Position numbers and translations under genes: made by a program
Assembly: GCA_964344485.1 (NCBI GenBank)
Contig: CAYFNF010000003.1
Span: forward strand, 148,467-212,466
Length of the DNA: 64,000 nucleotides
From: an uncultured Gammaproteobacteria bacterium
GTDB lineage: Bacteria > Patescibacteriota > Patescibacteriia > UBA9570 > XYC2-FULL-38-9
Reading direction: 5' to 3'
Notes under the pieces: model-generated
What the model saw: the letters and a program-made list of their open reading frames with translations, nothing else
Databases searched by the model: none
Told to the model about the DNA's origin: nothing
Part shown: positions 1 through 64,000 of the stretch, piece by piece
How the letters are laid out: the number at the start of each line of letters is the position of its first letter
How positions within the stretch are numbered: position 1 is the first letter of the stretch

Positions 1-111
1 GCCCAGGAATGTATTCTCGGCAAGCGAAAAATTAACATCCTCTAATACTGGGTGCCCAGTGCTATAGGAGAACTGCACGTCTTGTATGGATACAATTTCT
101 TTAGATGTCAT
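1..111 (-). CDS. ABC transporter ATP-binding protein, N-terminal fragment (gene runs off window start)
   Basis: Minus-strand ATG at 111-109 opens MTSKEIVSIQDVQFSYSTGHPVLEDVNFSLAENTFLG. This is the usual region preceding the Walker A motif of ABC ATPases. The frame is open to position 1. Confidence 0.5.
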   Translation of the reverse strand, partial: MTSKEIVSIQDVQFSYSTGHPVLEDVNFSLAENTFLG

Positions 112-161
112 GGTAAATAGTATAGCACGTCTGGAAGAGTTGTGGCTCAGCGTGCAGGAGG

Positions 162-791
162 TTACTTCTTTTTTGCGGGTATGTTGTAGGTATAAACTTT
201 GTTGCGTAGTTTCTCTAGCTTCATCATCTGTTTTGGCGTGAGTTTCTCAAAGTATCGTCGGAATGGACGAATGGCATTACTGTGAGTGACCACCAACACA
301 TTCACTTGCTCTCGCCGCATATATTTTTCAAGATCCTTAATAAATGAATATACCCGCTTTTCAACTTGTTTCATGCTCTCTCCGCCTGGAGGTGGCACAT
401 CATAGGAACGGTGATAGATCGGAAATATCTCTGGATGCTCTCGCGCATACTTATCCTTATTCTTCTTAGTGAGCTTCCCATAATCTCGCTCGATAATCCG
501 TGGATCAACCAATACAGGTGTGTCTGGATGATGCTTAAGGATGAGCTTGCACGTATGCTTGGTTCTGACGAGTGGGGAGTGAAACGCCACATCGATTTTT
601 TTTGCTTGCAATTTCTTAGCCAATGCTTTTGCTTGTTTCACACCATTGGGTGTCAGGCGTAAATTAGACCAACCAGAAAAAAAGCGACGCTTATTATGAA
701 ACGACTCTGTATGCGTTACTACATATAGTTTGTGGTTCTTGTTGTTTGCGCGCATAGTTGTTCTTTTTTTACTCATACTAATATAAGGCAA
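162..791 (-). CDS. Histidine phosphatase superfamily protein (phosphoglycerate mutase-like)
   Basis: 209-aa ORF. LYVVTHTES..FSGWSN..LTPNGVKQAKALAKKL aligns with the RHGES..F.GW.D..L...G..QA core, and the C-terminal VLVVTHSNAIRPF is the second His motif. The RHG Arg and Gly are both Thr here (THT). The start could also be M6 or M13. Confidence 0.65.
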   Translation of the reverse strand: MPYISMSKKRTTMRANNKNHKLYVVTHTESFHNKRRFFSGWSNLRLTPNGVKQAKALAKKLQAKKIDVAFHSPLVRTKHTCKLILKHHPDTPVLVDPRIIERDYGKLTKKNKDKYAREHPEIFPIYHRSYDVPPPGGESMKQVEKRVYSFIKDLEKYMRREQVNVLVVTHSNAIRPFRRYFEKLTPKQMMKLEKLRNKVYTYNIPAKKK

Positions 792-1248
792 ACGGGCCTG
801 CTAATCGGATGTCGCCCGAGCTAATTCCATCAACAATGTAGTATTGGTCATTGCAGATAACTGCATAGCGGAACACCCATACCCCGTCTTCAACAGATCC
901 TTGGTAGAATCGAAAGAACTCCCGTTGCTCTGCTTCAATTTCTGGTTCCTGGCACTCGAATGAAGGGTTCATACCAATGAGGTTCTGCGTCAATACAATA
1001 CCATCTTCATAGTAACCGGTCATATCAACACCAACAAATCGATCTTCAGGTATCTGTTCACGCTGCGACGTATAGGAAAAAAAGCTATGCACAGAACTCT
1101 TCCACCAAAGGACACTGCTAGTTAGTACCACCGCGAGAAAAAACACAAGAATCAACACCGCCCACAGTTTTGGGTGGCTACTCTGATCTGGGTCAGTAGG
1201 TATTTCGCTGTTAACGTGAGGCTGGTGGTTCATAATTAATCGATCCAA
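778..1248 (-). CDS. Hypothetical membrane-anchored protein
   Basis: 156-aa ORF with one TM segment (LWAVLILVFFLAVVLTSSVLWW). It overlaps both neighbouring genes by a few nt, an operon-style arrangement. No recognisable domain. Confidence 0.5.
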   Translation of the reverse strand: MDRLIMNHQPHVNSEIPTDPDQSSHPKLWAVLILVFFLAVVLTSSVLWWKSSVHSFFSYTSQREQIPEDRFVGVDMTGYYEDGIVLTQNLIGMNPSFECQEPEIEAEQREFFRFYQGSVEDGVWVFRYAVICNDQYYIVDGISSGDIRLAGPFALY

Positions 1249-1484
1249 TATTTAAGGTCTCCGAGCTCATCGTCTTCTTCATCGTCATCGTCAGTGAGAA
1301 TCTCTTGCACTCGACCGACCTGCCCGCTTTCTAGACGAACTTTGATACCGCGCGGATGCACTGCTTTACTAGTGAGAATATCCTTCACAATCCCGTGCGT
1401 TCTCTTGCCTGTTCGCTGGTCTTTTTTTAGTACGATCTCCACTTCATCACCAGCAGAGATATCTTGTCGTTGTGTGCCGTCCAT
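1236..1484 (-). CDS. YwbE family small protein (DUF2196)
   Basis: The 82-aa ORF contains EVEIVLKKDQRTGKRTHGIVKDILTSKAVHPRGIKVRLESGQVGRVQEI. This closely follows the conserved YwbE core and is followed by an acidic tail. Confidence 0.75.
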   Translation of the reverse strand: MDGTQRQDISAGDEVEIVLKKDQRTGKRTHGIVKDILTSKAVHPRGIKVRLESGQVGRVQEILTDDDDEEDDELGDLKYWID

Positions 1485-1575
1485 ATCCTGATCATACTGG
1501 ATTTAAGTGAAAATGCAAACGGTTTTGCTGTTATTATCGCTCGCTCACAGTCGCGGTTTGTGATACAATTCTTTC

Positions 1576-2040
1576 ATGAACCAATATATGAACATTGCGG
1601 TTAAAGAGGCGTTTCAAGGTATTCGTGCTGGACACGGAGGGCCGTTTGGAGCAGTAATTGTCTGTAATGGAGAAGTGATAGCACAGGACCATAACCGCGT
1701 GTTAGAAAGCAACGATCCATCAGCGCACGCAGAGATGTTAGTCATTCGACAAGCTGCGCAGAAACTAAATCGCTATGACCTCTCAGACTGTGAGCTCTAC
1801 GCTTCGTGCGAACCGTGCCCGATGTGTTTTGCAGTTATACACTGGGCGAAAATCACACAATGTTACTACGGCTGCACACGAGAAGACGCTGCACGCTCAC
1901 AGTTTGATGACAAGTACTTATACGATGTGATAAAAGGCACTACTACAGAACTGCGCGTGACCATGGAGCAGATGGACCATGACGCCTGCATCAAGCCGTT
2001 CCAAGAGTGGGACCAGATGGAAGATCGGGAGCAGTATTAA
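1576..2040 (+). CDS. guaD: Guanine deaminase (CDA-fold, GuaD-type)
   Basis: 154 aa. The GGPFGAVIV, DPSAHAEM and CEPCPMC zinc motifs plus the C-terminal FDDKYLYDVI follow the Bacillus GuaD layout rather than TadA (which has VPVGAV). An extended -10 box TGATACAAT at 1561-1569 lies 6 nt before the ATG. Confidence 0.75.
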   Translation: MNQYMNIAVKEAFQGIRAGHGGPFGAVIVCNGEVIAQDHNRVLESNDPSAHAEMLVIRQAAQKLNRYDLSDCELYASCEPCPMCFAVIHWAKITQCYYGCTREDAARSQFDDKYLYDVIKGTTTELRVTMEQMDHDACIKPFQEWDQMEDREQY

Positions 2041-2132
2041 GTGAAGAACACTTTTAGAAAATGGTCGTAGCGAGACTTGAAAGGGAACGTATAGCGCAAA
2101 GGCACTTTTTATATATTATTACGAATGACCGC

Positions 2133-2651
2133 TTAACACTCCACGAGCTTGCTGTAAGTGGATCCAGTATGCGTAATATGTGATTCGTATAAGGCAATTT
2201 TTTGTGCAGTCATCTCCCATTCCACGTCCTGATGAAATGCAGAGTAATCGTATCCAGGTTGCAGCGGTTTTGTACAGCGCCCTAATGTGATGTGCGGTTT
2301 TAAGCTGCGGTGACTAGGTTTATCGAGTGCTTCTTCTACTAGCTCTTTCATTGCATAGATCTCTGGTGTTGCTGTGCCCGTTGCCCAGAGCAACCGAGGG
2401 TTACGGGGTGTTGGACCGAATTCAACAGCAGTAAAACGCAACGCGCAGGGCTGTACGGCTCCACGAATCTGCTCCATCATACTCACTACTTCTAACTCTT
2501 CGCGCTCCTCCCACGGTGGAATCAGCGTAATATGAAGATCACTGCTTCGTAACCAGCGCACTGGTAGGCTGGAAACATTTTTTTCCCACTCAACAATTTG
2601 TTGTTCTAAGTCTGATGATATCGGAATCCCGACAAATAATCGTTTTTGCAT
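2133..2651 (-). CDS. thpR: RNA 2',3'-cyclic phosphodiesterase / 2'-5' RNA ligase family (2H phosphoesterase)
   Basis: 172 aa with the two H-x-T-x motifs of the 2H family (LHITLIPP and PHITLGR) at the expected spacing. Confidence 0.8.
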   Translation of the reverse strand: MQKRLFVGIPISSDLEQQIVEWEKNVSSLPVRWLRSSDLHITLIPPWEEREELEVVSMMEQIRGAVQPCALRFTAVEFGPTPRNPRLLWATGTATPEIYAMKELVEEALDKPSHRSLKPHITLGRCTKPLQPGYDYSAFHQDVEWEMTAQKIALYESHITHTGSTYSKLVEC

Positions 2652-2663
2652 GACTGTATATTA

Positions 2664-3467
2664 TTACACAGCGATGTCTCGTTTCTGGAATACCCACGCT
2701 CCTATTATCGTACACACGACGGCTGCGATAGAAAAAACTACGAGAGAAGTGAAGTTAAATTCATTCTGTGTCATCGCAGCAGCATGATCGTAATAGTAGA
2801 AGAACGAGATGTACTGTAAGTTTTCTGCTTTTTCAATAAGCGCCGCAGCGATATTGGCAACGTACATGAGAAACAGAATCGCCCCACAAAACATATACGC
2901 TCGACTGCGTTCTGAAGAGATCGCAGAGAACATACTTGCCATACTAAACACCGCCCAACCGAGTAACATGGAAAGCGCTGCGATCTTTACATGGGGCCCA
3001 ATATGATACTCCACACCATGAAACTGAACAAAGAGAATCACTGAAAACACCGATGCATTGACGAACACTGCTATGGCTACTAGCCCCGCGATGTAGCGTC
3101 CGAAATATAATCGTAGTCGCGATATAGGTTTTGCTAGGATATGCTCAATGGTCCCTTTCTCTACTTCACGCGCAAGTGTTGCTCCAGCAAATGAAACCAC
3201 GAAGAAGATCACCATCAGCGGCATAATGATGCTGTAATTCTCAACATCCAGGAAATTCTCCAGCGTTTCAAAACTGATGTCCTCAATGTCAAACATCTTC
3301 ATCATCGCTTCTGGGTAGTTCTCGACCATCTTTTGAAACTCCTCAGCTTGATCTAGAAACGAAGGATAGATCGCAACAAACATCCAGGTAAACAACATGC
3401 CAGCAAAACAGTAGGCCAGGATGGATGTCTTTTTATCTATGAGGGTTCTGATGATTATTTGAAACAT
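2664..3467 (-). CDS. ABC-2 type transporter permease
   Basis: 267-aa polytopic membrane ORF with about 6 TM segments. Its start lies 1 nt after the stop of the upstream ABC ATPase gene. Confidence 0.7.
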   Translation of the reverse strand: MFQIIIRTLIDKKTSILAYCFAGMLFTWMFVAIYPSFLDQAEEFQKMVENYPEAMMKMFDIEDISFETLENFLDVENYSIIMPLMVIFFVVSFAGATLAREVEKGTIEHILAKPISRLRLYFGRYIAGLVAIAVFVNASVFSVILFVQFHGVEYHIGPHVKIAALSMLLGWAVFSMASMFSAISSERSRAYMFCGAILFLMYVANIAAALIEKAENLQYISFFYYYDHAAAMTQNEFNFTSLVVFSIAAVVCTIIGAWVFQKRDIAV

Positions 3468-3468
3468 A

Positions 3469-4338
3469 CTAGGAATAGAATTCTAAGAATATATCTTCAA
3501 GATTTGCGTGAGTAATTTCCACATCATCGAATTGATAGTTGCATAGTTTGTCTAGGAGCGGATTGATGTCGCCTTTTACTGTCATCTCTAAACCATTAGT
3601 GATCTGTTGAACAGATGAAATGCCGTCACCCTGAAAGTCGCTTTGTGGTAGCTCTTGTTTTGAAAACAAACGCACCGTGTACATGAGCTTCTCTTTAATG
3701 GACGAAACACTTTCCACCGCCACCATCTTGCCTTGCTTTATTATTCCAATGCGGTCGCAGACACGTTCGACCTCCCGTAAGTTATGCGACGACATAAAGA
3801 TGGTCGCGCCGCGTGCACGTGCTTCTTCCAATAAGTCGTATACTTCGTTTTGCAGTATTGGATCCAGGGCGTTTGTGGGTTCGTCAAATATCAAGACATC
3901 GGGTTCGTTCATCATGGCTAAAATAATGCCGAGCTTCTGCCTGTTACCAGACGAGAGTTTCTTTGCTTTCAGGGACGTATCGAAGTCTAAACGTTTCACT
4001 AGCTGATCTGCGACATTGGTTTTGCCGTTCAGTTTACTGAAGAAATCTATATGTGTTTTACCCGTCCATTTATCGTAGAGCCGTACTGTACCCGAGAGGT
4101 AACCGACCTGATGCTTTAATGCAACAGATTCTTTTTGAGCGTTTTTATCAAGGATAGATATCTCTCCTTTAGTTGGACGGATATAATCCATCATACAGCG
4201 AATGGTAGTGGTCTTCCCTGCTCCGTTCGGACCAAGGAATCCGAAGATCTCTCCTTTTTCTACTTGAAAAGAGATACCGTCGACAGCTTTAATTTTGCCG
4301 AAGTGCTTATGAAGATCTGATAGTGATATAACGCTCAT
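3469..4338 (-). CDS. ABC transporter ATP-binding protein
   Basis: Walker A GPNGAGKTT, signature LSSGNRQK, Walker B VLIFDEPT, H-loop SSHN. A TATAGT box at 4348-4353 lies 9 nt upstream of the ATG. Confidence 0.9.
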   Translation of the reverse strand: MSVISLSDLHKHFGKIKAVDGISFQVEKGEIFGFLGPNGAGKTTTIRCMMDYIRPTKGEISILDKNAQKESVALKHQVGYLSGTVRLYDKWTGKTHIDFFSKLNGKTNVADQLVKRLDFDTSLKAKKLSSGNRQKLGIILAMMNEPDVLIFDEPTNALDPILQNEVYDLLEEARARGATIFMSSHNLREVERVCDRIGIIKQGKMVAVESVSSIKEKLMYTVRLFSKQELPQSDFQGDGISSVQQITNGLEMTVKGDINPLLDKLCNYQFDDVEITHANLEDIFLEFYS

Positions 4339-4389
4339 ACTGTGGGTACTATAACAAAAAAATGAATTAAAAAAAAGGGCGATCTGGAA

Positions 4390-4896
4390 CTACACGGTGT
4401 CGCGGAAGGTCTCTTGCGGCTGATCGATCCACGGGCACTCACCGCTGGCGTCTGTTGCCACGAACTGCGCGTGGACGTCCGGTTCGACCGTTGAGGTCTG
4501 CTTGTGCCACAGGACAGCGAGCGTGATCTCGTCGCGTGGGATACTCTCCCAGTCAGCAAGCCACTGCAGGGTGCGTTCCGTGGTCAGACCCGAGTCCGTC
4601 AGGTCATCGACCAGAATCACTCCAGCGCGCCGAAGCGGTTTGGCTGAAGTGAGGTCGCGGCTGAGCATGACCTCGCGCTGCTTCTGGTCCCCGTCCGGGT
4701 AGCTGGAGACCGAGAGCACGGCCAGCGGAAGACCGAGCGTACGAGCGATCAGCTCACCGGGCAGCATGCCGCCCTTGGCGATGCAGATCACCTGCTGGAA
4801 CTCGATTCCGCTCTCGCGAAGCTTCCGGATCAGGGTCCGGACCAGCTCGAAGTATGCGTCCCAGGTCACGTGTATTCGCGGGTGTTCGTCTGACAT
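4390..4896 (-). CDS. gpt: Xanthine-guanine phosphoribosyltransferase-like PRTase (high-GC island A)
   Basis: IHVTWDAYFELVRTLIRKL, ICIAKGGMLPGELIARTLGLP, SVSSY, PRPP motif VILVDDLTDSGLT and PWIDQP parallel E. coli Gpt block by block. GGAGGA lies 10 nt upstream of the ATG at 4896; the ORF-track start at 4914 is an alternative. Line 4441-4500 has 39/60 G+C. Confidence 0.75.
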   Translation of the reverse strand: MSDEHPRIHVTWDAYFELVRTLIRKLRESGIEFQQVICIAKGGMLPGELIARTLGLPLAVLSVSSYPDGDQKQREVMLSRDLTSAKPLRRAGVILVDDLTDSGLTTERTLQWLADWESIPRDEITLAVLWHKQTSTVEPDVHAQFVATDASGECPWIDQPQETFRDTV

Positions 4897-4975
4897 GATG
4901 GTTCCGTCCTCCAATTAGTTTTGCCCGTTTCTATTGTACAACAAAAACAGTTTTTTTAGTATGTAGGGCTATAAA

Positions 4976-5893
4976 TTAATTTACCGTATAATCTGCGAAC
5001 TCGGGCTCTCGGATGAATTCAACATGAGCCAGGTTGCCGACTCCTGTTTCCTGGTCCTGACGAATCATGCGCTCTAGATGTGGAATAATGCTCTCTGGAT
5101 AAAAACGAATCGCGCTTAAACTATTTCTCAGCACATCGGATAAACGCACAGTTGCGTTTCCGGTCTCTTGAAAAGAAGGATCAATATGCTGGATTAATTG
5201 TTCGAGTAAACCGCGGAGGTGAGCCTCTGCTCGTCGCATGTTTTCCACTTCATCGTCTCGTAATTGTATTTTTCCACTATGTATCAATTCCATAATATGA
5301 CTGGAAAGAACACCGAATAGATGTGGATTCTCCATTTCAAGTTTATAGTAGCGATGAGATCCACCTTGTTCATCAGTAACCAAGAACTGTATTTCATCCA
5401 TAGGGTACTCTCTGACTCCTGCTTTGCTCATCAAGTTTGGCATTGCGAGAACACGATCCTGGTCCCCAATGCTTGCAGTGAGCTCTTTGACTAGTCGATC
5501 AATCTCAGGAGCAGAACGATCCAATACAGTTGTGCGGTCCCCAGAATACTCCGTGCCAGGTTGTTCTCGTTGAATGACAAGCTTTCGATCAAGCACCGCG
5601 TTGTTCACCGTACGCCCAACAAAGTAATCTACTTGTGTTCTATCCAACGTACGTAGTAAGCTCGTGCGGTTATAACGCTTTCCTAGTGTTGGTGTTCGTA
5701 GCTGATCATACGTACCTTGCGAGAACTCCCGTTGCGGTTCACGTGTGAGTAAATGCTGTAGGTATCGCTCGGAACGTTCGACTGTTTGTCCTTCTTTTAG
5801 TTTCTCTTCTCTCAACCGCGCAACAAAACCTGGATCATCGCGTAAGCGCGGATCTTGCCATCCTCCCCTTTGATATAACGGCCTACCTGGCAT
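4976..5893 (-). CDS. Hypothetical protein (305 aa)
   Basis: Long ORF of backbone composition with no signal peptide or TM segment and no domain I recognise. A TATAAT box at 5900-5905 lies 6 nt upstream of the ATG. Confidence 0.55.
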   Translation of the reverse strand: MPGRPLYQRGGWQDPRLRDDPGFVARLREEKLKEGQTVERSERYLQHLLTREPQREFSQGTYDQLRTPTLGKRYNRTSLLRTLDRTQVDYFVGRTVNNAVLDRKLVIQREQPGTEYSGDRTTVLDRSAPEIDRLVKELTASIGDQDRVLAMPNLMSKAGVREYPMDEIQFLVTDEQGGSHRYYKLEMENPHLFGVLSSHIMELIHSGKIQLRDDEVENMRRAEAHLRGLLEQLIQHIDPSFQETGNATVRLSDVLRNSLSAIRFYPESIIPHLERMIRQDQETGVGNLAHVEFIREPEFADYTVN

Positions 5894-5943
5894 TGTTGTA
5901 TTATACTACTATCTGTCTCTATTCTGGGTCTGAATTACTGCTT

Positions 5944-5980
5944 TGTCAATATTGACAGCTTTTACTACGTGATATATAGT
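5944..5980 (+). promoter_or_regulatory. Sigma70-like promoter TTGACA-17-TATAGT, with its -35 inside a 14-bp palindrome
   Basis: TTGACA at 5952-5957, a 17-nt spacer, and TATAGT at 5975-5980. TGTCAATATTGACA (5944-5957) is a perfect palindrome that places a second TTGACA on the minus strand. Confidence 0.5.
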
Positions 5981-5989
5981 ACTCGCAAC

Positions 5990-6040
5990 ATGAAGAACCA
6001 CGTATACAACGCTACAGTAACAACTACCCACCTTATGTGA
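5990..6040 (+). other. Mini-ORF (16 codons, MKNHVYNATVTTTHLM) or small RNA within a promoter-terminator unit
   Basis: The ATG is 9 nt after the TATAGT box, the same leaderless geometry as real genes here. There is no SD. The unit is followed by the terminator at 6070-6092. Confidence 0.3.
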
Positions 6041-6069
6041 GGCGTTGTTTAGTTTGTATCAATACCCTA

Positions 6070-6092
6070 GCGCCTCACTCGAGGCGCTTTTT
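6070..6092 (+). terminator. Intrinsic terminator
   Basis: GCGCCTC-ACTC-GAGGCGC (7-bp GC-rich stem) followed by TTTTT. Confidence 0.65.
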
Positions 6093-6107
6093 GATTATTT
6101 ATTCATT

Positions 6108-6235
6108 ATGAACTTTCTCTTTTTTCAATCAACTACTACACCGTTATTGCTCTTCTTCCTCACTGGAACAGTGCCGTAATTAGTGTTGTGTAGTTGAAAG
6201 GAAGAAGAGCGCGGTCCGAATGGGCCGTGTTTTTG
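6108..6235 (+). promoter_or_regulatory. Structured leader upstream of the carboxylate-amine ligase gene: mini-ORF, long-range helix, inner hairpin and a second terminator
   Basis: A 23-codon ORF spans 6108-6179 (MNFLFFQSTTTPLLLFFLTGTVP). A perfect 12-bp inverted repeat pairs GCTCTTCTTCCT (6149-6160) with AGGAAGAAGAGC (6199-6210). An inner hairpin CACTG-GAA-CAGTG lies at 6161-6173. CAACTAC (6130-6136) is complementary to GTAGTTG (6190-6196). Terminator CGCGGTCC-GAAT-GGGCCGTG plus TTTTT lies at 6210-6235. Confidence 0.45.
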
Positions 6236-6263
6236 TTCTTTTGAATGTAAAGGAGGAATTCCA

Positions 6264-7232
6264 ATGTATGGAATTGAAGCAGAGTATCTGATGACGAGTC
6301 ATCGCATCCAAGATGTGCTCAAGCTGCAGCTCCCGGGCGTGACCGCCGAGTTCTTCGACTTCATGGTCGAGATCATCACGGATCCGCACGCGCGTGCACG
6401 TCAGGCTGTGGACCAGCTGGAGCGTCGGGTGCAAAGAATGCGTCGACGAGGTGTGGAGCTCGAGCAGTGGGCGTCCTTCCCGGACCGAGTTCAGCCGATT
6501 ACGTTCACGGACGTGGTCGCAGACAGCCCGTACTACCGCTGGGTCTATGACCAAGCGTGTAGATTCACGGGTCATGAGCCGCTGGACCTGCACCATGTGG
6601 GCATGCACCTGAACTACTCGTGCTCGGACATGAGCGAAAACGAGCTGGTGCACGCGGTGAACTGGTGTCGGTGCATGAACTTCTTGTTCATCCTGTTCTC
6701 AGCAAACTCACCGTTCCAGAATGGGCAGTCCTGCGGGCTACTGTCACGACGGTCATATCAGTACCCCAACCGATACGACGTCCCGCTGTGGGAAAGCGCC
6801 GTCGCGTTCAAGCGCTGGATCCAGGAGCAAGAAGCGTTGTATCGCATCTACCCTGGAAAAGGTCGCTGCTGGATGACGGTCTGCCCGCGCTTAGAGGATA
6901 ATGATTTCCGCAAACCGATTCAACGGATCGAACTGCGATCGTTAGACTCAGGCACCAATGTCCGCTTCGGTGTTGTGCACGGGTGCTGCAAGCTACTCGA
7001 GCGCATTGTCTTGCGCGCACGCCAAGGAGCGCCCCTGCCAGCGCAACTGAACGAACTGCAGCACAACGATCGAGAGGTCTCGCGGCTCGGAGCAAGCGCA
7101 TGGGTACGCTTGAATGGGCAAGAGTTCTGCGTGCAGCAGCTCGCTGAACAATGGGCAGCGGGTATCGACACGCTGGAGCAGATATTAACGCACGGATGCG
7201 CAGCACAATCGTCCTTGCGCTACTGCGTTTAA
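6264..7232 (+). CDS. Carboxylate-amine ligase, glutamate-cysteine ligase family 2 (YbdK-like) (high-GC island B)
   Basis: The N-terminal YGIEAEYLM and EFFDFMVEIITDP..ARQAVDQLERRV follow the GCS2 pattern (G-x-E-x-E, then E...E..T.P with a helical region). At 322 aa it is shorter than typical YbdK. AAAGGAGG lies 7 nt upstream of the ATG. Line 6361-6420 has 38/60 G+C. Confidence 0.65.
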   Translation: MYGIEAEYLMTSHRIQDVLKLQLPGVTAEFFDFMVEIITDPHARARQAVDQLERRVQRMRRRGVELEQWASFPDRVQPITFTDVVADSPYYRWVYDQACRFTGHEPLDLHHVGMHLNYSCSDMSENELVHAVNWCRCMNFLFILFSANSPFQNGQSCGLLSRRSYQYPNRYDVPLWESAVAFKRWIQEQEALYRIYPGKGRCWMTVCPRLEDNDFRKPIQRIELRSLDSGTNVRFGVVHGCCKLLERIVLRARQGAPLPAQLNELQHNDREVSRLGASAWVRLNGQEFCVQQLAEQWAAGIDTLEQILTHGCAAQSSLRYCV

Positions 7233-7327
7233 CTCTCTGCAACACAAAGAGAACATGGTCTAGTATGAGCCACACATCATACTTTTTTTCTTTCTTCTAA
7301 ACTGCGCCTACGAATAATAAAACGGTA

Positions 7328-8551
7328 TTATTTCATTCTGAACTTCTTCCATGGGCTCCACTTGCTCCACCCAGCATCATTGCCGCATCGCACTCTGAAA
7401 CGATAGTACTGTTTACTCTTCACGAATTTCTTTGACTTTTTCAGAAATTTTGAATTAGTAGTAAGTCCTTTAAACTTTTTCACAGATGTAAATTTCCCGT
7501 TTGCTTTCTTTTTTTGTAACACTGCTTGATAGGTATCGGCATTTGCTTTCGCTTTCCACCACAACTTTGCTGACTTCTTCTTTTTCTTTTTCACTTTCAG
7601 ATGCTTCTTTTTCTTGATCTTGCTTGGTGCAGTGAGTTCATTAATTGTAAAATTTGCTAATGCATAATCTTCTGCTGAATCTGCTGCGCCATCAGTGGTC
7701 ATAGCAACACTATGCGCTCCGGCAATCCCAGCAACAGCATCACTGATCAATAAATCATACGCATCTTCATTACTTTTAGCTACGTCGGTAAGGACCTCAC
7801 AACTGAGTACAGAATTCTGACTGAGGTCATACGTTAAAATCTCATCTAAAGTGCCTTTAGAATTGTCTATAGTTGCATCAGTTAGATCCCACCCTGATTC
7901 ACTAGGCGATTTATTCTCTGCAACAAACACAATGCTTAGCTCTTCTCCGCTAGATAATCCACGGCTAAGCGTAAAATAGAGTTCTAGATCCAGTGTAGAG
8001 CCGGCGGTTGCCTCAGTTGGAGAAACTGATAACGAACCTACGGCATTTCCAAGGCCTTGGATGGACACAGTATCATCAGTCATGGTTGCATTCGCACTTT
8101 CACTCAGAGGCTGCGTTGTAACTCCAAAGCGAATTGACGTTGCCTCATCAGGATTCACCGCATCTGCTAGGGTGACGGTATACTTGTCTGCGGGGAGTTT
8201 TGCGGATAACGTTAATACAGTGCCCCTGCCATCAAGCACTGGTGAAAAAATAAAATTGGAGTTGCCAATAGATCCCTCTGATGAAGGAACCACATTTTGT
8301 AAATTTACATACTCCGGACCGTCGTCTTCTGTAGAGAAAATTGAGATAGTTGAACCGCTGGGTAGATCTACGTTAGTAGTGACGGCGATAGTATACGTCT
8401 CGGTTTCCCCAGCAATAGAAGCTGTTGGTGCAGCGGATACTTCTGATATATTTGCATCTTCCGTTCCTTGCATGCTAAATGCTTGCGCAGATGATGGCGC
8501 GTACACCAGGACTGCTGCGATAGCGAGTGTAAGCAAGATTGTTTTTTTCAT
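7328..8551 (-). CDS. Secreted surface protein with a poly-lysine linker and a C-terminal fibronectin type III-like domain
   Basis: Signal peptide MKKTILLTLAIAAVLVYAPSSAQA. The body is S/T/D/E-rich. The linker is KIKKKKHLKVKKKKKKSAK. The FN3-like end is LWWKAKANADTYQ...YYRFRVRCGNDAGWSKWSPW. Confidence 0.7.
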   Translation of the reverse strand: MKKTILLTLAIAAVLVYAPSSAQAFSMQGTEDANISEVSAAPTASIAGETETYTIAVTTNVDLPSGSTISIFSTEDDGPEYVNLQNVVPSSEGSIGNSNFIFSPVLDGRGTVLTLSAKLPADKYTVTLADAVNPDEATSIRFGVTTQPLSESANATMTDDTVSIQGLGNAVGSLSVSPTEATAGSTLDLELYFTLSRGLSSGEELSIVFVAENKSPSESGWDLTDATIDNSKGTLDEILTYDLSQNSVLSCEVLTDVAKSNEDAYDLLISDAVAGIAGAHSVAMTTDGAADSAEDYALANFTINELTAPSKIKKKKHLKVKKKKKKSAKLWWKAKANADTYQAVLQKKKANGKFTSVKKFKGLTTNSKFLKKSKKFVKSKQYYRFRVRCGNDAGWSKWSPWKKFRMK

Positions 8552-8612
8552 ATGTATTCTTTATTGATTAAGTGTATAGTATAACAGAAAGCAATGCTTA
8601 AAAAAAGCTGCG

Positions 8613-9020
8613 CTATTTCATATTATACGATGCCTGGAGCCAGGATAATAATTCTTTATTAATGTCTTTCTTGCTTTTCAAATCAAGACAGATTTTATAG
8701 CTCTTTGCGGACAAAGGAACTACAGCTTTTATTCTTTGCTTGGCGATCTTCTGACTATAAATAAACCGGATCTCTAATCGGTCTTTTTTTGGTAGCGCTG
8801 CGAGAAAATCGAATGTGCCGAATAGGTGTACGCAACAAGGAATGGAAATAATCTTGCACTTTCCAATTTTACTGTTTATCTCCTTTACCAAATAATTAAA
8901 AAGCTCTTGGGCCACTGTTTTGTTCTTGAAATGCTCTTTGACATCTAGTCTTTGGCAGGTGTGTGGTTGTTTCGCTCTACGAAAAATACGTTCGCATTTA
9001 GGGCAGGTCCACATAAACAA
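8613..9020 (-). CDS. DUF5655-like small protein
   Basis: The N-terminal CPKCERIF..AKQPHTC followed by an alpha/beta region (FDFLAALPKKDRLEIRF) resembles the DUF5655 family layout. The start may be M3. Confidence 0.5.
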   Translation of the reverse strand: MFMWTCPKCERIFRRAKQPHTCQRLDVKEHFKNKTVAQELFNYLVKEINSKIGKCKIISIPCCVHLFGTFDFLAALPKKDRLEIRFIYSQKIAKQRIKAVVPLSAKSYKICLDLKSKKDINKELLSWLQASYNMK

Positions 9021-9070
9021 TTGCTCGTTTTACGGATTATTATTCTCAGTATATCATTTTTGTGCCATAT

Positions 9071-9091
9071 AAAAAACAGGGCGAGTCCCTG
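9071..9091 (-). terminator. Intrinsic terminator downstream of tRNA-Asn (hairpin usable on both strands)
   Basis: CAGGG-ACTCG-CCCTG followed by TTTTTT on the minus strand. Confidence 0.6.
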
Positions 9092-9101
9092 CTTTTATCT
9101 G

Positions 9102-9173
9102 CTCCGGGGGTGAGATTCGAACTCACGACCAATCGGTTAACAGCCGACTGCTCTACCACTGAGCTACCCCGGA
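9102..9173 (-). tRNA. tRNA-Asn (anticodon GTT)
   Basis: A 72-nt cloverleaf parsed by hand: TCCGGGG/TA/GCTC-AGTGGTA-GAGC/A/GTCGG-CTGTTAA-CCGAT/TGGTC/GTGAG-TTCGAAT-CTCAC/CCCCGGA/G. No CCA is encoded. Confidence 0.9.
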
Positions 9174-9240
9174 ATAATTCCTTTCTAAAAGAACACGGAC
9201 ATGAGTATATCGTACTCTTTTTTAAACGTCAATAGACTCT

Positions 9241-9915
9241 CTATTCGTCTTCGGATGCTGCTACTTCTTCTTTATACTCATCCAAAGTAATGCATGTTTG
9301 GTTTGCCCGGTCCCAACACTTACCTTCTCCACATGCGCAGTCATCAGTAGACCCTTGCCCACAGGTTAACCCTTCACCGCTGGCAATAGCTTCTTCTCGC
9401 GCTACCTGTGTTGCACAAGTGCCGGTGCATGTGGTGGGGTACTCAATCCAATCCCCGCCTTCAGCATTACATGCAGCAGCTTCTTCCTTGTCATGCTCTT
9501 TTGGGATTACGGTAAAATCCACAGGCGCTTCCTCTTCAACTGGTTCATCCGGCGTCTCAATTGCCATCTTGTACTCTTCCATTGTCATACAAGCTTCATG
9601 AATATCGTTCCAGCATAGGTTGTTACCGCAATCACAAGATACCCTCTCGGAAAACCCACATATAGGGTCATTTGTTTCGTTGAACACCGCTTCTCTGCAC
9701 GTATCAGTACAGCCAGAAAACAGTTCCCACGAACCTCCTGAATCTACACATCCTTCTATTTGGTCCCTGGTGGCGGTACCGCCTTTTTCTGCTTGCTTTA
9801 TCGCGTACGAAGTTGAGTTGTAATAGATGAAAAGACCGATAAAAACCAATGCTGATATTGCAAAAACAGTTATGACAGTAGCTATCAATATCACATCCAA
9901 TGGAGGGCGCTTCAT
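9241..9915 (-). CDS. Membrane-anchored extracellular protein with two 8-Cys modules
   Basis: N-terminal TM anchor (VILIATVITVFAISALVFIGLFIY). Two homologous modules follow the pattern C..GG.W......C...C....C..C.CG...CW....C.t.-EYK, separated by an acidic linker. Confidence 0.65.
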   Translation of the reverse strand: MKRPPLDVILIATVITVFAISALVFIGLFIYYNSTSYAIKQAEKGGTATRDQIEGCVDSGGSWELFSGCTDTCREAVFNETNDPICGFSERVSCDCGNNLCWNDIHEACMTMEEYKMAIETPDEPVEEEAPVDFTVIPKEHDKEEAAACNAEGGDWIEYPTTCTGTCATQVAREEAIASGEGLTCGQGSTDDCACGEGKCWDRANQTCITLDEYKEEVAASEDE

Positions 9916-9925
9916 ACCGTTCTTT

Positions 9926-11320
<1,395 letters not shown>

Positions 11321-11323
11321 ACG

Positions 11324-13114
11324 TTATCCTAACTTTCGTAAAGATTCCGTGAGTACACGAAATTCTTCTGAAAGCTGCTCGATCGTAGCATTATCATTAC
11401 TTTGTTCAGCTGTTGCAAGATCCTGTTCGATCTTCTTCAGCTGTCGTTGTATGCGAAATCGCTCTAAGCTTTCTAATAGAGTGAGCAGTTCTTGTTGTAT
11501 TTCTCTTGTTTCACGCTCACTATAGAGCTCTTCTCCGATGAGTTGAAGTTGCTGCCATTTGGATGACAATTGTGATGATTCAAACTCAACTGCATCTGGA
11601 GAAAAAGTACCTGCTTGATTATAATGGGATTCTATTTTTTTGTAAAGGTCTTGGAGTTCAGGGTCATGAATCGTATCTGACCGGACTTTCTCAGCAATCG
11701 CTGTAAATTCATCAGGTTTTACAGTAATTAGGGCAAGTAATCGCTCGACAGTCATATATTCCCGGTTGGGTTTTACTGTTTTTTGTGGTGTTTCTGTTGC
11801 ATCGCCCTTTGAGCCTCGCGCTTGGCTTTTTTGTTGTTTCTTGTTCATACTGCCTATCTTCTCTTGTAGTACGTCTGGGGTTACATCCAGAACCTCAGCG
11901 AGTTTTTTTACATAATGTGTTTGCTCAATTCTATCAGGGAACAGCGCAAGCATGGGCAGAAGCTCTTGTGCTGCCTTTTTCTTGTGATGCACATTGGTGA
12001 GATCAAGTGGCTCTAGAACAGAATCAAATGCATACTCCATGAACGGTTTTGCGTTTACAGCTCGATCGCGGAACTCTTGCGGGTCTTTCTTGATTAGATC
12101 GTCTGGATCTTGGCCTGGCGGAAGAATAAGGACTTTGATATTCATTCCTTGCTGGATCGCGAGCTGCATTCCTCGCCATGCAGCAGAGAGTCCTGCGGTG
12201 TCAGCGTCGAACGCTAAAATCACATTCGCAGAGTAGCGCTTGAGTAAACGGACCTGCTCTTCAGTGAGCGCGGTCCCGGATGCAGAGACCACGTTGCGGA
12301 ATTTCGCTTGATACGCAGTGATCACATCGGTGTAGCCTTCTACAATAACGGTCGCGTCCATCTTCTGAATATACTTCTTTGCCAAATGCAATCCATACAG
12401 TACTGCGCTCTTGTTATAAACCGGGGTCTGCGGAGAATTAATATACTTTGCTTCTTTCTCTTCTGGATTTAACGTGCGTCCGCCGAATCCAATGATGTTT
12501 CCATGTGCATTGTGAATAGGAAATAGTAACCGGCCACGAAATCGGTCGTAATACCCGCCGGTTTTCTCTGACGGCACAATCAGTCCGCTGCGTTCAATCT
12601 CCTTCTCTTTATAACCGTTCTTTTTTAAGTGATTCATCAACGCGTCCCATGAGTCCAAGCTGTAGCCGATCTGAAACAACTCAACCGTCTCTTTTTGAAT
12701 TCCCCGGTCAGTAATATACCTTCGAGCGTTCTCTGCTTCTTGTGCGTTTTGTAGCTGTGCTTGAAAGAAAGAATTTGCTTCTTTGAGGCAGTCCAGGAGA
12801 CGTGTCTTTTCATTATGTTCTCTTGGATTTGTTGGTCGTAACTCCACATTTGCTTTCTGTGCAAGAATACGCAATGCTTCTGCGAATTCTATAGATTCAA
12901 TCTCTTGGACGAACGTAAAGAGGTCGCCACCCTTGCCACATCCAAAACAGTGGAACATCTGCTTGGGTTCAGAGACCATAAAACTCGGTGTTTTCTCATT
13001 ATGGAATGGGCACCGTGCTTTGTGATTTGCGCCTGCTTTTTTTAGTGAAACGTACTCTTGGACTACGTCCACTATGTTCAAGCGTTCTTTGATCTCCTCG
13101 ACTGGTGTAGGCAT
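11324..13114 (-). CDS. dnaG: DNA primase
   Basis: Zinc ribbon CPFHNEKTPSF...CFGCGKGGD, RNA polymerase core, and TOPRIM motifs VIVEGYTDV and AFDADTAG. 596 aa. Confidence 0.95.
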   Translation of the reverse strand: MPTPVEEIKERLNIVDVVQEYVSLKKAGANHKARCPFHNEKTPSFMVSEPKQMFHCFGCGKGGDLFTFVQEIESIEFAEALRILAQKANVELRPTNPREHNEKTRLLDCLKEANSFFQAQLQNAQEAENARRYITDRGIQKETVELFQIGYSLDSWDALMNHLKKNGYKEKEIERSGLIVPSEKTGGYYDRFRGRLLFPIHNAHGNIIGFGGRTLNPEEKEAKYINSPQTPVYNKSAVLYGLHLAKKYIQKMDATVIVEGYTDVITAYQAKFRNVVSASGTALTEEQVRLLKRYSANVILAFDADTAGLSAAWRGMQLAIQQGMNIKVLILPPGQDPDDLIKKDPQEFRDRAVNAKPFMEYAFDSVLEPLDLTNVHHKKKAAQELLPMLALFPDRIEQTHYVKKLAEVLDVTPDVLQEKIGSMNKKQQKSQARGSKGDATETPQKTVKPNREYMTVERLLALITVKPDEFTAIAEKVRSDTIHDPELQDLYKKIESHYNQAGTFSPDAVEFESSQLSSKWQQLQLIGEELYSERETREIQQELLTLLESLERFRIQRQLKKIEQDLATAEQSNDNATIEQLSEEFRVLTESLRKLG

Positions 13115-13133
13115 ATCAGTACATAGACACTAC

Positions 13134-13160
13134 CAGAAAAACCGCTGTATTGACAAGCGG
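13134..13160 (-). terminator. Intrinsic terminator after the 13197-13892 gene
   Basis: CCGCT-TGTCAATAC-AGCGG followed by TTTTT on the minus strand. Confidence 0.45.
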
Positions 13161-13196
13161 CTTTATGAGGACAGATTGGGGATTTCCGGAAATATA

Positions 13197-13892
13197 TTAT
13201 GCAATTTTTGTGCCAAGTACCTTCTTTATTAGCACCGCACCATACATGATTGCGGTCATGATGGCCAATAGAATTGCGGCGATACTCAGAGCAAAAGCAA
13301 CAAATGAATTAATACCAGCGAGCTGAGGGATAAACACTGATGCAAGAATATATAGCACAAGAATTACTGCAACATTCTTAATGTCTTGTTTGGACGGAGC
13401 GAACGTTGCTAGGACGTTAATGAGACAAAACAGATAGACCCAGAACTTCCATGTGGCTAGCGCTGCCCACTGAAAGAACAGTGCTGGATGAATCATGCTT
13501 TTTACCAGTGTATACGTTGCGCTCCAGTCGCTATTCATTGCCACACGCATGAGCTCTTTGAAATCCATCCATGTTAGAGAGAAATACCAAAATGAAAGCA
13601 CTATCAAAAGTACGGTACCGACAAACAGCGGTGCTAAAGAGATGATGAATGCTCCAAGCAACGGAATGGGTGACTTTCCATGACGCACATGACCTTCTTG
13701 CCACCCGACTTTAAACTCAGATACAGGTGCGCGCATGAGCTTACATCCAATATAATGTGATGCTTCATGCACAAATACGCCCGGCCATAGCAGCCAACGA
13801 AAGATCTTGAGCCGCAACAACTGCAAATTGAAGAAGTAGCTCACTACCTCTATTCCGATGAACAAACTGACGACGATAATAAGAGGAATCAT
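13197..13892 (-). CDS. Polytopic membrane protein with an HExxH motif (putative membrane metallopeptidase-like)
   Basis: 231 aa with about 6 TM segments. VFVHEASHYIGC lies next to TM2. Confidence 0.55.
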   Translation of the reverse strand: MIPLIIVVSLFIGIEVVSYFFNLQLLRLKIFRWLLWPGVFVHEASHYIGCKLMRAPVSEFKVGWQEGHVRHGKSPIPLLGAFIISLAPLFVGTVLLIVLSFWYFSLTWMDFKELMRVAMNSDWSATYTLVKSMIHPALFFQWAALATWKFWVYLFCLINVLATFAPSKQDIKNVAVILVLYILASVFIPQLAGINSFVAFALSIAAILLAIMTAIMYGAVLIKKVLGTKIA

Positions 13893-13896
13893 ATGT

Positions 13897-14469
13897 TTAG
13901 AATCCTAATTCATCAGCGATTTCTTGCATGGCAGCAATCGCGAGTGTGAAGAACTCGCTGCGCTCTAGTCCTGTTTTCTCTATATCGTTTATTAAATCTC
14001 GATTCACCTTAGCTGCAAAAGACTTATCTTTGAATTTCTTCGTAATGGACTTCGCTTTTACTCCTTCCAACTTCTTATCTGGACGCATTAAGGTGTACGC
14101 AACGATAAGACCAGTCAAGTTCTCAGCTGCTGATAGGCAATAATCAAGCTTGGATTCGCGCGCTACTTTAGTGTATTCCTCATTATGAGAGAGAATCGCT
14201 TGCTTCATCTCATCCGGAATCGCAAGTCCAGCGTCAGTCAATATTTGAATAGTCGTCGGCCCGTGCGCATCAGCATTGTTCTCGCCAGTTTGTTCAAAAT
14301 CTAGATCATGCAGCAAGCCAGTCACACCCCAGAACTCTTCATCCTCTTCAAAGTGCTTTGCGAGCGCGCGCATAATGACCTCGGTCTCACGTGAATGCTT
14401 GAGCATGAAATCTTCTTTCAAGTGCTCTGTAAGAAGGTCCTGTGCTTGTTCGATCGTTGGATAATTCAT
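13897..14469 (-). CDS. HD domain-containing hydrolase
   Basis: H...HD signature (LKHSRE...GLLHDLD). The start is set at M25 of the ORF-track model (MNYPTIEQ) because the upstream 24 codons would run into tRNA-Ser. Confidence 0.7.
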   Translation of the reverse strand: MNYPTIEQAQDLLTEHLKEDFMLKHSRETEVIMRALAKHFEEDEEFWGVTGLLHDLDFEQTGENNADAHGPTTIQILTDAGLAIPDEMKQAILSHNEEYTKVARESKLDYCLSAAENLTGLIVAYTLMRPDKKLEGVKAKSITKKFKDKSFAAKVNRDLINDIEKTGLERSEFFTLAIAAMQEIADELGF

Positions 14470-14488
14470 AGTTATTTTGCTAATGATG

Positions 14489-14573
14489 CGGTGGGAATGG
14501 GATTTGAACCCATGGTACATTTCTGCACACACGCACTCCAAGCGTGCGCCTTAAACCACTCGGCCATCCCACC
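14489..14573 (-). tRNA. tRNA-Ser (anticodon GGA)
   Basis: An 85-nt class II tRNA: GGTGGGA/TG/GCC-GAGTGGTTTAA-GGC/G/CACGC-TTGGAGT-GCGTG/long variable arm/ATGGG-TTCAAAT-CCCAT/TCCCACC/G. Confidence 0.9.
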
Positions 14574-14670
14574 ATATATTGTTTCAGTCCGCGTGCCAGG
14601 TCAGCCGACCAGAGCAAAGGACGCCTCTGTACAATAAAAGGCTTTGATTGTCCAGTCAAGCGCTGAGAAG

Positions 14671-17600
14671 CTATTCACTAGCCTGTTCCGCGCTTGGAAG
14701 CACAAATTCCATAATCGCGGCTCTCCTATATGTGTTGTAATCACTCAGCTTTCCACCGAATGAATCACTATATTGATATTCGTTCTGTGTACGTGCAATA
14801 TACATATCTCGCTCCTCTCCTTTGTTCTCTTCAGTATCTCCGCGAACAGTTGCACCGCGACGCGCCGCTTCTTCATAGAATGCTTGTAACGCCTGTTCGC
14901 ACCATACATGTGGAGTGATGGACACACTCGCTCCACAACTCTCTGCTTTATTAAATGCGAGCTGAGCAAATGCTTGATAGACACGCGGATGATCGATGGT
15001 TTTGTATGCAGGTTCAAGGAATAGTGTCGGATGCTCACCTTCTGTATTAGTTTCTCGAATCTGAGTAATACGCTCTACACATCGCAGTAGTATCTCGCCT
15101 TCTTCACCGCGTACATTAATTCCTTTTTTATTTGCATCCACAACATACGACAATAAGCATTCGTTGTATGCACCGCGCTTCCAGCTCTGGCACGTTTCAG
15201 ATGGTTCGGTTCCTAGTCTAATCATGCGTAATTCATCATCAAACTCCTCAGCTGTGACCGTTCCAACTTCGCTGACCGTGAATGGACGGTATAGCTGGTT
15301 CACGTCCGACGCGACTTGATGAAGACTCGCTGCTTCGCACTGCTGTTGCAAGCGCATGGCCATTCGCAGGACTGCACCACGTTCCAGAGGAGTGGCAGTA
15401 AGCTGCTCTCTGACTGCAGCGAGTTGGCGGGCGATCGCTGTAACTGCATCATCATCCGTGCGATCTGCGGTGAACTCTGCAAAATGTGCATCTGCATCAT
15501 CGAGCAGCCCGAGTGCAGCGGAACGTTGCTGCTCTAATAAGTCCTGCTCTTCATCTGAACGCTCTACTTGCACAGCGTCTTCGGTCTCAATCCAATGTTC
15601 ACGCTGATCACCTAGGAAACCAATCTGATCTTCTGCGCACTCATGCGTATATTTCCAAGAGGCAAAATCTCCCACTACATGATGTTCAATCACGCTACGC
15701 AACGCCTCGACTGGATCATCAACTTTCTTTGCTTCAAATGAGAGCAATAGGGTAGTACTCATATCTAGGAAGCCTGAACGATCATGCGCATCAATATTAT
15801 CTGCAATCGCATGACCGATCTCTGCGCTCACTCCGAGACGATCAGTAAGTACCGTAGCAACTCGGTCTCTGTAGTGTTCAGTTGGGCCAACCAATCCAGT
15901 TAATTCTTGCTCTTCTTTTATCAGTGCTCGTCGTCTGGTGCGAATTGCTTTACGTGTAGGTGGATCCAATCTCGGTAGAATCAATTCGATATTAGCAAGC
16001 GCTGCGCGAATTGCCTCTAAACGTTCAGTTGGATCATAGTCATACTCCATGCATCCAAACCGTTCTAGCATTTCAAACGAACGAAACATCTCTCGAACAC
16101 GTCGTGGATCATCACGTGTATCACGGTAACGCTGCATCATATCCTGAAGAACAGCAGCTCCTTGTTCACCTTGTGCTCGCATACGCAGGAATCCTTGCAA
16201 CAGAATACCCCTACTTTGATGAGATCTCCGTACTTTCTTGTGCGCCAAGAGCCGGCGAAAATTATCCATTGCATCCCCTTCTTCCTGTCCAATTGCTTCT
16301 TGCCCTATTTGTTCCATAAACTCAGGGTTAGCAGCGAGCGCAGCAGTTAAACCATGTATAGTCCACCACGGCGTCATGTCTCTGGCTTCTAGTACTCTAC
16401 GCTCTACTTCTTCGCGCTGTCGAAGTAGTATTCCGACAGAAGTACCATCCGGTAACAGCCCGGCCACAAATGCACTGCGCTCAGGCATGTCCATAAAGCT
16501 AAACATCTCTGGTACTTCAGTGTCAGAGAACAGATCTGCGAGTTGAGCGCGCGCTACAAAGAACTCGCCTTTTGACAGCAAACGAGTCCGTCCATATACA
16601 TCACTTGTTTCTTGATAGAGTACAGAATCTTCATCTACCATCTGTGCGATTAATGCACGTTCAATGCCAGGCATCGCTTCTAAATGCGCGCGTCCTTCCT
16701 CTGACTGAGCCAATCGTCTAATAATAGAAAATATCAGCACCGTGGTATGACCGGATCCAGCATAGAAGATATGCTCTAATAGCGGCTCGATAGCTTTAGG
16801 ATTTCCTAGTTTTCCTAGGTCCATCGCTGCATCTGTACCGTGGCCAGATTCGCGTCCACCTGGACGAATCATATCCCGCATCAGAGTTTCAATGAGAAAC
16901 TCTTCGAACTCTTCGAACTCTTCATCAGTCGCAATAGCTGCGACTTCAGGGTCGTCACGTAATAGACGTATGCGCTGTGTTCCACGTAGAATTTTTATCA
17001 GCTCATCATTGTTCCCGACATGTTGAATTGCGTCATCACGCAACGATCTACGTTGATGTTTAATAGCTGCGGTAGGGCGATCGTACGGTACAACTTCACG
17101 GTTAAAGTCACGATGCGCTCGCCAGTCAGCAAACAAACGCAAGAGATTCCTGGTTTGTTGGTTTGGATTCTCCCAGTTCGATCGGTCGATATCGCTGGGT
17201 GCCCACTCTACAGCCCTTCTCAGCTCTCTGTCTCTATCGTGCAGCATCATAAATCGATCACCAGGGCGGCGCGGAAATTCATCAGTAAGTGCACGGCCAG
17301 CTCTATCCTCCCATCCATTAAAGGTCTGCACTCGCTCACCACCGATGCGCAGATCATCTGGGTGCCTGCTATTACCATCATTCGTCAGTAGCGCGACGAC
17401 CGCTTGTTCCCACTGTCTGATCTGCGGTTCAAGGCCAGGATGCCTCTCTAATAGCTCATCCACAATTGGTTGAATATGCATTTCTCGTAACCGAGCATTA
17501 ATACGATCATGCAGCTCTGTACTCCCCGCAAGGGCATAGAGCTGCTCCTGTTGCTCGACGATCTCGGCTGTACGCTGCTGTGCTTCAGCATACAACCGAT

Positions 17601-18210
17601 CATCAATCACTTCTCTTGCACTCTCTCGTGCTGAACCCAAACTACGACGTCCTTGTCGCGATGAAACACCCTGGTCTGTTTGCAGATCTGCAACTGCTTC
17701 ACGAATGAGCTCCACAATGCGTTCATGTGCTTGCAATTGCGCTACTGCACGTTTGTGTGCTCTACTACATGTTCTGACCAACCAATGTGCTCCTGATAAC
17801 TGACGGGTACGAGCCTGCATCGCTCCGCTTATAACTGCAAGATTGCTTTCAAACGTACGTTCAAACGGCAATTCCACCACAGTAACGTCATACATGCTTA
17901 AGGTGTCAAGTGCTATCTCCTCCCATTCTGTTAAGAATTGAGCGTACTCCTGCTCTATTGCCTGCAATTCCTGTTCGAGCGCTTCTAGGCTTGCTTCAAG
18001 GTGCGCGTTCATTTCATCGTAACTCTCGCCTTGGAATACTTCACGTGCAGCAAGTAGTTCTTCTACACGCTGAGCCACTCCTTCTATGCGTTGCTGCACC
18101 CCTTGAAATCGTTCAAGCATAGCTCTGCCACGTTCAACAAACTGCTCATGATGTTCATGGTACTGAGCCTCTATTGGTGTTTGGTGATTTTCGCGAATAG
18201 GTGCATTCAT
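14671..18210 (-). CDS. Giant hypothetical protein (1179 aa), acidic and helical, with no signal peptide
   Basis: Uninterrupted ORF whose ATG lies 4 nt after the stop of the 1849-aa gene. The only hint is one HEAT/PBS-lyase-like stretch (DLGKLGNPKAIEPLLEHI). No TM segments. Confidence 0.75.
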   Translation of the reverse strand: MNAPIRENHQTPIEAQYHEHHEQFVERGRAMLERFQGVQQRIEGVAQRVEELLAAREVFQGESYDEMNAHLEASLEALEQELQAIEQEYAQFLTEWEEIALDTLSMYDVTVVELPFERTFESNLAVISGAMQARTRQLSGAHWLVRTCSRAHKRAVAQLQAHERIVELIREAVADLQTDQGVSSRQGRRSLGSARESAREVIDDRLYAEAQQRTAEIVEQQEQLYALAGSTELHDRINARLREMHIQPIVDELLERHPGLEPQIRQWEQAVVALLTNDGNSRHPDDLRIGGERVQTFNGWEDRAGRALTDEFPRRPGDRFMMLHDRDRELRRAVEWAPSDIDRSNWENPNQQTRNLLRLFADWRAHRDFNREVVPYDRPTAAIKHQRRSLRDDAIQHVGNNDELIKILRGTQRIRLLRDDPEVAAIATDEEFEEFEEFLIETLMRDMIRPGGRESGHGTDAAMDLGKLGNPKAIEPLLEHIFYAGSGHTTVLIFSIIRRLAQSEEGRAHLEAMPGIERALIAQMVDEDSVLYQETSDVYGRTRLLSKGEFFVARAQLADLFSDTEVPEMFSFMDMPERSAFVAGLLPDGTSVGILLRQREEVERRVLEARDMTPWWTIHGLTAALAANPEFMEQIGQEAIGQEEGDAMDNFRRLLAHKKVRRSHQSRGILLQGFLRMRAQGEQGAAVLQDMMQRYRDTRDDPRRVREMFRSFEMLERFGCMEYDYDPTERLEAIRAALANIELILPRLDPPTRKAIRTRRRALIKEEQELTGLVGPTEHYRDRVATVLTDRLGVSAEIGHAIADNIDAHDRSGFLDMSTTLLLSFEAKKVDDPVEALRSVIEHHVVGDFASWKYTHECAEDQIGFLGDQREHWIETEDAVQVERSDEEQDLLEQQRSAALGLLDDADAHFAEFTADRTDDDAVTAIARQLAAVREQLTATPLERGAVLRMAMRLQQQCEAASLHQVASDVNQLYRPFTVSEVGTVTAEEFDDELRMIRLGTEPSETCQSWKRGAYNECLLSYVVDANKKGINVRGEEGEILLRCVERITQIRETNTEGEHPTLFLEPAYKTIDHPRVYQAFAQLAFNKAESCGASVSITPHVWCEQALQAFYEEAARRGATVRGDTEENKGEERDMYIARTQNEYQYSDSFGGKLSDYNTYRRAAIMEFVLPSAEQASE

Positions 18211-18214
18211 ATAT

Positions 18215-21200
18215 TTATGTTGTTATCCTACCATATCCCATTACTGTTGGAAGTAGTCTCATTGGGCTAATATCTCGATATCGTGTCTTGCCTGGTTCCC
18301 CGGTTGGCTCTTCCATGCGAGCAAGATACGCCCCGGTTGCTAGAGACTTCATAAATTTCTCGAACCCTTCATGGATTGCGCGTCCTCCTTCAGAGATAAT
18401 CATCAATACCTCTTTATACTTCTCACCGGTTTCCAAGGTGCCTGACACCACCGCAGCAACACGTTCTAACTGTTCTGCTTCAACATCAGGCACAAACGTG
18501 CGAATTCCCTCTTGCACTAACGCCGGGTTCTGGAATTGTGCGAGCATGCCTAAGAATATCTTCTTAATGCTATCAATCTCTGTTTGCGCGATCTCGCCCG
18601 CGCTTCCAAGGTCCAGCTCTCCGAGTTCACCATCTGGCGTGACCACCCAATTTCCTGGGTGCGGATCTGCTTGAAATCGTCCTTTCACGAATATTTGATA
18701 CATGAGCGCGTCAAACGCTTGTACGTGGATATCTTCTAATCGACCGACGAGACCTTCATACGCAGTCATTTCATCTGGCTGCAAGTCGTATTTCGCTTGA
18801 AAATCTGCCAAGGTGCGTCGCCCCATTGCTACGTCAGTTAATTCTCGTAACGACAACCCTCGAATCTCCTCTTCTAATATATGTTCTTCACTGTGATCTA
18901 GGATCTCTGCAATGCGCACCGGGAACAGACGCGCCATAGCTGCTTGTGGGTAGTCTTCCATAGCCGCAGCCACTGCTTCATGATTCCGTACTTCTTCTTG
19001 GAAGTTTGCCTCATCACGTAACCAACGACCGATACGATCTTCCAAACCATCAGGTACAGTAAAATCTGCTTCGCGAAGATTTCCCATAATCCTATTCAGT
19101 ACCCGAAGGTCTTCCCCGAGATGCTTTGCAATAGATGGTCTTCGCACTTTTGCAATCACACGCTGTCCGTCTTCTCTAGTCGCACGATAGACTTGTTTAA
19201 TTGACGCAGCAGAGATTCGTCTGTCCATAGAAACCAGCCGATGTGGATGGCCTTCTTCAAACTGTCCCACTGCTCCCATCATGTGCATGCTGGCAGTACG
19301 GTGGAACGTTTTTGCGTTCTGTTGGAGCTTGCGCAATTCCTCGGCGATGTCATCAGGGAGCAACGGGGTACCGTCCGCGTTCTTTTCTTCAGCTAAGACT
19401 TGGCCTGCTTTAATACCGACTGGCCCGACCGCTTCTAGTAATCCACGCAGGCGTTCTCCAATTGTAGAGTCTCCTTGTCCGCGTAGTACTTCCATCATCT
19501 CGATGTAGACTTTTGCACGTCGGAATGGACCGTACTCTTGTAATGCAGTTGTAAAGATCACTCGTACTGCTTCTCTTCCTCTCTCTCCCAGTGCTTCTGC
19601 TGCTTCAGGTGGAAAGACTCGCTCAAACGATCGATCAATAAATTCTTGGAATATCGCTTCGTCTTCTTCTTCGCGCGGGTCCATGACACCGTTCTCTCCA
19701 AAGAGCAAACGGATATAGGTCTCTTCGCGTTCCTGTGGAGTGGCTGCAAAGAGTAGGTCTGGCATGTCTTCCACTGAGCACTCATTATGTCCACCGAATG
19801 CACGTAATATGCGCGGAGGTTGATCAGTCTCTCCGATAGTCCATAATACAAATTCTTTTCTGTCTTCACGGTTTAAATATGCTAAAACCGAATTGATTTT
19901 CTCTACTGTAGATTGTTGTGATAGTTCTGCGTCCTCGGTGGTGCGTCGTTGTACATCAAAAAGACGGCGTGTGATTTCCCGTGCTTGTGGAGGAGTGCGG
20001 ACTACGCCAGTATCTCCAAGTTGCAATAGCGCTTCACCCCGTACATGTGATGCGTGTGGGTAGAGCTCACTGATACGATCCAATTCGCTCGCAAAGGTCT
20101 CTTCCCCTGTTGCAAGGTGTTCTCGGAATAATGAATTCGCTCTTCGTGACCAAAGCTGCTGATGCGCTTGATCTGCAAACAGTGGAATGGTTCGTTGATA
20201 AAACGTATATAGTTCATGTGCAACATCTGGCTGAATCTCGTTCCCTTCTGGTGCAACAACTTCGTGTCCGTTCGTAGTAAGGCCACGCTCTTGTAGTAAT
20301 GCTGTTTCTATGGCGCCTAATAATTCATCACGATAATTCGTCACCTCTGGAATGAGTTCTTGAACGCGGTCCACTCTTCCAACTGCGGGGATCGAGGGAT
20401 CCGCTGGTAATTGAGTGTAGTCTATATAGAACTCTAGTGCATTGTACCGCTCTGAGTATTTGCGGTCCCCTCGGAATATCGTAGTAAAGCTCGGCGCAGA
20501 AGGATCATACGCTGCAGCATCAGATTCGATATTACGGGGGATCAACTCACTAGTGCTTTTTGAATAATGCGACTCTCGATCTATCGGGTGATAACGTTGA
20601 ACGAATCCACTCTCCACCACCTCATCTGGAAGCGCTCCTGGATGATACACTCGAAAGATGTCGCGAAGCTGCGTATCACGTGTGGAAACTGGAACAAACT
20701 GCGTTATAGCTGCAACACTCTCATCTTCTGATCGCTCATCTGGTTCCACATGCCATCTGCCCCATTGCCATATAATGCCGTGCGCTTCTAGTGCTCGTTG
20801 CATAATTGAATATGTAACCCCGCGATCAATACGATCCACGCCCCATTCTCCACTTCTATCTTCGGCTTGTTTGCATTTCCCTTCTATCTCTACGCAATAC
20901 CGTGCGAGCTCTTCTAGCTCTGGCTGAGTGAGTGCATCAAATGCTGCTTGTAAATCTGCAGCGTGTGGTGAAACGCTGGTATCAAAATTAATCGCGCCGT
21001 CTCGCAGCACTCTCTTCAGCGGCGCAACGATGGAATCGCCTGGATTAAGCACCATATACAACCGAACATACTCAATAGACAGCGAAATGCTATAGATAGC
21101 AGCTGCTTTATCGCGCTCTGTATAATCCTCAACTTCACGTCTGTCGATACAGTCGCTATCCCACTTCGGTACCACATCAAGTGCTGCCTCTAAAAAGTCT

Positions 21201-23764
21201 AACTGCTCTTGCTCTGACATACGTGCTCGTCGCTCTGCATCATTCCATGCTCCTCGAATGTGCGTCCATATTACTGAGGGATCTTCTCCTTCTAGAAAGC
21301 GGAGCATCTCTGCAGGTGGAACAGAATCAGAACATGATGATATAATCGCATCCAGAAACTCTTGTCGAGCTCGTTTAGATTCATACGTCACTGCAGGGTA
21401 TAGATGAAGTATCGGTGCGGCTCGCTCAACTAAGTCATCGTATGATGCTATCCCGACTTCATGCAACAATCCAACTAACTCAGCTTGATGCAGAGAAGCA
21501 ACTTCAGCATGGGAAACCTGTAAAATACTATGCATCTGTTCTAGGCGTTCTTGAGGGGTGAGTGTTTGAAACCCTTCTCTCTCAGCTCGTGCTTGGATCG
21601 CACGAGTTACCACGTGCTCCCATAATACATAGATAGCATCAGCACCGCGGAGAGGTGCGTCAAATCCTGTTTCTTCTAAAAATAATTCGTTCGCTGAGGG
21701 TCTCGCTTCTATAGCTGGTTGTGGAAAGTGGCGTAACCACTGTTCACACTCCTGTTGTGAAAGTGTTGCAACAAAACCTTCAAGTTCCGCGGGTTGATAT
21801 CCTCTTGCAGATAACTTCATGGCGAGTTCAGCAACCAACTGTCCAAGTGTAGCGGCGTGCTCTGCTGAAAGTAATGCGCGACCCTCTGCGCTAGTAGTAT
21901 ACCGCTGTGCAAACCGCTGAGCGAGTTCCGGAAGTATACGATCAACAGTAGGAGAAGGAATGGTCCGTGGTTCTAAGGCTGGCATGGATTCTCCTGTGGC
22001 AATTGCTTGTCCTAACGCGGCAAGCGCTTCATTGTCATCACTATCAAACGCGTTTCGCGCTTCCATCATGAGAACTTGCCTGATGACTGCTACTCTTCCC
22101 TCTGGAGTTGAGACATCATCTGCTCTACGTAACTCTTCAGGTAGATAATGCTCTCTTGTGAGGTCGACTGTTAAGACACCTTGAGTGAGTTTGTCCAGCT
22201 GCATCTTCCAATTGCGTGCTTGGTCATGAAAAAATGGGGTACTGCTTTCACTGCAGAGAGTCATAAGCTCTTCAGGCTCTGCTGCACGCACTTGCTCTTT
22301 TACTGCATCATTATATTCATATCCGTCTTCTTTCGGCCCGTCGATATCTGCGTTAGAAATAAGCGTGTCTAGCGTGTCAGCGGACACACCATCAACTACT
22401 GCTTCTAGCTGTGCACGAAGATGCTGTACTTTACGTTGTAGTTCAATACGTGCTGCAAGCTTTGCTGCTTTTTCATGATCGTCCGGGTCTTCATCAGCAG
22501 CTGCTTGCGCTTGTGGAATTTGCTCACTGAGAAACCGTAGTGTTTCATCATATGCTTTGATTACTTCCGCGCGTTGCCGCTGCAGTCGCGTGTGCAGCGA
22601 TCGTTCAAATTTCTCTTCGTCATACGGCCCTTCCTCTACTTGTGCCCCAAAATCAAATTCTCTATCCATATATCGAGAGAGTTTATCCGGTGCTACCGAA
22701 GCCCTTGCCAAATACTCTGCTCTTCCTTCAGAGTAATGGTAACCGTAATATGCGGCATGTAGTGCATTGAGCACTTCTGCAAAATTGTGAAGCACAATCC
22801 TCTGTGCATAGTGTTTTCGCATTCGCTCCTGCTCTGCTGCGTGATGAAATAACGCGTGACGATCTAATACAAAAGCAGCAACACCAACTTCAACCGCATC
22901 ATGAAAACTCTCAGCTTGAGCGATCATGTCTTCAATATGGTCTAAACCCTCAGCACGGTACAATCGCGTGCCAGGTCGGCCGGGTGGTTCATCGATAAAT
23001 GCACGTTGCACTTCTGCTGGAACAACGGTCGGCTCTTTTTCAATATTCGGTAGCCAGGTGTCTGGGCTCTCCACTAACTCCACGAGCTCTCTATATCTAT
23101 CAGCGGATCGAGGGTGGGATGTTCCAATAGGCAGATCATTCGATAGGCTTAATAGAAACTGGATAGCTGCTAATCCCTCACGTGGATTATATCCAGCTTG
23201 TGCAAGTGCGATCAGTCCACCACGGTCAGCGTCGTATTCCGCATTCAAGCGGCGCTGCTTCTCATCGTGATCTGGATAGTCTTCATGAACGACGCCTTCT
23301 TCAGTATGCTGATCAATATGTGTACTTTCATGCGCTGCCACCATAGCGATCATGTCTTCGGTCATTGGTCGACCGTGTCGTTCGCACCAGCGCCCAAGTT
23401 CTCGCAGCAATCCCATGTATGTGTAGACGTGCGCGTGCCCGCTTACGACAAACGCATTAATTCCGGGTGAATCAATTGCAACCACATCAGTGGCGGGAAT
23501 CGATAACTGCCGCTCAATTCTTGCTTGAATGCGTGCCAGCATCTCTTTTCGCGGATCATCATCATCTAGAATTCCAAAACGCTGCTCCAATTGATAGAGC
23601 ATTCGTCGTAAATACGCTTCTGTTTGGTCTTGCCTACTTTGTGCTTCTGCAAGCCCAATTATTTCTACTCTTGGCGGTTCATCATGATCAACTTCAGGAA
23701 CTTCAGCAATTGAACGTGCTGGTCGTGGTAGTCTGGATTCTGATGCTGCAGCGTGTGAGTTCAT
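18215..23764 (-). CDS. Giant fusion protein (1849 aa): N-terminal M48-like zinc peptidase motifs and a C-terminal UbiB/ABC1-type atypical kinase domain
   Basis: The N-terminus has SPGINAFVVSG...MIAMVAAHESTHID (HExxH at 23318-23332) and EYDADRGGLIALAQAGYNP, the M48 pattern. The C-terminus has AASIKQVYRATREDGQRVIAKVRRPSI and FQADPHPGNWVV (about 18650-18676), the ABC1/UbiB signatures. A TATAAT box at 23770-23775 lies 5 nt upstream of the ATG. Confidence 0.8.
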   Translation of the reverse strand: MNSHAAASESRLPRPARSIAEVPEVDHDEPPRVEIIGLAEAQSRQDQTEAYLRRMLYQLEQRFGILDDDDPRKEMLARIQARIERQLSIPATDVVAIDSPGINAFVVSGHAHVYTYMGLLRELGRWCERHGRPMTEDMIAMVAAHESTHIDQHTEEGVVHEDYPDHDEKQRRLNAEYDADRGGLIALAQAGYNPREGLAAIQFLLSLSNDLPIGTSHPRSADRYRELVELVESPDTWLPNIEKEPTVVPAEVQRAFIDEPPGRPGTRLYRAEGLDHIEDMIAQAESFHDAVEVGVAAFVLDRHALFHHAAEQERMRKHYAQRIVLHNFAEVLNALHAAYYGYHYSEGRAEYLARASVAPDKLSRYMDREFDFGAQVEEGPYDEEKFERSLHTRLQRQRAEVIKAYDETLRFLSEQIPQAQAAADEDPDDHEKAAKLAARIELQRKVQHLRAQLEAVVDGVSADTLDTLISNADIDGPKEDGYEYNDAVKEQVRAAEPEELMTLCSESSTPFFHDQARNWKMQLDKLTQGVLTVDLTREHYLPEELRRADDVSTPEGRVAVIRQVLMMEARNAFDSDDNEALAALGQAIATGESMPALEPRTIPSPTVDRILPELAQRFAQRYTTSAEGRALLSAEHAATLGQLVAELAMKLSARGYQPAELEGFVATLSQQECEQWLRHFPQPAIEARPSANELFLEETGFDAPLRGADAIYVLWEHVVTRAIQARAEREGFQTLTPQERLEQMHSILQVSHAEVASLHQAELVGLLHEVGIASYDDLVERAAPILHLYPAVTYESKRARQEFLDAIISSCSDSVPPAEMLRFLEGEDPSVIWTHIRGAWNDAERRARMSEQEQLDFLEAALDVVPKWDSDCIDRREVEDYTERDKAAAIYSISLSIEYVRLYMVLNPGDSIVAPLKRVLRDGAINFDTSVSPHAADLQAAFDALTQPELEELARYCVEIEGKCKQAEDRSGEWGVDRIDRGVTYSIMQRALEAHGIIWQWGRWHVEPDERSEDESVAAITQFVPVSTRDTQLRDIFRVYHPGALPDEVVESGFVQRYHPIDRESHYSKSTSELIPRNIESDAAAYDPSAPSFTTIFRGDRKYSERYNALEFYIDYTQLPADPSIPAVGRVDRVQELIPEVTNYRDELLGAIETALLQERGLTTNGHEVVAPEGNEIQPDVAHELYTFYQRTIPLFADQAHQQLWSRRANSLFREHLATGEETFASELDRISELYPHASHVRGEALLQLGDTGVVRTPPQAREITRRLFDVQRRTTEDAELSQQSTVEKINSVLAYLNREDRKEFVLWTIGETDQPPRILRAFGGHNECSVEDMPDLLFAATPQEREETYIRLLFGENGVMDPREEEDEAIFQEFIDRSFERVFPPEAAEALGERGREAVRVIFTTALQEYGPFRRAKVYIEMMEVLRGQGDSTIGERLRGLLEAVGPVGIKAGQVLAEEKNADGTPLLPDDIAEELRKLQQNAKTFHRTASMHMMGAVGQFEEGHPHRLVSMDRRISAASIKQVYRATREDGQRVIAKVRRPSIAKHLGEDLRVLNRIMGNLREADFTVPDGLEDRIGRWLRDEANFQEEVRNHEAVAAAMEDYPQAAMARLFPVRIAEILDHSEEHILEEEIRGLSLRELTDVAMGRRTLADFQAKYDLQPDEMTAYEGLVGRLEDIHVQAFDALMYQIFVKGRFQADPHPGNWVVTPDGELGELDLGSAGEIAQTEIDSIKKIFLGMLAQFQNPALVQEGIRTFVPDVEAEQLERVAAVVSGTLETGEKYKEVLMIISEGGRAIHEGFEKFMKSLATGAYLARMEEPTGEPGKTRYRDISPMRLLPTVMGYGRITT

Positions 23765-23832
23765 GTATGATTATAACAAATAAAAATATCACAAAATAGT
23801 GAAAAAGTCAATGGAATCCTCCAATACAATCA

Positions 23833-26800
23833 TTATGCAGCAGCAGCTGGCGGCTCGGGTTGCTGACGATGTCGATGATGGCTGAACCATGCTATACCAA
23901 CTAAGAATATAATGACGATTCCAATGTTAATCATCACCAGCATGGTGGTGCTTGAGAGGCGATTCTTCTCTTCAATCACAAACCGCGTGATCTCGACCTG
24001 GTCAGATTTCACACCGTTTACTTCGGTTTGAGCAAAAACGACGTGATCTCCTTCACCGAGCAACTCTGCTGGAACCGTAATACTCCATTTACCGTTGGTG
24101 TCTACTTGCGCGACTTTTACTAATGGGTCTGAATAGATCGTCAGAATTGCCACAGCAGACATCTCTCTATACTGCTCAGCAATCTCTCCGGAGATAGTAA
24201 TCTCGTTCTTCTGTTCTTCGACTGTGCCGCCGAATAATCGTCTTGTTGCATCAATAATATCCCACTGCTGAACTTGCGTATAGGTGACGGTCCCATCATC
24301 TGATACCGTCGGTTCGATTGTAGTGCTATCTTGCTGGAACTCTATATCCGCAGTGTCTTGCAGCTGTCCAGTCTCGGTGGTCTGCAATTCTTCTCTTTGC
24401 TGCTTGGTCAGCGGCACGACTTCATCTGTATATGTATACGGATTCTCTGGCGGTTGTTTGACTCCATCCTCAGCATATTGTGTTTTTATTAGCTCTTCAA
24501 ATTTCTTTACGTTCACTACAACCACATCTGGAAGGCCGGTGTCGGTTGAACCCCCTTGGATTGGGTTGGTGCCGTACTTCACTTCATCACTATCTGATAC
24601 GCCGTCGTCATCAGAATCCGTGTCTGTTGGGTCAGAACCCAAATCCACTTCGTCGGAATCGCTTACCCCATCTTGATCTGAGTCCGCGTCTTCTGGATCA
24701 GTACCTAGCTCTTTCTCTTGTTCATCAGTCAGGCCGTCTCCGTCACTATCGGTCTCAGCTGGCTCGGTGTCAGTTCCTTGGTCAGGGCCTGGGTCTGTGC
24801 CCTGGCTCGGATCGCCGGTGTCAGTGTCTGGAGTATCAGTAGAAGGAGTTTCTTGAGGGGTGGCAGGGGCTACGGGTACGCTCACAGGAGCACTTACTGG
24901 TGCTGACACAGTAAAGGTGATTTCATTCGAAGTAGTCTCTGGATAGCCAGCTTGTTCAGAAGTGACAGCGTATGCAGTATGCGTGCCTGTAGATAGTGCA
25001 GATGGACGACATGCAACAGAGCTGGTCTCTCCACCACCAGTTGCAGTAGTATCGCAAATTCTCTGCCCATCAACATAGATTTGGGTATAAGCACCAGTAC
25101 GTGCTAATAGAGTAATCCATGGTCGGTTATATGATGTCTGCGCGTCCACCACAACTTGTTGCATCACTGCTGCAGGGTATGGGGTTGCGCGTACAATAGT
25201 CTGTGGAGTAAATACCTTTATCACAGTATCTTTTTTCGTATTCACGACCTTTACCTTGATCGCATTCGCTCCAATTGATAGTGCGGTGGTTGGTGTGCCC
25301 TGATATGAAATCACTGGACCAGTGTCGCTGGTAATAGCAGCAGTTCCGCTCAACGTACCGTTTACGAACAGTTGTACTGCAACATCATCCACTGAGATAT
25401 TTCCGATATAGACGTTACCGAAAAAGACCGGGTTCTTACTAAACGTCACATTCGAAGTCAATTTACTTCGCTCCTCTTTTGGATAGATATGAAATCGATC
25501 TGACACTACAGAAGATCCGACCGTATACCGGACACTGGATGTCTTTCCCACATTCCCTTTCTTATCTTCGATATTTGCCTCAGACGTATGTTTGTCGTAA
25601 TTCTTCTGGATCTGCGAATCTACCTCCCATTCTCCTTGCGCGTCTGTGGTGTCAGAACCGTCTAACTCACCTTCGGTATATACAGAAACTTCAGACTCTG
25701 TTTCAGCAGTTCCACTAAATGAAACGTATTGGTTGTAAACAATGTCATTTTGTTCTGGCTCTTCGATTACTGCTGCAGGCGGGCCGATTGAGAAACTCGC
25801 GGTCTTCTCCCACTCTGTGGAGCTGGATCTACTAGCGGTCTTCACTTTTGTGTACAGCTCCCAGAGTCCGCGCTTCAGTGTAAACTCTGTTTCTGCTGTG
25901 CCGTTACTGCCGACCTGTTCTTCATTGATCTTCTCTGCGCCGTTCTTTACGCGCACAAATTTAAACACCACCCACTGGCCAGTGGTTCCGGTTGCTGATA
26001 GCTCTACCTTCAGACGACCGGTATCCTCCTGTGCACTCAGTCGATGTACGCTCGAAGGATCACTTCGCAACTGCTCTCCATTTACTGTTAGTGCGGTGGG
26101 TAACAGTGATGACGCTGATCCTTCCTGTGTAGTGAATGAGTCTACTGAAGAGTTCGATGTATTACTACTCGCATCCGCGCTCACTACCTGATAGTAATAT
26201 GTAGTGCTGCTTAAAAGCCCTGATACAGTCACTGAATGGCTCTTTGTTAATCCACTAGTTGTTTGTGACTGCGGAATTTGCTCAGTCTTTCCATATCGTA
26301 CTTGTGATGTTGCTTTTTCATTCGTGGTCCAAGTAATAACCGCGGATGTAGAACGGCGAGTGACTTGAATATCTGAAATAGTGGGCGCCGAAAGGTCTCC
26401 AGTATCTGTGGTTGGGATTACTGACCCTGAAGTAAACTGAGATGTATTGTTTGATGAGTCTGTTAGCGTTGCAGTGACTTTATAGTTAGAAGCATATGAT
26501 TCTAGAGTGCTCTTGGGAACATCAACGCTCCATGTTAAACTCGTGACCGCTGCTTCTGTTATATAGACCTCGCCTTCATTATTCCGGTCTACAAAGACCT
26601 CCACTGTTCCGTCACTAGATGCAGTACCCGAGACAGTGTATGTATCTCCTTGCAAAGAAATTGCACTGATCACTGGGGTAGCAAGCCCCTCATTTGCTCC
26701 ATCAATTAGATTAATTCCACTTGAGGAGTTGTTATAGATAGAATTCTGTGTTACTAAATTGTATTTAGTTCCACTTTGAGAGATGTTCAATCCATCTGCA

Positions 26801-29202
26801 TAGGCGTTAGTAACTATGTTGCCCGGTCCAATGGTGTTGCTCTGACTAGTATTGGAGAGTGTTACTGCGTTCCACTGACACGGAAGCGGATCACCGTTTG
26901 TATCGATGCCGATCCTGTTTGATGAGAGAGTATTGTTTGAAGAGTCAGCAAATACCACACAGCGGTCTATATTGCCGATCACATTATCACTAATGGTGTT
27001 CCCAGTGCTGTTCGCTCGAATGATAATTCCATATACGTCATCCTGAGTAACAGGTTTCGTGATACCAATCCTATTACTGGAAATCACATTATTAATTCCA
27101 CCTTGCATTAGAATGTTCATGACATTGCCCGCAATAGTGTTGCTACCATTGATAGTGTTAGAACTGCCAGTGAGTTCAAGGCCGACAGCATTCTGCATCA
27201 CCGTTTGTTTACTCACTGCGAGGCCAATAGTATTCCCAGTGGCGGTGTTACTGTCTCCTTCAATCCATAACCCCACGCCGCTATGGTTAGAGATGAAATT
27301 CGTAGATATAGAATTACTATCGCTTTCAGTATCAATCACAAGACCGTTTGTGGTGTTTCCGATATTCGTATCACTTGCAGATACACCGATGTAGTTATCT
27401 GAGAGTGTGTTTGAATCAGAGGAATAGATAGCAATGCCCGATTCATTAAAACCAATGACATTAGATTGCGATGTTCCAATTCTACTATTTGATACTCCAG
27501 TAAATAGAATTCCGGTTCCAGTGTTCCCTCGATCGACTAGTGAAGCGTTGGTTCCAATATAATTACCCTCTATCGCTAGCTGAGAGATGTTTCCTGCGCT
27601 GCTATTTGCCTCAATACCATTTGATAGATTTCCAGAGATAGTATTCTTCGAAATCGATACCGCATTCGCGCTAATGGCAATAGAGATGCCATCCTCACCA
27701 TTCGAAACCGCTGCTCCACTTGAATCCAATCCAATAGTATTCTCAGTTATTGTGACATCGCTATCGTTTTCCAAGTAAATCCCATTTGCATCATTTCCTG
27801 AAATCACGTTATTCGGACCAATCGTTGTGTCTGCCCCACCAAAGATTCCGTCAGTATTTGGAATGGCTGTTCCAGAACTGTTTAATCCAATATAGTTCCC
27901 GGTGATTGTTCCAGTGCTCTGGTTCACTACTACCCCTGACTGGGTATTACCTGCAATAGTGTTGTTCGAAAGTGTATTCGCTCCTTGAAATGTTACACCG
28001 TTATTATTTTCAACTGCGCTCGTGCCGTTACTATCTACTCCGATATTATTCTTATTCACCGTGTTCCCAGATGTAGTTGCTTCTAAGAAGATACCTGACT
28101 TTGTATTGCCTGAAATTGTATTGCCAACGATCGTGTTATTGTTTCCGGTTACTCGAATACCTGAATCCCCATTAGTGGATTTTGTGGAACCGTCTGCAGT
28201 TATACCTATATAGTTCAAACCGATAGTACTGCTACTGCCTCGCAATTCAATTCCGTTGCTCGTATTTCCAGAGATGATATTGCGGAACGCTTGGTTGCTG
28301 CTATCTCCAATAGTGATGCCAGATACCGTCGCTGCTATATTAACTCCGTTTATCCCATTAGCGGTGATAGTGTTAGAACGCAATACATTAGTATTTGAAT
28401 TCTCGATAAAATTCACTCCCTGCTCAGAATTATTCGATATCGAGTTACCGGTTACCGTGGTGCTGGTTGCAGTGCCCCCAAAATAGATTCCGTTACGATT
28501 GCCTTTGATTGTGTTGCCTGAAATGGCATTATTACTCGATGCGACCTGAATGCCTTCACCCCCTGCAAAGCCTTCTATCGTGAAATTTGATATCTGACAA
28601 TTATCCGCTCGGATAGCTAGCCCATCATTATCTTGAGCTGCTGACAGCGCGCTCCCTTCAATGCCAACTCTGTTATCCCCATCGATTATAAGTTCATCAG
28701 TAATCGCGGGTAGCACACTTGAGGTTACTGCTATCTTTCCGTTTAATGAACTATTGAAACTGATCACGTCAGCACCAAGACTCGCGTTTGCATCGAGTAT
28801 AGCTTGCCGCAAAGATCCCGCACCGCTGTCATTCAAGTTTGACACAGTGAAATTAGCAGCATACGCGACTTTGATCTGATTCACCGGTAGCACTACAGAT
28901 GAAATTGCATACAAGAGAATAACCACTGCAACAAAGAACGCGGTGACTAACCCGCTGCGTAGTCGTATCTTTTTTCTGCGACTGTGATGCTCATGATACG
29001 AAAAACCCCAGATCCCTTTATGGTCTTGGTCATATAATGTACAGAATGTGTGCTGAGGTGGATAGAAAATGATATAGAAATATTCGTACAGCACGTATGC
29101 TATATATAGTGGAACGAGCGCAATGCCTAAAAGGACACGAATAATGAACGGTCGGGGTTTGGCTTGTACGTAGCACTCAATATGATTGATGGTTTTTTTC
29201 AT
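23833..29202 (-). CDS. Giant cell-surface protein (1789 aa): parallel beta-helix repeats, FN3, Ig-like regions, TSP3-type Ca-binding repeats and a C-terminal TM anchor
   Basis: The N-terminus has hydrophobic anchors. About 750 aa of (I/V)xGNxIxxN repeats (SGNTISGN, IAGNT...) match the NosD/CASH beta-helix type. The FN3-like stretch is APTISDIQVTRRSTSAVITWTTNEKATSQVRYG. The TSP3 repeats read DSDGDGLTDEQE, DSDQDGVSDSDE and DSDDDGVSDSDE. The C-terminal TM is MLVMINIGIVIIFLVGIAWF. Confidence 0.85.
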   Translation of the reverse strand: MKKTINHIECYVQAKPRPFIIRVLLGIALVPLYIAYVLYEYFYIIFYPPQHTFCTLYDQDHKGIWGFSYHEHHSRRKKIRLRSGLVTAFFVAVVILLYAISSVVLPVNQIKVAYAANFTVSNLNDSGAGSLRQAILDANASLGADVISFNSSLNGKIAVTSSVLPAITDELIIDGDNRVGIEGSALSAAQDNDGLAIRADNCQISNFTIEGFAGGEGIQVASSNNAISGNTIKGNRNGIYFGGTATSTTVTGNSISNNSEQGVNFIENSNTNVLRSNTITANGINGVNIAATVSGITIGDSSNQAFRNIISGNTSNGIELRGSSSTIGLNYIGITADGSTKSTNGDSGIRVTGNNNTIVGNTISGNTKSGIFLEATTSGNTVNKNNIGVDSNGTSAVENNNGVTFQGANTLSNNTIAGNTQSGVVVNQSTGTITGNYIGLNSSGTAIPNTDGIFGGADTTIGPNNVISGNDANGIYLENDSDVTITENTIGLDSSGAAVSNGEDGISIAISANAVSISKNTISGNLSNGIEANSSAGNISQLAIEGNYIGTNASLVDRGNTGTGILFTGVSNSRIGTSQSNVIGFNESGIAIYSSDSNTLSDNYIGVSASDTNIGNTTNGLVIDTESDSNSISTNFISNHSGVGLWIEGDSNTATGNTIGLAVSKQTVMQNAVGLELTGSSNTINGSNTIAGNVMNILMQGGINNVISSNRIGITKPVTQDDVYGIIIRANSTGNTISDNVIGNIDRCVVFADSSNNTLSSNRIGIDTNGDPLPCQWNAVTLSNTSQSNTIGPGNIVTNAYADGLNISQSGTKYNLVTQNSIYNNSSSGINLIDGANEGLATPVISAISLQGDTYTVSGTASSDGTVEVFVDRNNEGEVYITEAAVTSLTWSVDVPKSTLESYASNYKVTATLTDSSNNTSQFTSGSVIPTTDTGDLSAPTISDIQVTRRSTSAVITWTTNEKATSQVRYGKTEQIPQSQTTSGLTKSHSVTVSGLLSSTTYYYQVVSADASSNTSNSSVDSFTTQEGSASSLLPTALTVNGEQLRSDPSSVHRLSAQEDTGRLKVELSATGTTGQWVVFKFVRVKNGAEKINEEQVGSNGTAETEFTLKRGLWELYTKVKTASRSSSTEWEKTASFSIGPPAAVIEEPEQNDIVYNQYVSFSGTAETESEVSVYTEGELDGSDTTDAQGEWEVDSQIQKNYDKHTSEANIEDKKGNVGKTSSVRYTVGSSVVSDRFHIYPKEERSKLTSNVTFSKNPVFFGNVYIGNISVDDVAVQLFVNGTLSGTAAITSDTGPVISYQGTPTTALSIGANAIKVKVVNTKKDTVIKVFTPQTIVRATPYPAAVMQQVVVDAQTSYNRPWITLLARTGAYTQIYVDGQRICDTTATGGGETSSVACRPSALSTGTHTAYAVTSEQAGYPETTSNEITFTVSAPVSAPVSVPVAPATPQETPSTDTPDTDTGDPSQGTDPGPDQGTDTEPAETDSDGDGLTDEQEKELGTDPEDADSDQDGVSDSDEVDLGSDPTDTDSDDDGVSDSDEVKYGTNPIQGGSTDTGLPDVVVVNVKKFEELIKTQYAEDGVKQPPENPYTYTDEVVPLTKQQREELQTTETGQLQDTADIEFQQDSTTIEPTVSDDGTVTYTQVQQWDIIDATRRLFGGTVEEQKNEITISGEIAEQYREMSAVAILTIYSDPLVKVAQVDTNGKWSITVPAELLGEGDHVVFAQTEVNGVKSDQVEITRFVIEEKNRLSSTTMLVMINIGIVIIFLVGIAWFSHHRHRQQPEPPAAAA
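24582..24750 (-). repeat. Three thrombospondin type-3-like acidic calcium-binding repeats (coding)
   Basis: The DxDxDGxxDxxE motif is repeated three times in the translated sequence of the giant surface protein. Confidence 0.6.
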
Positions 29203-29317
29203 ATCTCAGGATAACAAAAAGGCCTTCTCCTCAATAAAAAGCCTTTATTTTTCTATTCAATGAATGCATATACTATTGTCTGGTTTTGTTTTTGTTTTTG
29301 AACTGACTACATATAGA

Positions 29318-29346
29318 ATTTTAACATTTTTAAGATTGTTTGTCAA
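29318..29346 (-). promoter_or_regulatory. Sigma70-like promoter TTGACA-17-TAAAAT for the giant surface-protein gene
   Basis: Minus-strand TTGACA at 29346-29341, a 17-nt spacer, and TAAAAT at 29323-29318. It lies about 110 nt upstream of the ATG at 29202. Confidence 0.45.
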
Positions 29347-29465
29347 ACAATAAAATCCGGGAAAAAGCGGGTTTTGCTGTCCGCAGGATACAAAAAAAGC
29401 CAGGGACCCACGATCGGGTGTGGCGTTAGCTCAGGAACGGGTGACGCGGTGCTGCGTCGGTCCGG

Positions 29466-29759
29466 CTACGCGCTGGGCGCGTCGCTGGCCAGGGCCAGCA
29501 GGCCGTCCGGCATGACCGCGGCGAGCGTACCGAGGTGGCCGACGCCGTTGGCGCCGCTCGAGCCGTTCCCGGGCTCGTTGGACTGCGCGTCCTGGTCGGC
29601 GGTACCGCCGTCGCTGCTGCCGTCGTCGTCCGGGCTCTTCCTCTGGCTGCTGCCGGGCAGGCCGTCCGCCTCGCCACGTCGGGCGAGCTGGGCCGTGAGG
29701 TTCTGTGAGCCACCGACTCCGCGGTGCAGGGGGCAGGCGTTCCGTCGTCTCTGCGTCAT
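29466..29759 (-). CDS. Small G/S/D-rich, probably disordered protein (97 aa) (high-GC island C)
   Basis: GAGGAG lies 5 nt upstream of the ATG. Third codon positions in this frame are almost all G/C, which picks this frame over four overlapping alternatives. Line 29521-29580 has 45/60 G+C. No recognisable domain. Confidence 0.5.
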   Translation of the reverse strand: MTQRRRNACPLHRGVGGSQNLTAQLARRGEADGLPGSSQRKSPDDDGSSDGGTADQDAQSNEPGNGSSGANGVGHLGTLAAVMPDGLLALASDAPSA

Positions 29760-29793
29760 CTCTTCTCCTCGTCAGTTCGACGTTCGCGCAGGC

Positions 29794-29875
29794 GTTGGGC
29801 AGGAGCCCAACTAAAAGCATCGAGTTGCCTCGAGCTTAACGCAAGAACTCTACACGAAAGTCTAATATTTGTCAA
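29794..29875 (-). promoter_or_regulatory. Promoter TTGACA-17-TAGAGT plus a 5'-UTR hairpin for the island C gene
   Basis: Minus-strand TTGACA at 29875-29870 and TAGAGT at 29852-29847. A perfect 7-bp hairpin GTTGGGC-TCCT-GCCCAAC lies at 29811-29794, within the ~85-nt leader. Confidence 0.45.
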
Positions 29876-29883
29876 GAGTAGAC

Positions 29884-29908
29884 TAGAAAACAGGGTTATT
29901 CGCCCTGT
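29884..29908 (-). terminator. Intrinsic terminator after ppsA
   Basis: ACAGGG-CGAATAA-CCCTGT followed by TTTTC on the minus strand. Confidence 0.6.
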
Positions 29909-29929
29909 TGCTAGTTTTTCTCCTTGTTT

Positions 29930-32374
29930 TTAGCTCTTATTCTTCAACTCTTTTTCATGCTGCGCAATCATCACCGAAGTCTTTACAACTGTGTCAGGAT
30001 TCAATGAAATAGAATCAATTCCTTTGTCGACTAAGAACTCTGCGATCTCTGGAAAGTCTGATGGTGCTTGTCCACAGATCCCGATCTTCTTCCCTTCTTC
30101 ATGAGCATAGCGAATCACTCGTTCAAGGATAATCGTAACCGCAAGATTCCGTTCGTCATACAGATGAGCAACTAATCCAGAGTCACGGTCCAACCCAAGC
30201 AGCAGTTGTGTCAGATCATTGGTCCCGATAGAGTATCCATCAAATATCTTTAAGAACTCTTTTGCGAGAATCACATTCGCTGGTATCTCACACATCATGT
30301 AGATCTCTAATCCATTCTCTCCTTGTTTCAGTCCGTTCTCTGCCATGATCTGTACTACCTTCTTCCCTTCCTCTGGTGTACGACAGAACGGGATCATAGC
30401 CTTCATATTCGTGAGCCCCATCTCATTGCGTACTCGTTTAAACGCCTCGCACTCTAACGCAAACGCTTCTTTATACTTCTCGGAGTAGTACCGTGACGCA
30501 CCACGCCATCCGATCATGGGGTTTTCCTCATGTGGCTCAAATTGCTTTCCTCCAATTAAGTTCGCGTACTCATTGGACTTGAAATCAGACATGCGCACGA
30601 TCACATCATGCGGATAAAACGCTGCACAGATCTTTCCCACTCCTTCTGCGAGCTTCTCAACAAAGTATTCGGTCTTGTCTTTATACCCAGCGGTTAATTC
30701 CTCTATCTGTTCCTTTACTTCACTGTCTTCAAGCTCATTAAAACGCAGCAATGCTAATGGATGTATCTTGATATAGTCCAAAATGATCAGTTCTTCACGT
30801 GCGAGTCCTACTCCCTGATTCGGAATTTGCGCAAAGTCGAATACGCGCGACGGGTCCGCTACAATCATCATCATCTGTGTTTCGGGCAGTTCCATACCAG
30901 AGATGTCAGTTTCATCTATACGAAACGGTAATTCGCCTTCATAGATAAACCCTCTCTCACCTTCTGCACACGAGACCGTCACGGTATCACCAGAATGCAA
31001 CGTGGTCGTAGCTTCTCCGGTGCCGACAATAGCCGGAATGCCGAGCTCACGAGAGACAATAGCAGCATGGGATGTTCTGCCTCCGGAGTTAGTTACAATC
31101 CCAGAGGCGATCTTCATAATCGGCTCCCAATCAGGGTCTGTTATTTCAGTCACAAGTATCTGTCCTTTTTGAAATCGGTGGATCTCAGACGCGTTTTTAA
31201 TGACATTTACTTCACCAGTACCGATCTTTGCGCCAACTGCGACTCCTTCCAACAACACCTTGCCCTTCTCTTCTAATACATACTCTCTGATCACATTCTT
31301 GTCTGTTTGTGACTGCACGGTCTCTGGACGCGCTTGCACAATGTATAACTCTCCGGTCCCACCATCTTTGGCCCATTCAATATCCATGGCTTTTTCATAG
31401 TGCTCCTCAATCTGCATGGCCCAGTGTGCGAGTGTAAGAATCTCCTCATTTGTCAGAACGAACTGTTGTTGCTCTTCTTCTGGAACCTGCACTTCTTTGA
31501 CCGCGCCTCCTAATGAGACCTCTGCTTCAGCTGCATAGACCATCTTATACTGCTTGGACCCAAGTTTTTTCTCAATAATCGGAGAGTTGGTAAATGCGAT
31601 CTTGCCCTGCTTCTCTACAGCGCCCTGCTTGAGCGCGGGCTTGAATACAATGAACTCATCTGGGTCAACCTTTCCTTGAACCACCATCTCGCCTAGCCCC
31701 CACGTAGCGTTGATCACCACCGCGTTCTCAAATCCAGACTCGGGGTCAATAGAGAACATCACTCCAGAGCATGCAGTGTCTGATCGCACCATCTTCTGGA
31801 TACCAACCGAAAGTGCAATCGTAAAGTGATCAAAGTTCTTGTCTTCACGGTATGAGATCGCGCGGTTAGTAAACAGTGACGCAATACAGCGCCTAGTGGC
31901 TTCTAGTACTTCGTGTGCTCCTTGTACATGTAAAAAAGTCTCTTGCTGTCCAGCGAATGACGCGTCCGGCAAGTCCTCAGCAGTTGCAGAGGACCGAACC
32001 GCGACATCCACATACTCTTCTCCATCTTTTTTGCTCAGTTCAGCATACGCTTGCTCCACTGCCTGCTCTAACTCATTCGGAAAATCTGCCTTCAAAATCG
32101 TCTCGCGTACTTTATGCCCTCGTTCCGTCAGGTTCTTCATGTCTGTAGTGTCTAAATCCGAAAGAATCTCCTTAATAGTATCTCGAATACCGGCTTGATC
32201 AATAAAGAAATTATACGCGTGCGCGGTCAGAGCAAATCCATTTGGAACTCGAATCCCTTTTTCAGCCAAGTTTTGATACATTTCGCCGAGCGAAGCGTTC
32301 TTACCGCCGACATACGGCACGTCCTCGATGCTTAAGTCGTTGAACCAAAGTATATATTCTTGGTCTTTGCTCAT
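29930..32374 (-). CDS. ppsA: Phosphoenolpyruvate synthase (pyruvate, water dikinase)
   Basis: The N-terminus has an ATP-grasp fold. The phosphohistidine motif is GGRTSHAAIVSRELGIPA and the C-terminal PEP-utilising motif is SIGTNDLTQ. The start is set at MSKDQEYILWF (32374) because the ORF-track start at 32413 lies inside the pyk terminator hairpin. Confidence 0.9.
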   Translation of the reverse strand: MSKDQEYILWFNDLSIEDVPYVGGKNASLGEMYQNLAEKGIRVPNGFALTAHAYNFFIDQAGIRDTIKEILSDLDTTDMKNLTERGHKVRETILKADFPNELEQAVEQAYAELSKKDGEEYVDVAVRSSATAEDLPDASFAGQQETFLHVQGAHEVLEATRRCIASLFTNRAISYREDKNFDHFTIALSVGIQKMVRSDTACSGVMFSIDPESGFENAVVINATWGLGEMVVQGKVDPDEFIVFKPALKQGAVEKQGKIAFTNSPIIEKKLGSKQYKMVYAAEAEVSLGGAVKEVQVPEEEQQQFVLTNEEILTLAHWAMQIEEHYEKAMDIEWAKDGGTGELYIVQARPETVQSQTDKNVIREYVLEEKGKVLLEGVAVGAKIGTGEVNVIKNASEIHRFQKGQILVTEITDPDWEPIMKIASGIVTNSGGRTSHAAIVSRELGIPAIVGTGEATTTLHSGDTVTVSCAEGERGFIYEGELPFRIDETDISGMELPETQMMMIVADPSRVFDFAQIPNQGVGLAREELIILDYIKIHPLALLRFNELEDSEVKEQIEELTAGYKDKTEYFVEKLAEGVGKICAAFYPHDVIVRMSDFKSNEYANLIGGKQFEPHEENPMIGWRGASRYYSEKYKEAFALECEAFKRVRNEMGLTNMKAMIPFCRTPEEGKKVVQIMAENGLKQGENGLEIYMMCEIPANVILAKEFLKIFDGYSIGTNDLTQLLLGLDRDSGLVAHLYDERNLAVTIILERVIRYAHEEGKKIGICGQAPSDFPEIAEFLVDKGIDSISLNPDTVVKTSVMIAQHEKELKNKS

Positions 32375-32391
32375 AGGGGTGTGTTTATATG

Positions 32392-32413
32392 AAAAATGTG
32401 GCGGTTGCCACAT
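32392..32413 (-). terminator. Intrinsic terminator after pyk
   Basis: ATGTGGC-AACC-GCCACAT followed by TTTTT on the minus strand. Confidence 0.6.
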
Positions 32414-32447
32414 ACTAGAGTATCATATTTCGAACGATCTATAAACT

Positions 32448-33866
32448 TTAAATTTCGACTGCTTCTGCCAGTGCCAGGTCCCGTTTAATGAATCCGCTGA
32501 CAGTAACAATATAATCGCCTTTTTTTGCCATCTTTGCTTTCACGATCTCTCGGCGGGCTTTTTGGATAAAGTCTTTTCGGTCTTTAGGTCTGTTGATTTT
32601 GATTCCTTTACACCCCCAGATAAGTGCGAGCTGTCGAAGCACTTGATCGTCATCCGTGAACACCACAATCTCTGCTTTTTGCGGCCGCAGTTGTGAAATC
32701 ATGGTAGCGGTATGTCCGGTTCTACTGAGAATAGCGATTGCTTTTGCGCCGATAGCTTCAGCTAGATGCACAGTAGAGTGCGCGACTCCAATGGCTTTCG
32801 TTTTCTTGCGTCTGTCAAAGATATCATCAGAAAGATCATCAAATGCAGACTGTTCGATCTTGCGTGCAATACTGGACATGGTGCGTACTGCTTGTACCGG
32901 GAACTTCCCAGTCGCGGATTCTGCGGAGAGCATGATGGCATCGGTATGGTCGATAATTGCGTTTGCCACATCAGCTGCTTCAGCACGGGTCGGTCGAGGG
33001 TTTCTGGTCATAGACTCTAGCATCTGCGTTGCTACAATTACTGGCTTTCCTTCGGTAAGTGCTTTTGCCACCATCTTTTTCTGCAGTAGTGGAATCTCTG
33101 CTGGACCGAGCTCTACACCTAAGTCACCGCGCGCTACCATAATACCGTCCACTGCTTTTAATATCTTATCATAGTTCTTCACTGCTTCCGCGCGTTCGAT
33201 TTTTGCAATGATCTTAATTGGCCGTGACTTTGGAATGAGCTTTCGCAGCTGCTTAATGTCTTTGTCGTCTTTGACAAAAGAGAGTGCAACGTAGTCCACT
33301 CCTTGCTTAATGCCAAACTTGAGATCTTTCTTGTCTTTTGCAGTAATCACATCTGCCTCAATAGTAACACCTGGAGCGTTCACTCCCTTATGGGAGTACA
33401 CAGTCTCGCCTTGTACCACGCGGCAGAAGATCTTTTTATCCGTAATCTTCTGAATCTTCAAATCAATAATACCGTCTTGGATATAGATGTGTCCGCCTGG
33501 CTTTACAAACTGATAGAGCTCTTCGTATTGGATTGGTATTGGAATACGACCTAGCTCCTCGTGCTGCTCAAACTCTTGTTGAGAGAGAAGGATAACGTAG
33601 TCTCCATTGCGGATTTCAATACCTTCGGGCGGTACATCTCCAGTGCGAATACGTGGCCCTTGCAGGTCTTGAAGTAGTGCAATCGGTTCTTTCTCTTCTT
33701 TTGCTGCAGTACGTATGGTTTTTATTAGTTTGGCGTGGTCTTCATAGCTCCCATGAGAGAAATTCAAGCGCGCGACGTTCATTCCAGCCGAGATCATTTT
33801 GCGCAACTGTGTTTTCGAATCAGAGGATGGACCGATGGTACAGACAATTTTTGTATTCTTCTTCAT
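32448..33866 (-). CDS. pyk: Pyruvate kinase
   Basis: KIVCTIGPSS, NFSHGS, MVARGDLGVE and ATQMLESM. 472 aa. An extended -10 box TGATATAAT ends 6 nt upstream of the ATG (TATAAT at 33878-33873). Confidence 0.95.
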   Translation of the reverse strand: MKKNTKIVCTIGPSSDSKTQLRKMISAGMNVARLNFSHGSYEDHAKLIKTIRTAAKEEKEPIALLQDLQGPRIRTGDVPPEGIEIRNGDYVILLSQQEFEQHEELGRIPIPIQYEELYQFVKPGGHIYIQDGIIDLKIQKITDKKIFCRVVQGETVYSHKGVNAPGVTIEADVITAKDKKDLKFGIKQGVDYVALSFVKDDKDIKQLRKLIPKSRPIKIIAKIERAEAVKNYDKILKAVDGIMVARGDLGVELGPAEIPLLQKKMVAKALTEGKPVIVATQMLESMTRNPRPTRAEAADVANAIIDHTDAIMLSAESATGKFPVQAVRTMSSIARKIEQSAFDDLSDDIFDRRKKTKAIGVAHSTVHLAEAIGAKAIAILSRTGHTATMISQLRPQKAEIVVFTDDDQVLRQLALIWGCKGIKINRPKDRKDFIQKARREIVKAKMAKKGDYIVTVSGFIKRDLALAEAVEI

Positions 33867-33878
33867 GTACGTATTATA

Positions 33879-34313
33879 TCATATTGAACAATAAAAAAAA
33901 GCTGCTGTTGCAGGTACTGACCAGGCTGCGGCTACGCGGGTGAGTGCGAGTCTGTCACGTCGCAGAACTCGTTCCGGTACCTCCAGGGCAGTGAGCTGCC
34001 CCGCGGTGTAGCGCTGCCAGATGATGAGCTGATCCAGGTGCGTTCCCGGGATGCTGCTGAGCGCAGCGTTGGTGCGGCGCACAGCCGTGAGCACGGTCAT
34101 GGGAGGTGCACCGTTGGCAGATGCCTCGGTTCCGCTGGCCACGTAGATGCGGCCCTCTCCACGTACCTCGTCCAGCTCCTCGCTGGTGAAGCCCCCGCCC
34201 AGTGAATCGGGCTTGAAGACCTGGAGGCTCCCGATCTCCACCACCAGCCTGAGCGCGGTCTCGCTGGCGTACAGCACGTGCGTCGGCGTTCCAGAAGTTG
34301 TGTTGCAGTTCAT
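33879..34313 (-). CDS. Unknown soluble protein (144 aa), possibly 3'-truncated or fused (high-GC island D)
   Basis: The ATG at 34313 has GGAG 8 nt upstream. A candidate promoter TTGCAT-17-TATACC lies at 34396-34368. High GC ends near 33901, and the last ~7 codons (..FFYCSI) read through a T8 run into AT-rich host DNA, stopping inside the pyk -10 region. Line 34141-34200 has 41/60 G+C. Confidence 0.5.
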   Translation of the reverse strand: MNCNTTSGTPTHVLYASETALRLVVEIGSLQVFKPDSLGGGFTSEELDEVRGEGRIYVASGTEASANGAPPMTVLTAVRRTNAALSSIPGTHLDQLIIWQRYTAGQLTALEVPERVLRRDRLALTRVAAAWSVPATAAFFYCSI

Positions 34314-34442
34314 ACGTTCGCTCCAGCACTGTCCTTTCAATGCAGCTATGGGTGTTCCCACCAACAGGGTATACCATAGCAGGAATAAATATGCAAACCA
34401 CTCTCATACGTCACACTATATAAGACATGATATGAAAACTGC

Positions 34443-34471
34443 TTGACTGTAACACCAAAACTACCTATTAT
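34443..34471 (+). promoter_or_regulatory. Promoter TTGACT-17-TATTAT for the island E gene, divergent from the island D promoter
   Basis: TTGACT at 34443-34448, a 17-nt spacer, and TATTAT at 34466-34471. Confidence 0.45.
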
Positions 34472-34523
34472 CAGGGACGGAATAGTCTTTGTCGCCGTAT
34501 GAACCTGTTGGAATGGAGGTGTT

Positions 34524-34856
34524 TTGAGCGCCGCAGCCCACGACCGAGACTTCCCGCGTACGCGAGGTGAACCCGTCGAGACCGATGACGATGTCCGTGT
34601 CGCACTGCAACGACTCGAAGCCATCCCCGCACTGGAAGGTGCAGTGGCAACGATCGTGGCCTGGTGCTTCGTGGCCTTCGCGGTCAAGGAAGGATGGTGG
34701 CACGCCATCCTGATCTTCACCCTCGTGGGATGCGTGATCGCGTCTCTGGCGTGTATCGTCCACCGGGCCGACCTGAACCGGAAGTACATCCGGTCGTTCC
34801 TGTTCTTCTTCCTGGTCTGGCCACTGGTGATGACGGTCAAGGTCAAGAGCTTCTGA
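34524..34856 (+). CDS. Small polytopic membrane protein (110 aa, 2-3 TM) (high-GC island E)
   Basis: TTG start with GGAGG 4 nt upstream. The N-terminus is acidic and is followed by the hydrophobic segments AVATIVAWCFVAFAV, AILIFTLVGCVIASLACIV and FLFFFLVWPLVM. Line 34621-34680 has 39/60 G+C. Confidence 0.5.
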   Translation: MSAAAHDRDFPRTRGEPVETDDDVRVALQRLEAIPALEGAVATIVAWCFVAFAVKEGWWHAILIFTLVGCVIASLACIVHRADLNRKYIRSFLFFFLVWPLVMTVKVKSF

Positions 34857-34926
34857 TCACGGTACGCGGTTTTTTTATACTATTGCATTTTTTCGCGTTA
34901 ATCGCGTTTATTTCTATAAACAGCAC

Positions 34927-34954
34927 TTGATTTTTTCATTTCTCTCTGTATACT
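34927..34954 (+). promoter_or_regulatory. Promoter TTGATT-16-TATACT for the island F gene
   Basis: TTGATT at 34927-34932 and TATACT at 34949-34954. Confidence 0.4.
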
Positions 34955-34989
34955 AGGGGCGCACCTTTTTACTGCGAGGGGAGATAGGA

Positions 34990-35340
34990 GTGCACCCAGA
35001 GGAGCGGGAAGCCGCTCAGGCCCAATTCAGCATCGAATCATCGCGACAGCATGCCATCATGGCGATCGCGGTGCTGGGAAGCATCGCCTTTCACGGCGTC
35101 TTCCTGCCGGTTGTCTGGATCTTCTTCGGAATGTTCATTGCAGTTGGAGCAGACATCGCCCTGTGCATTCTGGCCGCCCTGGTGTGCCAGAACTGCGTCA
35201 AGGTCGTCCGCATACCTCGTCATGCGGGCATACTGCTCACGCTGTCGTACTTCCCGGAGTTCCTGGTCTGGGCTGCAATGTGGCCGATGATGGTCACTGC
35301 TGCGAAGATCCACTTCAGTCGAATGTCACCTCCCCCTTGA
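34990..35340 (+). CDS. Small polytopic membrane protein (116 aa, 3-4 TM) (high-GC island F)
   Basis: GTG start preceded by GGGGAGATAGGA. Hydrophobic segments are AIMAIAVLGSIAFHGVFLPVVWIFFGMFIAV, ADIALCILAALV and LVWAAMWPMMV. Line 35161-35220 has 37/60 G+C. Confidence 0.5.
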   Translation: MHPEEREAAQAQFSIESSRQHAIMAIAVLGSIAFHGVFLPVVWIFFGMFIAVGADIALCILAALVCQNCVKVVRIPRHAGILLTLSYFPEFLVWAAMWPMMVTAAKIHFSRMSPPP

Positions 35341-35371
35341 GGCGACACGCAGCAACTTTTTCTACAACAAC

Positions 35372-35394
35372 GCCCGGTATAACACCGGGCTTTT
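35372..35394 (+). terminator. Intrinsic terminator after the island F gene
   Basis: GCCCGGT-ATAAC-ACCGGGC followed by TTTT. Confidence 0.65.
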
Positions 35395-35421
35395 ATAGTT
35401 GTGTTTTACTGCTATTCAGCG

Positions 35422-35985
35422 TTACGCTGTCGCACGTTCTACATACTCTCCAGTCTCTGTATTTATACGTACTTTATCGCCTTTATTAATGAAGAGCGGA
35501 ACGGAGAGTTCGTAGTCTGTCTCTACTTTTACCTTTTTTGTGACGTTTGATGCTGAGTCTCCTTTAATGCCTGGAGGTGATTGCACCACTTCCAGAACTA
35601 CTTTTGGAGGAAGAGAGATGCTCACTGGCTTCTCTTCATAGTACATCACGTCTACATCTTCGCCTTCTTTCACGAAGTTCACGTTGTCGCCTACTGCATC
35701 GTTATCAAGAGTGAACTGTTCATACGTTTCATTATCCATGAACGTTAAGCCGTCCTCGTCCTTGTATTGATAGTTAGCTTTCTTGTTCTGTAGATGCGCT
35801 GGTTCAATAGAGTCACTCTGCTGGAATGTATTGTCCAATACTTGTCCGGAGATCAGATTCTTCATCTTTACACGCAACACTGCAGCGCTTCGTGCTTGCT
35901 TTGAGTGCTCAGCTTTGACTACTTGGTACGGTGCTCCCTCATACGAAATAACCTTCCCTACTTTAATGTCGGATATTGATAGCAT
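35422..35985 (-). CDS. efp: Elongation factor P
   Basis: 187 aa. The N-terminal KOW-like region is DIKVGKVISYEGAPYQVVKAEH. OB domains follow, ending ...GDKVRINTETGEYVERA. Confidence 0.9.
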   Translation of the reverse strand: MLSISDIKVGKVISYEGAPYQVVKAEHSKQARSAAVLRVKMKNLISGQVLDNTFQQSDSIEPAHLQNKKANYQYKDEDGLTFMDNETYEQFTLDNDAVGDNVNFVKEGEDVDVMYYEEKPVSISLPPKVVLEVVQSPPGIKGDSASNVTKKVKVETDYELSVPLFINKGDKVRINTETGEYVERATA

Positions 35986-35995
35986 ATCTCTTGAA

Positions 35996-36235
35996 TTACT
36001 TCTGTTCGTTTGTATACGGAATCAGTGCCATGTATCGTGCTCGCTTTACTGATTTTGCGAGTTGACGTTGGTGCTTAGCACATGCTCCCATTCTCTTTCT
36101 TGGAAGGATCTTCTGATAGTTCGATGTGAACTTCTGAAGAACATTGATATTCTTGTAGTCGATCTCTGGAATGTTATTTACGCAGAAAAAGCAGAAGCGT
36201 TCTTGTTTTTGGTCTCGTTTTTTATGTGGTCTCAT
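35996..36235 (-). CDS. rpsR: 30S ribosomal protein S18
   Basis: CFFCVNNIPEIDYKNINVLQKFTS...KILPRKRMGACAKHQRQLAKSVKRARYMALIPY. Confidence 0.95.
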   Translation of the reverse strand: MRPHKKRDQKQERFCFFCVNNIPEIDYKNINVLQKFTSNYQKILPRKRMGACAKHQRQLAKSVKRARYMALIPYTNEQK

Positions 36236-36247
36236 AGTCTGTCTTGA

Positions 36248-36700
36248 TTAAAAAGGAATATCTTCTACTGAGATGGTCTCTTCATCGCTTGCTGGTTCTG
36301 GTGGTGGGGGTGTCTGTCCGTCATCCTGCTCTTTTGCTGGTGCATCTGAAGCAGCTGCTGGAGCAGCATCTCCCTTGCTTCCTAGCATGATCATATTATC
36401 AGCCACAATCTCAGTACGGTATCGCTTAGTGCCAGATTGGTCGTCCCATGATCTGGTCTGCAGATGTCCTTCAAGATAAATTTGACGCCCCTTCTTTAGG
36501 TACTGCGCGCAGATCTCAGCAAGTCGTCTCCAGGCAACGATATTATGAAACTCAGTTTTTGATTGCATCTCTCCGCTCTTGTCTTTCCATTGTCGGTTGG
36601 TGGCAAGTGAGAATGTGGTGACTGTTTGACCAGAAGGAATGGTTCGTGATTCTGGATCTCGGGTGAGTCTCCCGATGATCATTACTTTGTTTAAATCCAT
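36248..36700 (-). CDS. ssb: Single-stranded DNA-binding protein
   Basis: The OB fold begins [36 protein letters not shown]. The tail is acidic or P/A-rich and ends in DIPF. The start is set at M8 of the ORF-track model, downstream of the rpsF stop. Confidence 0.9.
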
Positions 36701-36710
36701 ACGTGTGTAA

Positions 36711-37376
36711 TTAAATGTCAAAGTCGTTACTTAGTAGTTTGTCGATCTCATCATCCAGATCCTCAATAGATCGAGTCTCTTTTGGTTTCTCCTCTGTTGC
36801 TGTGTCTTTCACTGGCACAGCTTTCTTTACCTTCTTCTCTGGTGCGCTCTTGGTGGTAGTGGTTGCAGTTGCAACGGTCTTTGCGGCCGGCTTCTTTGTT
36901 GCTGCTTTCTTCTCCTCTTCTTCCGCACGTTGTTCTTCTTGCGCTTTCATATATCGCTCTTGTTTACGTGCATCGATCTTCTTTTGAATGCGCTCTTCCT
37001 CTGCGAGTTCTTCAGCTGTCTTCTCCCGCTTCTTGATAATGAGAAAGCGAGTCACCTTCTTATGAATACGAAGCTTCTCTTGCAATAGAGCAAGTTGTGA
37101 CTTCAAGAGATTAAACTCTGCCACGAAGTAGACACCACTACGTGAACCTTCTACCGTGTATGCGAGTGTACGGCTTCCAAGTGATTCGTCGAGTGTGATC
37201 TCTCCGTTAAAAGAAGTAATTGCGGATTTCACTTCTTCAAATACTGGCTCAGCTTGATCAGCGGTGAGCCCGCCCCCAACTAGCACCAATATTTCGTAGT
37301 GCTCCTTGAGCTCTTCTTTTTTCGGGAAGTCAAAAACCTCCCCCTGTTGCTCTTGCGCAACGTCTTGGTCTTGCAT
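36711..37376 (-). CDS. rpsF: 30S ribosomal protein S6 with an acidic N-terminal and a long K/E/A-rich C-terminal extension
   Basis: The S6 core reads HYEILVLV...[31 protein letters not shown]. It is embedded in a 221-aa ORF, whereas typical S6 is about 100-130 aa. The gene order is rpsF-ssb-rpsR. Confidence 0.85.
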
Positions 37377-37545
37377 ATGTTGTTGAATTTACGATACTGT
37401 TTCGCTCACCATCATCCATGGTTGATACCAGTGGGCGATGAGCATGGGCCGCTTATACCAAATCTTCTATTCGGCACGACAAGCGGGAAACAATATGCTA
37501 TTGATTAAGCCTCAGGAGATTACCATGTGAGGGGCGATGTGTCAA
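37377..37545 (-). promoter_or_regulatory. Promoter TTGACA-17-TAATCT plus a ~130-nt structured rpsF leader
   Basis: Minus-strand TTGACA at 37545-37540 and TAATCT at 37522-37517. The leader contains the helices CCGCTT/AAGCGG and GCTCATC/GGTGAGC. Confidence 0.4.
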
Positions 37546-37561
37546 GAAATGACAGGCAGTG

Positions 37562-37582
37562 AAAAAAACGCTAATATTAGCG
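37562..37582 (-). terminator. Intrinsic terminator after the 996-aa gene
   Basis: CGCTA-ATAT-TAGCG followed by a T7 run on the minus strand. Confidence 0.55.
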
Positions 37583-37601
37583 CTTTAATTAAGTTTTTTC
37601 G

Positions 37602-40544
37602 TTACCAATCACACGTGGACAACGTTGCGGTTGCCTGTAAATTACCCGACGAATCAATATAGATACAGTGTAATTGACTGTCTTGCCCGTATATATACAA
37701 CCCTCTGCTCACATGAGTAGCATCATGCCCGAATCCTGATCCAGTTGCTCGTCTCGTCAACTCTCCGCCAATATGCATGGTCCACATATACGTAGCATCA
37801 AATACTATGCCCCCTGGAATCTGGCCAGGAATCATACCAATGCCTTTAGCGGTTTCTTTCGAAATATCAAATATTGCCGTACCGTACCCTCCGGCTCCGC
37901 CACCACCTGCAAAAATAATCCAGATGTTAGCTCCATCAAACGCGACATCTACTGGCTTAGTTAGTCCTGTTGATGCGAGACTAAAGGTTCGGAAGTTGTT
38001 GGTCTTAGTATGCAGTTGAATTAATTCATTATTTGCTGCACTAGCAATCCAGAGATACTGTCCGTCATACGCCATCCGTTCTAACGACCCAGCTTCAAAC
38101 CCTGATATGACTGTATCCACTGCCATGGTGTCAATATTAATCTTAATCACCTGACCATTCGGTTTATCAATAGCCCAAATAAAACCATTAGCAAAGATCA
38201 TATCGATAATACGACCAAACCCACCTGCGACCACTTGAAAATTACTACCACCCCAATTCACATACCCAATCTGGCCCGCAACATTCCCTGCCCATATGCG
38301 AGCGTATTGATCATGTGTGGAACTCACTGGCTGCCCAAGTCCAGAAATAGTCGTCGTTGTTGCCGTATCATCTCGTAGTTGCACTTTTTTAATCTGATTG
38401 CTTGAACACAATATATAGATAGTTTCATCACGCAGCACCATGGTACGACAAGTGATCTCAGTAAAGTCATAATCCAATACTTTTCTCTTATCCACTGCGT
38501 TGTATCGATAGAGCCAGTCACCGGTAAGCACCCATACATCAGATCCATCAAACAACATGTCATCTACATTATTAGAAGTTCCTAGGCTCGTATTTCCTGC
38601 ATCCACATATGCATTCTGGTAGATACCGTCCCCGGAGTTTTCATTTGGATAGAACTGCCCGCCGATGAACTCTGCCTCACCTATAACCATGCCGGTATTT
38701 GCATGTAGTGCTAAGCCGAATTCATCCACTTTAATAATGACTCCTGATCCTTTATTCGACATATCCACCTGTATACCAGTTGCTGTCTCACCGCCTGCTT
38801 CGACACGTATACCGTATTTATCCGTTGTTGATGTTGTTGTATGAGTGTTTTGCGCGAGAAGTGCTGTAGAATTAGACCCATCAGACGTAAACCACCCACC
38901 GTATCCAGCAGTAGCAAACGTGGATGTGCCTACGACTCCGGCCCCTCCGCTTCCTGTCGAGGATCCAAATACCGCGTGTTCATTCACACTGATAGCATGA
39001 ACTGCTGTGTTATCAGTGGAATAGCCGAACACACCATGCTCGGTGTCACCGGTACCGATTACTGCTGATCCGTCAGCCACAATTGCCGTGACTGTTGCTG
39101 GGTCGATGTTATGAACGGTTGAAACTATACCGTAGCCTGGGCTTGAAGTGCTCACTGCTGTATTCTTCACTGTCAACACAATATCATTCTGCAACTGATC
39201 TTCCATATAGACCTTTGCAGTAAAATTTCCTGAGTAGGTTGGCCCACCAAGATACGCACAATTCGATGTCTGGTTACACATCACACCTCCATAATACGTC
39301 GTAGCATCCGCGGAGTTTGCGTATAACCCGTAATTTAACTCACTATGTGCAACAACTCCCATGTCTGAATTACCAGCACCATATACTCCTGCCCCACCTG
39401 CGGTGGATTCAGCATACCCAACCACACCGTAGGTTGAATCACTTAGTCCGAGCACTCCTTCACTTCCAGAGGTCGGGAACGACGCAGCTGGTACAGGTAC
39501 TGAACCCGAAACTGACCCTGAATCTGAACGTAATCCAATACCTCCAGCGGTATTACTGACCAGCACTGAAGCGTCTGGACTAGTTACGGCACTAGAAAAA
39601 GTTCCTGCAGGTCCTGTTCCTGTACTTGATGCTACTCCAGTTGCACCGGTTGTTCCTTTGACATTTACTCCTGTATGCGCTCCATCAACAAACACCTCTA
39701 ATGCATCAGCGACAGTAATAGGCGCAGCGCCGTCACCAATAGCCGCGGGGCCTTGAATAAATGCTGCATGGCTGGGATTTCCTAAGTCTGTATAATGGCC
39801 AGATGTCGTATTTTCTGCGTGCACTGCTACACCAGTATCAGAAGTAGTATACACTCCATCCGCGCCGCTCGTACCAACCGCGTATATACCTTTATAAGAG
39901 CCGTCGACATACACGGATAGACCGTCTGCAGTAGTAATCGGTGTGCTCCCTGAACCTATAGCTCCAGGGCCGCTTAAGTACGCAGCATGCGCAGGTGTAC
40001 TGAGATCGATAGAATATGATGATGTGGTGTTATTTGCAAAGATTGCTGGCGCTGAACCAGAAGCAGTAATTACCGACATGCCTGGACCGGCTCCGTCTTG
40101 TTGAATCTGAACTCCATTCACCCATGAATTCGTCACCACAGCAATGGCATTAGTTCCAGAGTCTTGGTGGTCGATATTTAACGACTCTCCTGAGGTGGTT
40201 ATAATTGCTATCTCCCCGTTGCCTGTACCAATAGATGGATCAATAAATAGATCTACTGCGGTTGCAGCTTGCTGTACAGCCAAGGTATTTTCCAACACCG
40301 TAGTTCCAACCACTGTTAATGAATCACCGAGTGTGAGTGGGCCTGCTTTGGTTTGCGCTGCAGTAGAGAGGTTAATTGGTGCTGAAACATTGCAAGATGC
40401 GTGTGTTGGCCCGTCTACATCAGGGTCACATGTAGGCTGATTCCAGGCTGCACGCGCATAAGGCGCAACAAGAAACATACAGAGAGAAATAACAAAAAAA
40501 CCAGTGAAATACTGCGAAAATCGTGTTATAAACTCTGTTTTCAT
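37602..40544 (-). CDS. Large secreted protein (~980 aa): tail-fibre-like N-terminus, G/S/T/A-rich repeats and a C-terminal beta-propeller-like repeat region
   Basis: Signal/anchor FFVISLCMFLVAPYARA followed by AWNQPTCDP...APINLSTAAQTKAGPLTLG. The centre has repeated blocks (...SGHYTDLGNPSHAAFIQGPAAIGDGAAPITVADALEVFVDG... and a near-copy). The C-terminus has DG..(L/I/V)W(I/V) propeller-type repeats. The start is set at M17 because the first 16 codons overlap the divergent promoter of the 40605 gene. Confidence 0.75.
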   Translation of the reverse strand: MKTEFITRFSQYFTGFFVISLCMFLVAPYARAAWNQPTCDPDVDGPTHASCNVSAPINLSTAAQTKAGPLTLGDSLTVVGTTVLENTLAVQQAATAVDLFIDPSIGTGNGEIAIITTSGESLNIDHQDSGTNAIAVVTNSWVNGVQIQQDGAGPGMSVITASGSAPAIFANNTTSSYSIDLSTPAHAAYLSGPGAIGSGSTPITTADGLSVYVDGSYKGIYAVGTSGADGVYTTSDTGVAVHAENTTSGHYTDLGNPSHAAFIQGPAAIGDGAAPITVADALEVFVDGAHTGVNVKGTTGATGVASSTGTGPAGTFSSAVTSPDASVLVSNTAGGIGLRSDSGSVSGSVPVPAASFPTSGSEGVLGLSDSTYGVVGYAESTAGGAGVYGAGNSDMGVVAHSELNYGLYANSADATTYYGGVMCNQTSNCAYLGGPTYSGNFTAKVYMEDQLQNDIVLTVKNTAVSTSSPGYGIVSTVHNIDPATVTAIVADGSAVIGTGDTEHGVFGYSTDNTAVHAISVNEHAVFGSSTGSGGAGVVGTSTFATAGYGGWFTSDGSNSTALLAQNTHTTTSTTDKYGIRVEAGGETATGIQVDMSNKGSGVIIKVDEFGLALHANTGMVIGEAEFIGGQFYPNENSGDGIYQNAYVDAGNTSLGTSNNVDDMLFDGSDVWVLTGDWLYRYNAVDKRKVLDYDFTEITCRTMVLRDETIYILCSSNQIKKVQLRDDTATTTTISGLGQPVSSTHDQYARIWAGNVAGQIGYVNWGGSNFQVVAGGFGRIIDMIFANGFIWAIDKPNGQVIKINIDTMAVDTVISGFEAGSLERMAYDGQYLWIASAANNELIQLHTKTNNFRTFSLASTGLTKPVDVAFDGANIWIIFAGGGGAGGYGTAIFDISKETAKGIGMIPGQIPGGIVFDATYMWTMHIGGELTRRATGSGFGHDATHVSRGLYIYGQDSQLHCIYIDSSGNLQATATLSTCDW

Positions 40545-40549
40545 TTCGT

Positions 40550-40578
40550 TGACGGTTAGGCCATTTTTAGTATATAAT
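40550..40578 (+). promoter_or_regulatory. Candidate promoter TTGACG-(17/18)-TATAAT for the 40605 gene
   Basis: TTGACG at 40550-40555 and TATAAT at 40573-40578, about 26 nt upstream of the ATG. Confidence 0.35.
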
Positions 40579-40604
40579 ATCAACACATTCATCGCAATAG
40601 CACT

Positions 40605-41096
40605 ATGGCATCATCTCGTTCATTCAGTCACTCATTTACCTCTGTTCTTCTATTTATCCTGGCAGCAGGCTGTGTTGTAATCATTGCTGCATTTACCTAT
40701 TTTTTACTAAGCAATACTAACAACCACACCGCATCTGAACAGAACACTGCTGCACCAAATAGCAATATAGCAGCTTCTGTAGAAGTTGAGTCCGTTCCGC
40801 AGCAGCAACAGGTCCGTGGGACGGTTTCAGAGGTCCAGGACAGTGAATTCTCTATTACTGTTGATGCGGAGTCTTCTAAAACTCGCACAGTGAATATTCT
40901 ATACTCTGATAATACGGTGGTCACTGAATACGACACCACTACACCGCCAGTACCAGGTTCTCAACCAGAAGAACCGTATACTGAAACAGACGTCACCTCA
41001 ATTACCGCAGGTTCCATTGTTGTGGTGCAAAGCGCAGAAGTCATAGCAGCAGACGCAACTACGGTTCAAGCCCAAGATATAATAATTTTAAAATAA
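40605..41096 (+). CDS. Hypothetical membrane-anchored protein
   Basis: 163 aa with one N-terminal TM segment (LLFILAAGCVVIIAAFTYFLL). The remainder is predicted to be extracytoplasmic. Confidence 0.55.
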   Translation: MASSRSFSHSFTSVLLFILAAGCVVIIAAFTYFLLSNTNNHTASEQNTAAPNSNIAASVEVESVPQQQQVRGTVSEVQDSEFSITVDAESSKTRTVNILYSDNTVVTEYDTTTPPVPGSQPEEPYTETDVTSITAGSIVVVQSAEVIAADATTVQAQDIIILK

Positions 41097-41113
41097 TTAA
41101 TTAACACTATTGT

Positions 41114-41677
41114 ATGATTATTTTCGGAATTATCGCCGCTGTAGTGGTAGTCATCGGCCTCTGGCTGATTCTCACATACAACGGCTTAATCCGATCACGC
41201 AATCAAGTTGATGAAGCGTGGTCAGATATTGACGTTCAATTAAAACGTCGGTATGACCTTATCCCAAACTTAATCGAAACCTGTAAGGGATATGCAAAAC
41301 ATGAGAACGAAACGTTCCAACAGGTAACAGAAGCTCGAGCTAATGCAATTAAAGCTGAACAAGCTGGCGACACCAAGAAACTCGGGGAAGCAGAGAACAT
41401 GCTGACCGGCGCATTGAAGAGCCTGTTTGCTGTTGCTGAGAACTACCCAGAATTGAAAGCAAATGAAAACTTTCTTCAATTGCAGGATGAACTCTCAGAC
41501 ACCGAGAACAAGATCCAGGCATCACGTCGTTTCTACAACGGAAATGTTCGAGACTTCAACACCAAGGTTCAAGTGTTCCCAACCAACTTAATTGCCGGAA
41601 TGCTCGGATTCAAGGACTATGAATTCTTCGAGATTGGAGAAGAGGAAGAACGAGAAAATCCACAAGTAAAATTCTAG
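41114..41677 (+). CDS. lemA: LemA family protein
   Basis: N-terminal TM segment followed by YNGLIRSRNQVDEAWSDIDVQLKRRYDLIPNL...ENYPELKANENFLQLQDEL...RRFYN. Confidence 0.9.
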   Translation: MIIFGIIAAVVVVIGLWLILTYNGLIRSRNQVDEAWSDIDVQLKRRYDLIPNLIETCKGYAKHENETFQQVTEARANAIKAEQAGDTKKLGEAENMLTGALKSLFAVAENYPELKANENFLQLQDELSDTENKIQASRRFYNGNVRDFNTKVQVFPTNLIAGMLGFKDYEFFEIGEEEERENPQVKF

Positions 41678-41726
41678 CAGCCTTTTGCGCGCAACAACGC
41701 GTGTTTGAGCTACCCTTCATACCTCT

Positions 41727-42662
41727 ATGACGGTCTATCAACAGATTTCTAAAAATAAGAGGCGCACTATTGTATTGATGATGATCTTTATTGCGTTCAT
41801 TCTTGGTTTAGGGTATGTGCTTGCTGAGTACTACGCCGGTGTTGGTTATATTGGTTTAGTGTACGCTGCAATCCTCTCGTTAGTCATGACAACGGTAAGT
41901 TACTTCGGTGGAGACAAAGCTGCGTTGCTAACATCAGGCGCAAAGGAGATCGCAAAAGATGATAACCCATACGTCTGGCGCATGGTAGAGAACCTCTGCA
42001 TCACTTCAGGCTTGCCTATGCCACGAGTTTATATCATCAATGATCCAGTGATGAATGCATTTGCTACAGGCCGAAAACCAGAGAAGTCTTCTATTGCACT
42101 AACAACCGGGCTAATTGAAAACCTCGAGAATGAAGAGCTAGAAGGAGTCATCGCACACGAACTCTCTCATATACAGAACTACGACACTCGATTAATGATG
42201 GTAGTGGTAGTGTTGGTTGGAGTGTTAGCGTTAATGGCAGACTGGATGTGGCGGTTCCATTTCTTCAGTGGTAACCGACGAGGTGGAGGACGTCGCGGTG
42301 GCGGTGGATTCCAGATTGAACTGATCTTTGCGATTGTCGGTGTGGCATTAATCATCCTCTCCCCAGTCATTGCCGAGCTGATTAAACTCGCGATATCGAG
42401 AAAGCGTGAGTACTTAGCAGATGCGTCTGCAGTGTTGATGACTCGATACTCTGAAGGATTAGCAGGGGCATTAGAAAAGATCGCTAAGCAAGACGGAAAA
42501 ATGCTGCGCGCGAACCATGCAACCGCACATCTGTATATCGCTAATCCATTTGGAGCAAAAGCAAAGAAATGGCTCACTCGTCTCTGGTCCACGCATCCGC
42601 CAATAGAAGATCGTATCGCAAAATTGCGAGATATGGGCGGATCTCCGCAAATTGAGGTATAA
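41727..42662 (+). CDS. htpX: M48 family zinc metalloprotease HtpX
   Basis: NAFATG..., HELSHIQNYD and four TM segments. There is a G/R-rich insert (GNRRGGGRRGGGG). It follows lemA, a common pairing. Confidence 0.9.
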   Translation: MTVYQQISKNKRRTIVLMMIFIAFILGLGYVLAEYYAGVGYIGLVYAAILSLVMTTVSYFGGDKAALLTSGAKEIAKDDNPYVWRMVENLCITSGLPMPRVYIINDPVMNAFATGRKPEKSSIALTTGLIENLENEELEGVIAHELSHIQNYDTRLMMVVVVLVGVLALMADWMWRFHFFSGNRRGGGRRGGGGFQIELIFAIVGVALIILSPVIAELIKLAISRKREYLADASAVLMTRYSEGLAGALEKIAKQDGKMLRANHATAHLYIANPFGAKAKKWLTRLWSTHPPIEDRIAKLRDMGGSPQIEV

Positions 42663-42692
42663 TAGAAATACAAATATATAACCCATATATCT

Positions 42693-43487
42693 ATGGCAAA
42701 AACAAATGTTCATCAACAGGTCATTGCAATAAGCAAAAGCTATCACGATAGCATAGAAATCTACACAAAACACTTCTTAAAACTCATGGGAGTAGTGCTG
42801 ATTCCTAACCTATTAACGTATTTTCTGATTATTTCATTGAAGGCTTCTGTGGTCTCCTCTATTGCAAAACTTGGAGCGCTCGAGTTCTTTTCGTTCACAA
42901 ATATTAACTTTATTGTTTCGCTACTATTAATTCTCACCATTGTTATTGTGCAAGCACTGGGTGTAATTGCTTTAACGTATATGGTGGTACATCGAGAACG
43001 AGTCGCGGTGTTGACCGCGTTTGAACACTCCCTAGAGTTCTTCTGGAGATTTATCGGTCTGGCAATAGTCCTCATGGTTATCACTGGAATTGGTTTACTG
43101 CTGGGGTTCCTATTAGTAATCCTTATTGGCAGTCCGCTAGCAAGCTATTCACTCACTGCACTGGAATATACCTTTGACTGGCTGATGTTGATACCAGTAA
43201 TAATCAGCGCAATCATTACCACCTTCTTTGTCTTTGCTAGTTATAGCATTGTTGATAAGAATCAGAGCATTACTAAAGGTCTGCAACACAGCTTTACATT
43301 AGTGCGAGGACACTTTATCCCTGTTGCCATTCGCGTACTGCTGATCTATATCATCACCTCACTACTGTTCTTCGGAATTCAGTTTATTCCTCATATCGGA
43401 AACATTGTTTCTGTTATCCTGGTTGCTCCGTTCTCAGTGGTCTACCTCTACATTCTCTATAACGACTTAGTAAAATTTAAATCCTAA
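42693..43487 (+). CDS. Polytopic membrane protein, function unknown
   Basis: 264 aa with about 6 TM segments and no diagnostic motif. Confidence 0.55.
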   Translation: MAKTNVHQQVIAISKSYHDSIEIYTKHFLKLMGVVLIPNLLTYFLIISLKASVVSSIAKLGALEFFSFTNINFIVSLLLILTIVIVQALGVIALTYMVVHRERVAVLTAFEHSLEFFWRFIGLAIVLMVITGIGLLLGFLLVILIGSPLASYSLTALEYTFDWLMLIPVIISAIITTFFVFASYSIVDKNQSITKGLQHSFTLVRGHFIPVAIRVLLIYIITSLLFFGIQFIPHIGNIVSVILVAPFSVVYLYILYNDLVKFKS

Positions 43488-43496
43488 CCTGTTTCT

Positions 43497-46076
43497 TTGT
43501 TCATGCAACTTGACCTACTCGACAAATTCACTTCTCATCTTCGCGGCGCACTTTCTCGGTCCATTGACCTTGCATGGCAATTACAACAAGAATCCATACC
43601 TCCGCTGTTTTTACTTATCTCAATAGCAGAACAACAAGGGAGTATTGGTTCTGACCTGCTCAAACGATATAACATATCCATGAAGACACTAGCAGAGTAT
43701 CTCTCTGAGCACGGTGAACAGTTCGCGCCGACTGTTTTACAGGAGCTCACAAAGTCAAAAAAACCATTTGTATTCCTGTGGCCAGAGTTTTCTTCTAAGA
43801 CAAAGGATTTAATTGAGCACGCAGCACTGACAGCGTACGATTATGAACATCAACATATTGGAACAGAGCATCTGCTGTTTGCGGTGTTGGACCAACAGGA
43901 TGAGGATGTTCAGCAGGTTCTTGCTCAGTCCAAAACCTCCTCGCAGAAGATCATTGGGGATTTAAAGAAAATACTGGAACAGAACACAGCAGCTGCACAA
44001 GTAGAAGCCGCGTTCACTAAAGCAGATAAAGCAGACCCAGACGACCAAATTGGTGTTGCTACTGCAGAGCTTTCCGCAGAAGAGGTGTCTGAGACTCCAG
44101 CGCTTGATTACTTTGGTATTGATCTTACTAGTACTGCGCAACAGGAGCAGCTTGATCCAGTGATTGGACGTGAAGATGAGATTGAGCGTGTTATACATAT
44201 CCTCTCTCGGCGCACTAAGAATAATCCAGTGTTAATCGGTGAACCAGGTGTTGGGAAAACAGCTATTGCAGAAGGCTTAGCCAAGCATATTGTAGACGGG
44301 AAAGTACCGGACATTCTACTTCACAAACGAATCATCTGCTTGGATTTAAGCTTGGTCCTCGCAGGCACTATGTATCGCGGTGAATTCGAATCGCGGTTAA
44401 AACAAGTAATTGAAGAGCTCAAAAGCCACCCTGATATTATTCTGTTTATTGATGAAATACACATGATTGTTGGAGCCGGAGGAGTGCAAGGTGGAAATAT
44501 GGATGCAGCAAATATCTTAAAGCCAGCGTTAGCAAAAGGGCTGATCCGTTGTATTGGAGCGACCACATCAGATGAATACCGCAAGCATATTGAAAACGAC
44601 CCTGCGCTTGAACGCAGGTTCCAACCTGTAGTGGTAGAAGAACCAACCATGGAGCAAACAGTAGATATCCTAAAAGGACTACGCAGCTACTATGAAACCT
44701 ATCACCACATTCGCATTCCAGATGCAGTGATTGAATCTGCAGTACAGTGGTCTACACGATATCAGCCGGATAAACACCAGCCGGATAAAACTATTGATTT
44801 AATTGATGAAGCTGGAGCAAAAGTGCACTCCAAACGCTCGGTTCCTGAATCTATGCGTGAACTGGACCGCTGCACACGCTTACTCTCCTCTCTGCGAAAA
44901 AAGAAAGAACTCGCTGCACAAGCAGAACGATTCTCTCTTGCGGTTGATATAAAGAAGCAAGAAGGAGTAATCGTGAAAAAGATGAAAGAGCTGCAAAAAC
45001 AGGTCCGTGCGTTAAAGATCCCTGCTACAGCGCTAACTGCAGATGATATTGCACAAGTACTCTCCTCAGCTACGAGCATCCCAGTTGACCACATTCGTGC
45101 GACCGGCAAGGAACGGTACGCAACGTTGGAGACAGAGATGAAGAAGTGCATCTTTGGGCAGGATGAAGCTATTGAGAAGGTCTGCTCGGTGATTAAGCGT
45201 TCGTACGCTGGACTTGCTTCTCCAAATCGTCCGTTAGGCAGCTTCATGCTGCTTGGGCCATCAGGCGTCGGAAAGACTGAATTAGCAAAAGTACTCGCAG
45301 AGAAGAATTTTGGACACCGAGATAACGTGATCCGCGTGGATATGTCTGAATTCTCTGAGAGTTTTACTGTGTCAAAGTTGATTGGTGCTCCAGCGGGATA
45401 TGTAGGGTATAACGACGGTGTGAAAATCTCCGACCATATTCGCCGCCGCCCGTACTCTGTAGTACTCTTTGATGAAATTGAGAAAGCACACCCGGATATA
45501 TTTAATATCTTGTTACAAGTTCTGGATGAAGGACGACTTACGGACTCTTCTGGACGTGAGCTTAACTTCCGCAATGCAATTGTGATCTTTACTTCGAATA
45601 TTGGAATCGATCTACTGAACCGACAAGCTGCAATTGGGTTTTCTACCGAAGAAGAGCAACCGGAAGAGTACCTCTCTCAAGAAGAGATTGAAGCGACGAT
45701 CACCCAAGAGCTGCAGCAACAGTATCCGCAGGAGTTCTTGAATCGCATCGATCATATTATGGTCTTCAGCTCCTTAACGCAAAAGAGCATGGAGAAAATT
45801 GTACAAGCACAATTCAAAGAGATTCAAGTGCGGTGCAAAGAAAAAGGTATATCGCTTCGACTTCTTCCGACTGCTAAACGCCACCTTGCAACTCAGAGCT
45901 ATGATCCGCAACAAGGAGCACGGTTGGTACGAAAAACACTCTCAGACTTGATCGAAGACCCATTAGCTGATAAGCTATTAACCAAGAAGTTCCGACCTGG
46001 AAATACTGTAGCAGTCAAGTTGAAAAAAGATGCGATTGTACTAGAACAGCAGAAGGACACCAAGAAAAAGAAGTAG
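43497..46076 (+). CDS. clpC: AAA+ Clp ATPase, ClpC type
   Basis: Clp N-domain repeats. D1 has Walker [10 protein letters not shown], and D2 has GPSGVGKTE and sensor motifs. The middle domain is short (~55 aa). The IGF tripeptide (AAIGFS) is typical of ClpP-docking Clp ATPases. The start may be the ATG at 43503. Confidence 0.85.
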
Positions 46077-46119
46077 TGCGGTCAGAACAGCAATAGAGCT
46101 CTTTCCTAAAGAATCATCA

Positions 46120-46144
46120 CCACCCATAACGGGTGGTTTTATTT
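46120..46144 (+). terminator. Intrinsic terminator after clpC
   Basis: CCACCC-ATAAC-GGGTGG followed by TTTTATTT. Confidence 0.6.
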
Positions 46145-46822
46145 ATGAACATCTTCAAACAACTCTCAAGTAGTATTCTCGACGCACTCTTTCCTCGCCG
46201 CTGCGTTGGGTGTGGTTGTTATGATACGTGGGCATGTGCTTCTTGCGTTCAGGAGCACCGTAATGTGGAATGCTTAGATCTACTCACAGCAGACGCTCAG
46301 AGTGCTGCAACATCTATTATCACTATTGGTCTATATAGTAATCCGTTCTGGAGAGAGTTAGTGCAGTTGTTAAAGTTTCATAACGTTCGATCACTCAGTG
46401 AAGCGTTGACACAAGAGCTAGCAGCGACGCTATGGCACTATATGCAACAACAAACACACCCACAGCAACCGACTGTGCTCGTGCCGATTCCGTTACATAA
46501 GAGACGTCTGCGAGAACGTGGATTCAATCAAGCGACGGTGGTTGCGGAGCGACTCTCTGATCATACGGACTGGCCAGTTCTCGAGCAGTTGCTGTTGAGA
46601 ACTCACTACACTCCATCTCAGACCACTCTCTCTCACGAGGAGCGCGAACAAAACATTGCACACGCATTTTCGTACACCTCCGCTGAACTATCGCTGCACG
46701 GTGTTCATGTCATTTTGGTAGATGATGTTGTGACTACCGGCTCCACCGCGTTGGAAGCAGCACAAACACTGCAGGAGCTTGAACCTGCTTCTGTACATAT
46801 CGTTGCTATTGCTCGAGGGTAA
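46145..46822 (+). CDS. comF: ComF family protein (phosphoribosyltransferase domain)
   Basis: The N-terminus has a 4-Cys motif (CVGCG....CASC) and the C-terminus has the PRTase motif VILVDDVVTTGST. The ATG at 46145 is preferred over the GTG at 46133, which lies inside the clpC terminator. Confidence 0.8.
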   Translation: MNIFKQLSSSILDALFPRRCVGCGCYDTWACASCVQEHRNVECLDLLTADAQSAATSIITIGLYSNPFWRELVQLLKFHNVRSLSEALTQELAATLWHYMQQQTHPQQPTVLVPIPLHKRRLRERGFNQATVVAERLSDHTDWPVLEQLLLRTHYTPSQTTLSHEEREQNIAHAFSYTSAELSLHGVHVILVDDVVTTGSTALEAAQTLQELEPASVHIVAIARG

Positions 46823-46825
46823 GTG

Positions 46826-46899
46826 TGTCCCCGGCACGATTTGAACGTGCGACCTCCGGTACCGCAAACCGACGCTCTATCCAACTGAGCTACGGGGAC
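46826..46899 (-). tRNA. tRNA-Arg (anticodon GCG)
   Basis: A 74-nt cloverleaf: GTCCCCG/TA/GCTC-AGTTGGATA-GAGC/G/TCGGT-TTGCGGT-ACCGG/AGGTC/GCACG-TTCAAAT-CGTGC/CGGGGAC/A. Confidence 0.85.
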
Positions 46900-46980
46900 A
46901 GATTGTGTACAGCAATGAACATGCTGCAGTAACAAATGGTAAATAAAAAAAGCGTATTCGTCAATAGCTTTGTGCGTGGA

Positions 46981-47523
46981 TTATAACTTGAACATGCGGA
47001 TTGCAGTATCTCCGGCTGACTCCTCTTCTCTCTCAAGATCTTCATCGAGAAAATCCAGAAGCATCTTTCGTAAGGTGACTGGATTCTTGTCTCGCAGTGG
47101 AATCGAAAATTCTCCGCGTAGAATAGTATTTTTTGGTTTTATATAGAGCTGCTTAATTAACGGTGGTTCATAAATAACAGCAAATGACTCGATCTCACGA
47201 TAGATATAGAATCTATCACCAATCTGTACGCCGGTTTCATATATCACAAACGGTAGAATTGCAGGGTCGGAACGATGGTGTGTAAAAACAATCAACGCAA
47301 TGAGTAGAATGATTAGTGCAAACAAGAAATTACCATCTGCAATTGCATAGATCAGCAGACCACCTCCGATGAGGATGGCAAAGAAATACCAAATCGGTCC
47401 ACGTTCGTGTTTTTCATACTCTGGGAACTCCCATTGTTCTAGGACGCTTCCACGTTCAATGGGGTTTACCCCCATGCGAATGGACCGCTCTCGGTCTTCA
47501 TCTGTAAGGATTCTTTCTGGCAT
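46981..47523 (-). CDS. Hypothetical membrane protein
   Basis: 180 aa with two adjacent TM segments (WYFFAILIGGGLLIYAI, FLFALIILLIALIVF) followed by a soluble C-terminal domain. Confidence 0.55.
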   Translation of the reverse strand: MPERILTDEDRERSIRMGVNPIERGSVLEQWEFPEYEKHERGPIWYFFAILIGGGLLIYAIADGNFLFALIILLIALIVFTHHRSDPAILPFVIYETGVQIGDRFYIYREIESFAVIYEPPLIKQLYIKPKNTILRGEFSIPLRDKNPVTLRKMLLDFLDEDLEREEESAGDTAIRMFKL

Positions 47524-47594
47524 ACATACGTATTATAGCATTTTTTTTATCGAATGAAAAGGGGATATTTCAACTGTTTTTTACTAGATTTTTA

Positions 47595-47622
47595 TTGACT
47601 TTTTTAAAAAAATCGTTATAGT
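47595..47622 (+). promoter_or_regulatory. Promoter TTGACT-16-TATAGT upstream of the RNA gene cluster
   Basis: TTGACT at 47595-47600 and TATAGT at 47617-47622, about 32 nt upstream of the 129-nt element. Confidence 0.45.
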
Positions 47623-47654
47623 TAGTAGCGCACGTTTCAGTTTGAGTGATATAT

Positions 47655-47783
47655 GGAGAGGTAGCTGAGTGGGTTCGAGCGGGCAATAAGTGAATGCATT
47701 TCTGCATTCACGGCCGCGAGAACGGGCGAACGATGCTGCAAAGCAGCCGTGAGTCCCGGATGAAAGCGATGAAATACCTCTCT
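47655..47783 (+). ncRNA. Unassigned structured RNA candidate or degenerate tRNA-Ser-like element (129 nt)
   Basis: The 5' end GGAGAGG/TA/GCT-GAGTGGGTTCG-AGC/G copies the acceptor and D-arm of the two downstream tRNA-Ser genes. The 3' end TACCTCTCT pairs with the 5' end. The ~95-nt interior has no anticodon arm or T-arm but contains perfect hairpins: GTGAATGCA-TTTC-TGCATTCAC (47690-47711) and GCTGC-AAA-GCAGC (47735-47747). Confidence 0.35.
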
Positions 47784-47811
47784 TGGCTTCATTTCAATAT
47801 AGTTCTAACTT

Positions 47812-47903
47812 GGAGAGGTGGCTGAGTGGTTGAAAGCGACGGATTGCTAATCCGTTATATCGGTATTTAGCCGGTATCGAGGGTTCAAATCCCTCCCTCT
47901 CCG
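47812..47903 (+). tRNA. tRNA-Ser (anticodon GCT)
   Basis: A 92-nt class II tRNA: GGAGAGG/TG/GCT-GAGTGGTTGAA-AGC/G/ACGGA-TTGCTAA-TCCGT/23-nt variable arm/GAGGG-TTCAAAT-CCCTC/CCTCTCC/G. Confidence 0.9.
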
Positions 47904-47927
47904 CAGGACCGATTTTTTTGTACGTCT

Positions 47928-48014
47928 GGAGAGATGACAGAGCGGTCGAATGTGACGGTCTTGAAAACCGTTGGGCCTTCACGGGTCCCGTGGGTTCGAA
48001 TCCCACTCTCTCCG
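47928..48014 (+). tRNA. tRNA-Ser (anticodon TGA)
   Basis: An 87-nt class II tRNA: GGAGAGA/TG/ACA-GAGCGGTCGAA-TGT/G/ACGGT-CTTGAAA-ACCGT/18-nt variable arm/GTGGG-TTCGAAT-CCCAC/TCTCTCC/G. Confidence 0.9.
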
Positions 48015-48015
48015 C

Positions 48016-48399
48016 ATGACCATACCTTTTCTTATTTCTAACATAACAATTGTCCTCCTCTTTGTCGGACACTTGTACTATGGAGATAAAGAAATAAAAC
48101 GAATTGAACCAAGGGATTCATCTGTTAATCAAGGTCTTTGGACATTGGCACGAGTTGCATGGCACTGGGTATCTTGGGACTTATTGTTCATTGCGATACT
48201 CATGGCCTTAGTAAATTTTACAGGTGTTTTTTCAGGGAATGAAGCTATTGTACAAAAAATTATCGCGGTTTACATCATTGGAGTTTCCGTCTCTTGGACA
48301 ATCACCACTTGTATATCTCGGCCATGCGAGAAAAAATTCGTTATGTTTATTCCTGCTGCGCTGATTATTCTGAGTATAGGCATACTGGCTTTTTTCTAA
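48016..48399 (+). CDS. Hypothetical membrane protein (127 aa)
   Basis: The ATG at 48016 comes immediately after the tRNA, and the ORF-track start at 47971 would overlap the tRNA. Four hydrophobic segments. Confidence 0.4.
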   Translation: MTIPFLISNITIVLLFVGHLYYGDKEIKRIEPRDSSVNQGLWTLARVAWHWVSWDLLFIAILMALVNFTGVFSGNEAIVQKIIAVYIIGVSVSWTITTCISRPCEKKFVMFIPAALIILSIGILAFF

Positions 48400-48417
48400 A
48401 AATTTGCGAGAGCTACT

Positions 48418-49128
48418 ATGGAACAACACCTCCACATTCCAACAGATGACGGGCATCAGATATATGGAGTATTGAACGGTGGCAGCGAGGAAAAGCTCAT
48501 CATCTTTGTGCATGGTCTTACAGGAAACATGAATGAGCATCAGTTCTATAATGCTGCTCGATTCTTTCCTGAGCACGGTTTTTCGACGTTTCGTTTTAAT
48601 CTCTACTCTGGAAAAGGAGATGCACGCACTCTTACTGACTGTTCACTCGATACTCATGTGCAGGACCTCAATGCAGTTATTGCTTACTTCACTGACAGTT
48701 ACCAATATCTTTATCTTGTGGGCCATAGTTTCGGTGGGCCAGCTATTCTTTATACGGATACGAAATCAGTCACATCAATTGTGCTATGGGATCCGTCATA
48801 TGATCCACTGGCATATCTCGGGGATGAAATCCAGTATAACGAACAGTTAGGACAATATATCCTCTCTTGGGAAAATGAATATATCATCTCCTCTGAGATG
48901 TATGACAGCTGGAAACAGTGCGGAGAAAAACTATTAGCACTCTTTTCTACACCCACTAAGATCATCTGTGCTGGACAGGATGTGTTATACAAAGACTGGA
49001 AAAACAATAGTGCTCATCTCCCTCCAGAAACAGAGCTCGCTCTGATTAAAGACGCAGGCCACTGTTTTGATGAGGAGGGAGCTGAAGAACAACTCTTTCA
49101 AGAAACCCTTAATTGGTTCACCTTATAA
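48418..49128 (+). CDS. Alpha/beta hydrolase fold protein
   Basis: Nucleophile elbow GHSFGG, an upstream oxyanion region (IIFVHGLTGN) and a C-terminal DAGHCF His motif. Confidence 0.75.
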   Translation: MEQHLHIPTDDGHQIYGVLNGGSEEKLIIFVHGLTGNMNEHQFYNAARFFPEHGFSTFRFNLYSGKGDARTLTDCSLDTHVQDLNAVIAYFTDSYQYLYLVGHSFGGPAILYTDTKSVTSIVLWDPSYDPLAYLGDEIQYNEQLGQYILSWENEYIISSEMYDSWKQCGEKLLALFSTPTKIICAGQDVLYKDWKNNSAHLPPETELALIKDAGHCFDEEGAEEQLFQETLNWFTL

Positions 49129-49133
49129 CACAT

Positions 49134-49523
49134 ATGAAACAAGCACTCGCAGTATTACTCGCAGGAGCATGGATAACACTCTCGGAATTCATTCGTAACG
49201 AATTCTTGCTAAAAAGCTACTGGACGGACCACTATAATACACTGAGCCTAACCTTTGAAACGCTTCCACTCAATGGTGTATTGTGGTTCATATGGAGCCT
49301 GATCTTTGCGTTTATAGTCATGAAGCTGTTGCAAAACAACTCTTTAAAAGAAACTCTCATTATTTCCTGGCTCGCTGCGTTTGTGATGATGTGGATCACG
49401 ATCTACAACCTTCAAGTGCTCCCTCTCCCGCTACTGTTATTTGCAGTTCCATGGAGTATACTGGAAGTACTGATCGCAATAATAATAGTTCAAACCATAT
49501 GCGAAAAACTCAAAAGGAATTAG
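49134..49523 (+). CDS. Hypothetical membrane protein (129 aa)
   Basis: Four TM segments. The ATG at 49134 is preferred over the TTG at 49113, which overlaps the preceding gene. Confidence 0.5.
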   Translation: MKQALAVLLAGAWITLSEFIRNEFLLKSYWTDHYNTLSLTFETLPLNGVLWFIWSLIFAFIVMKLLQNNSLKETLIISWLAAFVMMWITIYNLQVLPLPLLLFAVPWSILEVLIAIIIVQTICEKLKRN

Positions 49524-49882
49524 TATCCATCTATAAACGCTTGAAAAAGATACTGAAGCAATACGAAGATCCACTCAAACCTAAAATGGATCTGGATAGC
49601 AAATACGACCTCTGGTCTTTTAAAGAAGTAGAGATTGCAGGTAGAACAAGAGATGAAGTCTACTTTGCAGGCATCATCATTCAAAGCTCTTACGTTGGGT
49701 TCTACTTCATGCCAGTGTATACTGACAAAACACTGAAAGAAGTGTTCAAACCGGAATTATTAGGGTTGTTAAAGGGGAAATCGTGTTTTCATATCAAATC
49801 CCTGGACGCGAAGTTAGAGAAGGAAATTGAGCAAGCAGTAAAAAAGGGCTATCAGCTCTATAAAAAAAGAGGCTGGGTATAA
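49499..49882 (+). CDS. Small soluble protein, DUF1801-like
   Basis: The start is set at M73 of the ORF-track model (MRKTQKELVSIYKRLKKIL...). YFAGIIIQSSYVGFYFMPVY...GKSCFHIK resembles the YdhG/DUF1801 layout. The upstream part of the track ORF overlaps the previous membrane gene in another frame. Confidence 0.45.
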   Translation: MRKTQKELVSIYKRLKKILKQYEDPLKPKMDLDSKYDLWSFKEVEIAGRTRDEVYFAGIIIQSSYVGFYFMPVYTDKTLKEVFKPELLGLLKGKSCFHIKSLDAKLEKEIEQAVKKGYQLYKKRGWV

Positions 49883-49914
49883 CACCAGCTATATAATTCT
49901 ATAGACATACAACT

Positions 49915-50097
49915 ATGGGTAAAAAAATACATGACAGCGGACCGTCAGGAGCAATCTATGGCCTTGGTTTAATCGGAGCATTGGTCTACTACATTGCACA
50001 TGCTTCTGGTTTCTGGGTCGGAGTACTCGGAGTGCTGAAAGCGCTGGTCTGGCCAGCATTTGTGGTCTATGACCTGATGAAGTTTCTGAACATGTAA
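49915..50097 (+). CDS. Small membrane protein (60 aa)
   Basis: Two hydrophobic helices (IYGLGLIGALVYYIA, VGVLGVLKALVWPAFVV). A TATAGA box lies 9 nt upstream of the ATG, and the gene is followed by a terminator. Confidence 0.5.
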   Translation: MGKKIHDSGPSGAIYGLGLIGALVYYIAHASGFWVGVLGVLKALVWPAFVVYDLMKFLNM

Positions 50098-50103
50098 ACA
50101 AAT

Positions 50104-50137
50104 AAAAAAACTTGCAGCGCTTTCGCTCAAGTTTTTT
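50104..50137. terminator. Bidirectional intrinsic terminator between convergent genes
   Basis: An A-run, then CTTG(C)AGCG-CTTT-CGCTCAAG, then a T-run. Confidence 0.6.
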
Positions 50138-50142
50138 ATTCT

Positions 50143-51105
50143 CTATTCAGCTAACCATGCGAGCTGGTTATAGTACCCTGGATGCACTTGCTCCATGCAT
50201 GATCCTTCGGTCCGAAGAAAGTGCCGGAGCGCTTCTTTATCGTCTTCTGTTCTGGGAGTATATTCAAAGTGCTGAAAGTGATCTACTTGTCCATTAAAGA
50301 TAAAACTGCGAGCATGACGAAGTAGCTGAAGCGTTTCATCAGATGCTTTCCCATATACTGAAAGTTGTTGCATATACGCTTCAGCGAAATGCTTTGGGAT
50401 CTCTCTTTTTGCTGGGCCTTCACTCCATCGGGGGTTTACTGAACCGATATTCCGCTGCGGTATGGTTTCTGTGCCAAATGAATCATATGGACCAAGATCT
50501 CTATGAGTAATCGGCACAGTGACCCTTGCGTCTCCAACGTGAGAATACGCTAAAGCATGCCCGCGCATTGGCCACATGACGCCAGAATCAACTCCCATTT
50601 GTTGTGTTACGTACGCATAAAACGCTGCTCCAGTATCACACTCTAGAATTGAATACATACCATCTTGGCCGGTAGCGCCTGTTACTGCATCAAATCCATC
50701 TGGGTGTAAGTACTCTATTGTTGCATTTGGTGTTGGACCTCGATCAATATGCTGGTAACCAAAACGCAAGAATCCAGAGCTACGAAATGCTTCGTAGTTC
50801 ATCTTTGCAACCATGTAGGAACGAAAATTCTCTTCAGTCGGTTCTACCTCGTGGTCCTTGCAGAAATTCATAAACTGCTCTTGTTGAATCGGTAACTTCA
50901 TTAACTTCAGCACCTCTTCACGAGCGGCTGCAGTAAAATCACGAATTTCAATGGTCTCGACTGCGTGTTGCTCAGCTGTGCGCATTAATTCTCCAGCAGT
51001 TGCTTTGGGCGCAATTGCAGCAGCGCCAAGAAGCGACCCTGCAAGCTGTAAAAACTTTCTTCTATCCGGACCACTACGGCCGGGTCCTGAATCTCGTCTT
51101 TTCAT
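50143..51105 (-). CDS. Secreted hypothetical protein with a twin-arginine-like signal peptide
   Basis: The N-terminal DRRKFLQLAGSLLGAAAIAPKATA matches the (S/T)RRxFL Tat consensus. No domain is recognised in the 320-aa body. Confidence 0.6.
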   Translation of the reverse strand: MKRRDSGPGRSGPDRRKFLQLAGSLLGAAAIAPKATAGELMRTAEQHAVETIEIRDFTAAAREEVLKLMKLPIQQEQFMNFCKDHEVEPTEENFRSYMVAKMNYEAFRSSGFLRFGYQHIDRGPTPNATIEYLHPDGFDAVTGATGQDGMYSILECDTGAAFYAYVTQQMGVDSGVMWPMRGHALAYSHVGDARVTVPITHRDLGPYDSFGTETIPQRNIGSVNPRWSEGPAKREIPKHFAEAYMQQLSVYGKASDETLQLLRHARSFIFNGQVDHFQHFEYTPRTEDDKEALRHFLRTEGSCMEQVHPGYYNQLAWLAE

Positions 51106-51209
51106 ATAGTGATTTTAACATATTTGGCAAAAAAAATCAAGTCCTACACATAAATCCCCTTTTTTTTGATATAATAGAATCAGTATAAAAAACAATTAAA
51201 TAAAACACT

Positions 51210-52427
51210 ATGGTTGATCGAATCACCAAGGTCACGCGCACTGGGTACGGATCGCGTGTGGGCCAGTCTATTGGCGGCGTTCTTATTGGACTGCTGCTAT
51301 TTGTCGCGTCGTTCGTTGTGCTCTACTGGAACGAAGGCCGGCAAGACATGTCTCTGATTGCAGCAACTGCAACTGAGATTGAAGCAGAGACAGCAAACCA
51401 AGACGCTTCATTGGATGGAACGCTCGTTTCTCTCACCGGAACACTTTCCACCGATGAAACACTTGGCGATGACTTTCTTGTTGCTGGCGACTATATCGCT
51501 GTCAAACGAACTGTCGAGATGTATGCATGGGAAGAGTCCACGTCCAGCGAAACGCACACAGAGACTGGTGGTTCTGAGACAACCGAAACTACATACGAGT
51601 ACGACACAGTATGGACAGAGACACCTGCTGACTCAGATGACTTTGAGTACTCAGGGAGTTACTATAATCCAACTAAGGAGATTGAAAGCGTCACAAAAAC
51701 TGTTACTGACGCAAAAGTAGGTGTATATGCTGTAGATGCAGACGATGCAGAACTGCCAGGTTTTGATGAGGTATCACTTTCAGAAGACAACACGTATATC
51801 CTAGATACAGCTGCTGACCTCTATTGGGAAGATCCGCTATACGACACCTATTATGAATACGGGGATCAAGCACTATCTAGTTCATACATCTACATTGGAT
51901 ACGGCACATTAGATAACCCAACGGTCGGAGACTATCGTATCAGCTACTCCGTGCTACCAGCTGGTGAAGATGTGACGGCATTCGGAGAACTAGATGGAAC
52001 AAAAGTAGCAAGCTACACAGATGAAGACGGTAACACCTTATATCGCTTGTTTGACGGCTCTCGTGAAGAAGCAATTGCAACACTACACACCGAACATGTG
52101 ACTTCTACATGGATCTTACGTGTAGTTGGATTCTTCATGATGTGGATTGGACTCGCAGCTGTGTTTGGGCCAGTAAGCACGGTACTCTCCTTTATTCCAT
52201 TCCTTGGCAAGCTCAGCAAGAGTTTAATCGGGGTAGTAGCATTTGTCGTAGCGCTTGTACTGTCAGTGCTTACCATTGTTATCTCCATGATCCTACACAG
52301 CGTTGTCGCACTGATTATTATCGGTATTCTCGTACTTGCTGGAGTCGTGCTCATTGTTATGGGATATAAGAAAAAGAAAGGTGAAACTCCACCTGCATCC
52401 CCTCCATCTCCGGAGCCTACTCAATAA
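51210..52427 (+). CDS. TMEM43/DUF1625 family membrane protein
   Basis: The N-terminus reads ..SRVGQSIGGVLIGLLLFVASFVVLYWNEGR (the WNEGR signature after TM1). A large acidic loop is followed by three C-terminal TM segments. Confidence 0.6.
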   Translation: MVDRITKVTRTGYGSRVGQSIGGVLIGLLLFVASFVVLYWNEGRQDMSLIAATATEIEAETANQDASLDGTLVSLTGTLSTDETLGDDFLVAGDYIAVKRTVEMYAWEESTSSETHTETGGSETTETTYEYDTVWTETPADSDDFEYSGSYYNPTKEIESVTKTVTDAKVGVYAVDADDAELPGFDEVSLSEDNTYILDTAADLYWEDPLYDTYYEYGDQALSSSYIYIGYGTLDNPTVGDYRISYSVLPAGEDVTAFGELDGTKVASYTDEDGNTLYRLFDGSREEAIATLHTEHVTSTWILRVVGFFMMWIGLAAVFGPVSTVLSFIPFLGKLSKSLIGVVAFVVALVLSVLTIVISMILHSVVALIIIGILVLAGVVLIVMGYKKKKGETPPASPPSPEPTQ

Positions 52428-52436
52428 ATAGATTCA

Positions 52437-53138
52437 ATGAATTGTACAATTGATCAACAACTGTTTACGCAGTTCCCGTCTTTGAATATCGGCATTCTGG
52501 TTGTGCGTGGAATTGATAATGCTGGTACATCCGAGGAAGTGGCGCAGCTGTTGCGTGAACAAGAAACACGAATTAAAGCACAACATAACCTGGAAACACT
52601 ATCCGAACAGCCCCAGATTCATGCGTGGAGAGAGGCGTATCGATGGTTTGGTGCAAAGCCTAAGAAATATCGATGCTCTGTTGAAAATCTCTATCGCATG
52701 GTGCTAGAAGATGTAGAGCTGCGACACATCAACAAGCTGGTTGATATCTATAATGTCATGTCGCTCAAGCACATGGTACCGGTTGGGGGAGATGACTTGG
52801 ATAAGATTGACGGTGGCTTGACGTTAACCGTGGCAACAGGAGATGAACCGTTTACGCAATTAAACGCCGAAAAAACTACACACCCCAAAGAGGGCGAAGT
52901 GGTCTACAGGGACGACAAAGAAGTGCTCTGCCGCCGATGGAACTGGAGAGAGTGTGATAAATCCAAAATGACAGAACAGACCACGAACGCACTATTAGTT
53001 GTTGAAGCGCTCCCGCCAACAACCGAACAAGACCTTCAAACAGCAATACAAGACCTTCAATCTCTTGCCCAGCAGTACTGCGGTGGTACAAGTGAAATAC
53101 ATATATTAAATAGCGCAACTCCGAGCTGCGCTATTTAA
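52437..53138 (+). CDS. B3/B4 tRNA-binding domain-containing protein
   Basis: HAWREAYRWFGAKPKKYRCSVENLYRMV...INKLVDIYNVMSLKHMVPVGGDDLDKI follows the B3/4 (PheT-like) stand-alone domain pattern. Confidence 0.65.
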   Translation: MNCTIDQQLFTQFPSLNIGILVVRGIDNAGTSEEVAQLLREQETRIKAQHNLETLSEQPQIHAWREAYRWFGAKPKKYRCSVENLYRMVLEDVELRHINKLVDIYNVMSLKHMVPVGGDDLDKIDGGLTLTVATGDEPFTQLNAEKTTHPKEGEVVYRDDKEVLCRRWNWRECDKSKMTEQTTNALLVVEALPPTTEQDLQTAIQDLQSLAQQYCGGTSEIHILNSATPSCAI

Positions 53139-53161
53139 AGAGAACTTGATATCAGAACTAA

Positions 53162-54031
53162 CTACCGCATCTTCTTGTTCTTTTGCGCACGTAATGCGAG
53201 TATTTCGTCGTACACTTGTTTGCTATACCCTTCTAGATCGTCCTCAGTTCGATACTCAGTAATATGCGGGCTAATAAACGCCTTGTCTTTCTTTAAGTAG
53301 AATCGCTTCGCACCAATAGCGTCCAGTATCACCTGTGTTGGTTCAAGAGTAATCAGCTCCCTCCCCCATTTCATTTTATCTAAGTCATAGATTATTGAGA
53401 GTGCTATCACGATAATTGGCGGGAATGTTAATACAATTGTTTTATACAAGAAGTGCGAGGTGTCCAAGAAAAGCGTTGAAAGAAAAATCACAATTGAGAG
53501 CGCGATCAGGATGAGCCACTCAGTAAAGAATAAACGCTCGCGGTAGAGTGTGTTCATTTTAATAGTAGATTGCGTATAGGTATTATGGCTGATCATCATG
53601 TACTCAAAATACAGCTCGTCTTTCTTTTGATTAATATCTACTAACTCAAACGTTTTAGCTACATCGTTATAGTACGGCTCTTCGAACTGACCTTCATCCC
53701 AAAGAATAGACTCATCAGCAATTGCACTCATCTCCATACGCTTTTTAAACTCTTTCTCAAACTTCGGGTTCTTTAGATAGAAGTATTCTGCACGACGGAC
53801 TAAATTCATACCAGAAGCTGATCGGTCTCCTTGCAGTGAACGGATCTCTGTATAGCGAGTCCAGAGCTCTGAGATAAAAAATCCAACCAGTAATCCAAAT
53901 AGGATACTGGAGATGCTCAGGATTACCCCGATGATTTCAATATCTGCGCTTGGGAACCCAAAACCGAACTTAATAATCGCAATAACAATCATTGTTACAG
54001 CGATAAGTATAATGGTTCTCCAGTTCTTCAT
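53162..54031 (-). CDS. Hypothetical membrane protein
   Basis: 289 aa with two N-terminal and two C-terminal TM segments flanking a soluble region. Confidence 0.55.
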   Translation of the reverse strand: MKNWRTIILIAVTMIVIAIIKFGFGFPSADIEIIGVILSISSILFGLLVGFFISELWTRYTEIRSLQGDRSASGMNLVRRAEYFYLKNPKFEKEFKKRMEMSAIADESILWDEGQFEEPYYNDVAKTFELVDINQKKDELYFEYMMISHNTYTQSTIKMNTLYRERLFFTEWLILIALSIVIFLSTLFLDTSHFLYKTIVLTFPPIIVIALSIIYDLDKMKWGRELITLEPTQVILDAIGAKRFYLKKDKAFISPHITEYRTEDDLEGYSKQVYDEILALRAQKNKKMR

Positions 54032-54035
54032 AGTG

Positions 54036-54725
54036 TTATTTGTAATGCTTATTGAGTAGTTTTAGAACTTTCTTTCCAACACGCTTACCAGAGTTCGACT
54101 TCGGATGCCCGTCATACGGATCAGAGACATATTTCCGCTTCATATACCAGTGTTTTGGTCCTGTAAGCTGATAGAATAACCGGAATGAGTCTAAATTATC
54201 ACCGTTGTAATCTGAGATGTAGCGTTTTTTCAACCACTTATCAAACTTCTTTGCGCGCTTGGCGTTTGCTTTGCTGGTCATCTGTCTTGGTAGTGGAGGT
54301 GTAGACCACGGGATAAATAGCACATCTGGATGCGCTTGAAATATATCGTACAGTTTTCGATACTCCTTTTTATACTCGTTCAACTGTGCCTTGGATGAAA
54401 TATCACTATTTGGATAACATGATTTAAACATCAAGACGTCTGGAGTACCAATAATATCCCAAGAATCTGGATCAGAGAGCTGATCATGCCAGTCATTATA
54501 ATCTGTCGCTCCATCCCACCACGGTGCGCGCAGGTCGTATCCGTTGTTTTCTAGCTTGGTTTTCATGCCTCCGTCACGATAGATCTCTCCAGTAGAGTGA
54601 TGGATAAAAAAGACCTCTACATCAGCGGCTTCGCCCGCAAACGGGAAACAAAAAAACGCGCAGGAGATGAGCGTTGTTGTTAATCCAATGCCAATAATTC
54701 TCATATTGTTTGCGTTACTTATCAC
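54036..54725 (-). CDS. Secreted hypothetical protein
   Basis: 229 aa with an N-terminal signal/anchor (GIGLTTTLISCAFFCFPFAGEA). No diagnostic motif. Confidence 0.55.
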   Translation of the reverse strand: MISNANNMRIIGIGLTTTLISCAFFCFPFAGEAADVEVFFIHHSTGEIYRDGGMKTKLENNGYDLRAPWWDGATDYNDWHDQLSDPDSWDIIGTPDVLMFKSCYPNSDISSKAQLNEYKKEYRKLYDIFQAHPDVLFIPWSTPPLPRQMTSKANAKRAKKFDKWLKKRYISDYNGDNLDSFRLFYQLTGPKHWYMKRKYVSDPYDGHPKSNSGKRVGKKVLKLLNKHYK

Positions 54726-54898
54726 TTAGTATTATATACTTTTTCCATGCGCAGAACAATGTTTTACTTTTTTAGTACAGCATGTTACAGTGCTCGTATG
54801 ATATTCATCAATGCACAATATACCGCCTGTTCATGTTCTCTTGAGTACGCCTCGAGGGATTTGTGTTTGTGTTAACTAGAACTATCAAACTTCTCCTT

Positions 54899-54918
54899 GG
54901 GGCTCGGCCCCGTTTTTT
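54899..54918 (+). terminator. Terminator-like hairpin 20 nt upstream of the cysK start (possible attenuator)
   Basis: GGGGC-TCG-GCCCC followed by G and TTTTTT. Confidence 0.45.
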
Positions 54919-54937
54919 AATTAATAAAACAACTACT

Positions 54938-55825
54938 ATGAATACTACACTACTACACACCGTTGGAAATACCCCGCTCATTCAGTTGCACCATATTGTA
55001 CCGAACCCGCGGGTGCGATTACTTGCGAAGCTTGAAGGGCAAAATCCCGGCGGATCAATAAAGGACCGCGTCGCACTGTTTATGGTCGAGCAAGCAGAGT
55101 CGCGGAGGGAGCTACTTACTGGAAAAACCATTATTGAAGCCACGAGTGGAAATATGGGCATTGCGCTAGCACTCGTTGGTGCTCAGAAGAGATATCCTGT
55201 CCACATCGTCATGTCTGAGGGTATGAGCCAAGAACGCAGGAAGATGTTACGTGCTCTGGATGCTAAATTAACATTAACACCCGCTCTTCAAGGGACACAA
55301 GGTGCGATCGAACATGTCCATCAGTTACTTGCTGATGCACCAGATCAATACTGGTTCGCCGACCAATTTAATAATCCGGATAATGCTCGCGCTCACCATG
55401 ATTGGACTGCTGGAGAATTACTCGAGCAGGAGCCTGATATCGATGTACTCATTGCAGGTCTGGGAACTACCGGAACCATGATGGGCATGGCTGAGCGGTT
55501 TAGAACTGACTCGCCACATACGCAGCTCATTGGTGTCGTACCTCCGCCTGGATACGCTGTTCAAGGCCTACAACATCCGGAGCAGGACTTCTCTGGTCGA
55601 CTGTTTGACCGAGAATTACTTGATCAGCAGCTTCAAATCTCCGCGAAAGATGCGTATGAAACCGCACGACTGATTGCCAGAAAAGAAGGGTTATTTGTAG
55701 GCATGAGCTCCGGTGCTGCAATTGCTGCAGCGCTAGAATACAGCAAAACATTGGATTCTGGCACGATTGTGGTTATAATACCTGATAGAGGGGAGAAATA
55801 CTTAAGTACTTCATTATATCAATAA
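54938..55825 (+). CDS. cysK: Cysteine synthase (O-acetylserine sulfhydrylase), PLP-dependent
   Basis: GNTPLIQL, the PLP-lysine motif NPGGSIKDR, and TSGNMGIALA. The start is set at MNTTLLHTVGNTPL (M26 of the track ORF). Confidence 0.85.
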   Translation: MNTTLLHTVGNTPLIQLHHIVPNPRVRLLAKLEGQNPGGSIKDRVALFMVEQAESRRELLTGKTIIEATSGNMGIALALVGAQKRYPVHIVMSEGMSQERRKMLRALDAKLTLTPALQGTQGAIEHVHQLLADAPDQYWFADQFNNPDNARAHHDWTAGELLEQEPDIDVLIAGLGTTGTMMGMAERFRTDSPHTQLIGVVPPPGYAVQGLQHPEQDFSGRLFDRELLDQQLQISAKDAYETARLIARKEGLFVGMSSGAAIAAALEYSKTLDSGTIVVIIPDRGEKYLSTSLYQ

Positions 55826-56431
55826 ATGAGCTCTCAATACCAAGATTTATTGAGCGAACTGACGGACTCGCTGTCACCGGAAGAGGCGTTTGTTCGTGTC
55901 TGTACATATGTAAGAGATATTCCATATCAATTCATTGGCAGCCGAGATATCGATAGCATGTTACAAGCAGGTGCTGGAACGTGCAATGCAAAACACATGT
56001 TGCTGCACGAGCTACTGAAAGGGCTGGGATATGAAACAGAGTATGTGATAGATGAGTTCCAGCTGACAGATTTGCTCGCAGGCATAAGCTCTTCTGATCC
56101 TCAGGTAGCACAGCTACGGCAAATGGCTACAGAGATTGAACCGTATTACCATACGTACCTGAAAGTGAAAAAGAATGAGGCCTGGATCTCTTTAGACGTC
56201 TCATTTGATACACCATTAGCTGTATACGGATTTCCTGTCGACCTAGATTGGGATGGAACCAGAGACATGCAATTATTTCACACGCCGCTCAAAACGACTG
56301 CTGTAGAAGGATCGCCGGATGCATTCAAAAAACAATTAGTTCAAAGAGAATCTCCTGAGAACAAAAAAAAGAGAAAAGAGTTCTTTCGTGTATTGAACTC
56401 ATTATTAGAATCATTCAGATCGTCATTATGA
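55826..56431 (+). CDS. Transglutaminase-like domain protein
   Basis: GAGTCNAKHMLLHELLKGLGYE resembles the catalytic-Cys region of transglutaminase-like cysteine peptidases. The gene starts directly after the cysK stop. Confidence 0.45.
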   Translation: MSSQYQDLLSELTDSLSPEEAFVRVCTYVRDIPYQFIGSRDIDSMLQAGAGTCNAKHMLLHELLKGLGYETEYVIDEFQLTDLLAGISSSDPQVAQLRQMATEIEPYYHTYLKVKKNEAWISLDVSFDTPLAVYGFPVDLDWDGTRDMQLFHTPLKTTAVEGSPDAFKKQLVQRESPENKKKRKEFFRVLNSLLESFRSSL

Positions 56432-56970
56432 ACAAAAAAGAAAAAATCGCATTTATTAAGGTCAGTGCATTTCTGATTGCAGTGTTAGTTATAGTATTGG
56501 TTGCCAGCTATGGACTGTTTACTGGGGTGACATTAAAGATCTCAAAACCCGTTTTTTCAGAAGCCCAGAGAGTGCTTAACCCCTCAATAGAGGTTGTAGA
56601 CTCTGCTGACCCAGTCATTAAAGTTGATTCAACAACTGAAACTGATGCAGTAAGTGCGGATATCATTACGGACTTTACTGCGCCTGACAGAAGTACTACA
56701 GAACGGACGTTGCGGACATTTTGGTGGGCAGCTCAGCAAGGTGACACTAAAACAGCGCTCACGTGCGTCGATCAAGACAAAGTATCACAAGGGAGAGATG
56801 GTCGAGATATTCATGAACATATCGACATCATTAAAGATATACCATTTGAAGAGTTCACGGTTGTTACCAGAGAACAAGGGGCATCAGTGCGCCTTCTAAC
56901 GTACTTTATGGACTATGACATGGAACAACAAGAAGATGGTAGTTGGGTCATCGTCTCTATTCATCCGTAA
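56428..56970 (+). CDS. Hypothetical membrane-anchored protein
   Basis: 180 aa with an N-terminal TM segment (VSAFLIAVLVIVLVASYGLF). A 4-nt ATGA overlap with the upstream gene. Confidence 0.55.
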   Translation: MNKKEKIAFIKVSAFLIAVLVIVLVASYGLFTGVTLKISKPVFSEAQRVLNPSIEVVDSADPVIKVDSTTETDAVSADIITDFTAPDRSTTERTLRTFWWAAQQGDTKTALTCVDQDKVSQGRDGRDIHEHIDIIKDIPFEEFTVVTREQGASVRLLTYFMDYDMEQQEDGSWVIVSIHP

Positions 56971-57028
56971 ATCGTACTAATACGGTTCTCGCCTTTCCAG
57001 AACACGTGTAAACTTTTATAATACGTGT

Positions 57029-59071
57029 ATGTCTGCATCCACACCACTATCACAGTTACACGGAGTCGGGCCTTCAATAATGAAGCGTTTGAAAGTTCTT
57101 GGCATTACCACCACACATGATTTAATGTGGCACTTTCCACGTCAGTATGAGGACCGTTCACTCATGACTGATATTATTGACGTAGAACCGGATAGCAAAG
57201 TGACTATCCACGGCACGATTGAAAAAATACAGTCACGTCAGTCGTGGAAACGTCGTATCAACCTCACTGAAGCAACTGTTACTGATACTACAGGATCTAT
57301 AAAAGCGATCTGGTTTAACCAGCCGTACGTAGCAAACACACTAAAAAAGGGGGATACAGTACAGCTCTCTGGTCAAGTAAAGAAAACCAAGTACGGAACG
57401 TCTCTGCAGAGCCCGGTCTATGAGAAAGTATTTGAAGAAAAAGATACGACGCATACTGGGCGCATTGTTCCAAAGTACTCCCTGACAAAGGGTGTAACGC
57501 AAAAGCAACTTCGGTATTTTATGAAGCAGGCGCTGGAAATAGAACTCCCGGTTGAGGATTACGTCCCTGAAGAGATACTACAGGAGTACGAATTATTTCC
57601 TTTAGCTGATGCACTGCAACATATTCACTTCCCCACTTCTGAGCAGGACTTTCTTCAAGCAAAACAACGATGTGACTTCGACTCACTCTATATCATTCAG
57701 CTCTATGCGCAGCTCCTGCGTCAAGAGTTGCAATCTCAGCAAGCCTCCAGTATCGAGTTCCAGGAACGTGCGATAAAACACTTTGTTGACGAGCTCCCGT
57801 TTACGTTAACCAATGCACAAAAGAAAGCATCATGGGCCATTCTACAGGATGTAGAGAAACAGACCCCGATGAACCGGCTGCTTATTGGAGATGTTGGATC
57901 AGGAAAAACCATAGTGGCAGCGATCGCGATGTTGAATGCAGTTTTAAATGGCGCGCAAGCTGCGCTCATGGCGCCAACAGAGATTCTAGCAAAACAGCAC
58001 TATCAGACACTACAAGAAGTATTTGACACAAAGAACATCACGATTGAATTGCTCACTGGTTCTACAAAAAACGGACCAAAGCAACAACAGCTTGAAGGGT
58101 GTGCGTCTGATATCGTTGTCGGTACACACGCGTTAATTCAAGAGAGCGTCACGTTTAACAATTTAGGTCTAGCTATAGTGGATGAGCAACATCGGTTTGG
58201 GGTAGAACAACGAAAAGCGCTGAAATACCAGTCTGGGGATGAAAAAACTGCGCCGCATCTGCTGTCCATGACCGCCACCCCGATTCCACGAACATTAGCG
58301 CTAGCATTATACGGAGACTTAGACCTCTCTATTATTGATGAACTACCGACAGGTAGAAAGCCAGTCACTACGAATCTTGTTCCCCCAAACAAGCGAGAGG
58401 ATGCATATGGATTTATCCGGGAACACCTCGACCGCGGAGAGCAGTGTTTTGTGGTCTGCCCTCTGATTGATCCTTCGGATACGCTGGAAGTCAAAGCTGT
58501 CACCACAGAGTATGAACACTTGTGCAACGAAGTGTTTCCTGAGTACCAGTTAGAGATTCTACACGGAAAGATTCAGCCACAGGAGAAAGATGATATCATG
58601 CAACGCATGCGTAATAAGGAGATCGACATCTTGGTCTCCACATCTGTTATTGAAGTTGGAGTAGATATTCCGAATGCGACAATTATCGTAATTGAAGGTG
58701 CGGACAGATTTGGATTAGCACAACTACATCAATTCCGTGGTCGAGTCGGTCGTTCTGATACACAGTCATACTGCTTGCTCTTCTCCGAATCAGATAATGA
58801 ACAGACTATTAAACGGCTACAGGTACTGACGAACACCTATGATGGATTCAAGCTTGCAGAACAAGACTTACAGCTGCGTGGAGCTGGAGAGTTCTTTGGT
58901 AAAAATCAGACCGGGTTCTCCCCATTAGCAATGCTTGCGTACCAGCAGCCACAATTACTAAACAGTGCTCGCTCAGCAGCAAAACAAACACTAGCGAAGG
59001 ATTATATCTCTTCCACGCCATTGCTAAAAAAGAAAATCACTGAATTTACAAAAAGCATCCACTTAGAGTGA
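57029..59071 (+). CDS. recG: ATP-dependent DNA helicase RecG
   Basis: Wedge/OB N-terminus, GDVGSGKT, DEQHRFG, MTATPIPRT and QLHQFRGRVGR. A TATAAT box at 57017-57022 lies 6 nt upstream of the ATG. Confidence 0.95.
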   Translation: MSASTPLSQLHGVGPSIMKRLKVLGITTTHDLMWHFPRQYEDRSLMTDIIDVEPDSKVTIHGTIEKIQSRQSWKRRINLTEATVTDTTGSIKAIWFNQPYVANTLKKGDTVQLSGQVKKTKYGTSLQSPVYEKVFEEKDTTHTGRIVPKYSLTKGVTQKQLRYFMKQALEIELPVEDYVPEEILQEYELFPLADALQHIHFPTSEQDFLQAKQRCDFDSLYIIQLYAQLLRQELQSQQASSIEFQERAIKHFVDELPFTLTNAQKKASWAILQDVEKQTPMNRLLIGDVGSGKTIVAAIAMLNAVLNGAQAALMAPTEILAKQHYQTLQEVFDTKNITIELLTGSTKNGPKQQQLEGCASDIVVGTHALIQESVTFNNLGLAIVDEQHRFGVEQRKALKYQSGDEKTAPHLLSMTATPIPRTLALALYGDLDLSIIDELPTGRKPVTTNLVPPNKREDAYGFIREHLDRGEQCFVVCPLIDPSDTLEVKAVTTEYEHLCNEVFPEYQLEILHGKIQPQEKDDIMQRMRNKEIDILVSTSVIEVGVDIPNATIIVIEGADRFGLAQLHQFRGRVGRSDTQSYCLLFSESDNEQTIKRLQVLTNTYDGFKLAEQDLQLRGAGEFFGKNQTGFSPLAMLAYQQPQLLNSARSAAKQTLAKDYISSTPLLKKKITEFTKSIHLE

Positions 59072-59094
59072 ATGCTTTGAATAATACTATACCT

Positions 59095-60081
59095 TTAATA
59101 TGAACAGCCGTGCCCGGTCCATTCGTAGTGCATGTAGTCTTTTACACTGCTCCAATCTCCGCCCCACATAAACCCTTCATTCTTAAACGCATTGATTAAC
59201 CAATCTGGATAGTCACAAGCGTCTGTTCCAGTAGTAGCGTTGTAGTTTGCACACATATCTGAGGAGAATTTCTCAGTGGTGTAACACGACATGGTTTTTT
59301 TACAGTTTGGATTGTTGCTCCAATTCACATCAATAGCAAAGCCGAATGAGTGATTACTGTAACACGAGGGATTGTTTACGTTTTGACGCCAGGCCCATGT
59401 TCCCGTATGACCAAATTCAATATCATATTGAGATGACGGGTGACCGTAATTATATGCAGCTATGGTTGCAAATGCATTTTCAAACGCGAGCTGTGCATCT
59501 TTATGGACTGCAAGTGTTTTTGCATGGTCGTCCACTCCATCATCAACCGTAATGCGCACTAAGTAATTTGTGTCCACGTAATCCTTATCAAATAAATTCT
59601 CATACTTTCCTGCTAGGCAGGTCTGCATACCACTTGTACAGTTGCTAGGATCACCATCTGCCATAAATGACAGTTCTGGTACGTCAATATCTCCATAGAT
59701 AGTAAATGTTGGACTGATCATATTAATGATAGTCCACGAAAGAAGTGCGATAACCAAACCGATCAGTGCATTCGTAATACGATCCTTCCCTTCGGATACT
59801 TTCTCTTTATTTCCAGCTGCTAGCGCCCATTGCGCACCACCAAAGATTATCATCCCTACTGCAACAATCGCGATACCGCTCACCAAGAACTGGTACATTG
59901 CAGCAAGATAGTTTGGCAGATACGGTTCAGTAATATTCTGCAGTACTCCAAGGCCAACTTCTAGTTTGATCACCGCCGCTGAGACTACCATAGGAAACGC
60001 TCCACAAAAAGCCATCACAGTCGTCAGTATTCTCCGCGGAGTGAAGCGAATTGATGATGTGTGTATTGTTTTTCGAGACAT
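59095..60081 (-). CDS. Pilin-like (TrbC/VirB2-type two-helix) N-terminal module fused to an M15 family peptidoglycan peptidase domain
   Basis: The N-terminus has a signal sequence followed by YLAAMYQFLVSGIAIVAVGMIIFGGAQWALAAGNKEKVSEGKDRITNALIGLVIALLSWTIINMI. The C-terminus has SNHSFGFAIDVN (S-x-H-x-x-G-x-A-x-D) and GGDWSSVKDYMHYEW (D-x-x-H), the M15 zinc peptidase motifs. Confidence 0.7.
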   Translation of the reverse strand: MSRKTIHTSSIRFTPRRILTTVMAFCGAFPMVVSAAVIKLEVGLGVLQNITEPYLPNYLAAMYQFLVSGIAIVAVGMIIFGGAQWALAAGNKEKVSEGKDRITNALIGLVIALLSWTIINMISPTFTIYGDIDVPELSFMADGDPSNCTSGMQTCLAGKYENLFDKDYVDTNYLVRITVDDGVDDHAKTLAVHKDAQLAFENAFATIAAYNYGHPSSQYDIEFGHTGTWAWRQNVNNPSCYSNHSFGFAIDVNWSNNPNCKKTMSCYTTEKFSSDMCANYNATTGTDACDYPDWLINAFKNEGFMWGGDWSSVKDYMHYEWTGHGCSY

Positions 60082-60162
60082 GTAAAATCTCTAATCAAAT
60101 AGTGTCAATACTATTGTACAAGAAAATAGCAAAAAGTCAATCTACAATCCTCCTACACTCCC

Positions 60163-60909
60163 TTATCCCTCTTGCTGAATTTTTTCGATCTCCTGCTCTA
60201 CTAACACGCGCATCTCTTCAATCGTCTTCTCTCCAGTAACAAAAGTATCATTAATGAAGTACGATGGGGCTGAGTCAATCTGCAATGTCTTTGCAATATA
60301 GTATCCTTGTACAACGAGTTGCTTTTTTGATGTACCTGAGACGCACTCAGAAAACGTTTCAGTGTCTAAACCAATATCTTCAGCAATGGAGACCCAAGGA
60401 TTCAGAATAAACTGGTCTTGATCAAAGAATAGGAGATCATGGTACGCCCAAAAAGAATCCTGGTCTTGTGCGCAGCGTGCTGCCATAGCAGCGGTCTCAG
60501 AATTTTCATGTAATCGTGGAATTGGAAAGTCCTTCCACACATGCAAAACATCATTCGGATACTCTTGAACAATCTGCTCTATAATCGGGGACATGCGTTT
60601 ACACGCTTCACATTCAAAATCACCAAATTCAACGATAGTTACTGTTGGGCTCGCTGCGCCGCGCTGCGGATCAGTTGTTAATGGTCTGGGTGTGCTATCA
60701 CTCCCGTCAATTCCAGAGGGTACTTGAGTAATCAGCGGGTCGTACGGCATGGCACTGCCGGAGACCACCTCTCCATTGGTCGCGGTCTCAGTCCCTTGAT
60801 CAATATCTGACGCAGCATGATTTGTTACTGTAGCGCTTGCAACAAATAAAATGGCGATACAAACAGCACCGAGAACAAATATAAGAACTGCGCGGTTTTT
60901 CTTTTCCAT
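60163..60909 (-). CDS. DsbA-like thiol:disulfide oxidoreductase (membrane-anchored)
   Basis: An N-terminal TM segment and a thioredoxin fold with a CxxC active site (FGDFECEACKR). Confidence 0.75.
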   Translation of the reverse strand: MEKKNRAVLIFVLGAVCIAILFVASATVTNHAASDIDQGTETATNGEVVSGSAMPYDPLITQVPSGIDGSDSTPRPLTTDPQRGAASPTVTIVEFGDFECEACKRMSPIIEQIVQEYPNDVLHVWKDFPIPRLHENSETAAMAARCAQDQDSFWAYHDLLFFDQDQFILNPWVSIAEDIGLDTETFSECVSGTSKKQLVVQGYYIAKTLQIDSAPSYFINDTFVTGEKTIEEMRVLVEQEIEKIQQEG

Positions 60910-60912
60910 ATG

Positions 60913-62151
60913 TTACTCTAATTCAATCTTAATTAAGCTGCCAGTGGTGGAGTCTTTAAAATAGAGCGTCTCTTCATCGTCGGACACGACCATATAATCG
61001 ACCGAATATGACGCTGTTCCATTTTCATCCACTGGAGTTGCTAGCTTAGTTTTAATTCCGGTGCTCAAATTAATCTTATAGATATCGTCCGCAACATCAT
61101 TCAGTAGTCGCGGTTCTAAACCGTATGCATCTACATCTTCTGCTGGGATGCCACAGTACGCGGTACCGCCATCACTACTGATCGTACATTTATCAGCAAA
61201 CGTATTAACGTTCAACTCTTTTCTATTTTTACCGATATCATCGCCATCCGAGTCCACAATCCATAGCGACGGTTTATAACCTGTACTACTGGAGTAGACG
61301 CTATAGAGTGCTTGCTTTCCGTCGGGTGTGTATTGATATTGCAGGCCCTTACCTTCAACAATGGTTCCTTTAAAGTTCTCTCCTTTTAATCCGATAAAAC
61401 CAAGTTCTTGCCTATTAAAATCAATAAACTCTGCCCAAGTAGCAGCGACTTTCCCAGTCGGAGACCACTCGACATTCACGCGATGTGCATTATTTCCAAG
61501 TGACTCTAACGTCCGTGCTGATGAGCCGTCAGGGCTGGACACTGCAAGTACTCGACGTTCTGGATCGATATGCATGTACTTGAATGCAATCTGATTTGAT
61601 GTCGGAGAGAAATCAAACTCTTCGTACTCCTTCGGTAGAGTGACTTGTGTATTTGAGTCCAGATCATAGTAGACATTAGTACCATCGGGAAATTCTAAGA
61701 TAGTTTCATTTGTTGTGTCTGCCCATGTGACTGTATCTACTGAGCTAAATCGGGCATCACTCAATGCGGTAACCTCACCGTCTGCATTTACTTTATAGAA
61801 CTTTCCGTCTTCTGCGTCATAGTAGCGCAGCGTACCATCTTTTGCTACTGACGGATCCTGTGCGTCTGTATCCGGAGTAAGAATGTCGGTTGCGGTATTT
61901 CCGCCTAACGCAACAGCGTCCACACCTGGAACAGTGGTGGTGGTATTGATGTTTGGCTCTGCGTTGTTTACATTCTCAAGTAACTCATTCACATTCGGGA
62001 GGCCGATATTAGCGTTGTTCACATTTTCATTGGTAACATCAGGCGGCGGTTGTCTAAAAAACACAATATACAGTAAATATGCAAGAGCGATCACTGTGAC
62101 CACAAAAAGTATGATCAACAGCGTTCTTTTTAATTTAGGGTTTAGTGCCAT
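60913..62151 (-). CDS. Membrane-anchored TolB-like beta-propeller protein
   Basis: An N-terminal TM segment and repeated PD40-like motifs (SSPDGSSARTL, WSPTGKVAATW, YTPDGKQALYSV, ISSDGGTAYC). Confidence 0.65.
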   Translation of the reverse strand: MALNPKLKRTLLIILFVVTVIALAYLLYIVFFRQPPPDVTNENVNNANIGLPNVNELLENVNNAEPNINTTTTVPGVDAVALGGNTATDILTPDTDAQDPSVAKDGTLRYYDAEDGKFYKVNADGEVTALSDARFSSVDTVTWADTTNETILEFPDGTNVYYDLDSNTQVTLPKEYEEFDFSPTSNQIAFKYMHIDPERRVLAVSSPDGSSARTLESLGNNAHRVNVEWSPTGKVAATWAEFIDFNRQELGFIGLKGENFKGTIVEGKGLQYQYTPDGKQALYSVYSSSTGYKPSLWIVDSDGDDIGKNRKELNVNTFADKCTISSDGGTAYCGIPAEDVDAYGLEPRLLNDVADDIYKINLSTGIKTKLATPVDENGTASYSVDYMVVSDDEETLYFKDSTTGSLIKIELE

Positions 62152-62171
62152 ATAAATACTATCTTAATAAT

Positions 62172-63317
62172 TTATACACATTTATGTTGCGAGCCGTCCC
62201 AGGTAGTACCAGGCGTACAGTCGTCACATTTATCGTCCGTACATCCTCTTCCAGGTCCTTGACACTGATAATCTGCAGTACATTCATCTCCTGGACTGCC
62301 GTCGAAACACTCATTCGCCCACTCAAATGAACAGTACATGAGCGGACTATCTCCTCCGTAACAATCTGTGTCCCCGTCGCACGAATCTCCTTCTGCTTTT
62401 GGAGTACAGGAACTGCTCACACACTTAAATCCAGAAATACAATCACTTGAGTTTACGCACGGAAGACTATCTGACCCATCACCAGTAATACAGAAATTCT
62501 CTACTGTATTACATATTCCTGACTTACAGACACTATCTGATGTACAATACGCACCTTCAGAACGATTATTCTGAGTCAAGCACTTCTTTGACGGGTCTCC
62601 TTCACAGACAAACCCGGTTTCACAGTCTGCTTCGCTCGCACAGAGCGTTCCAGAGGTAGCAGTCGTACAAACCCCAGGTGCAGACGGACTCCCGCCAGCA
62701 CACGTCATGGGTTCTATACAATTTTCATCGCGTTGACATGCTGCGCCTTCACCGTTCGTATTTGTTCCGGTTGGACGACAGACCGTTAACCCCTCACCTA
62801 CATTCACACACTCACAGCCTCCCACACAGTAACTCACGCTCGTACACGCTGATTCTGCTCCACCTGGACATTCGGTCCAGTCAGAGGTAGTACCGTCACC
62901 CGAAGCCGTAAATTCAATCCCTGTTGGACAGATATTACCGAAAATCACCATTCCATCACTAATAATGCTCATTATGGTATAAGACAGCAAAGCGAGCACC
63001 AGCCCGAGCAGTGCATTAGTAATACGTGACTTAGCTTCGTTTACTTTCTCTGAATTACCTGCAGCAAGTGCCCACTGTGCTCCACCGAACATAATCATAC
63101 CCACTGCAACAACAGCAATTGCTTGAATTAAAAACGTATACACTGCGGTAATGTACTCACCTAAGCTAATTACTTGTTCGAGAGTGCCAACTTGCACTTC
63201 TAACTTAATTGGACTGGTAATACAATCCTCTGCAAACGCAGGGAAAGCAGCGATAAACAGCCCAGTCATGACTGCGGCGAGTAATGGTATTCTTTTGTAG
63301 AGATAATGTTGTTTCAT
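62172..63317 (-). CDS. Pilin-like N-terminal module (paralog of 59095-60081) fused to an array of ~6 cysteine-knot repeats
   Basis: The N-terminus YITAVYTFLIQAIAVVAVGMIMFGGAQWALAAGNSEKVNEAKSRITNALLGLVLALLSYTIMSII is about 70% identical by eye to the other pilin-like module. The C-terminal ~210 aa hold repeated C-x5-7-C-x4-6-C-x5-9-C units (e.g. GTLCASEADCETGFVCEGDPSKKC, GAYCTSDSVCKSGICNTVENFC). Confidence 0.7.
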   Translation of the reverse strand: MKQHYLYKRIPLLAAVMTGLFIAAFPAFAEDCITSPIKLEVQVGTLEQVISLGEYITAVYTFLIQAIAVVAVGMIMFGGAQWALAAGNSEKVNEAKSRITNALLGLVLALLSYTIMSIISDGMVIFGNICPTGIEFTASGDGTTSDWTECPGGAESACTSVSYCVGGCECVNVGEGLTVCRPTGTNTNGEGAACQRDENCIEPMTCAGGSPSAPGVCTTATSGTLCASEADCETGFVCEGDPSKKCLTQNNRSEGAYCTSDSVCKSGICNTVENFCITGDGSDSLPCVNSSDCISGFKCVSSSCTPKAEGDSCDGDTDCYGGDSPLMYCSFEWANECFDGSPGDECTADYQCQGPGRGCTDDKCDDCTPGTTWDGSQHKCV

Positions 63318-63322
63318 ATGTT

Positions 63323-64000
63323 TTAAAAAATTGCACTAGCTATTTCATCAACTAAGGAGGTGACCCCTAGTTCTTGTAACGCAGACATGGCTTCTTGTAG
63401 ACGTCCCCAATTCCATGGGGTCATCAGAGCAACAGCTGCGCTAACAATGACTAGAGCGAAAATATATTGAGCAGCCATGGAGATGAATATCAGGAACTCT
63501 GTAAATAATAGTAGAACGAACAGAGCTTTTTGCGCCATGTCCGGCTCTTCAAACATCTTTGTAGATTTTAGGAACTGAGAGATAAAGCCCAGTACTGGGA
63601 TCTCTGGTAGTAGATAGTATCCGAAAAAATGTAGATGAATGTAAATTAGTGTTGATGGATCACAGCAACAGAGATCTTCGGGTAGAGCAATAAACATCTC
63701 CCATAACCACATGCGACTTCCTGGCTTTGCCATACTCGATGCATCTGCAGCAGCTCCAGCTGCATCTGCAGCGCCTCCAGCTGCATCTGCTGCACCGCCA
63801 GCGCCTTTTGCTCCTTGCTTGTCTTTTCCGAGTTGAGATGCTGCTCCAGCGCCTGCTGCAAGTCCAGCTCCAGCAACAGCGCCTGCTCCGGCTCCTACTG
63901 GTCCAGCAGCGGCTCCAGCGCCTGCTCCGGCTGCGGCAGCTCCACCAGCTCCAGCAGCGGCTCCTGCTCCAGCGCCTGCTCCGGCTGCGCCTGCACCCGC
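63323..64000 (-). CDS. Membrane protein with a Gly/Ala-rich N-terminal low-complexity region (5' end beyond the window)
   Basis: The frame of the 63323-63733 ORF stays open upstream to position 64000. It encodes AGAGAAGAGAGAGAAAGAGG...AADAAGGAADAAGAAADASS before the MAKPGSRMW... part, which contains TM segments. Confidence 0.55.
   Translation of the reverse strand, partial: AGAGAAGAGAGAGAAAGAGGAAAAGAGAGAAAGPVGAGAGAVAGAGLAAGAGAASQLGKDKQGAKGAGGAADAAGGAADAAGAAADASSMAKPGSRMWLWEMFIALPEDLCCCDPSTLIYIHLHFFGYYLLPEIPVLGFISQFLKSTKMFEEPDMAQKALFVLLLFTEFLIFISMAAQYIFALVIVSAAVALMTPWNWGRLQEAMSALQELGVTSLVDEIASAIF
63740..64000 (-). repeat. Coding low-complexity GC-rich repeat (GCx/GGx codons, Gly/Ala tract)
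   Basis: Degenerate reiteration of gctccagc/gcctgctcc/ggctgc units on the plus strand. Confidence 0.7.

Follow-up and report, generated by a model that had tools for sequence, protein, structure and literature searches.

A single gene, read as an uninterrupted open reading frame from an ATG start on the minus strand of the window (the whole 64-kb stretch of DNA that was analysed), encodes a protein of 1849 aa in which an N-terminal M48 zinc metallopeptidase domain is joined to a C-terminal UbiB/ABC1 atypical kinase-like domain by an all-alpha scaffold and a pre-ABC1 module. These four parts recur in fixed order in other proteins and constitute one conserved unit of ~1,750 aa, referred to here as the cassette. 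A full-text literature search turned up neither work on M48-ABC1 fusions nor any treatment of UbiB in the CPR, DPANN or Omnitrophota, and the M48-scaffold-preABC1-UbiB cassette is regarded as previously undescribed. The following features were assigned.

18215..23764, minus strand: whole gene, M48-scaffold-preABC1-UbiB protein, 1849 aa (ORF reading)
23783..23811, minus strand: TG-extended promoter-like site, TTGACT-17-TATTTT, within the 68-nt gap that precedes the ATG (consensus match only)
23027..23584, minus strand: M48 zinc-metallopeptidase domain, residues 61-246 (Pfam PF01435, PDB profile matches, family HMM 273 bits)
23318..23332, minus strand: HExxH zinc-binding/catalytic motif, H145-E146-S-T-H149 (invariant in family alignments)
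23225..23239, minus strand: EYDAD motif, E176-Y-D-A-D180 (aligned to the E-x-x-A-D of solved M48 enzymes; invariant in the family)
20492..23026, minus strand: all-alpha scaffold, residues 247-1091 (AF2 pLDDT 80, pTM 0.60)
19562..20491, minus strand: pre-ABC1 module, ~310 aa, residues 1092-1401, directly upstream of ABC1 (local HMMs)
18272..19561, minus strand: UbiB/ABC1 atypical kinase-like domain, residues 1402-1831 (Pfam PF03109, Foldseek)
19400..19411, minus strand: KxGQ signature, K1452-A-G-Q1455 (conserved across the family)
19148..19150, minus strand: K1539, the conserved Lys position of V-A-x-K (alignment)
18650..18667, minus strand: catalytic loop D1700-P-H-P-G-N1705 (motif match)
18611..18613, minus strand: DxG metal-binding motif, D1718 (motif match)
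14671..18210, minus strand: downstream ORF, 1179 aa, beginning 4 nt past the stop codon of the M48-UbiB gene

The N-terminal domain was recognised by the Pfam model PF01435 Peptidase_M48 (30.6 bits, E = 3.6e-7, cut-off 20.3); distant cassette members scored 29-40 bits against the M48 Pfam model. A single-sequence search of the PDB with the M48 domain gave no match and a profile search was required, which retrieved 3c37 (E = 8.1e-7, residues 69-235), BepA (7.6e-5) and a fragment of HtpX (9e-3). The 3c37 and BepA alignments take in the NAF motif (residues 103-105), HExxH, ExxAD and THP-R. The hallmarks that the original prediction had placed at the N-terminus (NAF, AAHESTHID with HESTH at residues 145-149, and EYDADRGG) were thereby all recovered with Pfam and PDB profile support. 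E176 is the putative third zinc ligand, and the spacing from HExxH to ExxAD is short in the window protein (27 aa). Both motifs were kept in 73 of the 73 detectable cassette M48 domains.

Judged from these alignments, the domain belongs to the soluble, TM-less M48 type exemplified by BepA and 3c37. The membrane-embedded subgroup (HtpX, Ste24, Oma1) was excluded, there being no TM helices around the catalytic domain. With BepA, 3c37 and PGM48 it shares a catalytic domain of ~190 aa without TM helices, the NAF edge-strand, HExxH, ExxAD, GYNP and THP...R. Unlike these enzymes, the window protein carries a C-terminal extension of ~1,600 aa and has no recognisable TPR domain and, because it lacks a signal peptide, it is not periplasmic as BepA is.

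The C-terminal domain was matched by Pfam PF03109 ABC1 (93.5 bits, E = 1.5e-26, cut-off 22.9). Both domains thus lie above their curated cut-offs in a full-length profile check, and the two-domain assignment made from the letters alone stood. Structures were modelled using AF2 in two segments, residues 241-1401 and residues 1091-1849. Following comparison of the latter model (pLDDT 84.9, pTM 0.78) with the PDB using Foldseek, COQ8A was retrieved (E = 1.3e-10, target TM 0.70; entries 7udq, 4ped and 5i35 with E ~1e-10 and TMt 0.65-0.71), followed by Rv3197 and MSMEG_1954, ordinary kinases being much weaker. At the sequence level, the top match among solved structures was Rv3197 (MABP-1; E = 3.3e-10).

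The UbiB family is characterised by an Ala-rich loop that replaces the Gly-rich loop, the Lys of V-A-x-K, DxHxGN and DxG. The Ala-rich loop AASIKQV (residues 1519-1525) lies just upstream of K1539, which would serve in ATP binding, and the signature ExxFxxExxN is also found in this domain. The signatures AASIKQVYRA (1519-1528) and ADPHPGN (1699-1705), earlier proposed as diagnostic of ABC1/UbiB, are present and agree with the Pfam ABC1 and COQ8A fold matches; the Lys motif is present as well, although its letters are VIAKVRRP and not VAKVRRP as first quoted. DxHxGN was kept in 79 of 91 cassette ABC1 domains, and every UbiB catalytic motif is intact in the window protein. The Gln of KxGQ, a motif invariant in the UbiB family, positions water in ATP hydrolysis (bioRxiv 10.1101/149823). 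Like COQ8A/ADCK3, E. coli UbiB, plant ABC1K and Rv3197, the window protein thus has a UbiB fold with the family signatures in its C-terminal ~430 aa. It differs from COQ8A, UbiB, ABC1K and Rv3197 in having no TM anchor and no mitochondrial or plastid context, in being fused to a protease and in having its ABC1 domain preceded by a cassette-specific helical module of 300 aa; moreover, its labelled close relative comes from a lineage reported to be without electron-transport chains.

For the scaffold, structure comparison of the AF2 model gave no specific fold match. Sequence conservation of the scaffold is confined to the family of ~1800-aa proteins (25-40% identity over 850 aa), and its length is conserved over the entire superfamily (spacer median 927 aa, 10-90th percentile 800-1135). 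The pre-ABC1 module carries the motifs IPExTxYRD, LYPxxSxxR[DG]xxL, KKxFxLW and GxNG. It is common to ~75 much larger proteins, always directly upstream of ABC1, and was absent from 66 of 66 stand-alone ABC1 proteins. In the model of residues 1091-1849, this helical module is predicted to pack onto the UbiB kinase fold as one compact body (pTM 0.78).

Recurrence of the cassette was assessed by searching 1.84 billion protein representatives with a profile of residues 241-1401. This yielded 93 representatives, of which 16 aligned over the full length and the rest only via the pre-ABC1 module. The alignments behind the profile search and the structure prediction excluded one relative, P0004. Besides the 16 full-length relatives, ~75 proteins, the largest with 6,707 aa, carry the cassette (M48, ~930-aa spacer, pre-ABC1, ABC1), and with local HMMs all four parts were detected in 71 proteins. 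The window protein has the same fixed order (M48, an alpha spacer of ~800-1150 aa, pre-ABC1, ABC1) with both active sites intact. Although identity across the superfamily is below 25%, the order, the spacing and the co-occurrence of M48 and ABC1 are kept. Cassette ABC1 domains were mutual best matches in 86 of 87 cases, and by this measure the cassette represents a single clade. Where the gene is split, at two loci, the pieces remain adjacent and neither half is lost. A minority of cassette relatives have no detectable M48 domain, part of these being fragments. At ~90 representative clusters among 1.84 billion, the cassette is rare; the combination, which might have turned out to be common and already characterised, was neither.

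Taxon labels were available for a handful of members only (Ca. Peregrinibacteria, Ca. Omnitrophota and Woesearchaeota, the last being a single partial MAG protein), and the sole labelled close relative of the window protein is from a Ca. Peregrinibacteria MAG. A scan of genome contigs with the single window protein gave no relative. With an alignment as query, the scan recovered a single full-length locus, from Peregrinibacteria, and a truncated contig, the other matches being ~270-aa stand-alone M48 genes, mostly of Bacteroidota; no ABC1 gene was present within 10 kb of these stand-alone M48 relatives at any of 48 Bacteroidota loci, so that gene neighbourhood in that group lends no support to the 'Rosetta-stone' link considered below. 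The metagenome scan gave at least one further cassette locus, with a split gene (L137), and the other matches listed were generic ABC1 genes. In viral contigs, generic ABC1 genes and no cassette were found. Following all-against-all comparison of the ORFs of seven loci, no conserved partner gene was detected, and no conserved neighbour hints at a pathway, which speaks against the coupling proposed below. The one neighbourhood trait in common was proximity to dnaG-rpoD, shared by the closest relative (L001) alone.

Many copies of the cassette lie within giant Omnitrophota proteins ('Archaeovorins' and others), MAG proteins of 2,000-6,700 aa with extra domains and TM segments, whereas the window protein is stand-alone with 1849 aa and has its labelled close relative among the CPR bacteria. 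In descriptions of the published Omnitrophota giants, glycosyl-hydrolase/transferase, C39, SecA and dockerin/TSP3 domains are listed, and M48 and ABC1 are not mentioned. Many giant cassette proteins have an N-terminal hydrophobic segment, their TM-like segments being outside the cassette. None of the stand-alone members has a TM-like segment, and no conserved hydrophobic segment was detected in any family member by Kyte-Doolittle analysis. In the 1849-aa protein, neither a signal peptide nor a TM segment was found (highest 19-residue Kyte-Doolittle window, 1.29).

The sequence TGTTATAAT immediately precedes the start codon of the 1849-aa gene. Because the gap between its stop codon and the 1179-aa ORF is only 4 nt, the two are probably co-transcribed. 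Searches of the 1179-aa ORF with Pfam and NCBIfam profiles gave no recognisable domain; its composition resembles that of the M48-UbiB protein (acidic, Arg-rich, Lys-poor), and no similarity was found between the two. Since it is not kept beside homologues of the M48-UbiB gene, it probably lies outside the core unit. The gene also adjoins one for a 1789-aa beta-helix/TSP3 protein, which is likely surface-exposed. The M48-UbiB protein is very acidic (net charge ~ -123). Halophily was rejected as the source of this composition, the housekeeping proteins of the window being Lys-rich and not unusually acidic. COQ8A binds membranes via a basic patch, and set against that patch the negative charge of the window protein speaks against lipid coupling.

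The architecture is solid, and from it we infer the mode of action. The favoured reading, held tentatively and with somewhat less than an even chance, is that the protein works as a soluble two-enzyme machine, with a UbiB module responsive to lipid and ATP coupled to the protease, and does not serve as a quinone-biosynthesis factor. On the model of COQ8, the UbiB module would sense or act on membrane lipids or isoprenoid-type ligands with ATP. The rigid alpha scaffold (~850-1,100 aa) would keep it at a fixed distance from the protease, and nucleotide and lipid state would gate the M48 site or bring substrates there. Known M48 enzymes cleave membrane-proximal or lipid-anchored proteins. In cells without respiratory quinones, the job of the machine would likely be envelope or membrane protein-lipid quality control, or the processing of acquired membrane material; ubiquinone biosynthesis is not a likely role. 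COQ8 itself has a conserved ATPase activity, which cardiolipin membranes and phenolic lipids activate (bioRxiv 10.1101/149823).

By analogy, the fusion may serve as a 'Rosetta stone' by which to interpret the M48 proteases and ABC1 kinases that occur together, as separate proteins, on plant plastoglobules and cyanobacterial lipid droplets. On plastoglobules, ABC1K3/K7 share both location and expression with the M48 protease PGM48 (bioRxiv 10.1101/2021.02.05.430006), and the lipid droplets of Synechocystis carry the M48 protease sll1280 and three ABC1Ks (PMC12223511). PGM48 (sll1280) and ABC1K1/3/7 (slr1919, sll0005, sll1770) represent the same two families on one lipid surface, co-expressed and co-purified, and the cassette would be a single-chain version of this pairing. 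The two are likened at family level: PGM48 and the ABC1Ks are separate proteins on a lipid-droplet monolayer of prenylquinone-rich phototrophs, whereas the cassette is one soluble chain in non-photosynthetic organisms.

A bolder form of the proposal, which we consider doubtful, is a new class of nucleotide-driven protease in which a UbiB-type ATPase, and not an AAA+ ring, would draw on ATP and on lipid sensing to extract membrane-bound, possibly lipid- or prenyl-anchored, substrates or present them to the M48 site, with a novel alpha scaffold keeping the two enzymes a fixed distance apart. For the cassette, the nearest 'works-like' model is FtsH, which acts in membrane-protein quality control and likewise combines a nucleotide-hydrolysing module (AAA+ ATPase) and an HExxH zinc protease (M41) in one chain. 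The resemblance is not one of homology: AAA+ stands against a protein-kinase-like ATPase fold and M41 against M48, and the domains of FtsH are adjacent whereas the cassette enzymes are ~1,200 aa apart, without evidence of oligomeric rings.

Alternatively, the cassette could be a host-directed effector or toxin, delivered or displayed by an episymbiont or predator to its host or prey, with the protease and kinase-like ATPase attacking envelope proteins or lipids. This is in keeping with the labelled members, which come from host-dependent or predatory ultra-small lineages, with the occurrence of the cassette in giant proteins of Omnitrophota, a class that has been linked to predation (bioRxiv 10.1101/2023.11.21.568195), with the N-terminal hydrophobic segment of many giants and with the beta-helix/TSP3 neighbour of the window gene. 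One member (P0093) has an N-terminal HopA1 type-III-effector-like domain and an FHA domain, although this HopA1 match is a single case. We nevertheless consider an effector role unlikely: the window protein and all members of ~1800 aa are without signal peptide or TM segment, the surroundings show no conserved secretion-system genes, the TM-like segments of the giants lie outside the cassette, and a 2026 Omnitrophota preprint reads the giants as membrane-anchored with their bulk cytoplasmic.

Two independent enzymes could also have been merely fused as a scaffolded 'toolbox', UbiB being a small-molecule-binding ATPase like mycobacterial MABP-1. The multi-enzyme giants of Omnitrophota tile unrelated domains, Rv3197 is the best sequence match among solved structures, and nothing indicates that the two catalytic domains touch. 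The MABP-1 model of NCBIfam (NF050082) was not reached (38.4 against a cut-off of 800), and the retention of order, spacing, co-occurrence and both active sites at such low identity is hard to explain without joint selection, so that a mere fusion is judged improbable.

In a self-processing polyprotein, M48 would mainly cut its own chain or the giant host protein, freeing UbiB and other modules. The cassette often lies inside multi-enzyme giants, the authors of the giant-gene study proposed that C39 and S8 peptidase domains may cut giants into smaller polypeptides, and both halves are retained where the gene is naturally split. In the stand-alone form, however, only ~60 aa precede M48 and ~16 aa follow ABC1, which leaves little to release; the length and sequence conservation of the spacer would be needless in a cleavable linker; and we know of no M48 enzyme that acts as an autoprocessing domain. 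Self-processing is therefore held to be very unlikely.

There is slighter reason still to regard the protein as a canonical UbiB, an accessory factor of ubiquinone/menaquinone biosynthesis with an extra protease domain. UbiB models were the best NCBIfam matches, and JGI auto-annotation labels relatives 'unusual protein kinase regulating ubiquinone biosynthesis', but the scores are far under the equivalog cut-offs (TIGR01982, 112.9 against 487.55; NF003404, 72.1 against 667), no hydrophobic segment that could form a C-terminal membrane anchor follows the kinase domain, and identity to the nearest ordinary ABC1 proteins reaches only 28-31%. No ubi/men genes were found among the part of the window ORFs that was scanned. 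Patescibacteria (including Peregrinibacteria) and DPANN are reported to be without electron-transport chains (PMC7507113). These scores, the missing membrane segment and a relative in Peregrinibacteria agree with the doubt over a quinone-biosynthesis role voiced in the original prediction, and the canonical role is considered most improbable.

Proteins of anti-phage defence systems are often large, rare and patchily distributed, and a weak precomputed match to PF10463 (Peptidase_U49/Lit) covers the M48 region in two relatives, but a Lit-like abortive-infection module of protease and kinase is scarcely credible here, given that PADLOC-DB models matched neither the M48-UbiB protein nor either neighbour, that PF10463 was not matched by the window protein at E<=1, that the neighbourhoods consist of housekeeping genes and not defence islands, and that viral contigs yielded no cassette.

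Members of the UbiB/ABC1 family have an ancient origin and a wide distribution and are implicated in human disease (COQ8A ataxia), and their biochemical role is debated, both as to ATPase or kinase activity and as to the substrate. Because the fusion of UbiB with M48 keeps a fixed order and spacing and intact active sites, it provides 'Rosetta-stone' evidence of the classic kind for cooperation between the two activities, and the vague co-localisation of PGM48 and ABC1K on plastoglobules and cyanoglobules becomes a hypothesis that can be tested. Lineages reported to be without respiratory chains have kept the UbiB fold, which suggests a function beyond quinone biosynthesis. The cassette also provides a defined, recurrent building block for the largely unannotated giants of Omnitrophota, and occurs in Peregrinibacteria and a single Woesearchaeota MAG protein as well. 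If the nucleotide-driven protease proves true, the fusion would reveal the long-sought partner of UbiB/ABC1 proteins at large and the way in which they act. The presence of M48 beside ABC1 kinases on plastoglobules and on cyanobacterial lipid droplets would then be accounted for, as perhaps would that of OMA1 beside COQ8/ADCK in mitochondria, and so would the reason why the pair is retained in quinone-less ultra-small symbionts, where it would act on scavenged host membrane material.

The open reading frame predicted at 18215..23764 on the minus strand was open throughout (1849 aa), and the fusion of an M48 peptidase with a UbiB/ABC1 domain proposed for it proved to be real. Its extent went past the original prediction: the protein is a member of a wider conserved cassette, in which M48, spacer, pre-ABC1 module and ABC1 follow in fixed order.

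The N-terminal domain matched Peptidase_M48 (PF01435, 30.6 bits, E 3.6e-7) over the curated cut-off, with the anticipated motifs HESTH at residues 145-149 and EYDAD at 176-180. Searched against the PDB as a single sequence, the domain gave no match; a profile built from the N-termini of seven members of the ~1800-aa family matched 3c37 (E 8e-7, residues 69-235), BepA (8e-5) and an HtpX fragment (9e-3). Because the alignment to these structures covered the NAF strand, HExxH, E-x-x-A-D, GYNP and THP...R, the sequence predicts a full M48 catalytic unit of the BepA/3c37 type, which lacks TM segments. M48 enzymes such as Ste24, HtpX, Oma1, BepA and PGM48 cleave membrane-embedded, membrane-proximal or lipid-modified proteins. 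The closest stand-alone kin were ~270-aa peptidases carrying an A[RQ]AGYNPRE motif (loci L006-L051), which are common in Chitinophagaceae; the loci were mostly from Chitinophagaceae and other Bacteroidota MAGs. At one of them (L035), two such genes lay in tandem.

The C-terminal domain matched PF03109 (93.5 bits, E 1.5e-26, residues 1516-1741), again over the curated cut-off. The motifs AASIKQV (1519-1525) and DPHPGN (1700-1705) were found as described, and the conserved lysine K1539 within VIAKVRRP, together with the UbiB signature KAGQ at 1452-1455 and a DxG motif at D1718. Residues 1091-1849 were modelled with AlphaFold from a 9-sequence alignment (mean pLDDT 84.9, pTM 0.78). Using Foldseek, human COQ8A was the best match to this model (E 1.3e-10, target TM 0.65-0.71), followed by mycobacterial Rv3197 and MSMEG_1954; ordinary protein kinases were far weaker. 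The nearest ordinary ABC1 proteins were stand-alone bacterial proteins of ~550 aa, with just 28-31% identity and at most 94 bits. By membership, the window protein is an M48 peptidase of the soluble subgroup and a UbiB/ABC1-family protein. MABP-1 was ruled out, the NCBIfam score lying under the cut-off (38.4 vs 800).

The region between both domains was modelled as residues 241-1401 (pLDDT 80.1, pTM 0.60) and was all alpha-helical except for a few short hairpins. Foldseek against the PDB returned generic alpha-solenoids only (IFT-A, CAND1, CRM1 and karyopherins, TM 0.09-0.2), so the model points to a scaffold in which an enzymatic fold is not recognisable. At its C-terminal end (residues ~1090-1400), the cassette-specific pre-ABC1 module, with motifs IPExTxYRD, LYPxxSxxR[DG]xxL, KKxFxLW and GxNG, was set against the UbiB fold in the model of residues 1091-1849. 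The window protein was strongly acidic (net charge about -123), and neither a TM-like segment nor a signal peptide was found in any stand-alone family member of ~1800 aa.

Searched by word index, 5.8 billion proteins yielded just 10 relatives (28-41% identity, about 1,730-2,330 aa), all carrying M48 and ABC1. One family member consisted of 1,236 aa followed by an overlapping 572-aa ABC1 ORF. An exhaustive HMMER profile search with residues 241-1401 against 1.84 billion representatives retrieved 93 proteins, 16 of which aligned over the whole linker. Some 75 others, of up to 6,707 aa, matched only the last ~200-280 profile positions (window residues ~1090-1400). Following local searches with sub-profiles, nearly all matched proteins were found to hold the ordered cassette, either alone (~1,750-1,950 aa) or inside giant proteins such as P0097 (M48 2146-2329, pre-ABC1 3302-3603, ABC1 3607-4037, by sub-profile search). 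M48 and ABC1 were independently confirmed by Pfam in P0093, P0096, P0099, P0111 and P0113; extra Pfam domains were HopA1-like and FHA in P0093 and Metallophos in P0111.

Beyond the close family, the spacer sequence was unrecognisable and its length was kept (median 927 aa, 10th-90th percentile 800-1135). HExxH and E-x-x-A-D were present in all detectable cassette M48 domains (73/73) and DxHxGN, by strict regular expression, in 79 of 91 cassette ABC1 domains; by these motifs, the cassette keeps both active sites. The best BLAST match of a cassette ABC1 domain was another cassette ABC1 in 86 of 87 cases, and the pre-ABC1 module occurred in none of 66 stand-alone ABC1 proteins. The cassette gene was split at two metagenomic loci, after the pre-ABC1 module in L056 (10001..15417) and inside the spacer in L137 (5047..12151), the halves remaining adjacent as overlapping ORFs. 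Either frameshift or sequencing errors produced these splits, or the two-gene form is natural. The architectural claims for the window protein and the cassette are made with high confidence.

Among species-representative genomes, only L003, a Ca. Peregrinibacteria MAG, gave a full-length match. In the wider cassette, the members that carry a name were several Ca. Omnitrophota MAG proteins, including ones of 4,600, 4,899 and 5,599 aa, a partial Ca. Woesearchaeota MAG protein and one labelled just 'bacterium'. Since most members were without a taxon label, this distribution is provisional. The Woesearchaeota protein (P0093, MBD3259442.1), labelled archaeal, carried HopA1 (residues 23-124) and FHA (330-391) N-terminal to its cassette. 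HopA1 is a Pseudomonas type-III effector family. To find these domains and the cassette in a protein labelled archaeal implies that genes crossed between domains of life or that the MAG was wrongly binned. Viral contigs (IMG/VR, L057-L136) held, among the matches listed, generic ABC1 genes only and the pre-ABC1 module in none; such generic ABC1/UbiB-domain genes abounded there, tblastn confirming at least 491, some of them in giant-virus MAG bins (GVMAG).

The window gene was flanked as follows.

Genes adjoining the 1849-aa gene
14671..18210, minus strand: 1179-aa ORF, starting 4 nt past the stop of the 1849-aa gene
23833..29202, minus strand: 1789-aa protein, directly upstream of the 1849-aa gene

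The 68-nt upstream gap held a putative promoter-like site. The 1179-aa ORF had no Pfam, NCBIfam or PADLOC match and no sequence similarity to the 1849-aa protein. Like that protein, however unusually, it was acidic, rich in Arg and poor in Lys (K 1.7%, R 10.3%), a composition absent from the window's housekeeping genes. It was missing beside homologues at the other loci compared, where the flanks were housekeeping genes, and no conserved gene neighbour of family members was found across seven loci. At L001, whose RpoD was 75% identical to that of the window, a family member lay in the same dnaG-rpoD neighbourhood, which makes a CPR origin of the window probable. The 1789-aa protein contained right-handed beta-helix/NosD repeats, an fn3/purple-acid-phosphatase-N-like domain and bacterial TSP3 repeats, and therefore probably lies at the cell surface. 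The dockerin-type giant proteins of Omnitrophota are likewise marked by TSP3 repeats. At L054 (13865..15478), genes for DoxX, VKOR and a DsbA-like protein adjoined one family member. VKOR normally uses quinones; its presence is unexpected in a lineage believed not to synthesise them and may bear on the idea that these cells handle scavenged isoprenoid quinones.

Other features of the window were as follows.

Further genes of the window
7328..8551, minus strand: 407-aa ORF, no Pfam match at E<=1e-3
9926..11320, minus strand: RpoD sigma factor, its N-terminus extended by ~190 Lys-rich residues (14.4% Lys, pI 9.7)
13197..13892, minus strand: 231-aa ORF, no Pfam match at E<=1e-3
14488..14573, 47812..47904 and 47928..48015: tRNA-Ser genes (GGA, GCT and TGA), three within 64 kb, two adjacent
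37602..40592, minus strand: 996-aa ORF, no Pfam match at E<=1e-3
51210..52427, plus strand: TMEM43-family protein, strong match (187 bits), very acidic (pI 4.1)
60913..62151, minus strand: 412-aa ORF, no Pfam match at E<=1e-3

The RpoD extension weakly resembled the HC2 family of histone-H1-like proteins, and tRNA-Ser(GGA) had the 1179-aa ORF on one side and the dnaG-rpoD block on the other. TMEM43 is known mainly from the nuclear envelope of eukaryotes. With its acidic character and marked scarcity of charged residues, the 996-aa ORF looks like a surface or repeat protein.

In this one chain, both catalytic centres are intact, a UbiB fold is present, the spacer is conserved in length and membrane segments are absent. 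The conserved activity of COQ8 is ATP hydrolysis, which is stimulated by membranes with cardiolipin and by phenolic lipids resembling CoQ; the glutamine of KxGQ positions the water (bioRxiv 10.1101/149823). The M48 protease PGM48 is found on plastoglobules with ABC1K3/K7, with which it is co-expressed (bioRxiv 10.1101/2021.02.05.430006), and its cyanobacterial orthologue sll1280 accompanies three ABC1Ks on the lipid droplets of Synechocystis (PMC12223511). By analogy, the UbiB module may be an ATP-using reader of, or worker on, a lipid or membrane ligand, and the M48 protease would be gated or fed by it through the rigid scaffold. The result would be an ATPase-coupled zinc protease, like FtsH in function only, the parts being unrelated. 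In cells free of respiratory quinones, it would probably serve the quality control of envelope or membranes, or process membrane material that the cell has acquired. This coupling is proposed tentatively, at somewhat below an even chance: the acidic surface counts against lipid binding, as do the stand-alone M48 genes, mostly from Bacteroidota, against the coupled machine, none having an ABC1 neighbour (0/48 loci).

The Peregrinibacteria, Omnitrophota and Woesearchaeota lineages are ultra-small and either host-dependent or predatory, and a host-directed effector is conceivable, if unlikely. Just as doubtful is an uncoupled toolbox fusion, in which both activities would merely share a chain. 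A self-processing polyprotein is less probable still. A canonical UbiB is highly improbable, the UbiB equivalog being ruled out by NCBIfam scores under the cut-offs (112.9 vs 487.55; 72.1 vs 667), and so is an anti-phage defence protein, the PADLOC scan having given no match to a known one.

In a full-text literature search on UbiB/ABC1/AarF/M48 in Peregrinibacteria, CPR, DPANN and Omnitrophota, no description of the M48-ABC1 combination, the pre-ABC1 module or the scaffold was found; two papers on Omnitrophota giant proteins did not mention M48 and ABC1 domains. Relatives are publicly annotated as 'AarF/UbiB family protein' or 'hypothetical'. What is new is the conserved multi-domain architecture, joining two known enzyme families and two new helical modules. 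A deeply conserved protease-UbiB cassette would surprise specialists in UbiB or CPR/Omnitrophota biology and offers a concrete way into the question of what UbiB proteins act on.

Follow-up and report, generated by a model that had tools for sequence, protein, structure and literature searches.

The junction between ppsA and a giant surface-protein gene in this 64,000-nt stretch of DNA (the window) carries a short segment of very high GC content, which raises the questions of whether the segment is a gene, in which frame it is read and where it came from. A two-change-point likelihood fit defines a sharply bounded block of 410 bp, with 72% GC inside and 37% outside and with the edges supported (2-lnL) at 29397-29404 and 29803-29812. 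The block is the strongest compositional outlier of the 64-kb window; its GC content peaks at 74-77% (74-75% in 200-nt windows), against 45.7% for the window as a whole (sd 5.8% among 150-nt windows) and 46% for the host genome. An earlier reading of this DNA, made from the sequence only, had described about 420 bp of very high GC, and the fit bears this out. The DNA of the block is compositionally foreign:

29399-29808, no strand: foreign high-GC block, from the change-point fit and composition profiles; identical in L001.

The adjacent ppsA is 71% identical to that of Candidatus Kerfeldbacteria MAGs (GTDB species set), and its closest relative in a large protein collection is 76% identical. 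The host is a Kerfeldbacteria-like bacterium of the candidate phyla radiation (CPR). No species- or genus-level sister genome was present in the databases searched, and comparisons with relatives are at family level.

So abrupt a compositional step would suit an assembly chimera or contaminant, in which the assembler joined a high-GC fragment of a different organism into the CPR contig. The exact 97-aa protein encoded by the block occurs on one other record, ENA contig ERZ930068 k127_69466, which matches window positions 28959-31381 with 99.9% identity over its 2,423 nt; the block is 100% identical and the two differences fall beyond it, at the end of the contig. The chimera would fit with the gene being recorded on this single short contig and not called in the NCBI record, where the host's ppsA is present and the 97-aa protein has no entry. 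However, the same two junctions are found in two assemblies (both of metagenomes and possibly not independent), and an internal insertion requires two chimeric joins. These joins, moreover, yield a terminator made of a foreign hairpin and a host T-run, as well as a host promoter that faces the ORF, and the genome holds further intact GC-rich genes. We therefore consider a chimera very unlikely.

Several ORFs are open on both strands of the block, as the sequence-only reading had pointed out and as the composition predicts. The frame that it favored is present as described:

29466-29759, minus strand: ORF of 97 codons, ATG to TAG; the product is rich in Gly, Ala, Ser and Asp, has a mass of 9.6 kDa and a pI of 5.1, is predicted to be disordered and is a strict orphan.

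An ATG-initiated ORF of at least 97 aa arises in 29% of block shuffles, so neither openness nor ORF length is evidence, and we dropped length as a sign of coding because it is at chance level at the GC content of the block. Codon positions are more telling. GC content at the first, second and third positions of the minus-strand ORF is 72%, 59% and 91% (chi-square p = 2.5e-6), and the near-total third-position G/C that had been claimed is thereby confirmed. Third-position GC (GC3) is 0.78, 0.97 and 0.97 in successive thirds of the ORF and 0.93 in the 61 codons for residues other than Gly, Asp and Ser, which ruled out a (GRC)n repeat artefact of the Gly/Asp/Ser core as the source of the periodicity. 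Because the three-base periodicity (GC3>GC1>GC2) is not explained by repeats, a coding origin of the 97-aa frame is indicated. Codon usage departs from that of the host, with a synonymous-codon fraction (host mean) of 0.25 for the mini-gene versus 0.39 for ppsA; AGC accounts for 8 of the 11 Ser codons.

The phase of this periodicity admits two frames, the 97-aa frame and a codon-aligned antisense ORF of 146 aa on the plus strand (29374-29814), which shares the GC-rich third positions and might itself be the real gene. The plus-strand ORF is the longest in the block, would not need a Shine-Dalgarno sequence (SD) in this host, and is bracketed by a weak plus-strand promoter-like site at 29159-29186 and a terminator-like hairpin at 29889-29909. 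It also has a weak PADLOC match (PDC-M06A, E = 0.009, 14 bits), although this match is no better than chance once the number of tests is considered. Its GC1 is lower than its GC2 (62% vs 72%), which is atypical for genes, whereas in the minus frame GC1 exceeds GC2, as is usual. With 6.2% Cys+Trp and 38% Pro/Arg/Ser, the product has the composition expected when a high-GC gene is read in antisense; furthermore, the ORF starts with TTG in the AT-rich flank and finds no homologues in metagenomes, Pfam, NCBIfam or PHROGs. We regard the plus-strand ORF as a highly improbable gene. The minus frame is the best supported, by the phase of the periodicity, its GC1>GC2 and the odd composition of the plus-frame product.

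The minus-strand ORF lies within an ordered series of putative expression signals, given here in the direction of transcription:

29889-29909, minus strand: hairpin with a 7-bp stem (dG −9.1 kcal/mol, z −2.3), the probable ppsA terminator.
29847-29875, minus strand: sigma-70-type promoter-like site TTGACA-17-TAGAGT, 10/12 match, in DNA of host composition.
29815-29837, minus strand: first leader hairpin, followed by UUUUAG (dG −10.9, z −2.9); terminator-like according to the scan.
29794-29811, minus strand: perfect 7-bp leader hairpin GTTGGGC-TCCT-GCCCAAC (dG −13.1, z −4.2).
29765-29770, minus strand: SD GAGGAG, 5 nt before the ATG, as read from the sequence.
29392-29424, minus strand: intrinsic-terminator-like element, a bulged 8-bp GC-rich hairpin (29399-29424) with a T7 run (29392-29398); dG −11.4 kcal/mol.
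29318-29346, minus strand: promoter of the giant surface-protein gene that follows (TTGACA-17-TAAAAT and a TG), 11/12 match.

The ppsA stop codon is at 29930-29932 and the first of these hairpins comes after it. The sequence-only reading had placed the promoter directly after a ppsA terminator; the hairpin exists, but its U-tail is weak on the ppsA strand and the scan flagged the opposite (plus) strand only. The promoter proposed in that reading was recovered by our scan, which gave three sites in a 900-nt region versus 0.6 expected. Sites of the form TTGAC[AT]-N16-18-TAnnnT number 10 in the window, 8-9 of them upstream of genes and in the right orientation, and the promoter upstream of the mini-gene reads as one of host type. 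Of the two leader hairpins, the first lies immediately outside the foreign block, where the DNA has host composition. The second, which had been picked out by eye as perfect, is at the 5′ edge of the block, and none of 200 shuffles was equally stable. The SD stands where it had been reported, with its 5-nt spacing, and an in-frame TGA at 29772-29774 closes the frame 15 nt upstream of the ORF. At the other end, the GC boundary falls exactly between the 3′ hairpin and the T7 run. Since a better promoter of its own precedes the giant surface-protein gene, the mini-gene would form a separate transcription unit, and it is probably transcribed as a monocistronic RNA of ~450 nt.

A promoter and a terminator that bracket ~450 nt, together with stable terminal hairpins, are also what would be expected of a structured non-coding RNA gene read from the promoter at 29875, GC-rich as structured RNAs are in AT-richer genomes, and the relative L002 has a GC-rich block at the same position. 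The strong three-base periodicity is, in contrast, typical of coding DNA, and the L002 block has no sequence similarity to that of the window. At E<=1, Rfam models matched neither strand of 28800-30400 nor the L002 block, and at gathering level they identified only five tRNAs in the whole window; ARAGORN found no tmRNA. On both strands, the predicted fold of the 456-nt region is no more stable than that of dinucleotide shuffles (z −0.54 and −0.05). RNase P, tmRNA, 6S RNA and a riboswitch leader were rejected as candidates on these grounds, and we give the RNA-gene explanation very little credence.

The other genes of the window place the composition and the SD of the mini-gene in context. GC3 lies between 0.34 and 0.52 in 43 of the 49 window ORFs (host median 44%), and six ORFs are outliers:

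97-aa mini-gene, GC3 0.91.
Phosphoribosyltransferase (PRTase) gene, GC3 0.80.
110-aa ORF, GC3 0.77.
116-aa ORF, GC3 0.72.
GCS2-like gene, GC3 0.70.
161-aa ORF, GC3 0.67.

The 161-, 110- and 116-aa ORFs make up a 1.5-kb insert between the EF-P and PK genes, which are just 60-130 nt apart in the relatives L083 and L084. In this insert, AT-rich spacers set apart three GC-rich blocks; every block shows a periodicity of its own and none belongs to a family. No relatedness was found among the GC-rich orphans of the window and the relatives. An SD-core 5-mer is located upstream of only 1 of 43 host genes, compared with 3 of the 6 GC3 outliers (Fisher p = 0.004). A TAnn[AT]T box ends 4-10 nt before the start codon in 12 of the 43 host genes, which suggests that the host may use leaderless mRNAs; a literature search on SD or leaderless usage in Patescibacteria returned nothing. 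As SDs are rare in host genes and frequent among the GC-rich outliers, that of the mini-gene looks imported and most likely arrived with the foreign DNA. The idea that a foreign segment had been given host expression signals thus stands for the promoter and fails for the SD, which is atypical of this host. The GCS2-like gene is intact (322 aa, with a Pfam match) and preceded by the SD AAGGAGG, so SD-led genes can be maintained in the host genome.

We compared the ppsA locus with that of six family-level relatives, in which ppsA is 67-76% identical. The block is absent from all six; this presence/absence check had been suggested with sister genomes and was carried out at family level. The upstream order S6-SSB-S18-EF-P-PK-ppsA is kept in relatives, and the sequence after ppsA varies:

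L084 and L085: tRNA-Ser(GGA), 58-70 nt downstream.
L082: 5′ half of tRNA-Ser(GGA), at the contig end; a probable third case.
L003: AT-rich spacer.
L083: unrelated orphan gene.
L002: unrelated GC-rich block of ~340 bp with a GGAGG-led 42-aa ORF (GC3 84%, p about 0.01) and a T8 end.

In the window, tRNA-Ser(GGA) is found on the same strand at 14488-14573, 15.3 kb beyond ppsA, and the intervening DNA holds the mini-gene and three giant genes (14671-29202). The ppsA junction can be read as a synteny breakpoint at which, we infer, DNA was added in this lineage. Around the block we detected no att-like repeats, terminal inverted repeats (TIRs), mobility genes or tRNA fragments, and the only direct repeat flanking it was a T-rich 27-mer with 70% identity. 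There is no second copy of the block in the window or in the locus of any relative, and a single weak inverted repeat lies within it. With no TIRs, no further copies and just this one internal repeat, the block does not look like a MITE or an IS-derived element.

The L002 block, unrelated in sequence and situated at the same spot after ppsA, could mean that such mini-genes are native, that is, fast-evolving lineage-specific genes from a Kerfeldbacteria accessory pool (for example, its own phages or plasmids), with no distant high-GC donor. The outlier PRTase gene would agree with this, as its closest homologues are in other Patescibacteria and WS2 (53-55% identity) and have elevated GC3 there too; the same homologues make it uninformative as a pointer to a donor phylum. 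The mini-genes, however, share no sequence relationship, no CPR genome or metagenome searched contains a homologue of the 97-aa protein, and a GC3 of 91% is far from everything else in the genome. A native origin is in our view improbable.

The searches for relatives of the mini-gene were extensive. A word-indexed search of 5.8 billion clusters and an exhaustive HMMER search of 1.84 billion representatives each matched the 97-aa protein to itself alone. Scanning DNA with back-translated queries produced no match in JGI metagenome contigs, for the minus or the plus frame, or in IMG/VR; tblastn against phage and plasmid collections was likewise negative, and blastn against plasmids and phages returned just 30-44-nt chance matches to Ralstonia and Streptomyces-phage DNA. 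Three frames were compared with Pfam, NCBIfam, PHROGs, PADLOC and PDB sequences without any credible result (PADLOC has no match for the 97-aa protein). That the product belongs to no recognized family is borne out by these self-matches and empty profile libraries. A better match in another frame, which had been named as an outcome that would count against the minus-strand ORF, did not appear, as no frame gave any match. We also considered whether the Gly/Ser/Asp core is a piece of the acidic linker of the neighboring adhesin and rejected this (BLASTP E >= 0.95).

The same searches bear on the suggestion that the mini-gene is a fragment of a larger actinobacterial gene, since no homologue of either frame turned up among about 15 billion proteins or in DNA from metagenomes, viruses, phages and plasmids. 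An internal fragment is disfavored by the in-frame stop and SD upstream and by the stop and hairpin downstream; with its own SD, the in-frame stop 15 nt before it and the 3′ hairpin, the ORF looks like a complete small gene. An actinobacterial origin is unsupported by any of the tests, and the composition fits many high-GC phyla. Neither a preference for AGC among Ser codons nor a U-tailed terminator is known to be especially actinobacterial, and the sample is too small to weigh.

The predicted product agrees with the description given in the sequence-only reading. The first 16 residues carry a charge of +4, and the center is an acidic, low-complexity Gly/Ser/Asp core; the GRAVY value is −0.72. 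The protein has no signal peptide or transmembrane segment, the most hydrophobic 15-residue window scoring 1.6. A single-sequence AlphaFold model was poor (pLDDT 57, pTM 0.15) and contained one helix, at residues 19-31, in line with the disorder proposed earlier. The 97-aa product is thus predicted to be intrinsically disordered. In this respect it resembles small disordered bacterial proteins, being 97 aa long, hydrophilic by GRAVY and rich in Gly, Ser, Asp and Ala, with a single short helix and a low-confidence AlphaFold model. It differs in that it can be assigned to no family and in that no conserved motif was found.

Taken together, we tentatively favor the view that a complete small gene was acquired recently, by horizontal transfer, from a high-GC, SD-using source. 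A foreign piece of 410 bp, from a high-GC bacterium that uses SDs or from its mobile element, would have entered the T-rich spacer downstream of ppsA and would have brought one complete gene, with its 5′ hairpin, SD, 97-codon ORF and GC-rich 3′ hairpin. The insertion would have placed this gene behind a host-type sigma-70 promoter, and the foreign 3′ hairpin, abutting the host T7 run, would together with it form an intrinsic terminator. The gene would then yield a disordered 9.6-kDa protein with a basic N terminus, one short helix and an acidic Gly/Ser/Asp core. The acquisition would be recent because GC3 is essentially unameliorated (91% versus the host median of 44%). The data show directly that the block is compositionally foreign, that it has a coding periodicity with a defined frame, that its product is an orphan, that relatives lack it and that the sequence signals are present. 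We infer the horizontal origin, the transcription and the recency of the mini-gene; as no donor or homologue was found, it is composition and signals that argue for the horizontal origin.

It is less likely, although a serious competitor, that the block is dead cargo, i.e., DNA that was coding in its donor and is here a recently captured scrap, whose ORF is intact because high-GC DNA seldom contains stops. The flanking promoter and T-run would then be pre-existing host intergenic signals that are there by chance. The frequency of ORFs of this length among shuffles is consistent with such a scrap, as are the unameliorated composition, which would have left no time for decay, and a disordered orphan product. 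The block edges lie just inside host T-rich tracts (UUUUAG / block / UUUUUUUG), positions that fit an insertion into an existing hairpin-plus-U-run terminator, and translation in the host is mostly SD-independent. On the other hand, promoter, leader, SD at 5 nt, ATG, ORF, hairpin and U7 are all present and in the correct order, and the genome contains other GC-rich genes led by an SD that are plainly intact and look functional. Whether acquired whole or not, the mini-gene possibly yields a protein useful to the organism, a point on which we lean slightly to the negative; otherwise it would be neutral cargo.

A recently acquired mini-gene would share several features with acquired ORFans and genomic islets, namely a sharp composition shift, alien codons, small size, no homologues and absence from relatives; like islets, it is at a synteny breakpoint that adjoins a tRNA gene in relatives. 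Classical acquired ORFans are usually AT-richer than their host, whereas the mini-gene is about 27 points GC-richer. It also differs from genomic islets in having no integrase or att scar beside it and no mobile-element context, and in having an SD, a translation signal that the host rarely uses. As in phage morons, a single small ORF of deviant composition with its own promoter and terminator is placed between two unrelated genes. Unlike morons, its neighbors are ppsA/PK and giant surface proteins, and there is no prophage context and no PHROG, phage or IMG/VR match.

Taken alone, the mini-gene is one more compositionally alien, strain-specific orphan gene or islet, and as such fairly ordinary. 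It is nevertheless a clean case of unameliorated foreign DNA in a CPR genome, and its foreign origin can be read from translation signals too, as within this window SDs are present in alien genes and lacking in host genes. The presence of an SD could be a general marker of recent transfers into SD-poor lineages, and a mini-gene left uncalled in the NCBI record shows how such islets escape annotation. CPR bacteria are believed to take up DNA from their hosts, which are mostly unknown. It is tempting to speculate, as a long shot, that the SD-led GC-rich mini-genes are DNA captured from the high-GC host cell on which this episymbiont lives; the captured set would comprise, with the same slim chance, the mini-gene itself, the three ORFs of the EF-P/PK insert and possibly the L002 block. 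If this were true, captured mini-genes would document a continuing flow of DNA from host to symbiont into intergenic hotspots, and they would serve as a genomic fingerprint that might reveal the lineage of the Kerfeldbacteria host. The finding opens no long-standing question otherwise; a donor in the same community, if found, would bear on the hosts of these CPR bacteria.

The 97-aa protein encoded by the mini-gene that follows ppsA (29466-29759) has a metagenome contig in ENA as its sole record and has no entry in the NCBI record holding the ppsA of this genome; the mini-gene appears to have been missed by gene calling in the source genome. A T-rich direct repeat of 27 nt, present at 29273-29299 and 29905-29931 with a spacing of 632 nt, encloses the mini-gene unit together with the promoter of the adjacent giant adhesin gene. 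The two copies are imperfect (70%) and probably represent a chance low-complexity match rather than a target-site duplication.

A GC-rich block of about 340 bp was also observed directly after ppsA in the Kerfeldbacteria MAG contig PFGC01000057 (locus L002, 12443-12790), in a position matching that in the window. It reaches 70% GC within a contig of 44% GC and contains a TTGACA-N17-TAGTCT site, a T8 run and a 42-aa ORF behind GGAGG (GC3 84%). The block gave no match in an Rfam search and shows no similarity to the GC-rich block of the window, to which it is unrelated. As a parallel case, L002 hints that the position after ppsA is a recurrent insertion site.

The wider neighborhood of ppsA was compared with that of relatives, in which tRNA-Ser(GGA) lies 58-70 nt after ppsA (region 8430-8733 in locus L084, 8089-8233 in L085). 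In the window the same tRNA gene is found 15.3 kb downstream of ppsA on the same strand (region 14488-29930), and the interval holds the mini-gene and three giant genes (1179, 1849 and 1789 aa) with host-like GC3. Because tRNA-Ser(GGA) adjoins ppsA in relatives and is so distant here, the cluster of giant surface-protein genes looks as if it was added in this lineage at a site next to a tRNA gene. The ppsA gene itself (29930-32413) is most similar to Kerfeldbacteria homologues (67-76%), and its next-closest relatives (59-63%) are scattered over DPANN archaea (Woesearchaeota, Nanoarchaeota), other CPR groups, cyanobacteria and Desulfobacterota, a distribution that suggests transfer of ppsA across domains.

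Another insert of foreign appearance, roughly 1.5 kb long (33879-35400), separates the genes for pyruvate kinase (32448-33866) and EF-P (35422-35985); in the relatives L083 and L084 the gap between these two genes is 60-130 nt. AT-rich spacers split the insert into three GC-rich blocks, each with its own codon periodicity and one small orphan ORF:

about 33900-34300, GC-rich block 1
about 34500-34850, GC-rich block 2
about 34950-35350, GC-rich block 3
minus strand, orphan ORF of 161 aa
plus strand, orphan ORF of 110 aa, hydrophobic and membrane-like on reading
plus strand, orphan ORF of 116 aa, hydrophobic and membrane-like on reading

The three ORFs have GC3 values of 0.67-0.77, and none belongs to a family in Pfam, NCBIfam or PHROG. 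The 110-aa ORF carries a GGAGG Shine-Dalgarno (SD) sequence and a promoter-like TTGACT-N17-TATTAT site at 34443, and gave a weak PycTM match in PADLOC (E = 0.005).

Two further GC3 outliers belong to recognizable families:

4390-4914, phosphoribosyltransferase, GC3 0.80
6264-7232, GCS2-like glutamate-cysteine ligase, GC3 0.70, with a canonical AAGGAGG SD

The phosphoribosyltransferase has its closest homologues (53-55%) in other members of the Patescibacteria and in candidate division WS2; one of these, in locus L086, is likewise elevated in GC3 (0.73, where the locus as a whole has a GC of 0.49). At the 3' end of the window, 63700-64000 has 60-76% GC; its minus strand encodes a low-complexity Ala/Gly-rich stretch (AGAGAAGAGAGAG...) followed by a C-terminal part that is hydrophobic and ends near 63320, in an ORF that extends beyond the window edge.

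Among all window ORFs, an SD-core 5-mer precedes only 1 of the 43 host genes, so that an SD is almost never present. Many of them (12 of the 43 by a simple test) have a TATAAT-like box that ends 5-9 nt before the start codon, frequently with an upstream TG; examples are the starts of the genes at 18215-23764, 32448-33866, 46981-47523, 50143-51105, 54036-54725 and 57029-59071. A literature search found no paper on leaderless mRNAs in this CPR lineage. The rarity of SD sequences in host genes, together with TATAAT-like boxes so close to start codons, suggests that leaderless mRNAs are common in this lineage.

Follow-up and report, generated by a model that had tools for sequence, protein, structure and literature searches.

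The segment at positions 33901-35394 of the window, which is the whole 64-kb stretch of DNA analysed here, on balance appears to be a partly decaying islet that was acquired recently and consists of orphan genes, and these genes appear to be passengers rather than components of one system. According to this interpretation, which is built on sequence analysis, the host is an uncultivated, ultra-small bacterium of the CPR type, in which the patch would have been acquired horizontally into the intergenic region between pyk and efp, and the patch would carry three lineage-restricted orphan genes, each located behind a Shine-Dalgarno leader. If the patch is real, this reduced, uncultivated bacterium has taken up genes recently, and the acquired genes have retained a translation-start signal that is foreign to it.

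Gene organization, base composition and coding potential

The pyk and efp genes are located at 32448-33866 and 35422-35985, respectively, both on the minus strand, and ORFs D, E and F are located between them. ORF D (33879-34313, minus strand) encodes 144 amino acid residues from an ATG codon, and its frame remains open upstream as far as TTG at 34364. ORF E (34524-34856, plus strand) encodes 110 residues from a TTG codon, and ORF F (34990-35340, plus strand) encodes 116 residues from a GTG codon. Hydropathy analysis gives no transmembrane (TM) segment for D, which is predicted to be soluble, and three for each of E and F. Thus, the three GC-rich ORFs described in an earlier note on this DNA, one for a soluble protein and two for polytopic proteins, are present.

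The GC content of the window is 45.8%, while those of the GC-rich part of D, of E and of F are 64.5%, 61.3% and 58.7%, respectively. The edge at 33900 is sharp, with the GC content increasing from 0.27 to 0.60 in 30-nt windows. The spacer between D and E is 210 nt long from start codon to start codon, or ~159 nt if the D ORF is taken in its extended form, and has a GC content of 43.3%, and the spacer between E and F is 133 nt long and has a GC content of 39.1%. The spacers are therefore AT-rich, as noted earlier, but longer than the ~110-130 nt assigned to them. Internal spacers of 39-43% GC are odd for a single block derived from a GC-rich donor.

The GC contents at the third codon position (GC3) are 0.70 for D, 0.78 for E and 0.72 for F, as compared with 0.45 for the host genes pyk and efp. 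When a codon model is trained with the two GC-rich genes of the window that have Pfam domains (those of the phosphoribosyltransferase and GCS2 families), the annotated frame is the best of the six for all three ORFs. The scores are +40.5 bits for E, +23.6 for F and -7.7 for D, the last of which is only the least negative among the six frames. A host codon model rejects D, E and F, and their codon usage matches that of the other GC-rich genes of the window, not that of the host genes.

Long ORFs may arise because GC-rich DNA contains few stop codons, and D, E and F could then be non-functional, either as dead foreign DNA or as pseudogene debris. Wrong-frame ORFs of 150 residues (33955-34407, minus strand) and 166 residues (34346-34846, minus strand) are found in the same DNA, a frame of 144 codons is estimated to be open with a chance of ~2% per frame at this GC content, the three ORFs have no homologues, D is frameshifted and gives an AlphaFold model with a pLDDT value of only 35, and the GC3 signal is weak in the N-terminal third of E. 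However, a codon model trained independently of the three ORFs ranks the annotated frames first of six and scores E and F clearly above zero, GC3 reaches 0.9-1.0 across long stretches of D and E, the annotated frames give clean TM helices whereas the antisense frames give Arg/Ser-rich junk, and a Shine-Dalgarno core with a correctly spaced start codon is found for all three ORFs. We consider it unlikely that the ORFs are debris of this kind, and E and F are most probably genuine genes.

Signals for transcription and translation

A scan for promoter-like sites gives three sites, as compared with 1.2 +/- 1.1 in shuffled sequences. The site for E is TTGACT-17-TATTAT (34443-34471, plus strand, 10/12 matches), and that for F is TTGATT-16-TATACT (34927-34954, plus strand, 9/12 matches). 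A weak site for D, TTGCAT (34396-34391)-17-TATACC (34373-34368) on the minus strand (34368-34396), is recognized by reading the sequence and has a TG one base upstream of the -10 hexamer. It is missed by the scan because position 6 of its -10 hexamer is C. Of the promoters proposed earlier for the individual genes, those of E and F correspond to promoter-like sites of the scan, and that of D is present in the sequence. The D and E sites are divergent and are separated by ~50 nt.

All three start codons are preceded by a Shine-Dalgarno sequence, which is a GGAG core 7 nt upstream of the ATG codon for D (34321-34324, minus strand), GGAGG 4 nt upstream of the TTG codon for E (34515-34519, plus strand) and the Shine-Dalgarno-like sequence GAGGGGAG that ends 6 nt upstream of the GTG codon for F (34976-34983, plus strand). 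A run of seven T residues (34870-34876, plus strand) is located 14 nt past the stop codon of E, and no convincing hairpin precedes it (fold z = -0.13). A terminator-like hairpin, GCCCGGT-ataac-ACCGGGC (35372-35390), with a TTTTAT tail is found by both scan and folding at 35372-35394 on the plus strand, where the earlier note had placed a terminator, and this region folds better than shuffled sequences (z = -2.76 and -2.82). The hairpin, of the intrinsic-terminator type, is located downstream of F and, on the opposite strand, just downstream of efp. E and F would each be transcribed from their own sigma-70-type promoter, and termination would take place at the 35372-35390 hairpin. Translational coupling is absent among the three genes. 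A spacer of 133 nt separates E from F, which is preceded by a promoter-like site of its own, and D is located on the opposite strand.

Start signals of this type are rare in the host genes. A Shine-Dalgarno core is present 4-11 nt upstream of the start codon in 6/6 of the GC-rich genes of the window, but only in 2/42 of the host genes, and its frequency at random positions is 5%. A hypergeometric calculation from these counts gives a probability of ~2e-6 that the six Shine-Dalgarno genes all fall within the islands. Instead, a -10 box with at least 5/6 matches ends 3-12 nt before the start codon in 11/42 of the host genes, as compared with 4.4% at random positions, and many host genes look leaderless. 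Literature searches on leaderless translation in CPR bacteria and on GC islands yielded nothing relevant. The codon usage and the Shine-Dalgarno leaders support a foreign origin of the segment, as was suggested earlier for this compositionally unusual insertion between housekeeping genes. If the patch is real, the leaders would also provide a handle on the donor or physical host, and on whether such a cell can express Shine-Dalgarno-led genes at all.

Frameshift in ORF D

Residues 1-111 of D show a strong high-GC coding signal, while residues 112-144 form a tail that is out of frame and is produced by read-through. Codon statistics indicate that the coding signal changes frame ~45 codons before the present stop codon, and the frameshift site is probably GAG-G-TAC at 33980-33983 on the minus strand. 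When one G is deleted at this site, a D ORF of 126 residues ending with '...QLTALEYRNEFCDVTDSHSPA*' is obtained. Downstream of the site, G or C occupies the third position in 10/27 codons in the D frame as compared with 15/17 in the shifted frame, in which 8/8 of the two-fold codons end with C or G. The codon-model scores in the segment at 33940 are +4.5 for the shifted frame and -1.6 for the D frame. The last 33 residues of D are probably not ancestral, because a one-base frameshift is located near 33980-33983.

The shifted frame ends at a putative ancestral stop codon, TAG (33932-33934, minus strand), which is located inside the GC-rich part. It is followed by a small terminator-like hairpin, CUGC-AACA-GCAG (33902-33913), and a U8 stretch (33893-33900) on the minus strand, as judged from folding, and this structure (33893-33913) coincides with the sharp GC boundary of the islet. 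The present D frame passes this T8 run at 33893-33900 and stops at TGA (33881-33879), so that, as described earlier, it ends in the -10 region of pyk. The extended -10 sequence of pyk, TGATATAAT (33873-33881, minus strand), has 6/6 matches to TATAAT, and its TG is supplied by the stop codon of D. pyk looks leaderless, because this sequence ends 6 nt before its ATG codon at 33866. The frame switch, the TAG codon within the islet and the terminator-like hairpin with the T8 run together suggest that D has undergone a frameshift and owes its tail to read-through. In contrast to the earlier proposal of truncation or fusion at the junction, D was not cut there. D is probably a decaying gene for a soluble protein, of which the frameshifted ORF now runs past the old terminator into the pyk promoter.

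Membrane architecture and mutual similarity of E and F

The three TM segments of E are located at residues ~36-54, 61-79 and 89-107 by hydropathy, and an AlphaFold model with a pLDDT value of 65 has helices at 34-56, 58-80 and 87-109. A charged segment with an amphipathic helix forms the N-terminus, upstream of the TM helices, and the predicted topology is N-in and C-out. The first 40 codons of E differ from the rest of the gene in the usage of Arg codons, and their GC3 is only ~0.5. A 70-residue version of E starting at GTG 34644 is possible because of this low GC3, and the start codon of E is uncertain. A second frameshift, in E, was considered because the GC content peaks at codon position 1 in the first 40 codons. 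This candidate is rejected, as the full codon model still favours the E frame and the alternative peptide resembles off-frame junk.

F gives one long double hydrophobic stretch and a third TM segment by hydropathy. Its layout is that of E: the N-terminus is short and charged, two closely packed TM helices follow, and a positively charged loop leads to TM3, which contains a W-P motif. In both proteins, the charged segment is N-terminal, and only KVKSF in E and KIHFSRMSPPP in F extend past the last TM helix. The two sequences show collinear similarity, with a BLASTP E-value of 0.006 and z values of 4.1-4.9 against shuffled sequences, but this similarity is weak once the TM segments are held in place (p = 0.02-0.03). 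E and F may be distant paralogues, because they show this weak collinear similarity. They are predicted to be three-helix membrane proteins, possibly encoded by distant tandem paralogues, and would be similarly built small inner-membrane proteins with the N-terminus inside, three TM helices and W-P in TM3. We infer that they insert into the membrane, where they may pair with each other.

Homology and structure searches

Searches with D, E and F give no credible homologue among ~15 billion proteins, no match among 5.8 billion clusters searched with word-indexed HMMER, and nothing significant in Pfam, NCBIfam, PHROGs and PADLOC, in which only sub-threshold hints over TM stretches (ThrE, DUF6418, PycTM and DidA) are obtained. 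No match is found to viral contigs or to lysis, toxin or defence families. Six-frame searches of phages and plasmids (plasmids by tblastn) with the three proteins give no credible homologue, and a blastn search of plasmids and phages with the whole patch gives no match. The window contains no paralogues of D, E or F at native GC content. With no homologue for any of the three proteins, these searches identify no donor lineage.

D does not match PDB sequences or metagenome contigs, and searches with Pfam, NCBIfam, PHROGs, PADLOC and PDB detect in it neither a lysin, toxin or cyclase domain nor a DNA-binding domain. When D was searched by full phmmer against 1.84 billion representatives, two matches were obtained, both of which are giant repeat proteins. 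These matches are rejected as an artefact, because the score accumulates over numerous weak matches to the repeats; when one or two of the units are compared with D, the E-value is only 0.045. The AlphaFold model of D, built without an alignment, is unusable. The structure search recommended in the earlier note was carried out with the model of E by Foldseek against PDB and viral structures, and it gives nothing below an E-value of 0.7. If the patch is real, E and F would add a small membrane-protein family without relatives among ~15 billion predicted proteins.

Other islets and genomic setting

The window contains four GC-rich islets of about gene size, of which the patch is one, a feature that the earlier note missed. 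The others contain a gene for a phosphoribosyltransferase (4390-4896; PF00156, 4.5e-18), a gene for a GCS2-family ligase (6264-7232; PF04107, 1.5e-10) and an orphan gene (29466-29759). No RNA family accounts for the GC-rich segments, because no Rfam match is obtained even at E-values up to 1. A search for shared end sequences or cassette ends among the islets, mobile-element ends and operators gives nothing beyond chance. At the patch itself, the neighbours are housekeeping genes, and no mobility genes are found at the borders, no tRNA gene within 10 kb and no meaningful flanking direct repeats.

The nearest matches of the host pyk are those of Candidatus Peribacteria, with 46% identity. In genome and metagenome contigs, even the nearest relatives of pyk share only 34-46% identity with it and do not preserve the synteny, and no close relative of the host was found. 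Neither pyk-efp adjacency, which the earlier note had suggested examining in relatives, nor D, E or F is found in these contigs, and the loci of distant relatives are mostly without comparable islets. No exact matches of E, efp and pyk are on record.

The patch may instead not be natural to this genome, and may be a chimera that arose in assembly or binning, stitched-in contamination, or inserted DNA of engineered or synthetic origin. The arrangement of promoter, Shine-Dalgarno sequence, GC-rich coding sequence and T-run is of a textbook type at 6/6 of the GC-rich genes in a genome otherwise without Shine-Dalgarno use, and GC-rich coding parts alternate with AT-rich spacers. The islets are dense, with four in 64 kb, very large databases contain no matches, and the tested host genes are also absent from the record, so that the contig is unanchored. 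However, host DNA is present on both sides of each islet, and at least eight precise intergenic mis-joins would be needed. In addition, no two regulatory regions are alike and none reuses a common template, D shows natural-looking decay in which the frameshift is accompanied by the retained old stop codon and terminator, the phosphoribosyltransferase and ligase genes are divergent yet genuine family members, and GC3 varies among the islets from 0.70 to above 0.9. An artificial origin is therefore regarded as improbable, somewhat more so than the debris explanation.

Relationship among the three genes

D, E and F may constitute one transferable functional module, as the earlier note proposed, in which E and F act on the membrane as holin-like, pore-forming, toxin or immunity proteins, and D is a soluble partner or regulator. 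The adjacency of the three genes, the divergent promoter-like sites of D and E, the holin-like size of the three-TM proteins E and F, and the faint hints of PycTM for E and DidA for F are consistent with this possibility. However, these hints are far under the cut-offs and are confined to TM stretches, the lack of homologues leaves no co-occurrence to support a link, the fold searches with the E model give no match below an E-value of 0.7, and D is frameshifted and has no lysin, toxin, cyclase or DNA-binding domain. E and F do not have the charged C-terminal tail of holins, and the genes are separated by gaps of 133-210 nt, have separate promoters and are uncoupled, unlike toxin-antitoxin pairs. 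A single module is thus quite improbable: no family is matched, D is divergently oriented and translational coupling is absent. The candidacy of the segment as an undescribed system, with one of the three genes broken and no functional link among the three, is thin. From these features we infer that the genes of the acquired islet are passengers.

A more far-reaching interpretation, which we offer as speculation with little probability, is that E and F represent a new paired three-helix family and, together with an intact 126-residue D, a self-expressed module captured from a GC-rich partner by an ultra-small episymbiont. The window would then record that single host genes with Shine-Dalgarno leaders were taken up repeatedly by a genome in which translation mostly proceeds without them.

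Comparison with known systems

Toxin-antitoxin and toxin-immunity genes form tightly coupled co-directional operons, whereas D, E and F do not, and searches of Pfam, NCBIfam and PADLOC give none of them a significant match to known families of toxins, antitoxins or immunity proteins. PycTM of the Pycsar system and DidA of Caulobacter are short hydrophobic proteins, as are E and F, and give weak profile matches over TM stretches. E matches the PycTM profile of PADLOC with an E-value of 0.005 (14.7 bits), over TM helices only and far below the threshold, and no cyclase domain is found in D or in the neighbours, whereas the Pycsar effector gene lies next to that of a pyrimidine cyclase (PycC). 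F matches the DidA profile NF041580 of NCBIfam with an E-value of 0.0016 and a score of 18 bits against a cut-off of 100, but it does not have the SOS or division context of DidA.

E and F resemble Class I (three-TM) phage holins in that they are ~110 residues long, have three TM helices, within the one to four that characterize holins, and are encoded side by side in foreign DNA. However, holins have a highly charged hydrophilic C-terminal tail, which is absent from E and F. Unlike in lysis cassettes, no endolysin or spanin gene is found nearby, no dual-start motif is present and no phage genes are found in the neighbourhood, and E and F match no holin families of PHROG and Pfam.

Paired small membrane proteins, such as the SMR pairs (for example EbrAB) and CrcB/Fluc, are likewise encoded by adjacent genes, similar in size and weakly alike. 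The adjacency and weak mutual similarity of E and F suggest that they form a hetero-oligomer, as in these tandem pairs. However, SMR and CrcB/Fluc proteins possess four TM helices and are easily recognized with Pfam, whereas E and F have three and show no Pfam match. The charge distribution indicates that E and F apparently have the same topology, not opposite ones.

The patch is most similar in its general features to genomic islets of orphan genes, with which it shares atypical GC content and codon usage, sharp boundaries, housekeeping genes on the flanks and decay, represented by the frameshift in D. It differs from them in that it has no integrase, transposase, tRNA target or flanking repeat, in that the units are single-gene sized with AT-rich internal spacers, and in that every islet gene has a Shine-Dalgarno sequence that the host's own genes lack.

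GC-rich ORFs between pyk and efp

The window has a mean GC content of 45.8%. Its genes, among them those for giant surface proteins as well as ppsA, pyk, efp, rpsR, ssb and rpsF, are of the kind usually seen in an ultra-small bacterium that has not been cultivated. Three GC-rich ORFs separate the start of pyk (33866, minus strand) from the end of efp (35422, minus strand): D (33879-34313, minus strand, 144 aa, ATG start), E (34524-34856, plus strand, 110 aa, TTG start) and F (34990-35340, plus strand, 116 aa, GTG start). Their GC content is 0.59-0.65, whereas that of the spacers is 0.39-0.43, and the step at 33900 is abrupt (0.27 to 0.60). A consensus scan recovers the promoter-like hexamers of E and F and the terminator hairpin 3' of F (fold z about -2.8 against shuffles). 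The arrangement described in the earlier note is confirmed, because the ORFs, the GC contrast, the hexamers and the hairpin are all recovered. An imperfect inverted repeat at 34336-34389 (GCTATGG/CCATAGC core, 22 nt apart) flanks the -10 element of D, but is probably without meaning, with about 0.5 such repeats estimated to occur by chance in that spacer.

Elsewhere in the window, three giant genes (1179, 1849 and 1789 aa) lie in series at 14671-29202 on the minus strand. One of them (23833-29202) encodes a protein with a TM segment at the N-terminus, repeats resembling a beta-helix and an acidic tail of low complexity, as is typical of the surface proteins of ultra-small bacteria. A pair of tRNA-Ser genes (anticodons GCT and TGA, 24 nt apart) lies within 47812-48015, and tRNA-Arg(GCG) at 46825-46899 on the opposite strand.

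Coding capacity of D, E and F

Codon periodicity was tested, because long ORFs arise easily in GC-rich DNA; wrong-frame ORFs of 150 and 166 aa are also present in the same DNA. GC3 in the annotated frames is 0.70 for D, 0.78 for E and 0.72 for F. When a codon model is trained on the two GC-rich genes of the window with Pfam domains (a phosphoribosyltransferase gene, 4390-4896, and a GCS2-family ligase gene, 6264-7232), the annotated frame ranks first among the six for each of the three ORFs, with scores of +40.5 bits for E and +23.6 for F, but only -7.7 for D. All three are rejected by a host-gene codon model. The translations of E and F form clean hydrophobic helices, those of E at residues 34-56, 58-80 and 87-109 (single-sequence AlphaFold model, pLDDT 65). 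On this basis, both E and F are likely to be genuine genes, and D is coding-like along most of its length. These codon and TM signals make it unlikely that the GC-rich patch (33901-35394) is non-functional debris. Codons 1-40 of E have a GC3 of about 0.5 and encode Arg by CGA or CGT, whereas CGG is used in the remainder; the frame is still favored by the codon model across these codons, but the true start may be GTG at 34644, which gives a protein of 70 aa.

In both E and F, a charged N-terminus is followed by two close TM helices, then by a loop that carries four positive charges and by a third helix with W-P. By the positive-inside rule, both would have an N-in, C-out topology. BLASTP gives a collinear match between them (E = 0.006 for a single comparison), and their alignment exceeds composition-preserving shuffles (z = 4.1-4.9, p = 0.002-0.004), but less clearly those in which the TM segments are held in place (p = 0.02-0.03). 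It is plausible, though unproven, that E and F are distant tandem paralogues.

Frame switch in D

Between the ATG and about residue 111 (...QLTALE), D has a GC3 of 0.85-1.0, but beyond that residue only 10/27 codons end with G or C in the present frame. In this region, a shift of the frame by one base gives TGG AGG TAC CGG AAC GAG TTC TGC GAC GTG ACA GAC TCG CAC TCA CCC GCG TAG, with G/C at 15/17 third positions and C or G at the end of all eight two-fold codons. The codon-model window at 33940 scores +4.5 for the shifted frame and -1.6 for the present one. If one G is deleted at GAG-G-TAC (33980-33983), the ORF is 126 aa long and ends at TAG (33932-33934). Beyond this stop lie a short untranslated region, a small hairpin at 33902-33913 and a T8 run at 33893-33900. 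The last 33 residues of the present ORF result from read-through, which ends in the extended -10 element of pyk, TGATATAAT. The earlier note saw no stop of the D frame within the GC-rich part and suggested truncation or fusion of the gene at the junction. The restored ORF, however, ends inside the patch, so that a stop is present there in the ancestral frame, and D is frameshifted near 33980-33983, not cut at the junction. This switch looks like gene decay or a one-base assembly error.

Searches for relatives

D, E and F give no match at E <= 0.01 among 5.8 billion protein clusters, and none of significance in Pfam, NCBIfam, PHROGs, PADLOC or PDB sequences. Neither they nor the patch match viral contigs, six-frame translations of plasmids, or plasmid and phage DNA, and D matches no metagenome contig. 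Fold searches with the E model are empty. A full phmmer search of D against 1.84 billion representatives detects two giant repeat proteins, but their score is the sum of up to 21 weak repeat matches. These proteins are discarded as relatives, because one or two repeat units give E = 0.045. The sole family hints are to PycTM in the case of E (E = 0.005) and to DidA in the case of F, with 18 bits where the cut-off is 100. Both are confined to TM stretches, and the required gene context is absent. No paralogues of D, E or F are found in the window or the fetched loci. The nearest relatives of pyk among 185,579 species genomes and JGI metagenomes are from Candidatus Peribacteria and unclassified contigs (34-46% identity); no exact copy of E, efp or pyk is on record.

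The idea that D, E and F constitute an undescribed three-gene system, such as a toxin/immunity set, is unsupported and very unlikely to be correct, given that D is broken, the genes are uncoupled and no lysis, toxin or defense domain is present.

Other GC-rich islets and their expression signals

The window contains four GC-rich islets (4363-4932, 6270-7230, 29323-29873 and 33878-35359), from which the loci of distant relatives are mostly free. The first contains a single gene (4390-4896, minus strand; GC 0.63, GC3 0.80) with a GGAGG leader for a purine/xanthine-type phosphoribosyltransferase (PF00156, E = 4.5e-18; best PDB match 1vdm, E = 3e-9), with a T8 run (4372-4379) beside it just upstream of a leaderless-looking ABC ATPase gene. 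The second encodes a divergent GCS2-family carboxylate-amine ligase (6264-7232, plus strand; PF04107, E = 1.5e-10; GC 0.58, GC3 0.70) without a match in PDB sequences; its leader is AAGGAGG, and a strong hairpin (6205-6234) lies 5' of it. The third, the most GC-rich (GC 0.63-0.65, GC3 above 0.9), contains an orphan ORF of 97 aa (29466-29759, minus strand) with a TTGACA-17-TAGAGT site (29875-29847) and a GAGGAG leader 5' of it. Its acidic, Gly/Ser/Asp-rich product is probably disordered and has no family match in Pfam, PHROGs or PADLOC. A GC-rich, low-complexity coding repeat rich in Ala/Gly/Pro (63698-64000, minus strand; GCAGC/GCTCC units), which runs past the window edge, is unlikely to be another foreign islet like these.

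A Shine-Dalgarno core is located 4-11 nt before the start in 6/6 islet genes, but in only 2/42 host genes, which is the 5% chance level. The hypergeometric probability, calculated from these counts, that the six Shine-Dalgarno genes all belong to the islets is about 2e-6. Of the host genes, 11/42, including pyk, have a near-consensus -10 box (TATAAT) ending 3-12 nt 5' of the start, as compared with 4.4% at random; examples are 33866-33881 (pyk), 23764-23780, 47523-47540, 57010-57029, 54725-54740 and 5893-5910. The frequency of these boxes suggests that leaderless mRNAs are widespread in this organism. Every islet gene has a T-run or hairpin 3', and most have a promoter-like site 5'. Similarity to the sigma-70 consensus is also seen in host promoters, such as those at 5952-5980 and 29346-29318, the latter a strong promoter-like site (TTGACA-17-TAAAAT with TG) near the giant genes, so that host RNA polymerase could plausibly read the putative islet promoters.

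The textbook cassette layout, in a genome that makes no use of Shine-Dalgarno sites, suggests that the patch could be an assembly or engineered artefact. This origin is quite improbable, however, because it requires many precise intergenic joins, the regulatory sequences are unique, with none in common among the islets, and the decay of D looks natural.

Origin of the patch

The patch is, with somewhat better than even probability, recently acquired foreign DNA with orphan genes, in which E and F would be intact and specify small membrane proteins, perhaps partners of each other, and D would be a decaying gene. This reading is weakened, because the searches identify no donor, no mobility signature is found at the patch and close relatives for comparison are lacking. 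It is also weakened by the AT-rich inner spacers, which would not be expected if a GC-rich donor had supplied one block. The contrast in translation signals between islet and host genes is a useful and testable oddity. Small islets of orphan genes that were gained by horizontal transfer are a known kind of element, whereas the D, E and F proteins themselves are new.

Follow-up and report, generated by a model that had tools for sequence, protein, structure and literature searches.

New non-coding RNAs are known to arise from transfer RNA genes, with few examples in bacteria. The locus described here raises the question of whether a piece of a tRNA-Ser gene has become such an RNA, and if so, what the RNA might do. 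The 129-nt element in question occupies positions 47655–47783 of the 64,000-nucleotide stretch of DNA that was analysed as a whole (hereafter, the window), between a promoter and two tRNA-Ser genes. Two full homologues serve for comparison throughout, one from the genome assembly GCA_018813245.1 (hereafter L002) and the other from a Candidatus Kerfeldbacteria MAG (hereafter L020).

Position and predicted fold of the element

The element starts 32 nt after the end of a sigma-70-like promoter. The features of the locus, with the helices numbered as in the rest of the text, are as follows.

47595–47622 (+), sigma-70-like promoter TTGACT-16-TATAGT, predicted to drive the element and the tRNA-Ser genes
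47623–47654 (+), untranslated leader from the promoter to the element, 56% identical to that of L002; no feature was found in it
47655–47783 (+), the element, 129 nt, a two-hairpin insert within a tRNA-Ser 5′ fragment
47655–47672 (+), tRNA-Ser-derived 5′ frame, 17 of 18 bases identical to tRNA-Ser(GCU) 47812–47829 and conserved in L002 and L020; it comprises the acceptor 5′ strand GGAGAGG (47655–47661), U8 and A9, the D-stem 5′ strand GCU (47664–47666) and the D-loop residues GAGUGG
47673–47723 (+), insert arm P2, from the MFE fold and covariation in three sequences
47673–47676 with 47720–47723, P2 outer helix GUUC/GAAC
47677–47678 with 47718–47719, tandem G-A/A-G in the P2 arm, invariant
47679–47682 with 47714–47717, helix P2a
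47690–47698 with 47703–47711, P2b, a perfect 9-bp hairpin with the loop UUUC
47724–47757 (+), insert arm P3, from the MFE fold and covariation in three sequences
47724–47726 with 47755–47757, P3a, GGG/CCC
47730–47732 with 47748–47750, P3b, ACG/CGU
47735–47739 with 47743–47747, P3c, GCUGC/GCAGC with an invariant AAA loop
47758–47769 (+), GGA followed by UGAAAGCGA, which together supply the end of the D-loop on its 3′ side, the 3′ strand of the D-stem (AGC, 47765–47767), G26 and A27
47770–47783 (+), tail with the closing strand UACCUCUCU (47775–47783), the partner of 47655–47663
47784–47811 (+), spacer to tRNA-Ser(GCU), without a terminator
47812–47904 (+), tRNA-Ser(GCU), the functional gene behind the element (ARAGORN; Rfam tRNA, 65.9 bits)
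47928–48015 (+), tRNA-Ser(UGA), the second gene of the unit (ARAGORN; Rfam)

The promoter, the paired ends, the 9-bp hairpin with the TTTC loop (47690–47711) and the hairpin GCTGC-AAA-GCAGC (47735–47747), all of which had been pointed out in a preliminary description of this DNA, are present in the sequence as described. The 129-mer folds with an MFE of −54.6 kcal/mol (z = −4.69), and none of 200 dinucleotide shuffles folds as well; the minus strand folds less well, at −45.4 kcal/mol. The ends, GGAGAGGTA (47655–47663) and TACCTCTCT (47775–47783), form 9 bp, of which the first is G1-U, and the 27-mer at the 5′ end of the element is unique in the window. The spacer contains a second TATAGT at 47798–47803, 8 nt 5′ of tRNA-Ser(GCU), for which no −35 box was found and which is absent from the output of the promoter scan. 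Neither tRNA-Ser gene of the window encodes the 3′ CCA (47904–47906 and 48015–48017).

Descent from tRNA-Ser and comparison with known RNAs

When bases 19–106 of the element are removed, the remaining sequence, GGAGAGGUAGCUGAGUGG joined to UGAAAGCGA, matches positions 1–18 and 20–28 of tRNA-Ser(GCU) at 26 of 27 bases; UGAAAGCGA is identical to positions 47831–47839 within that gene. Read straight, with the insert left in place, the match falls to 22 of 27 bases for tRNA-Ser(GCU) and to 15 of 27 for tRNA-Ser(UGA). The proposal that the start of the element is nearly identical to the first 26 nt of both tRNA-Ser genes thus holds only in part, and best for tRNA-Ser(GCU) once the insert is taken out. 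A covariance model built from the three copies of the element also matches six different real tRNA-Ser genes through model positions 1–18 and 107–129, with the 88 positions in between deleted. Given this alignment and the 26/27 match, the element is a tRNA-Ser 5′ fragment that includes the acceptor 5′ strand, U8, the D-stem GCU/AGC, D-loop residues and G26, and represents the remnant of a duplicated tRNA-Ser(GCU) gene that keeps tRNA positions 1–28. The 88-nt insert stands in place of a single D-loop nucleotide, and its boundaries are clean.

This assignment changes the reading of the D-arm. In the preliminary description, the D-arm was drawn locally as GCT-GAGTGGGTTCG-AGC, with AGC at 47678–47680; L020 has AGG instead, and element positions 25–28 covary with positions 60–63 as helix P2a. 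It is the distal AGC at 47765–47767 that is homologous to the 3′ strand of the tRNA-Ser D-stem, so that the supposed interior of about 95 nt is mostly the 88-nt D-loop insertion. The D-arm expected of a tRNA, with conserved A14, G18 and G19, is represented in each of the three copies by GCU...AGC and GAGUGG, with the insert in its loop. Downstream of the insert and the D-stem, nothing is homologous to the anticodon, variable or T arms, and with these arms lost, the element cannot decode. Inspection of the sequence bears out the earlier statement that a 7-nt anticodon loop and a T-arm are lacking: no anticodon arm with a 7-nt loop is found (the loop of P2b has 4 nt and a variable sequence), and a T-arm with a GTTCRANYC loop is absent from the window and from L002, with L020 containing only a relic after a nested tRNA. 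Compared with the tRNA family (RF00005), the element thus shares with tRNA-Ser the 26/27 match over positions 1–18 and 20–28, including U8, A14, G15, G18 and the GCU/AGC D-stem, as well as the promoter and the transcription unit, but differs in having the 88-nt D-loop insert, in lacking the anticodon, variable and T arms, and in going undetected by tRNA models.

The checks against Rfam and ARAGORN that had been proposed earlier, including the intron and pseudogene modes, yield nothing for the element. A search of the whole window with 4227 Rfam models at the gathering score identifies only real tRNAs, and relaxing the threshold to E<=10 for 47550–47850 and for L020 7180–7600 adds only noise to the real tRNAs. 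ARAGORN in the default, intron and lowered-threshold modes detects nothing credible for the element. In agreement with the earlier view, the element derives from tRNA-Ser; by these results, it is neither a tRNA nor a tmRNA nor a member of any Rfam family.

Several specific assignments were tried and rejected. A group I or group II intron in a tRNA is not compatible with the size of 88 nt, with the lack of a hit to any intron family at E<=10, or with the product, because only tRNA positions 1–28 remain after removal of the insert. No small self-cleaving ribozyme (hammerhead, twister, pistol, hatchet, HDV-like) matches the window or L020 at E<=10, and by eye, the order of the hammerhead core, CUGANGA, stem II, GAAA, does not fit. 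A k-turn or box C/D RNA, SRP RNA, RNase P RNA and a retron ncRNA were dropped by eye, for want of core motifs or partner genes. A coding function is rejected because 1–2 nt indels separate the copies and no frame is common to them. A minus-strand RNA and the 5′ UTR of the divergent gene for a 180-aa protein are rejected as well: the promoter-like site of that gene lies between the gene and the element, L020 has no such gene downstream, and the minus strand is the poorer folder of the two. In the window, matches to a trans-encoded 3′ piece (CCTCTCYNCCA) occur at chance level. A riboswitch is not among these rejected assignments: the junction of several helices is conserved and contains invariant purines, the scan detected no terminator-like site from the element to the tRNA, and the sole hint of a switch is the alternative between the D-stem, P1, and a further hairpin, P4.

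A tmRNA was rejected as well, given that the element has A3-U70 rather than G3-U70, no T-arm and no frame conserved between the copies, and that ARAGORN in its tmRNA mode and Rfam are both negative. When set against the general tmRNA consensus, the element resembles the tRNA-like domain in that an acceptor 5′ strand is followed by a stemless D-loop analogue, GGNUUCGA, leading into a long helix; in L020, the far end also has a T-arm relic and GCCA. The differences are the A3-U70 pair, the lack of a conserved tag frame and of pseudoknots, and the length of only 129 nt. Allo-tRNAs have an anticodon arm. The variants with 8/4 or 9/3 acceptor/T branches also have a T-stem (PMC5389517); the window shares with them a 9-bp acceptor-type helix and a metagenomic origin, but no 3-bp T-stem or anticodon loop can be drawn for the element. 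In particular, a 9/3 allo-tRNA was rejected because the 13 nt before the closing strand, GAAAGCGAUGAAA, cannot form a 3-bp T-stem with a loop, and there is no anticodon arm.

The literature on tRNA-derived elements offers two further points of comparison. Patescibacteria are rich in tRNA introns, namely group I introns in the anticodon loop (35/36), which are full-size ribozymes that leave a complete tRNA (PMC13011429). The element is likewise a structured insertion in a tRNA gene from the same phylum, patchy and missed by the standard tRNA finders, but its insert has 88 nt, sits in the D-loop, has no 3′ exon in its host and matches no intron model. tRNAOther of Bacillus cereus is described as a predicted pseudo-tRNA that flanks a pathogenicity island and has a cellular role (PMC3399842). 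The element would be similar as a retained tRNA-derived RNA that does not work in translation; in contrast to tRNAOther, it has lost three arms and gained a structured insert, and the two are unrelated in sequence. A literature search identified no description of the element.

Homologues, covariation and selection

The search for homologues and covariation in related genomes that had been suggested earlier yields both: two full homologues, and base pairs changed on both sides. The L002 copy lies at 2680–2814 on the minus strand (123.6 bits with the covariance model) and the L020 copy at 7288–7425 on the plus strand (122.2 bits), each behind a promoter and 20–60 nt 5′ of a tRNA-Ser gene on the same strand. 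In L002, the element follows the same promoter as in the window (86% identical) and precedes tRNA-Ser(GCU); in L020, it stands behind TTGATT-17-TACAAT, 21 nt before tRNA-Ser(CGA). Two other retrieved sequences, L003 and L023, come from the same organism as L002, and the three are counted as one relative.

The contigs of relatives were fetched through the family of the neighbouring 180-aa protein (window 46981–47523, minus strand), and twelve such contigs were looked up; among these, the full element is present only in the clade of the window and L002, and the 180-aa proteins of the element carriers form one clade. In most relatives with the same neighbouring gene, the same promoter stands directly before tRNA-Ser, with no element in between, and the element is therefore dispensable. 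According to the preliminary description, absence from close relatives would point to a plain pseudogene; such absence is indeed the case for most relatives with this gene, but the element is kept in L002 and L020. The closest relative, L031, with a neighbour protein 73–75% identical, has a contig that ends 29 nt into a possible divergent copy (1–29, minus strand). The contig end lies inside GGAGAGGTGCCTGAGTGGGTTGATTGCGA; the stretch resembles the start of the element and differs in the otherwise invariant GTTCGAG (GUUCGAG), and it is preceded by a leader of about 100 nt unlike that of the window.

A strict-pattern scan of 185,579 species genomes identified seven stretches, two of them real (L020, and L023 of the L002 organism). 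The same kind of scan gave seven stretches in metagenomes, none homologous according to nhmmer and none beside a tRNA, and one stretch in viruses, unrecognised by nhmmer and without a tRNA. The scan patterns required exact blocks, so that the resulting family size is a lower bound. A blastn search of phage and plasmid collections found no match. When the 127-aa downstream protein and the L020 neighbour served as queries in searches for homologues, nothing but the queries themselves was returned. With one copy in the 64 kb of the window (filters off), one in 20 kb of the L020 contig and two true matches in 185,579 genomes, a multi-copy mobile repeat of the MITE or REP type is rejected. The family is rare and patchy, with three distinct full sequences, and on present evidence, the element is a rare, lineage-restricted candidate.

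The window matches a metagenome contig (ENA ERZ930070) and probably comes from a member of the Patescibacteria. Its genes include ClpC-like and ComF-like genes and many that encode Pfam-less proteins; there is no integrase, transposase or homing endonuclease near the element, nor does any conserved neighbouring protein hint at a partner. The divergent 180-aa protein is Pfam-less and apparently membrane-bound. The 43 members of its family (one labelled Patescibacteria and one Omnitrophica) come without exception from metagenomes or MAGs of uncultured bacteria and are usually encoded beside tRNA-Arg(GCG) and tRNA-Ser genes. Serine tRNAs with A34 would be unusual in bacteria. In several relatives (L005 2265–2356, minus strand; L007 1755–1844, minus strand; also L008, L009 and L010), ARAGORN reads a tRNA-Ser with the anticodon ACT, alongside a normal tRNA-Ser(GCT) and tRNA-Ser(TGA).

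The two arms of the insert are recovered by several approaches. Among the single-sequence folds, that of the window shows both arms, that of L002 shows P2, and that of L020 shows P3, or both arms when a longer context is included. RNAalifold finds both P2 and P3 on a structure-blind MAFFT alignment, in which 92.9% of the cells pair, compared with 30–44% with slid partners; 8 pairs show changes on both sides, and none of 500 shuffles reaches the observed values, the shuffle control being one that ignores relatedness. A hand alignment, made with the structure in mind, has nine pairs changed on both sides. Each of the 8 pairs of P2 and P2a forms in all three sequences, and 2 of these pairs are changed on both sides; P2b contributes 2 more such pairs, and P3 contributes 4–5 among the window, L002 and L020. 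With three sequences, these compensatory changes are suggestive rather than statistically rigorous support for the predicted fold of the insert. The tandem G-A between P2 and P2a is invariant in all copies, as is the AAA triloop, and GAAAGC is invariant in all three; the 4-nt loop of P2b is free in sequence. The invariant tandem G-A speaks for pairing at the RNA level and not for a DNA palindrome, whereas the lack of any G-U pair in P2 or P3, together with two A-C mismatches that are G-U on the other strand, speaks against it.

The degree of conservation varies sharply along the locus. Between the window and L002, identity is 64–66% for the 180-aa neighbour protein, 86% for the promoter, 76% for the insert, 89% for UGAAAGCGA, 35% for the tail with the closing strand and 25% for the spacer. 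With spacers 25–35% identical and the insert 76% identical, the insert is under selection rather than in decay. Purifying selection acts on the insert and the surrounding junction and not on the closing strand, and what is maintained is the tandem G-A, the AAA triloop, GAGUGG and GGAUGAAAGC, rather than a tRNA function.

The ends of the element behave differently. Taken alone, the 9-bp closing helix exceeds chance only weakly (P ~0.06): when the 51 nt downstream, which are rich in pyrimidines, undergo dinucleotide shuffling, a 9-bp run arises in 6% of the shuffles. The aligned closing helix in L002 and L020 is weaker and rich in G-U pairs, and in L002, no strong partner for the 5′ strand was found anywhere nearby. 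In L020, an 18-bp perfect inverted repeat (7277–7294 with 7557–7574) joins the 5′ strand of the element to ACCCUCC-G-CCA, a partner on the far side of the complete tRNA-Ser(CGA) and of a T-arm-like relic. Hairpin P4 uses the 3′ strand of the D-stem and so competes with P1, the two being mutually exclusive. L002 and L020 form this hairpin well, with two compensatory differences, and the window forms it poorly. Since the closing helix and P4 differ among the copies, the outer architecture varies, with only P2, P3 and the junction sequences common to all. The earlier argument against random decay accordingly stands as far as the internal stems are concerned, these being kept by compensatory changes in two other genomes, and falls for the closing helix, which is the least conserved part.

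The L020 locus shows some additional complexity. An inner perfect repeat of 15 bp (7439–7453 with 7526–7540) lengthens the tRNA acceptor stem by 8 bp, and the outer repeat encloses the element, the whole tRNA-Ser(CGA) and the T-arm-like relic, so that the arrangement looks like a tRNA nested in a tRNA-like RNA. Upstream of the element, at 7199–7273, there is a second tRNA-Ser 5′ relic (positions 1 to ~35) with a different GC-rich D-loop hairpin (7213–7251). As this relic also carries a D-loop hairpin, D-loop insertions recur at the L020 locus.

Possible roles and biological meaning

Taken together, these observations indicate that the element is a real, conserved, structured RNA derived from tRNA-Ser that matches no described RNA family. 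Among the possible roles, we tentatively favour that of a non-coding RNA, structured and stable, that is set free from the tRNA-Ser precursor; in it, tRNA-derived helices would clamp the two arms, which would present a surface for binding a partner. In all three genomes, the element lies within a tRNA-Ser transcription unit, in the same orientation and with no terminator before the tRNA. Transcription from the tRNA-Ser promoter would make it the 5′ portion of the precursor, from which RNase P would release it as a leader by cutting at the 5′ end of the downstream tRNA-Ser. The arms, clamped by the acceptor-like closing helix and by the D-stem, might then offer a binding surface for a protein or RNA partner, with the RNA presumably being stable. 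The phage T4 species 1 and 2 RNAs, encoded in the tRNA cluster, and the Escherichia coli 3′ETS-leuZ are stable small RNAs that come from tRNA precursors. These are, like the element, non-tRNA RNAs co-transcribed with tRNAs, with ends owed to tRNA processing enzymes; unlike them, the element is itself built on a tRNA fragment, and there is no known relation in sequence or structure.

In every copy, a tRNA-Ser of the same transcription unit follows directly, which is also compatible with a leader that acts in cis, only within the precursor, on the folding of the downstream tRNA-Ser or its maturation by RNase P or RNase Z, for example through alternative P1 and P4 pairing, and that might be a three-way-junction sensor. 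The 5′ strand is identical or nearly identical to the acceptor 5′ strand of the tRNA and can compete for the tRNA 3′ strand (−14.0 kcal/mol, compared with −13.6 kcal/mol for its own closing strand), P1 and P4 are mutually exclusive, and the conserved purine-rich junctions resemble an aptamer core. Nevertheless, an expression platform such as a terminator or a Shine-Dalgarno sequence is lacking, and the 5′ strand shows no covariation with the local tRNA (GGAGGGU versus GGAGGAG in L020). The window is unable to form P4, in close relatives the same promoter serves the same tRNA-Ser genes with no element in between, and we know of no riboswitch before a tRNA gene; a cis-acting role is possible but unlikely. 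The clean boundaries of the insert, with one D-loop nucleotide replaced, suggest another origin: the 88-nt module may be a selfish or intron-like insertion with the D-loop of tRNA-Ser genes as its target. It would have inactivated this copy, the 3′ two-thirds of which were since lost while the intact neighbouring tRNA-Ser covers the function. The patchy distribution, in the clade of the window and L002 and in a Kerfeldbacteria MAG but not in relatives at a similar distance, the second L020 relic with its own D-loop hairpin, the nesting of relics around an intact tRNA, and the abundance of tRNA introns in Patescibacteria (PMC13011429) fit such an origin. Yet 88 nt is far below the size of any known self-splicing intron, Rfam detects no intron or ribozyme at E<=10, each locus (the 64 kb of the window, the 20 kb of the L020 contig) has a single copy, no mobility genes are found nearby and no phage, plasmid or viral matches were obtained. 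Moreover, the window and L002 copies are orthologous and 76% identical while their spacers are randomised, which requires host-level selection or ongoing activity, so that this origin appears rather improbable.

Seryl-tRNA synthetase ignores the anticodon, and the element might accordingly be a non-decoding mimic of tRNA-Ser that is bound or charged by this or another tRNA enzyme, with a role in regulation or otherwise outside translation and with the long arm standing in for the variable arm. The equivalents of G2-C71, A3-U70 and C11-G24 are kept in the window, the 9-bp helix and the 3-bp D-stem would give a 12-bp stack with the length of the tRNA acceptor/T branch, and in L020, the 5′ strand pairs with ACCCUCC-G-CCA, with a T-arm relic before it. 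Precedents exist in allo-tRNAs with 9/3 branches (PMC5389517) and in the pseudo-tRNA tRNAOther (PMC3399842). Against a mimic, a T-arm is lacking in the window and in L002, the window combines G1-U72 with a discriminator U and lacks CCA, conservation does not extend to the closing strand, the L020 helix runs 11 bp past the would-be 5′ end, unlike a free acceptor end, and ARAGORN finds nothing even at lowered thresholds; we consider this role to have little probability. A plain decaying tRNA-Ser pseudogene with fortuitous hairpins and no function would account for the dispensability of the element in most relatives, for the lack of conservation of the 3′ part and the closing helix, and for the deviation of the possible truncated L031 copy in the otherwise invariant GUUCGAG. 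It does not account for an insert that remains 76% identical across genomes with spacers 25–35% identical and recognisable in a distant Kerfeldbacteria genome, for the 8–11 pairs kept through changes on both sides, or for the invariant tandem G-A and triloop, and is disfavoured as very improbable. A bolder proposal, for which the chances seem slim, is that the two-hairpin module is a new, small type of tRNA-Ser D-loop insertion, minimal and intron- or ribozyme-like, or else that the whole RNA is a non-decoding tRNA-Ser-derived adaptor on which tRNA enzymes such as RNase P, the CCA-adding enzyme or SerRS would act.

The theme of non-coding RNAs derived from tRNAs is already known; what this locus would add is a tRNA fragment kept as the frame for a conserved insert, in bacteria with very small genomes and little spare DNA. 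If the adaptor proposal were true, the nested ‘tRNA inside tRNA-like RNA’ of Kerfeldbacteria would be the two-piece form of the adaptor, and if the insert is intron-like, it would widen the range of sizes and of insertion sites known for such elements. If, as in the reading that we favour, the RNA is stable and has a partner, the element would represent a new family of tRNA-derived RNAs and a handle on the tRNA-Ser biology of uncultured Patescibacteria.
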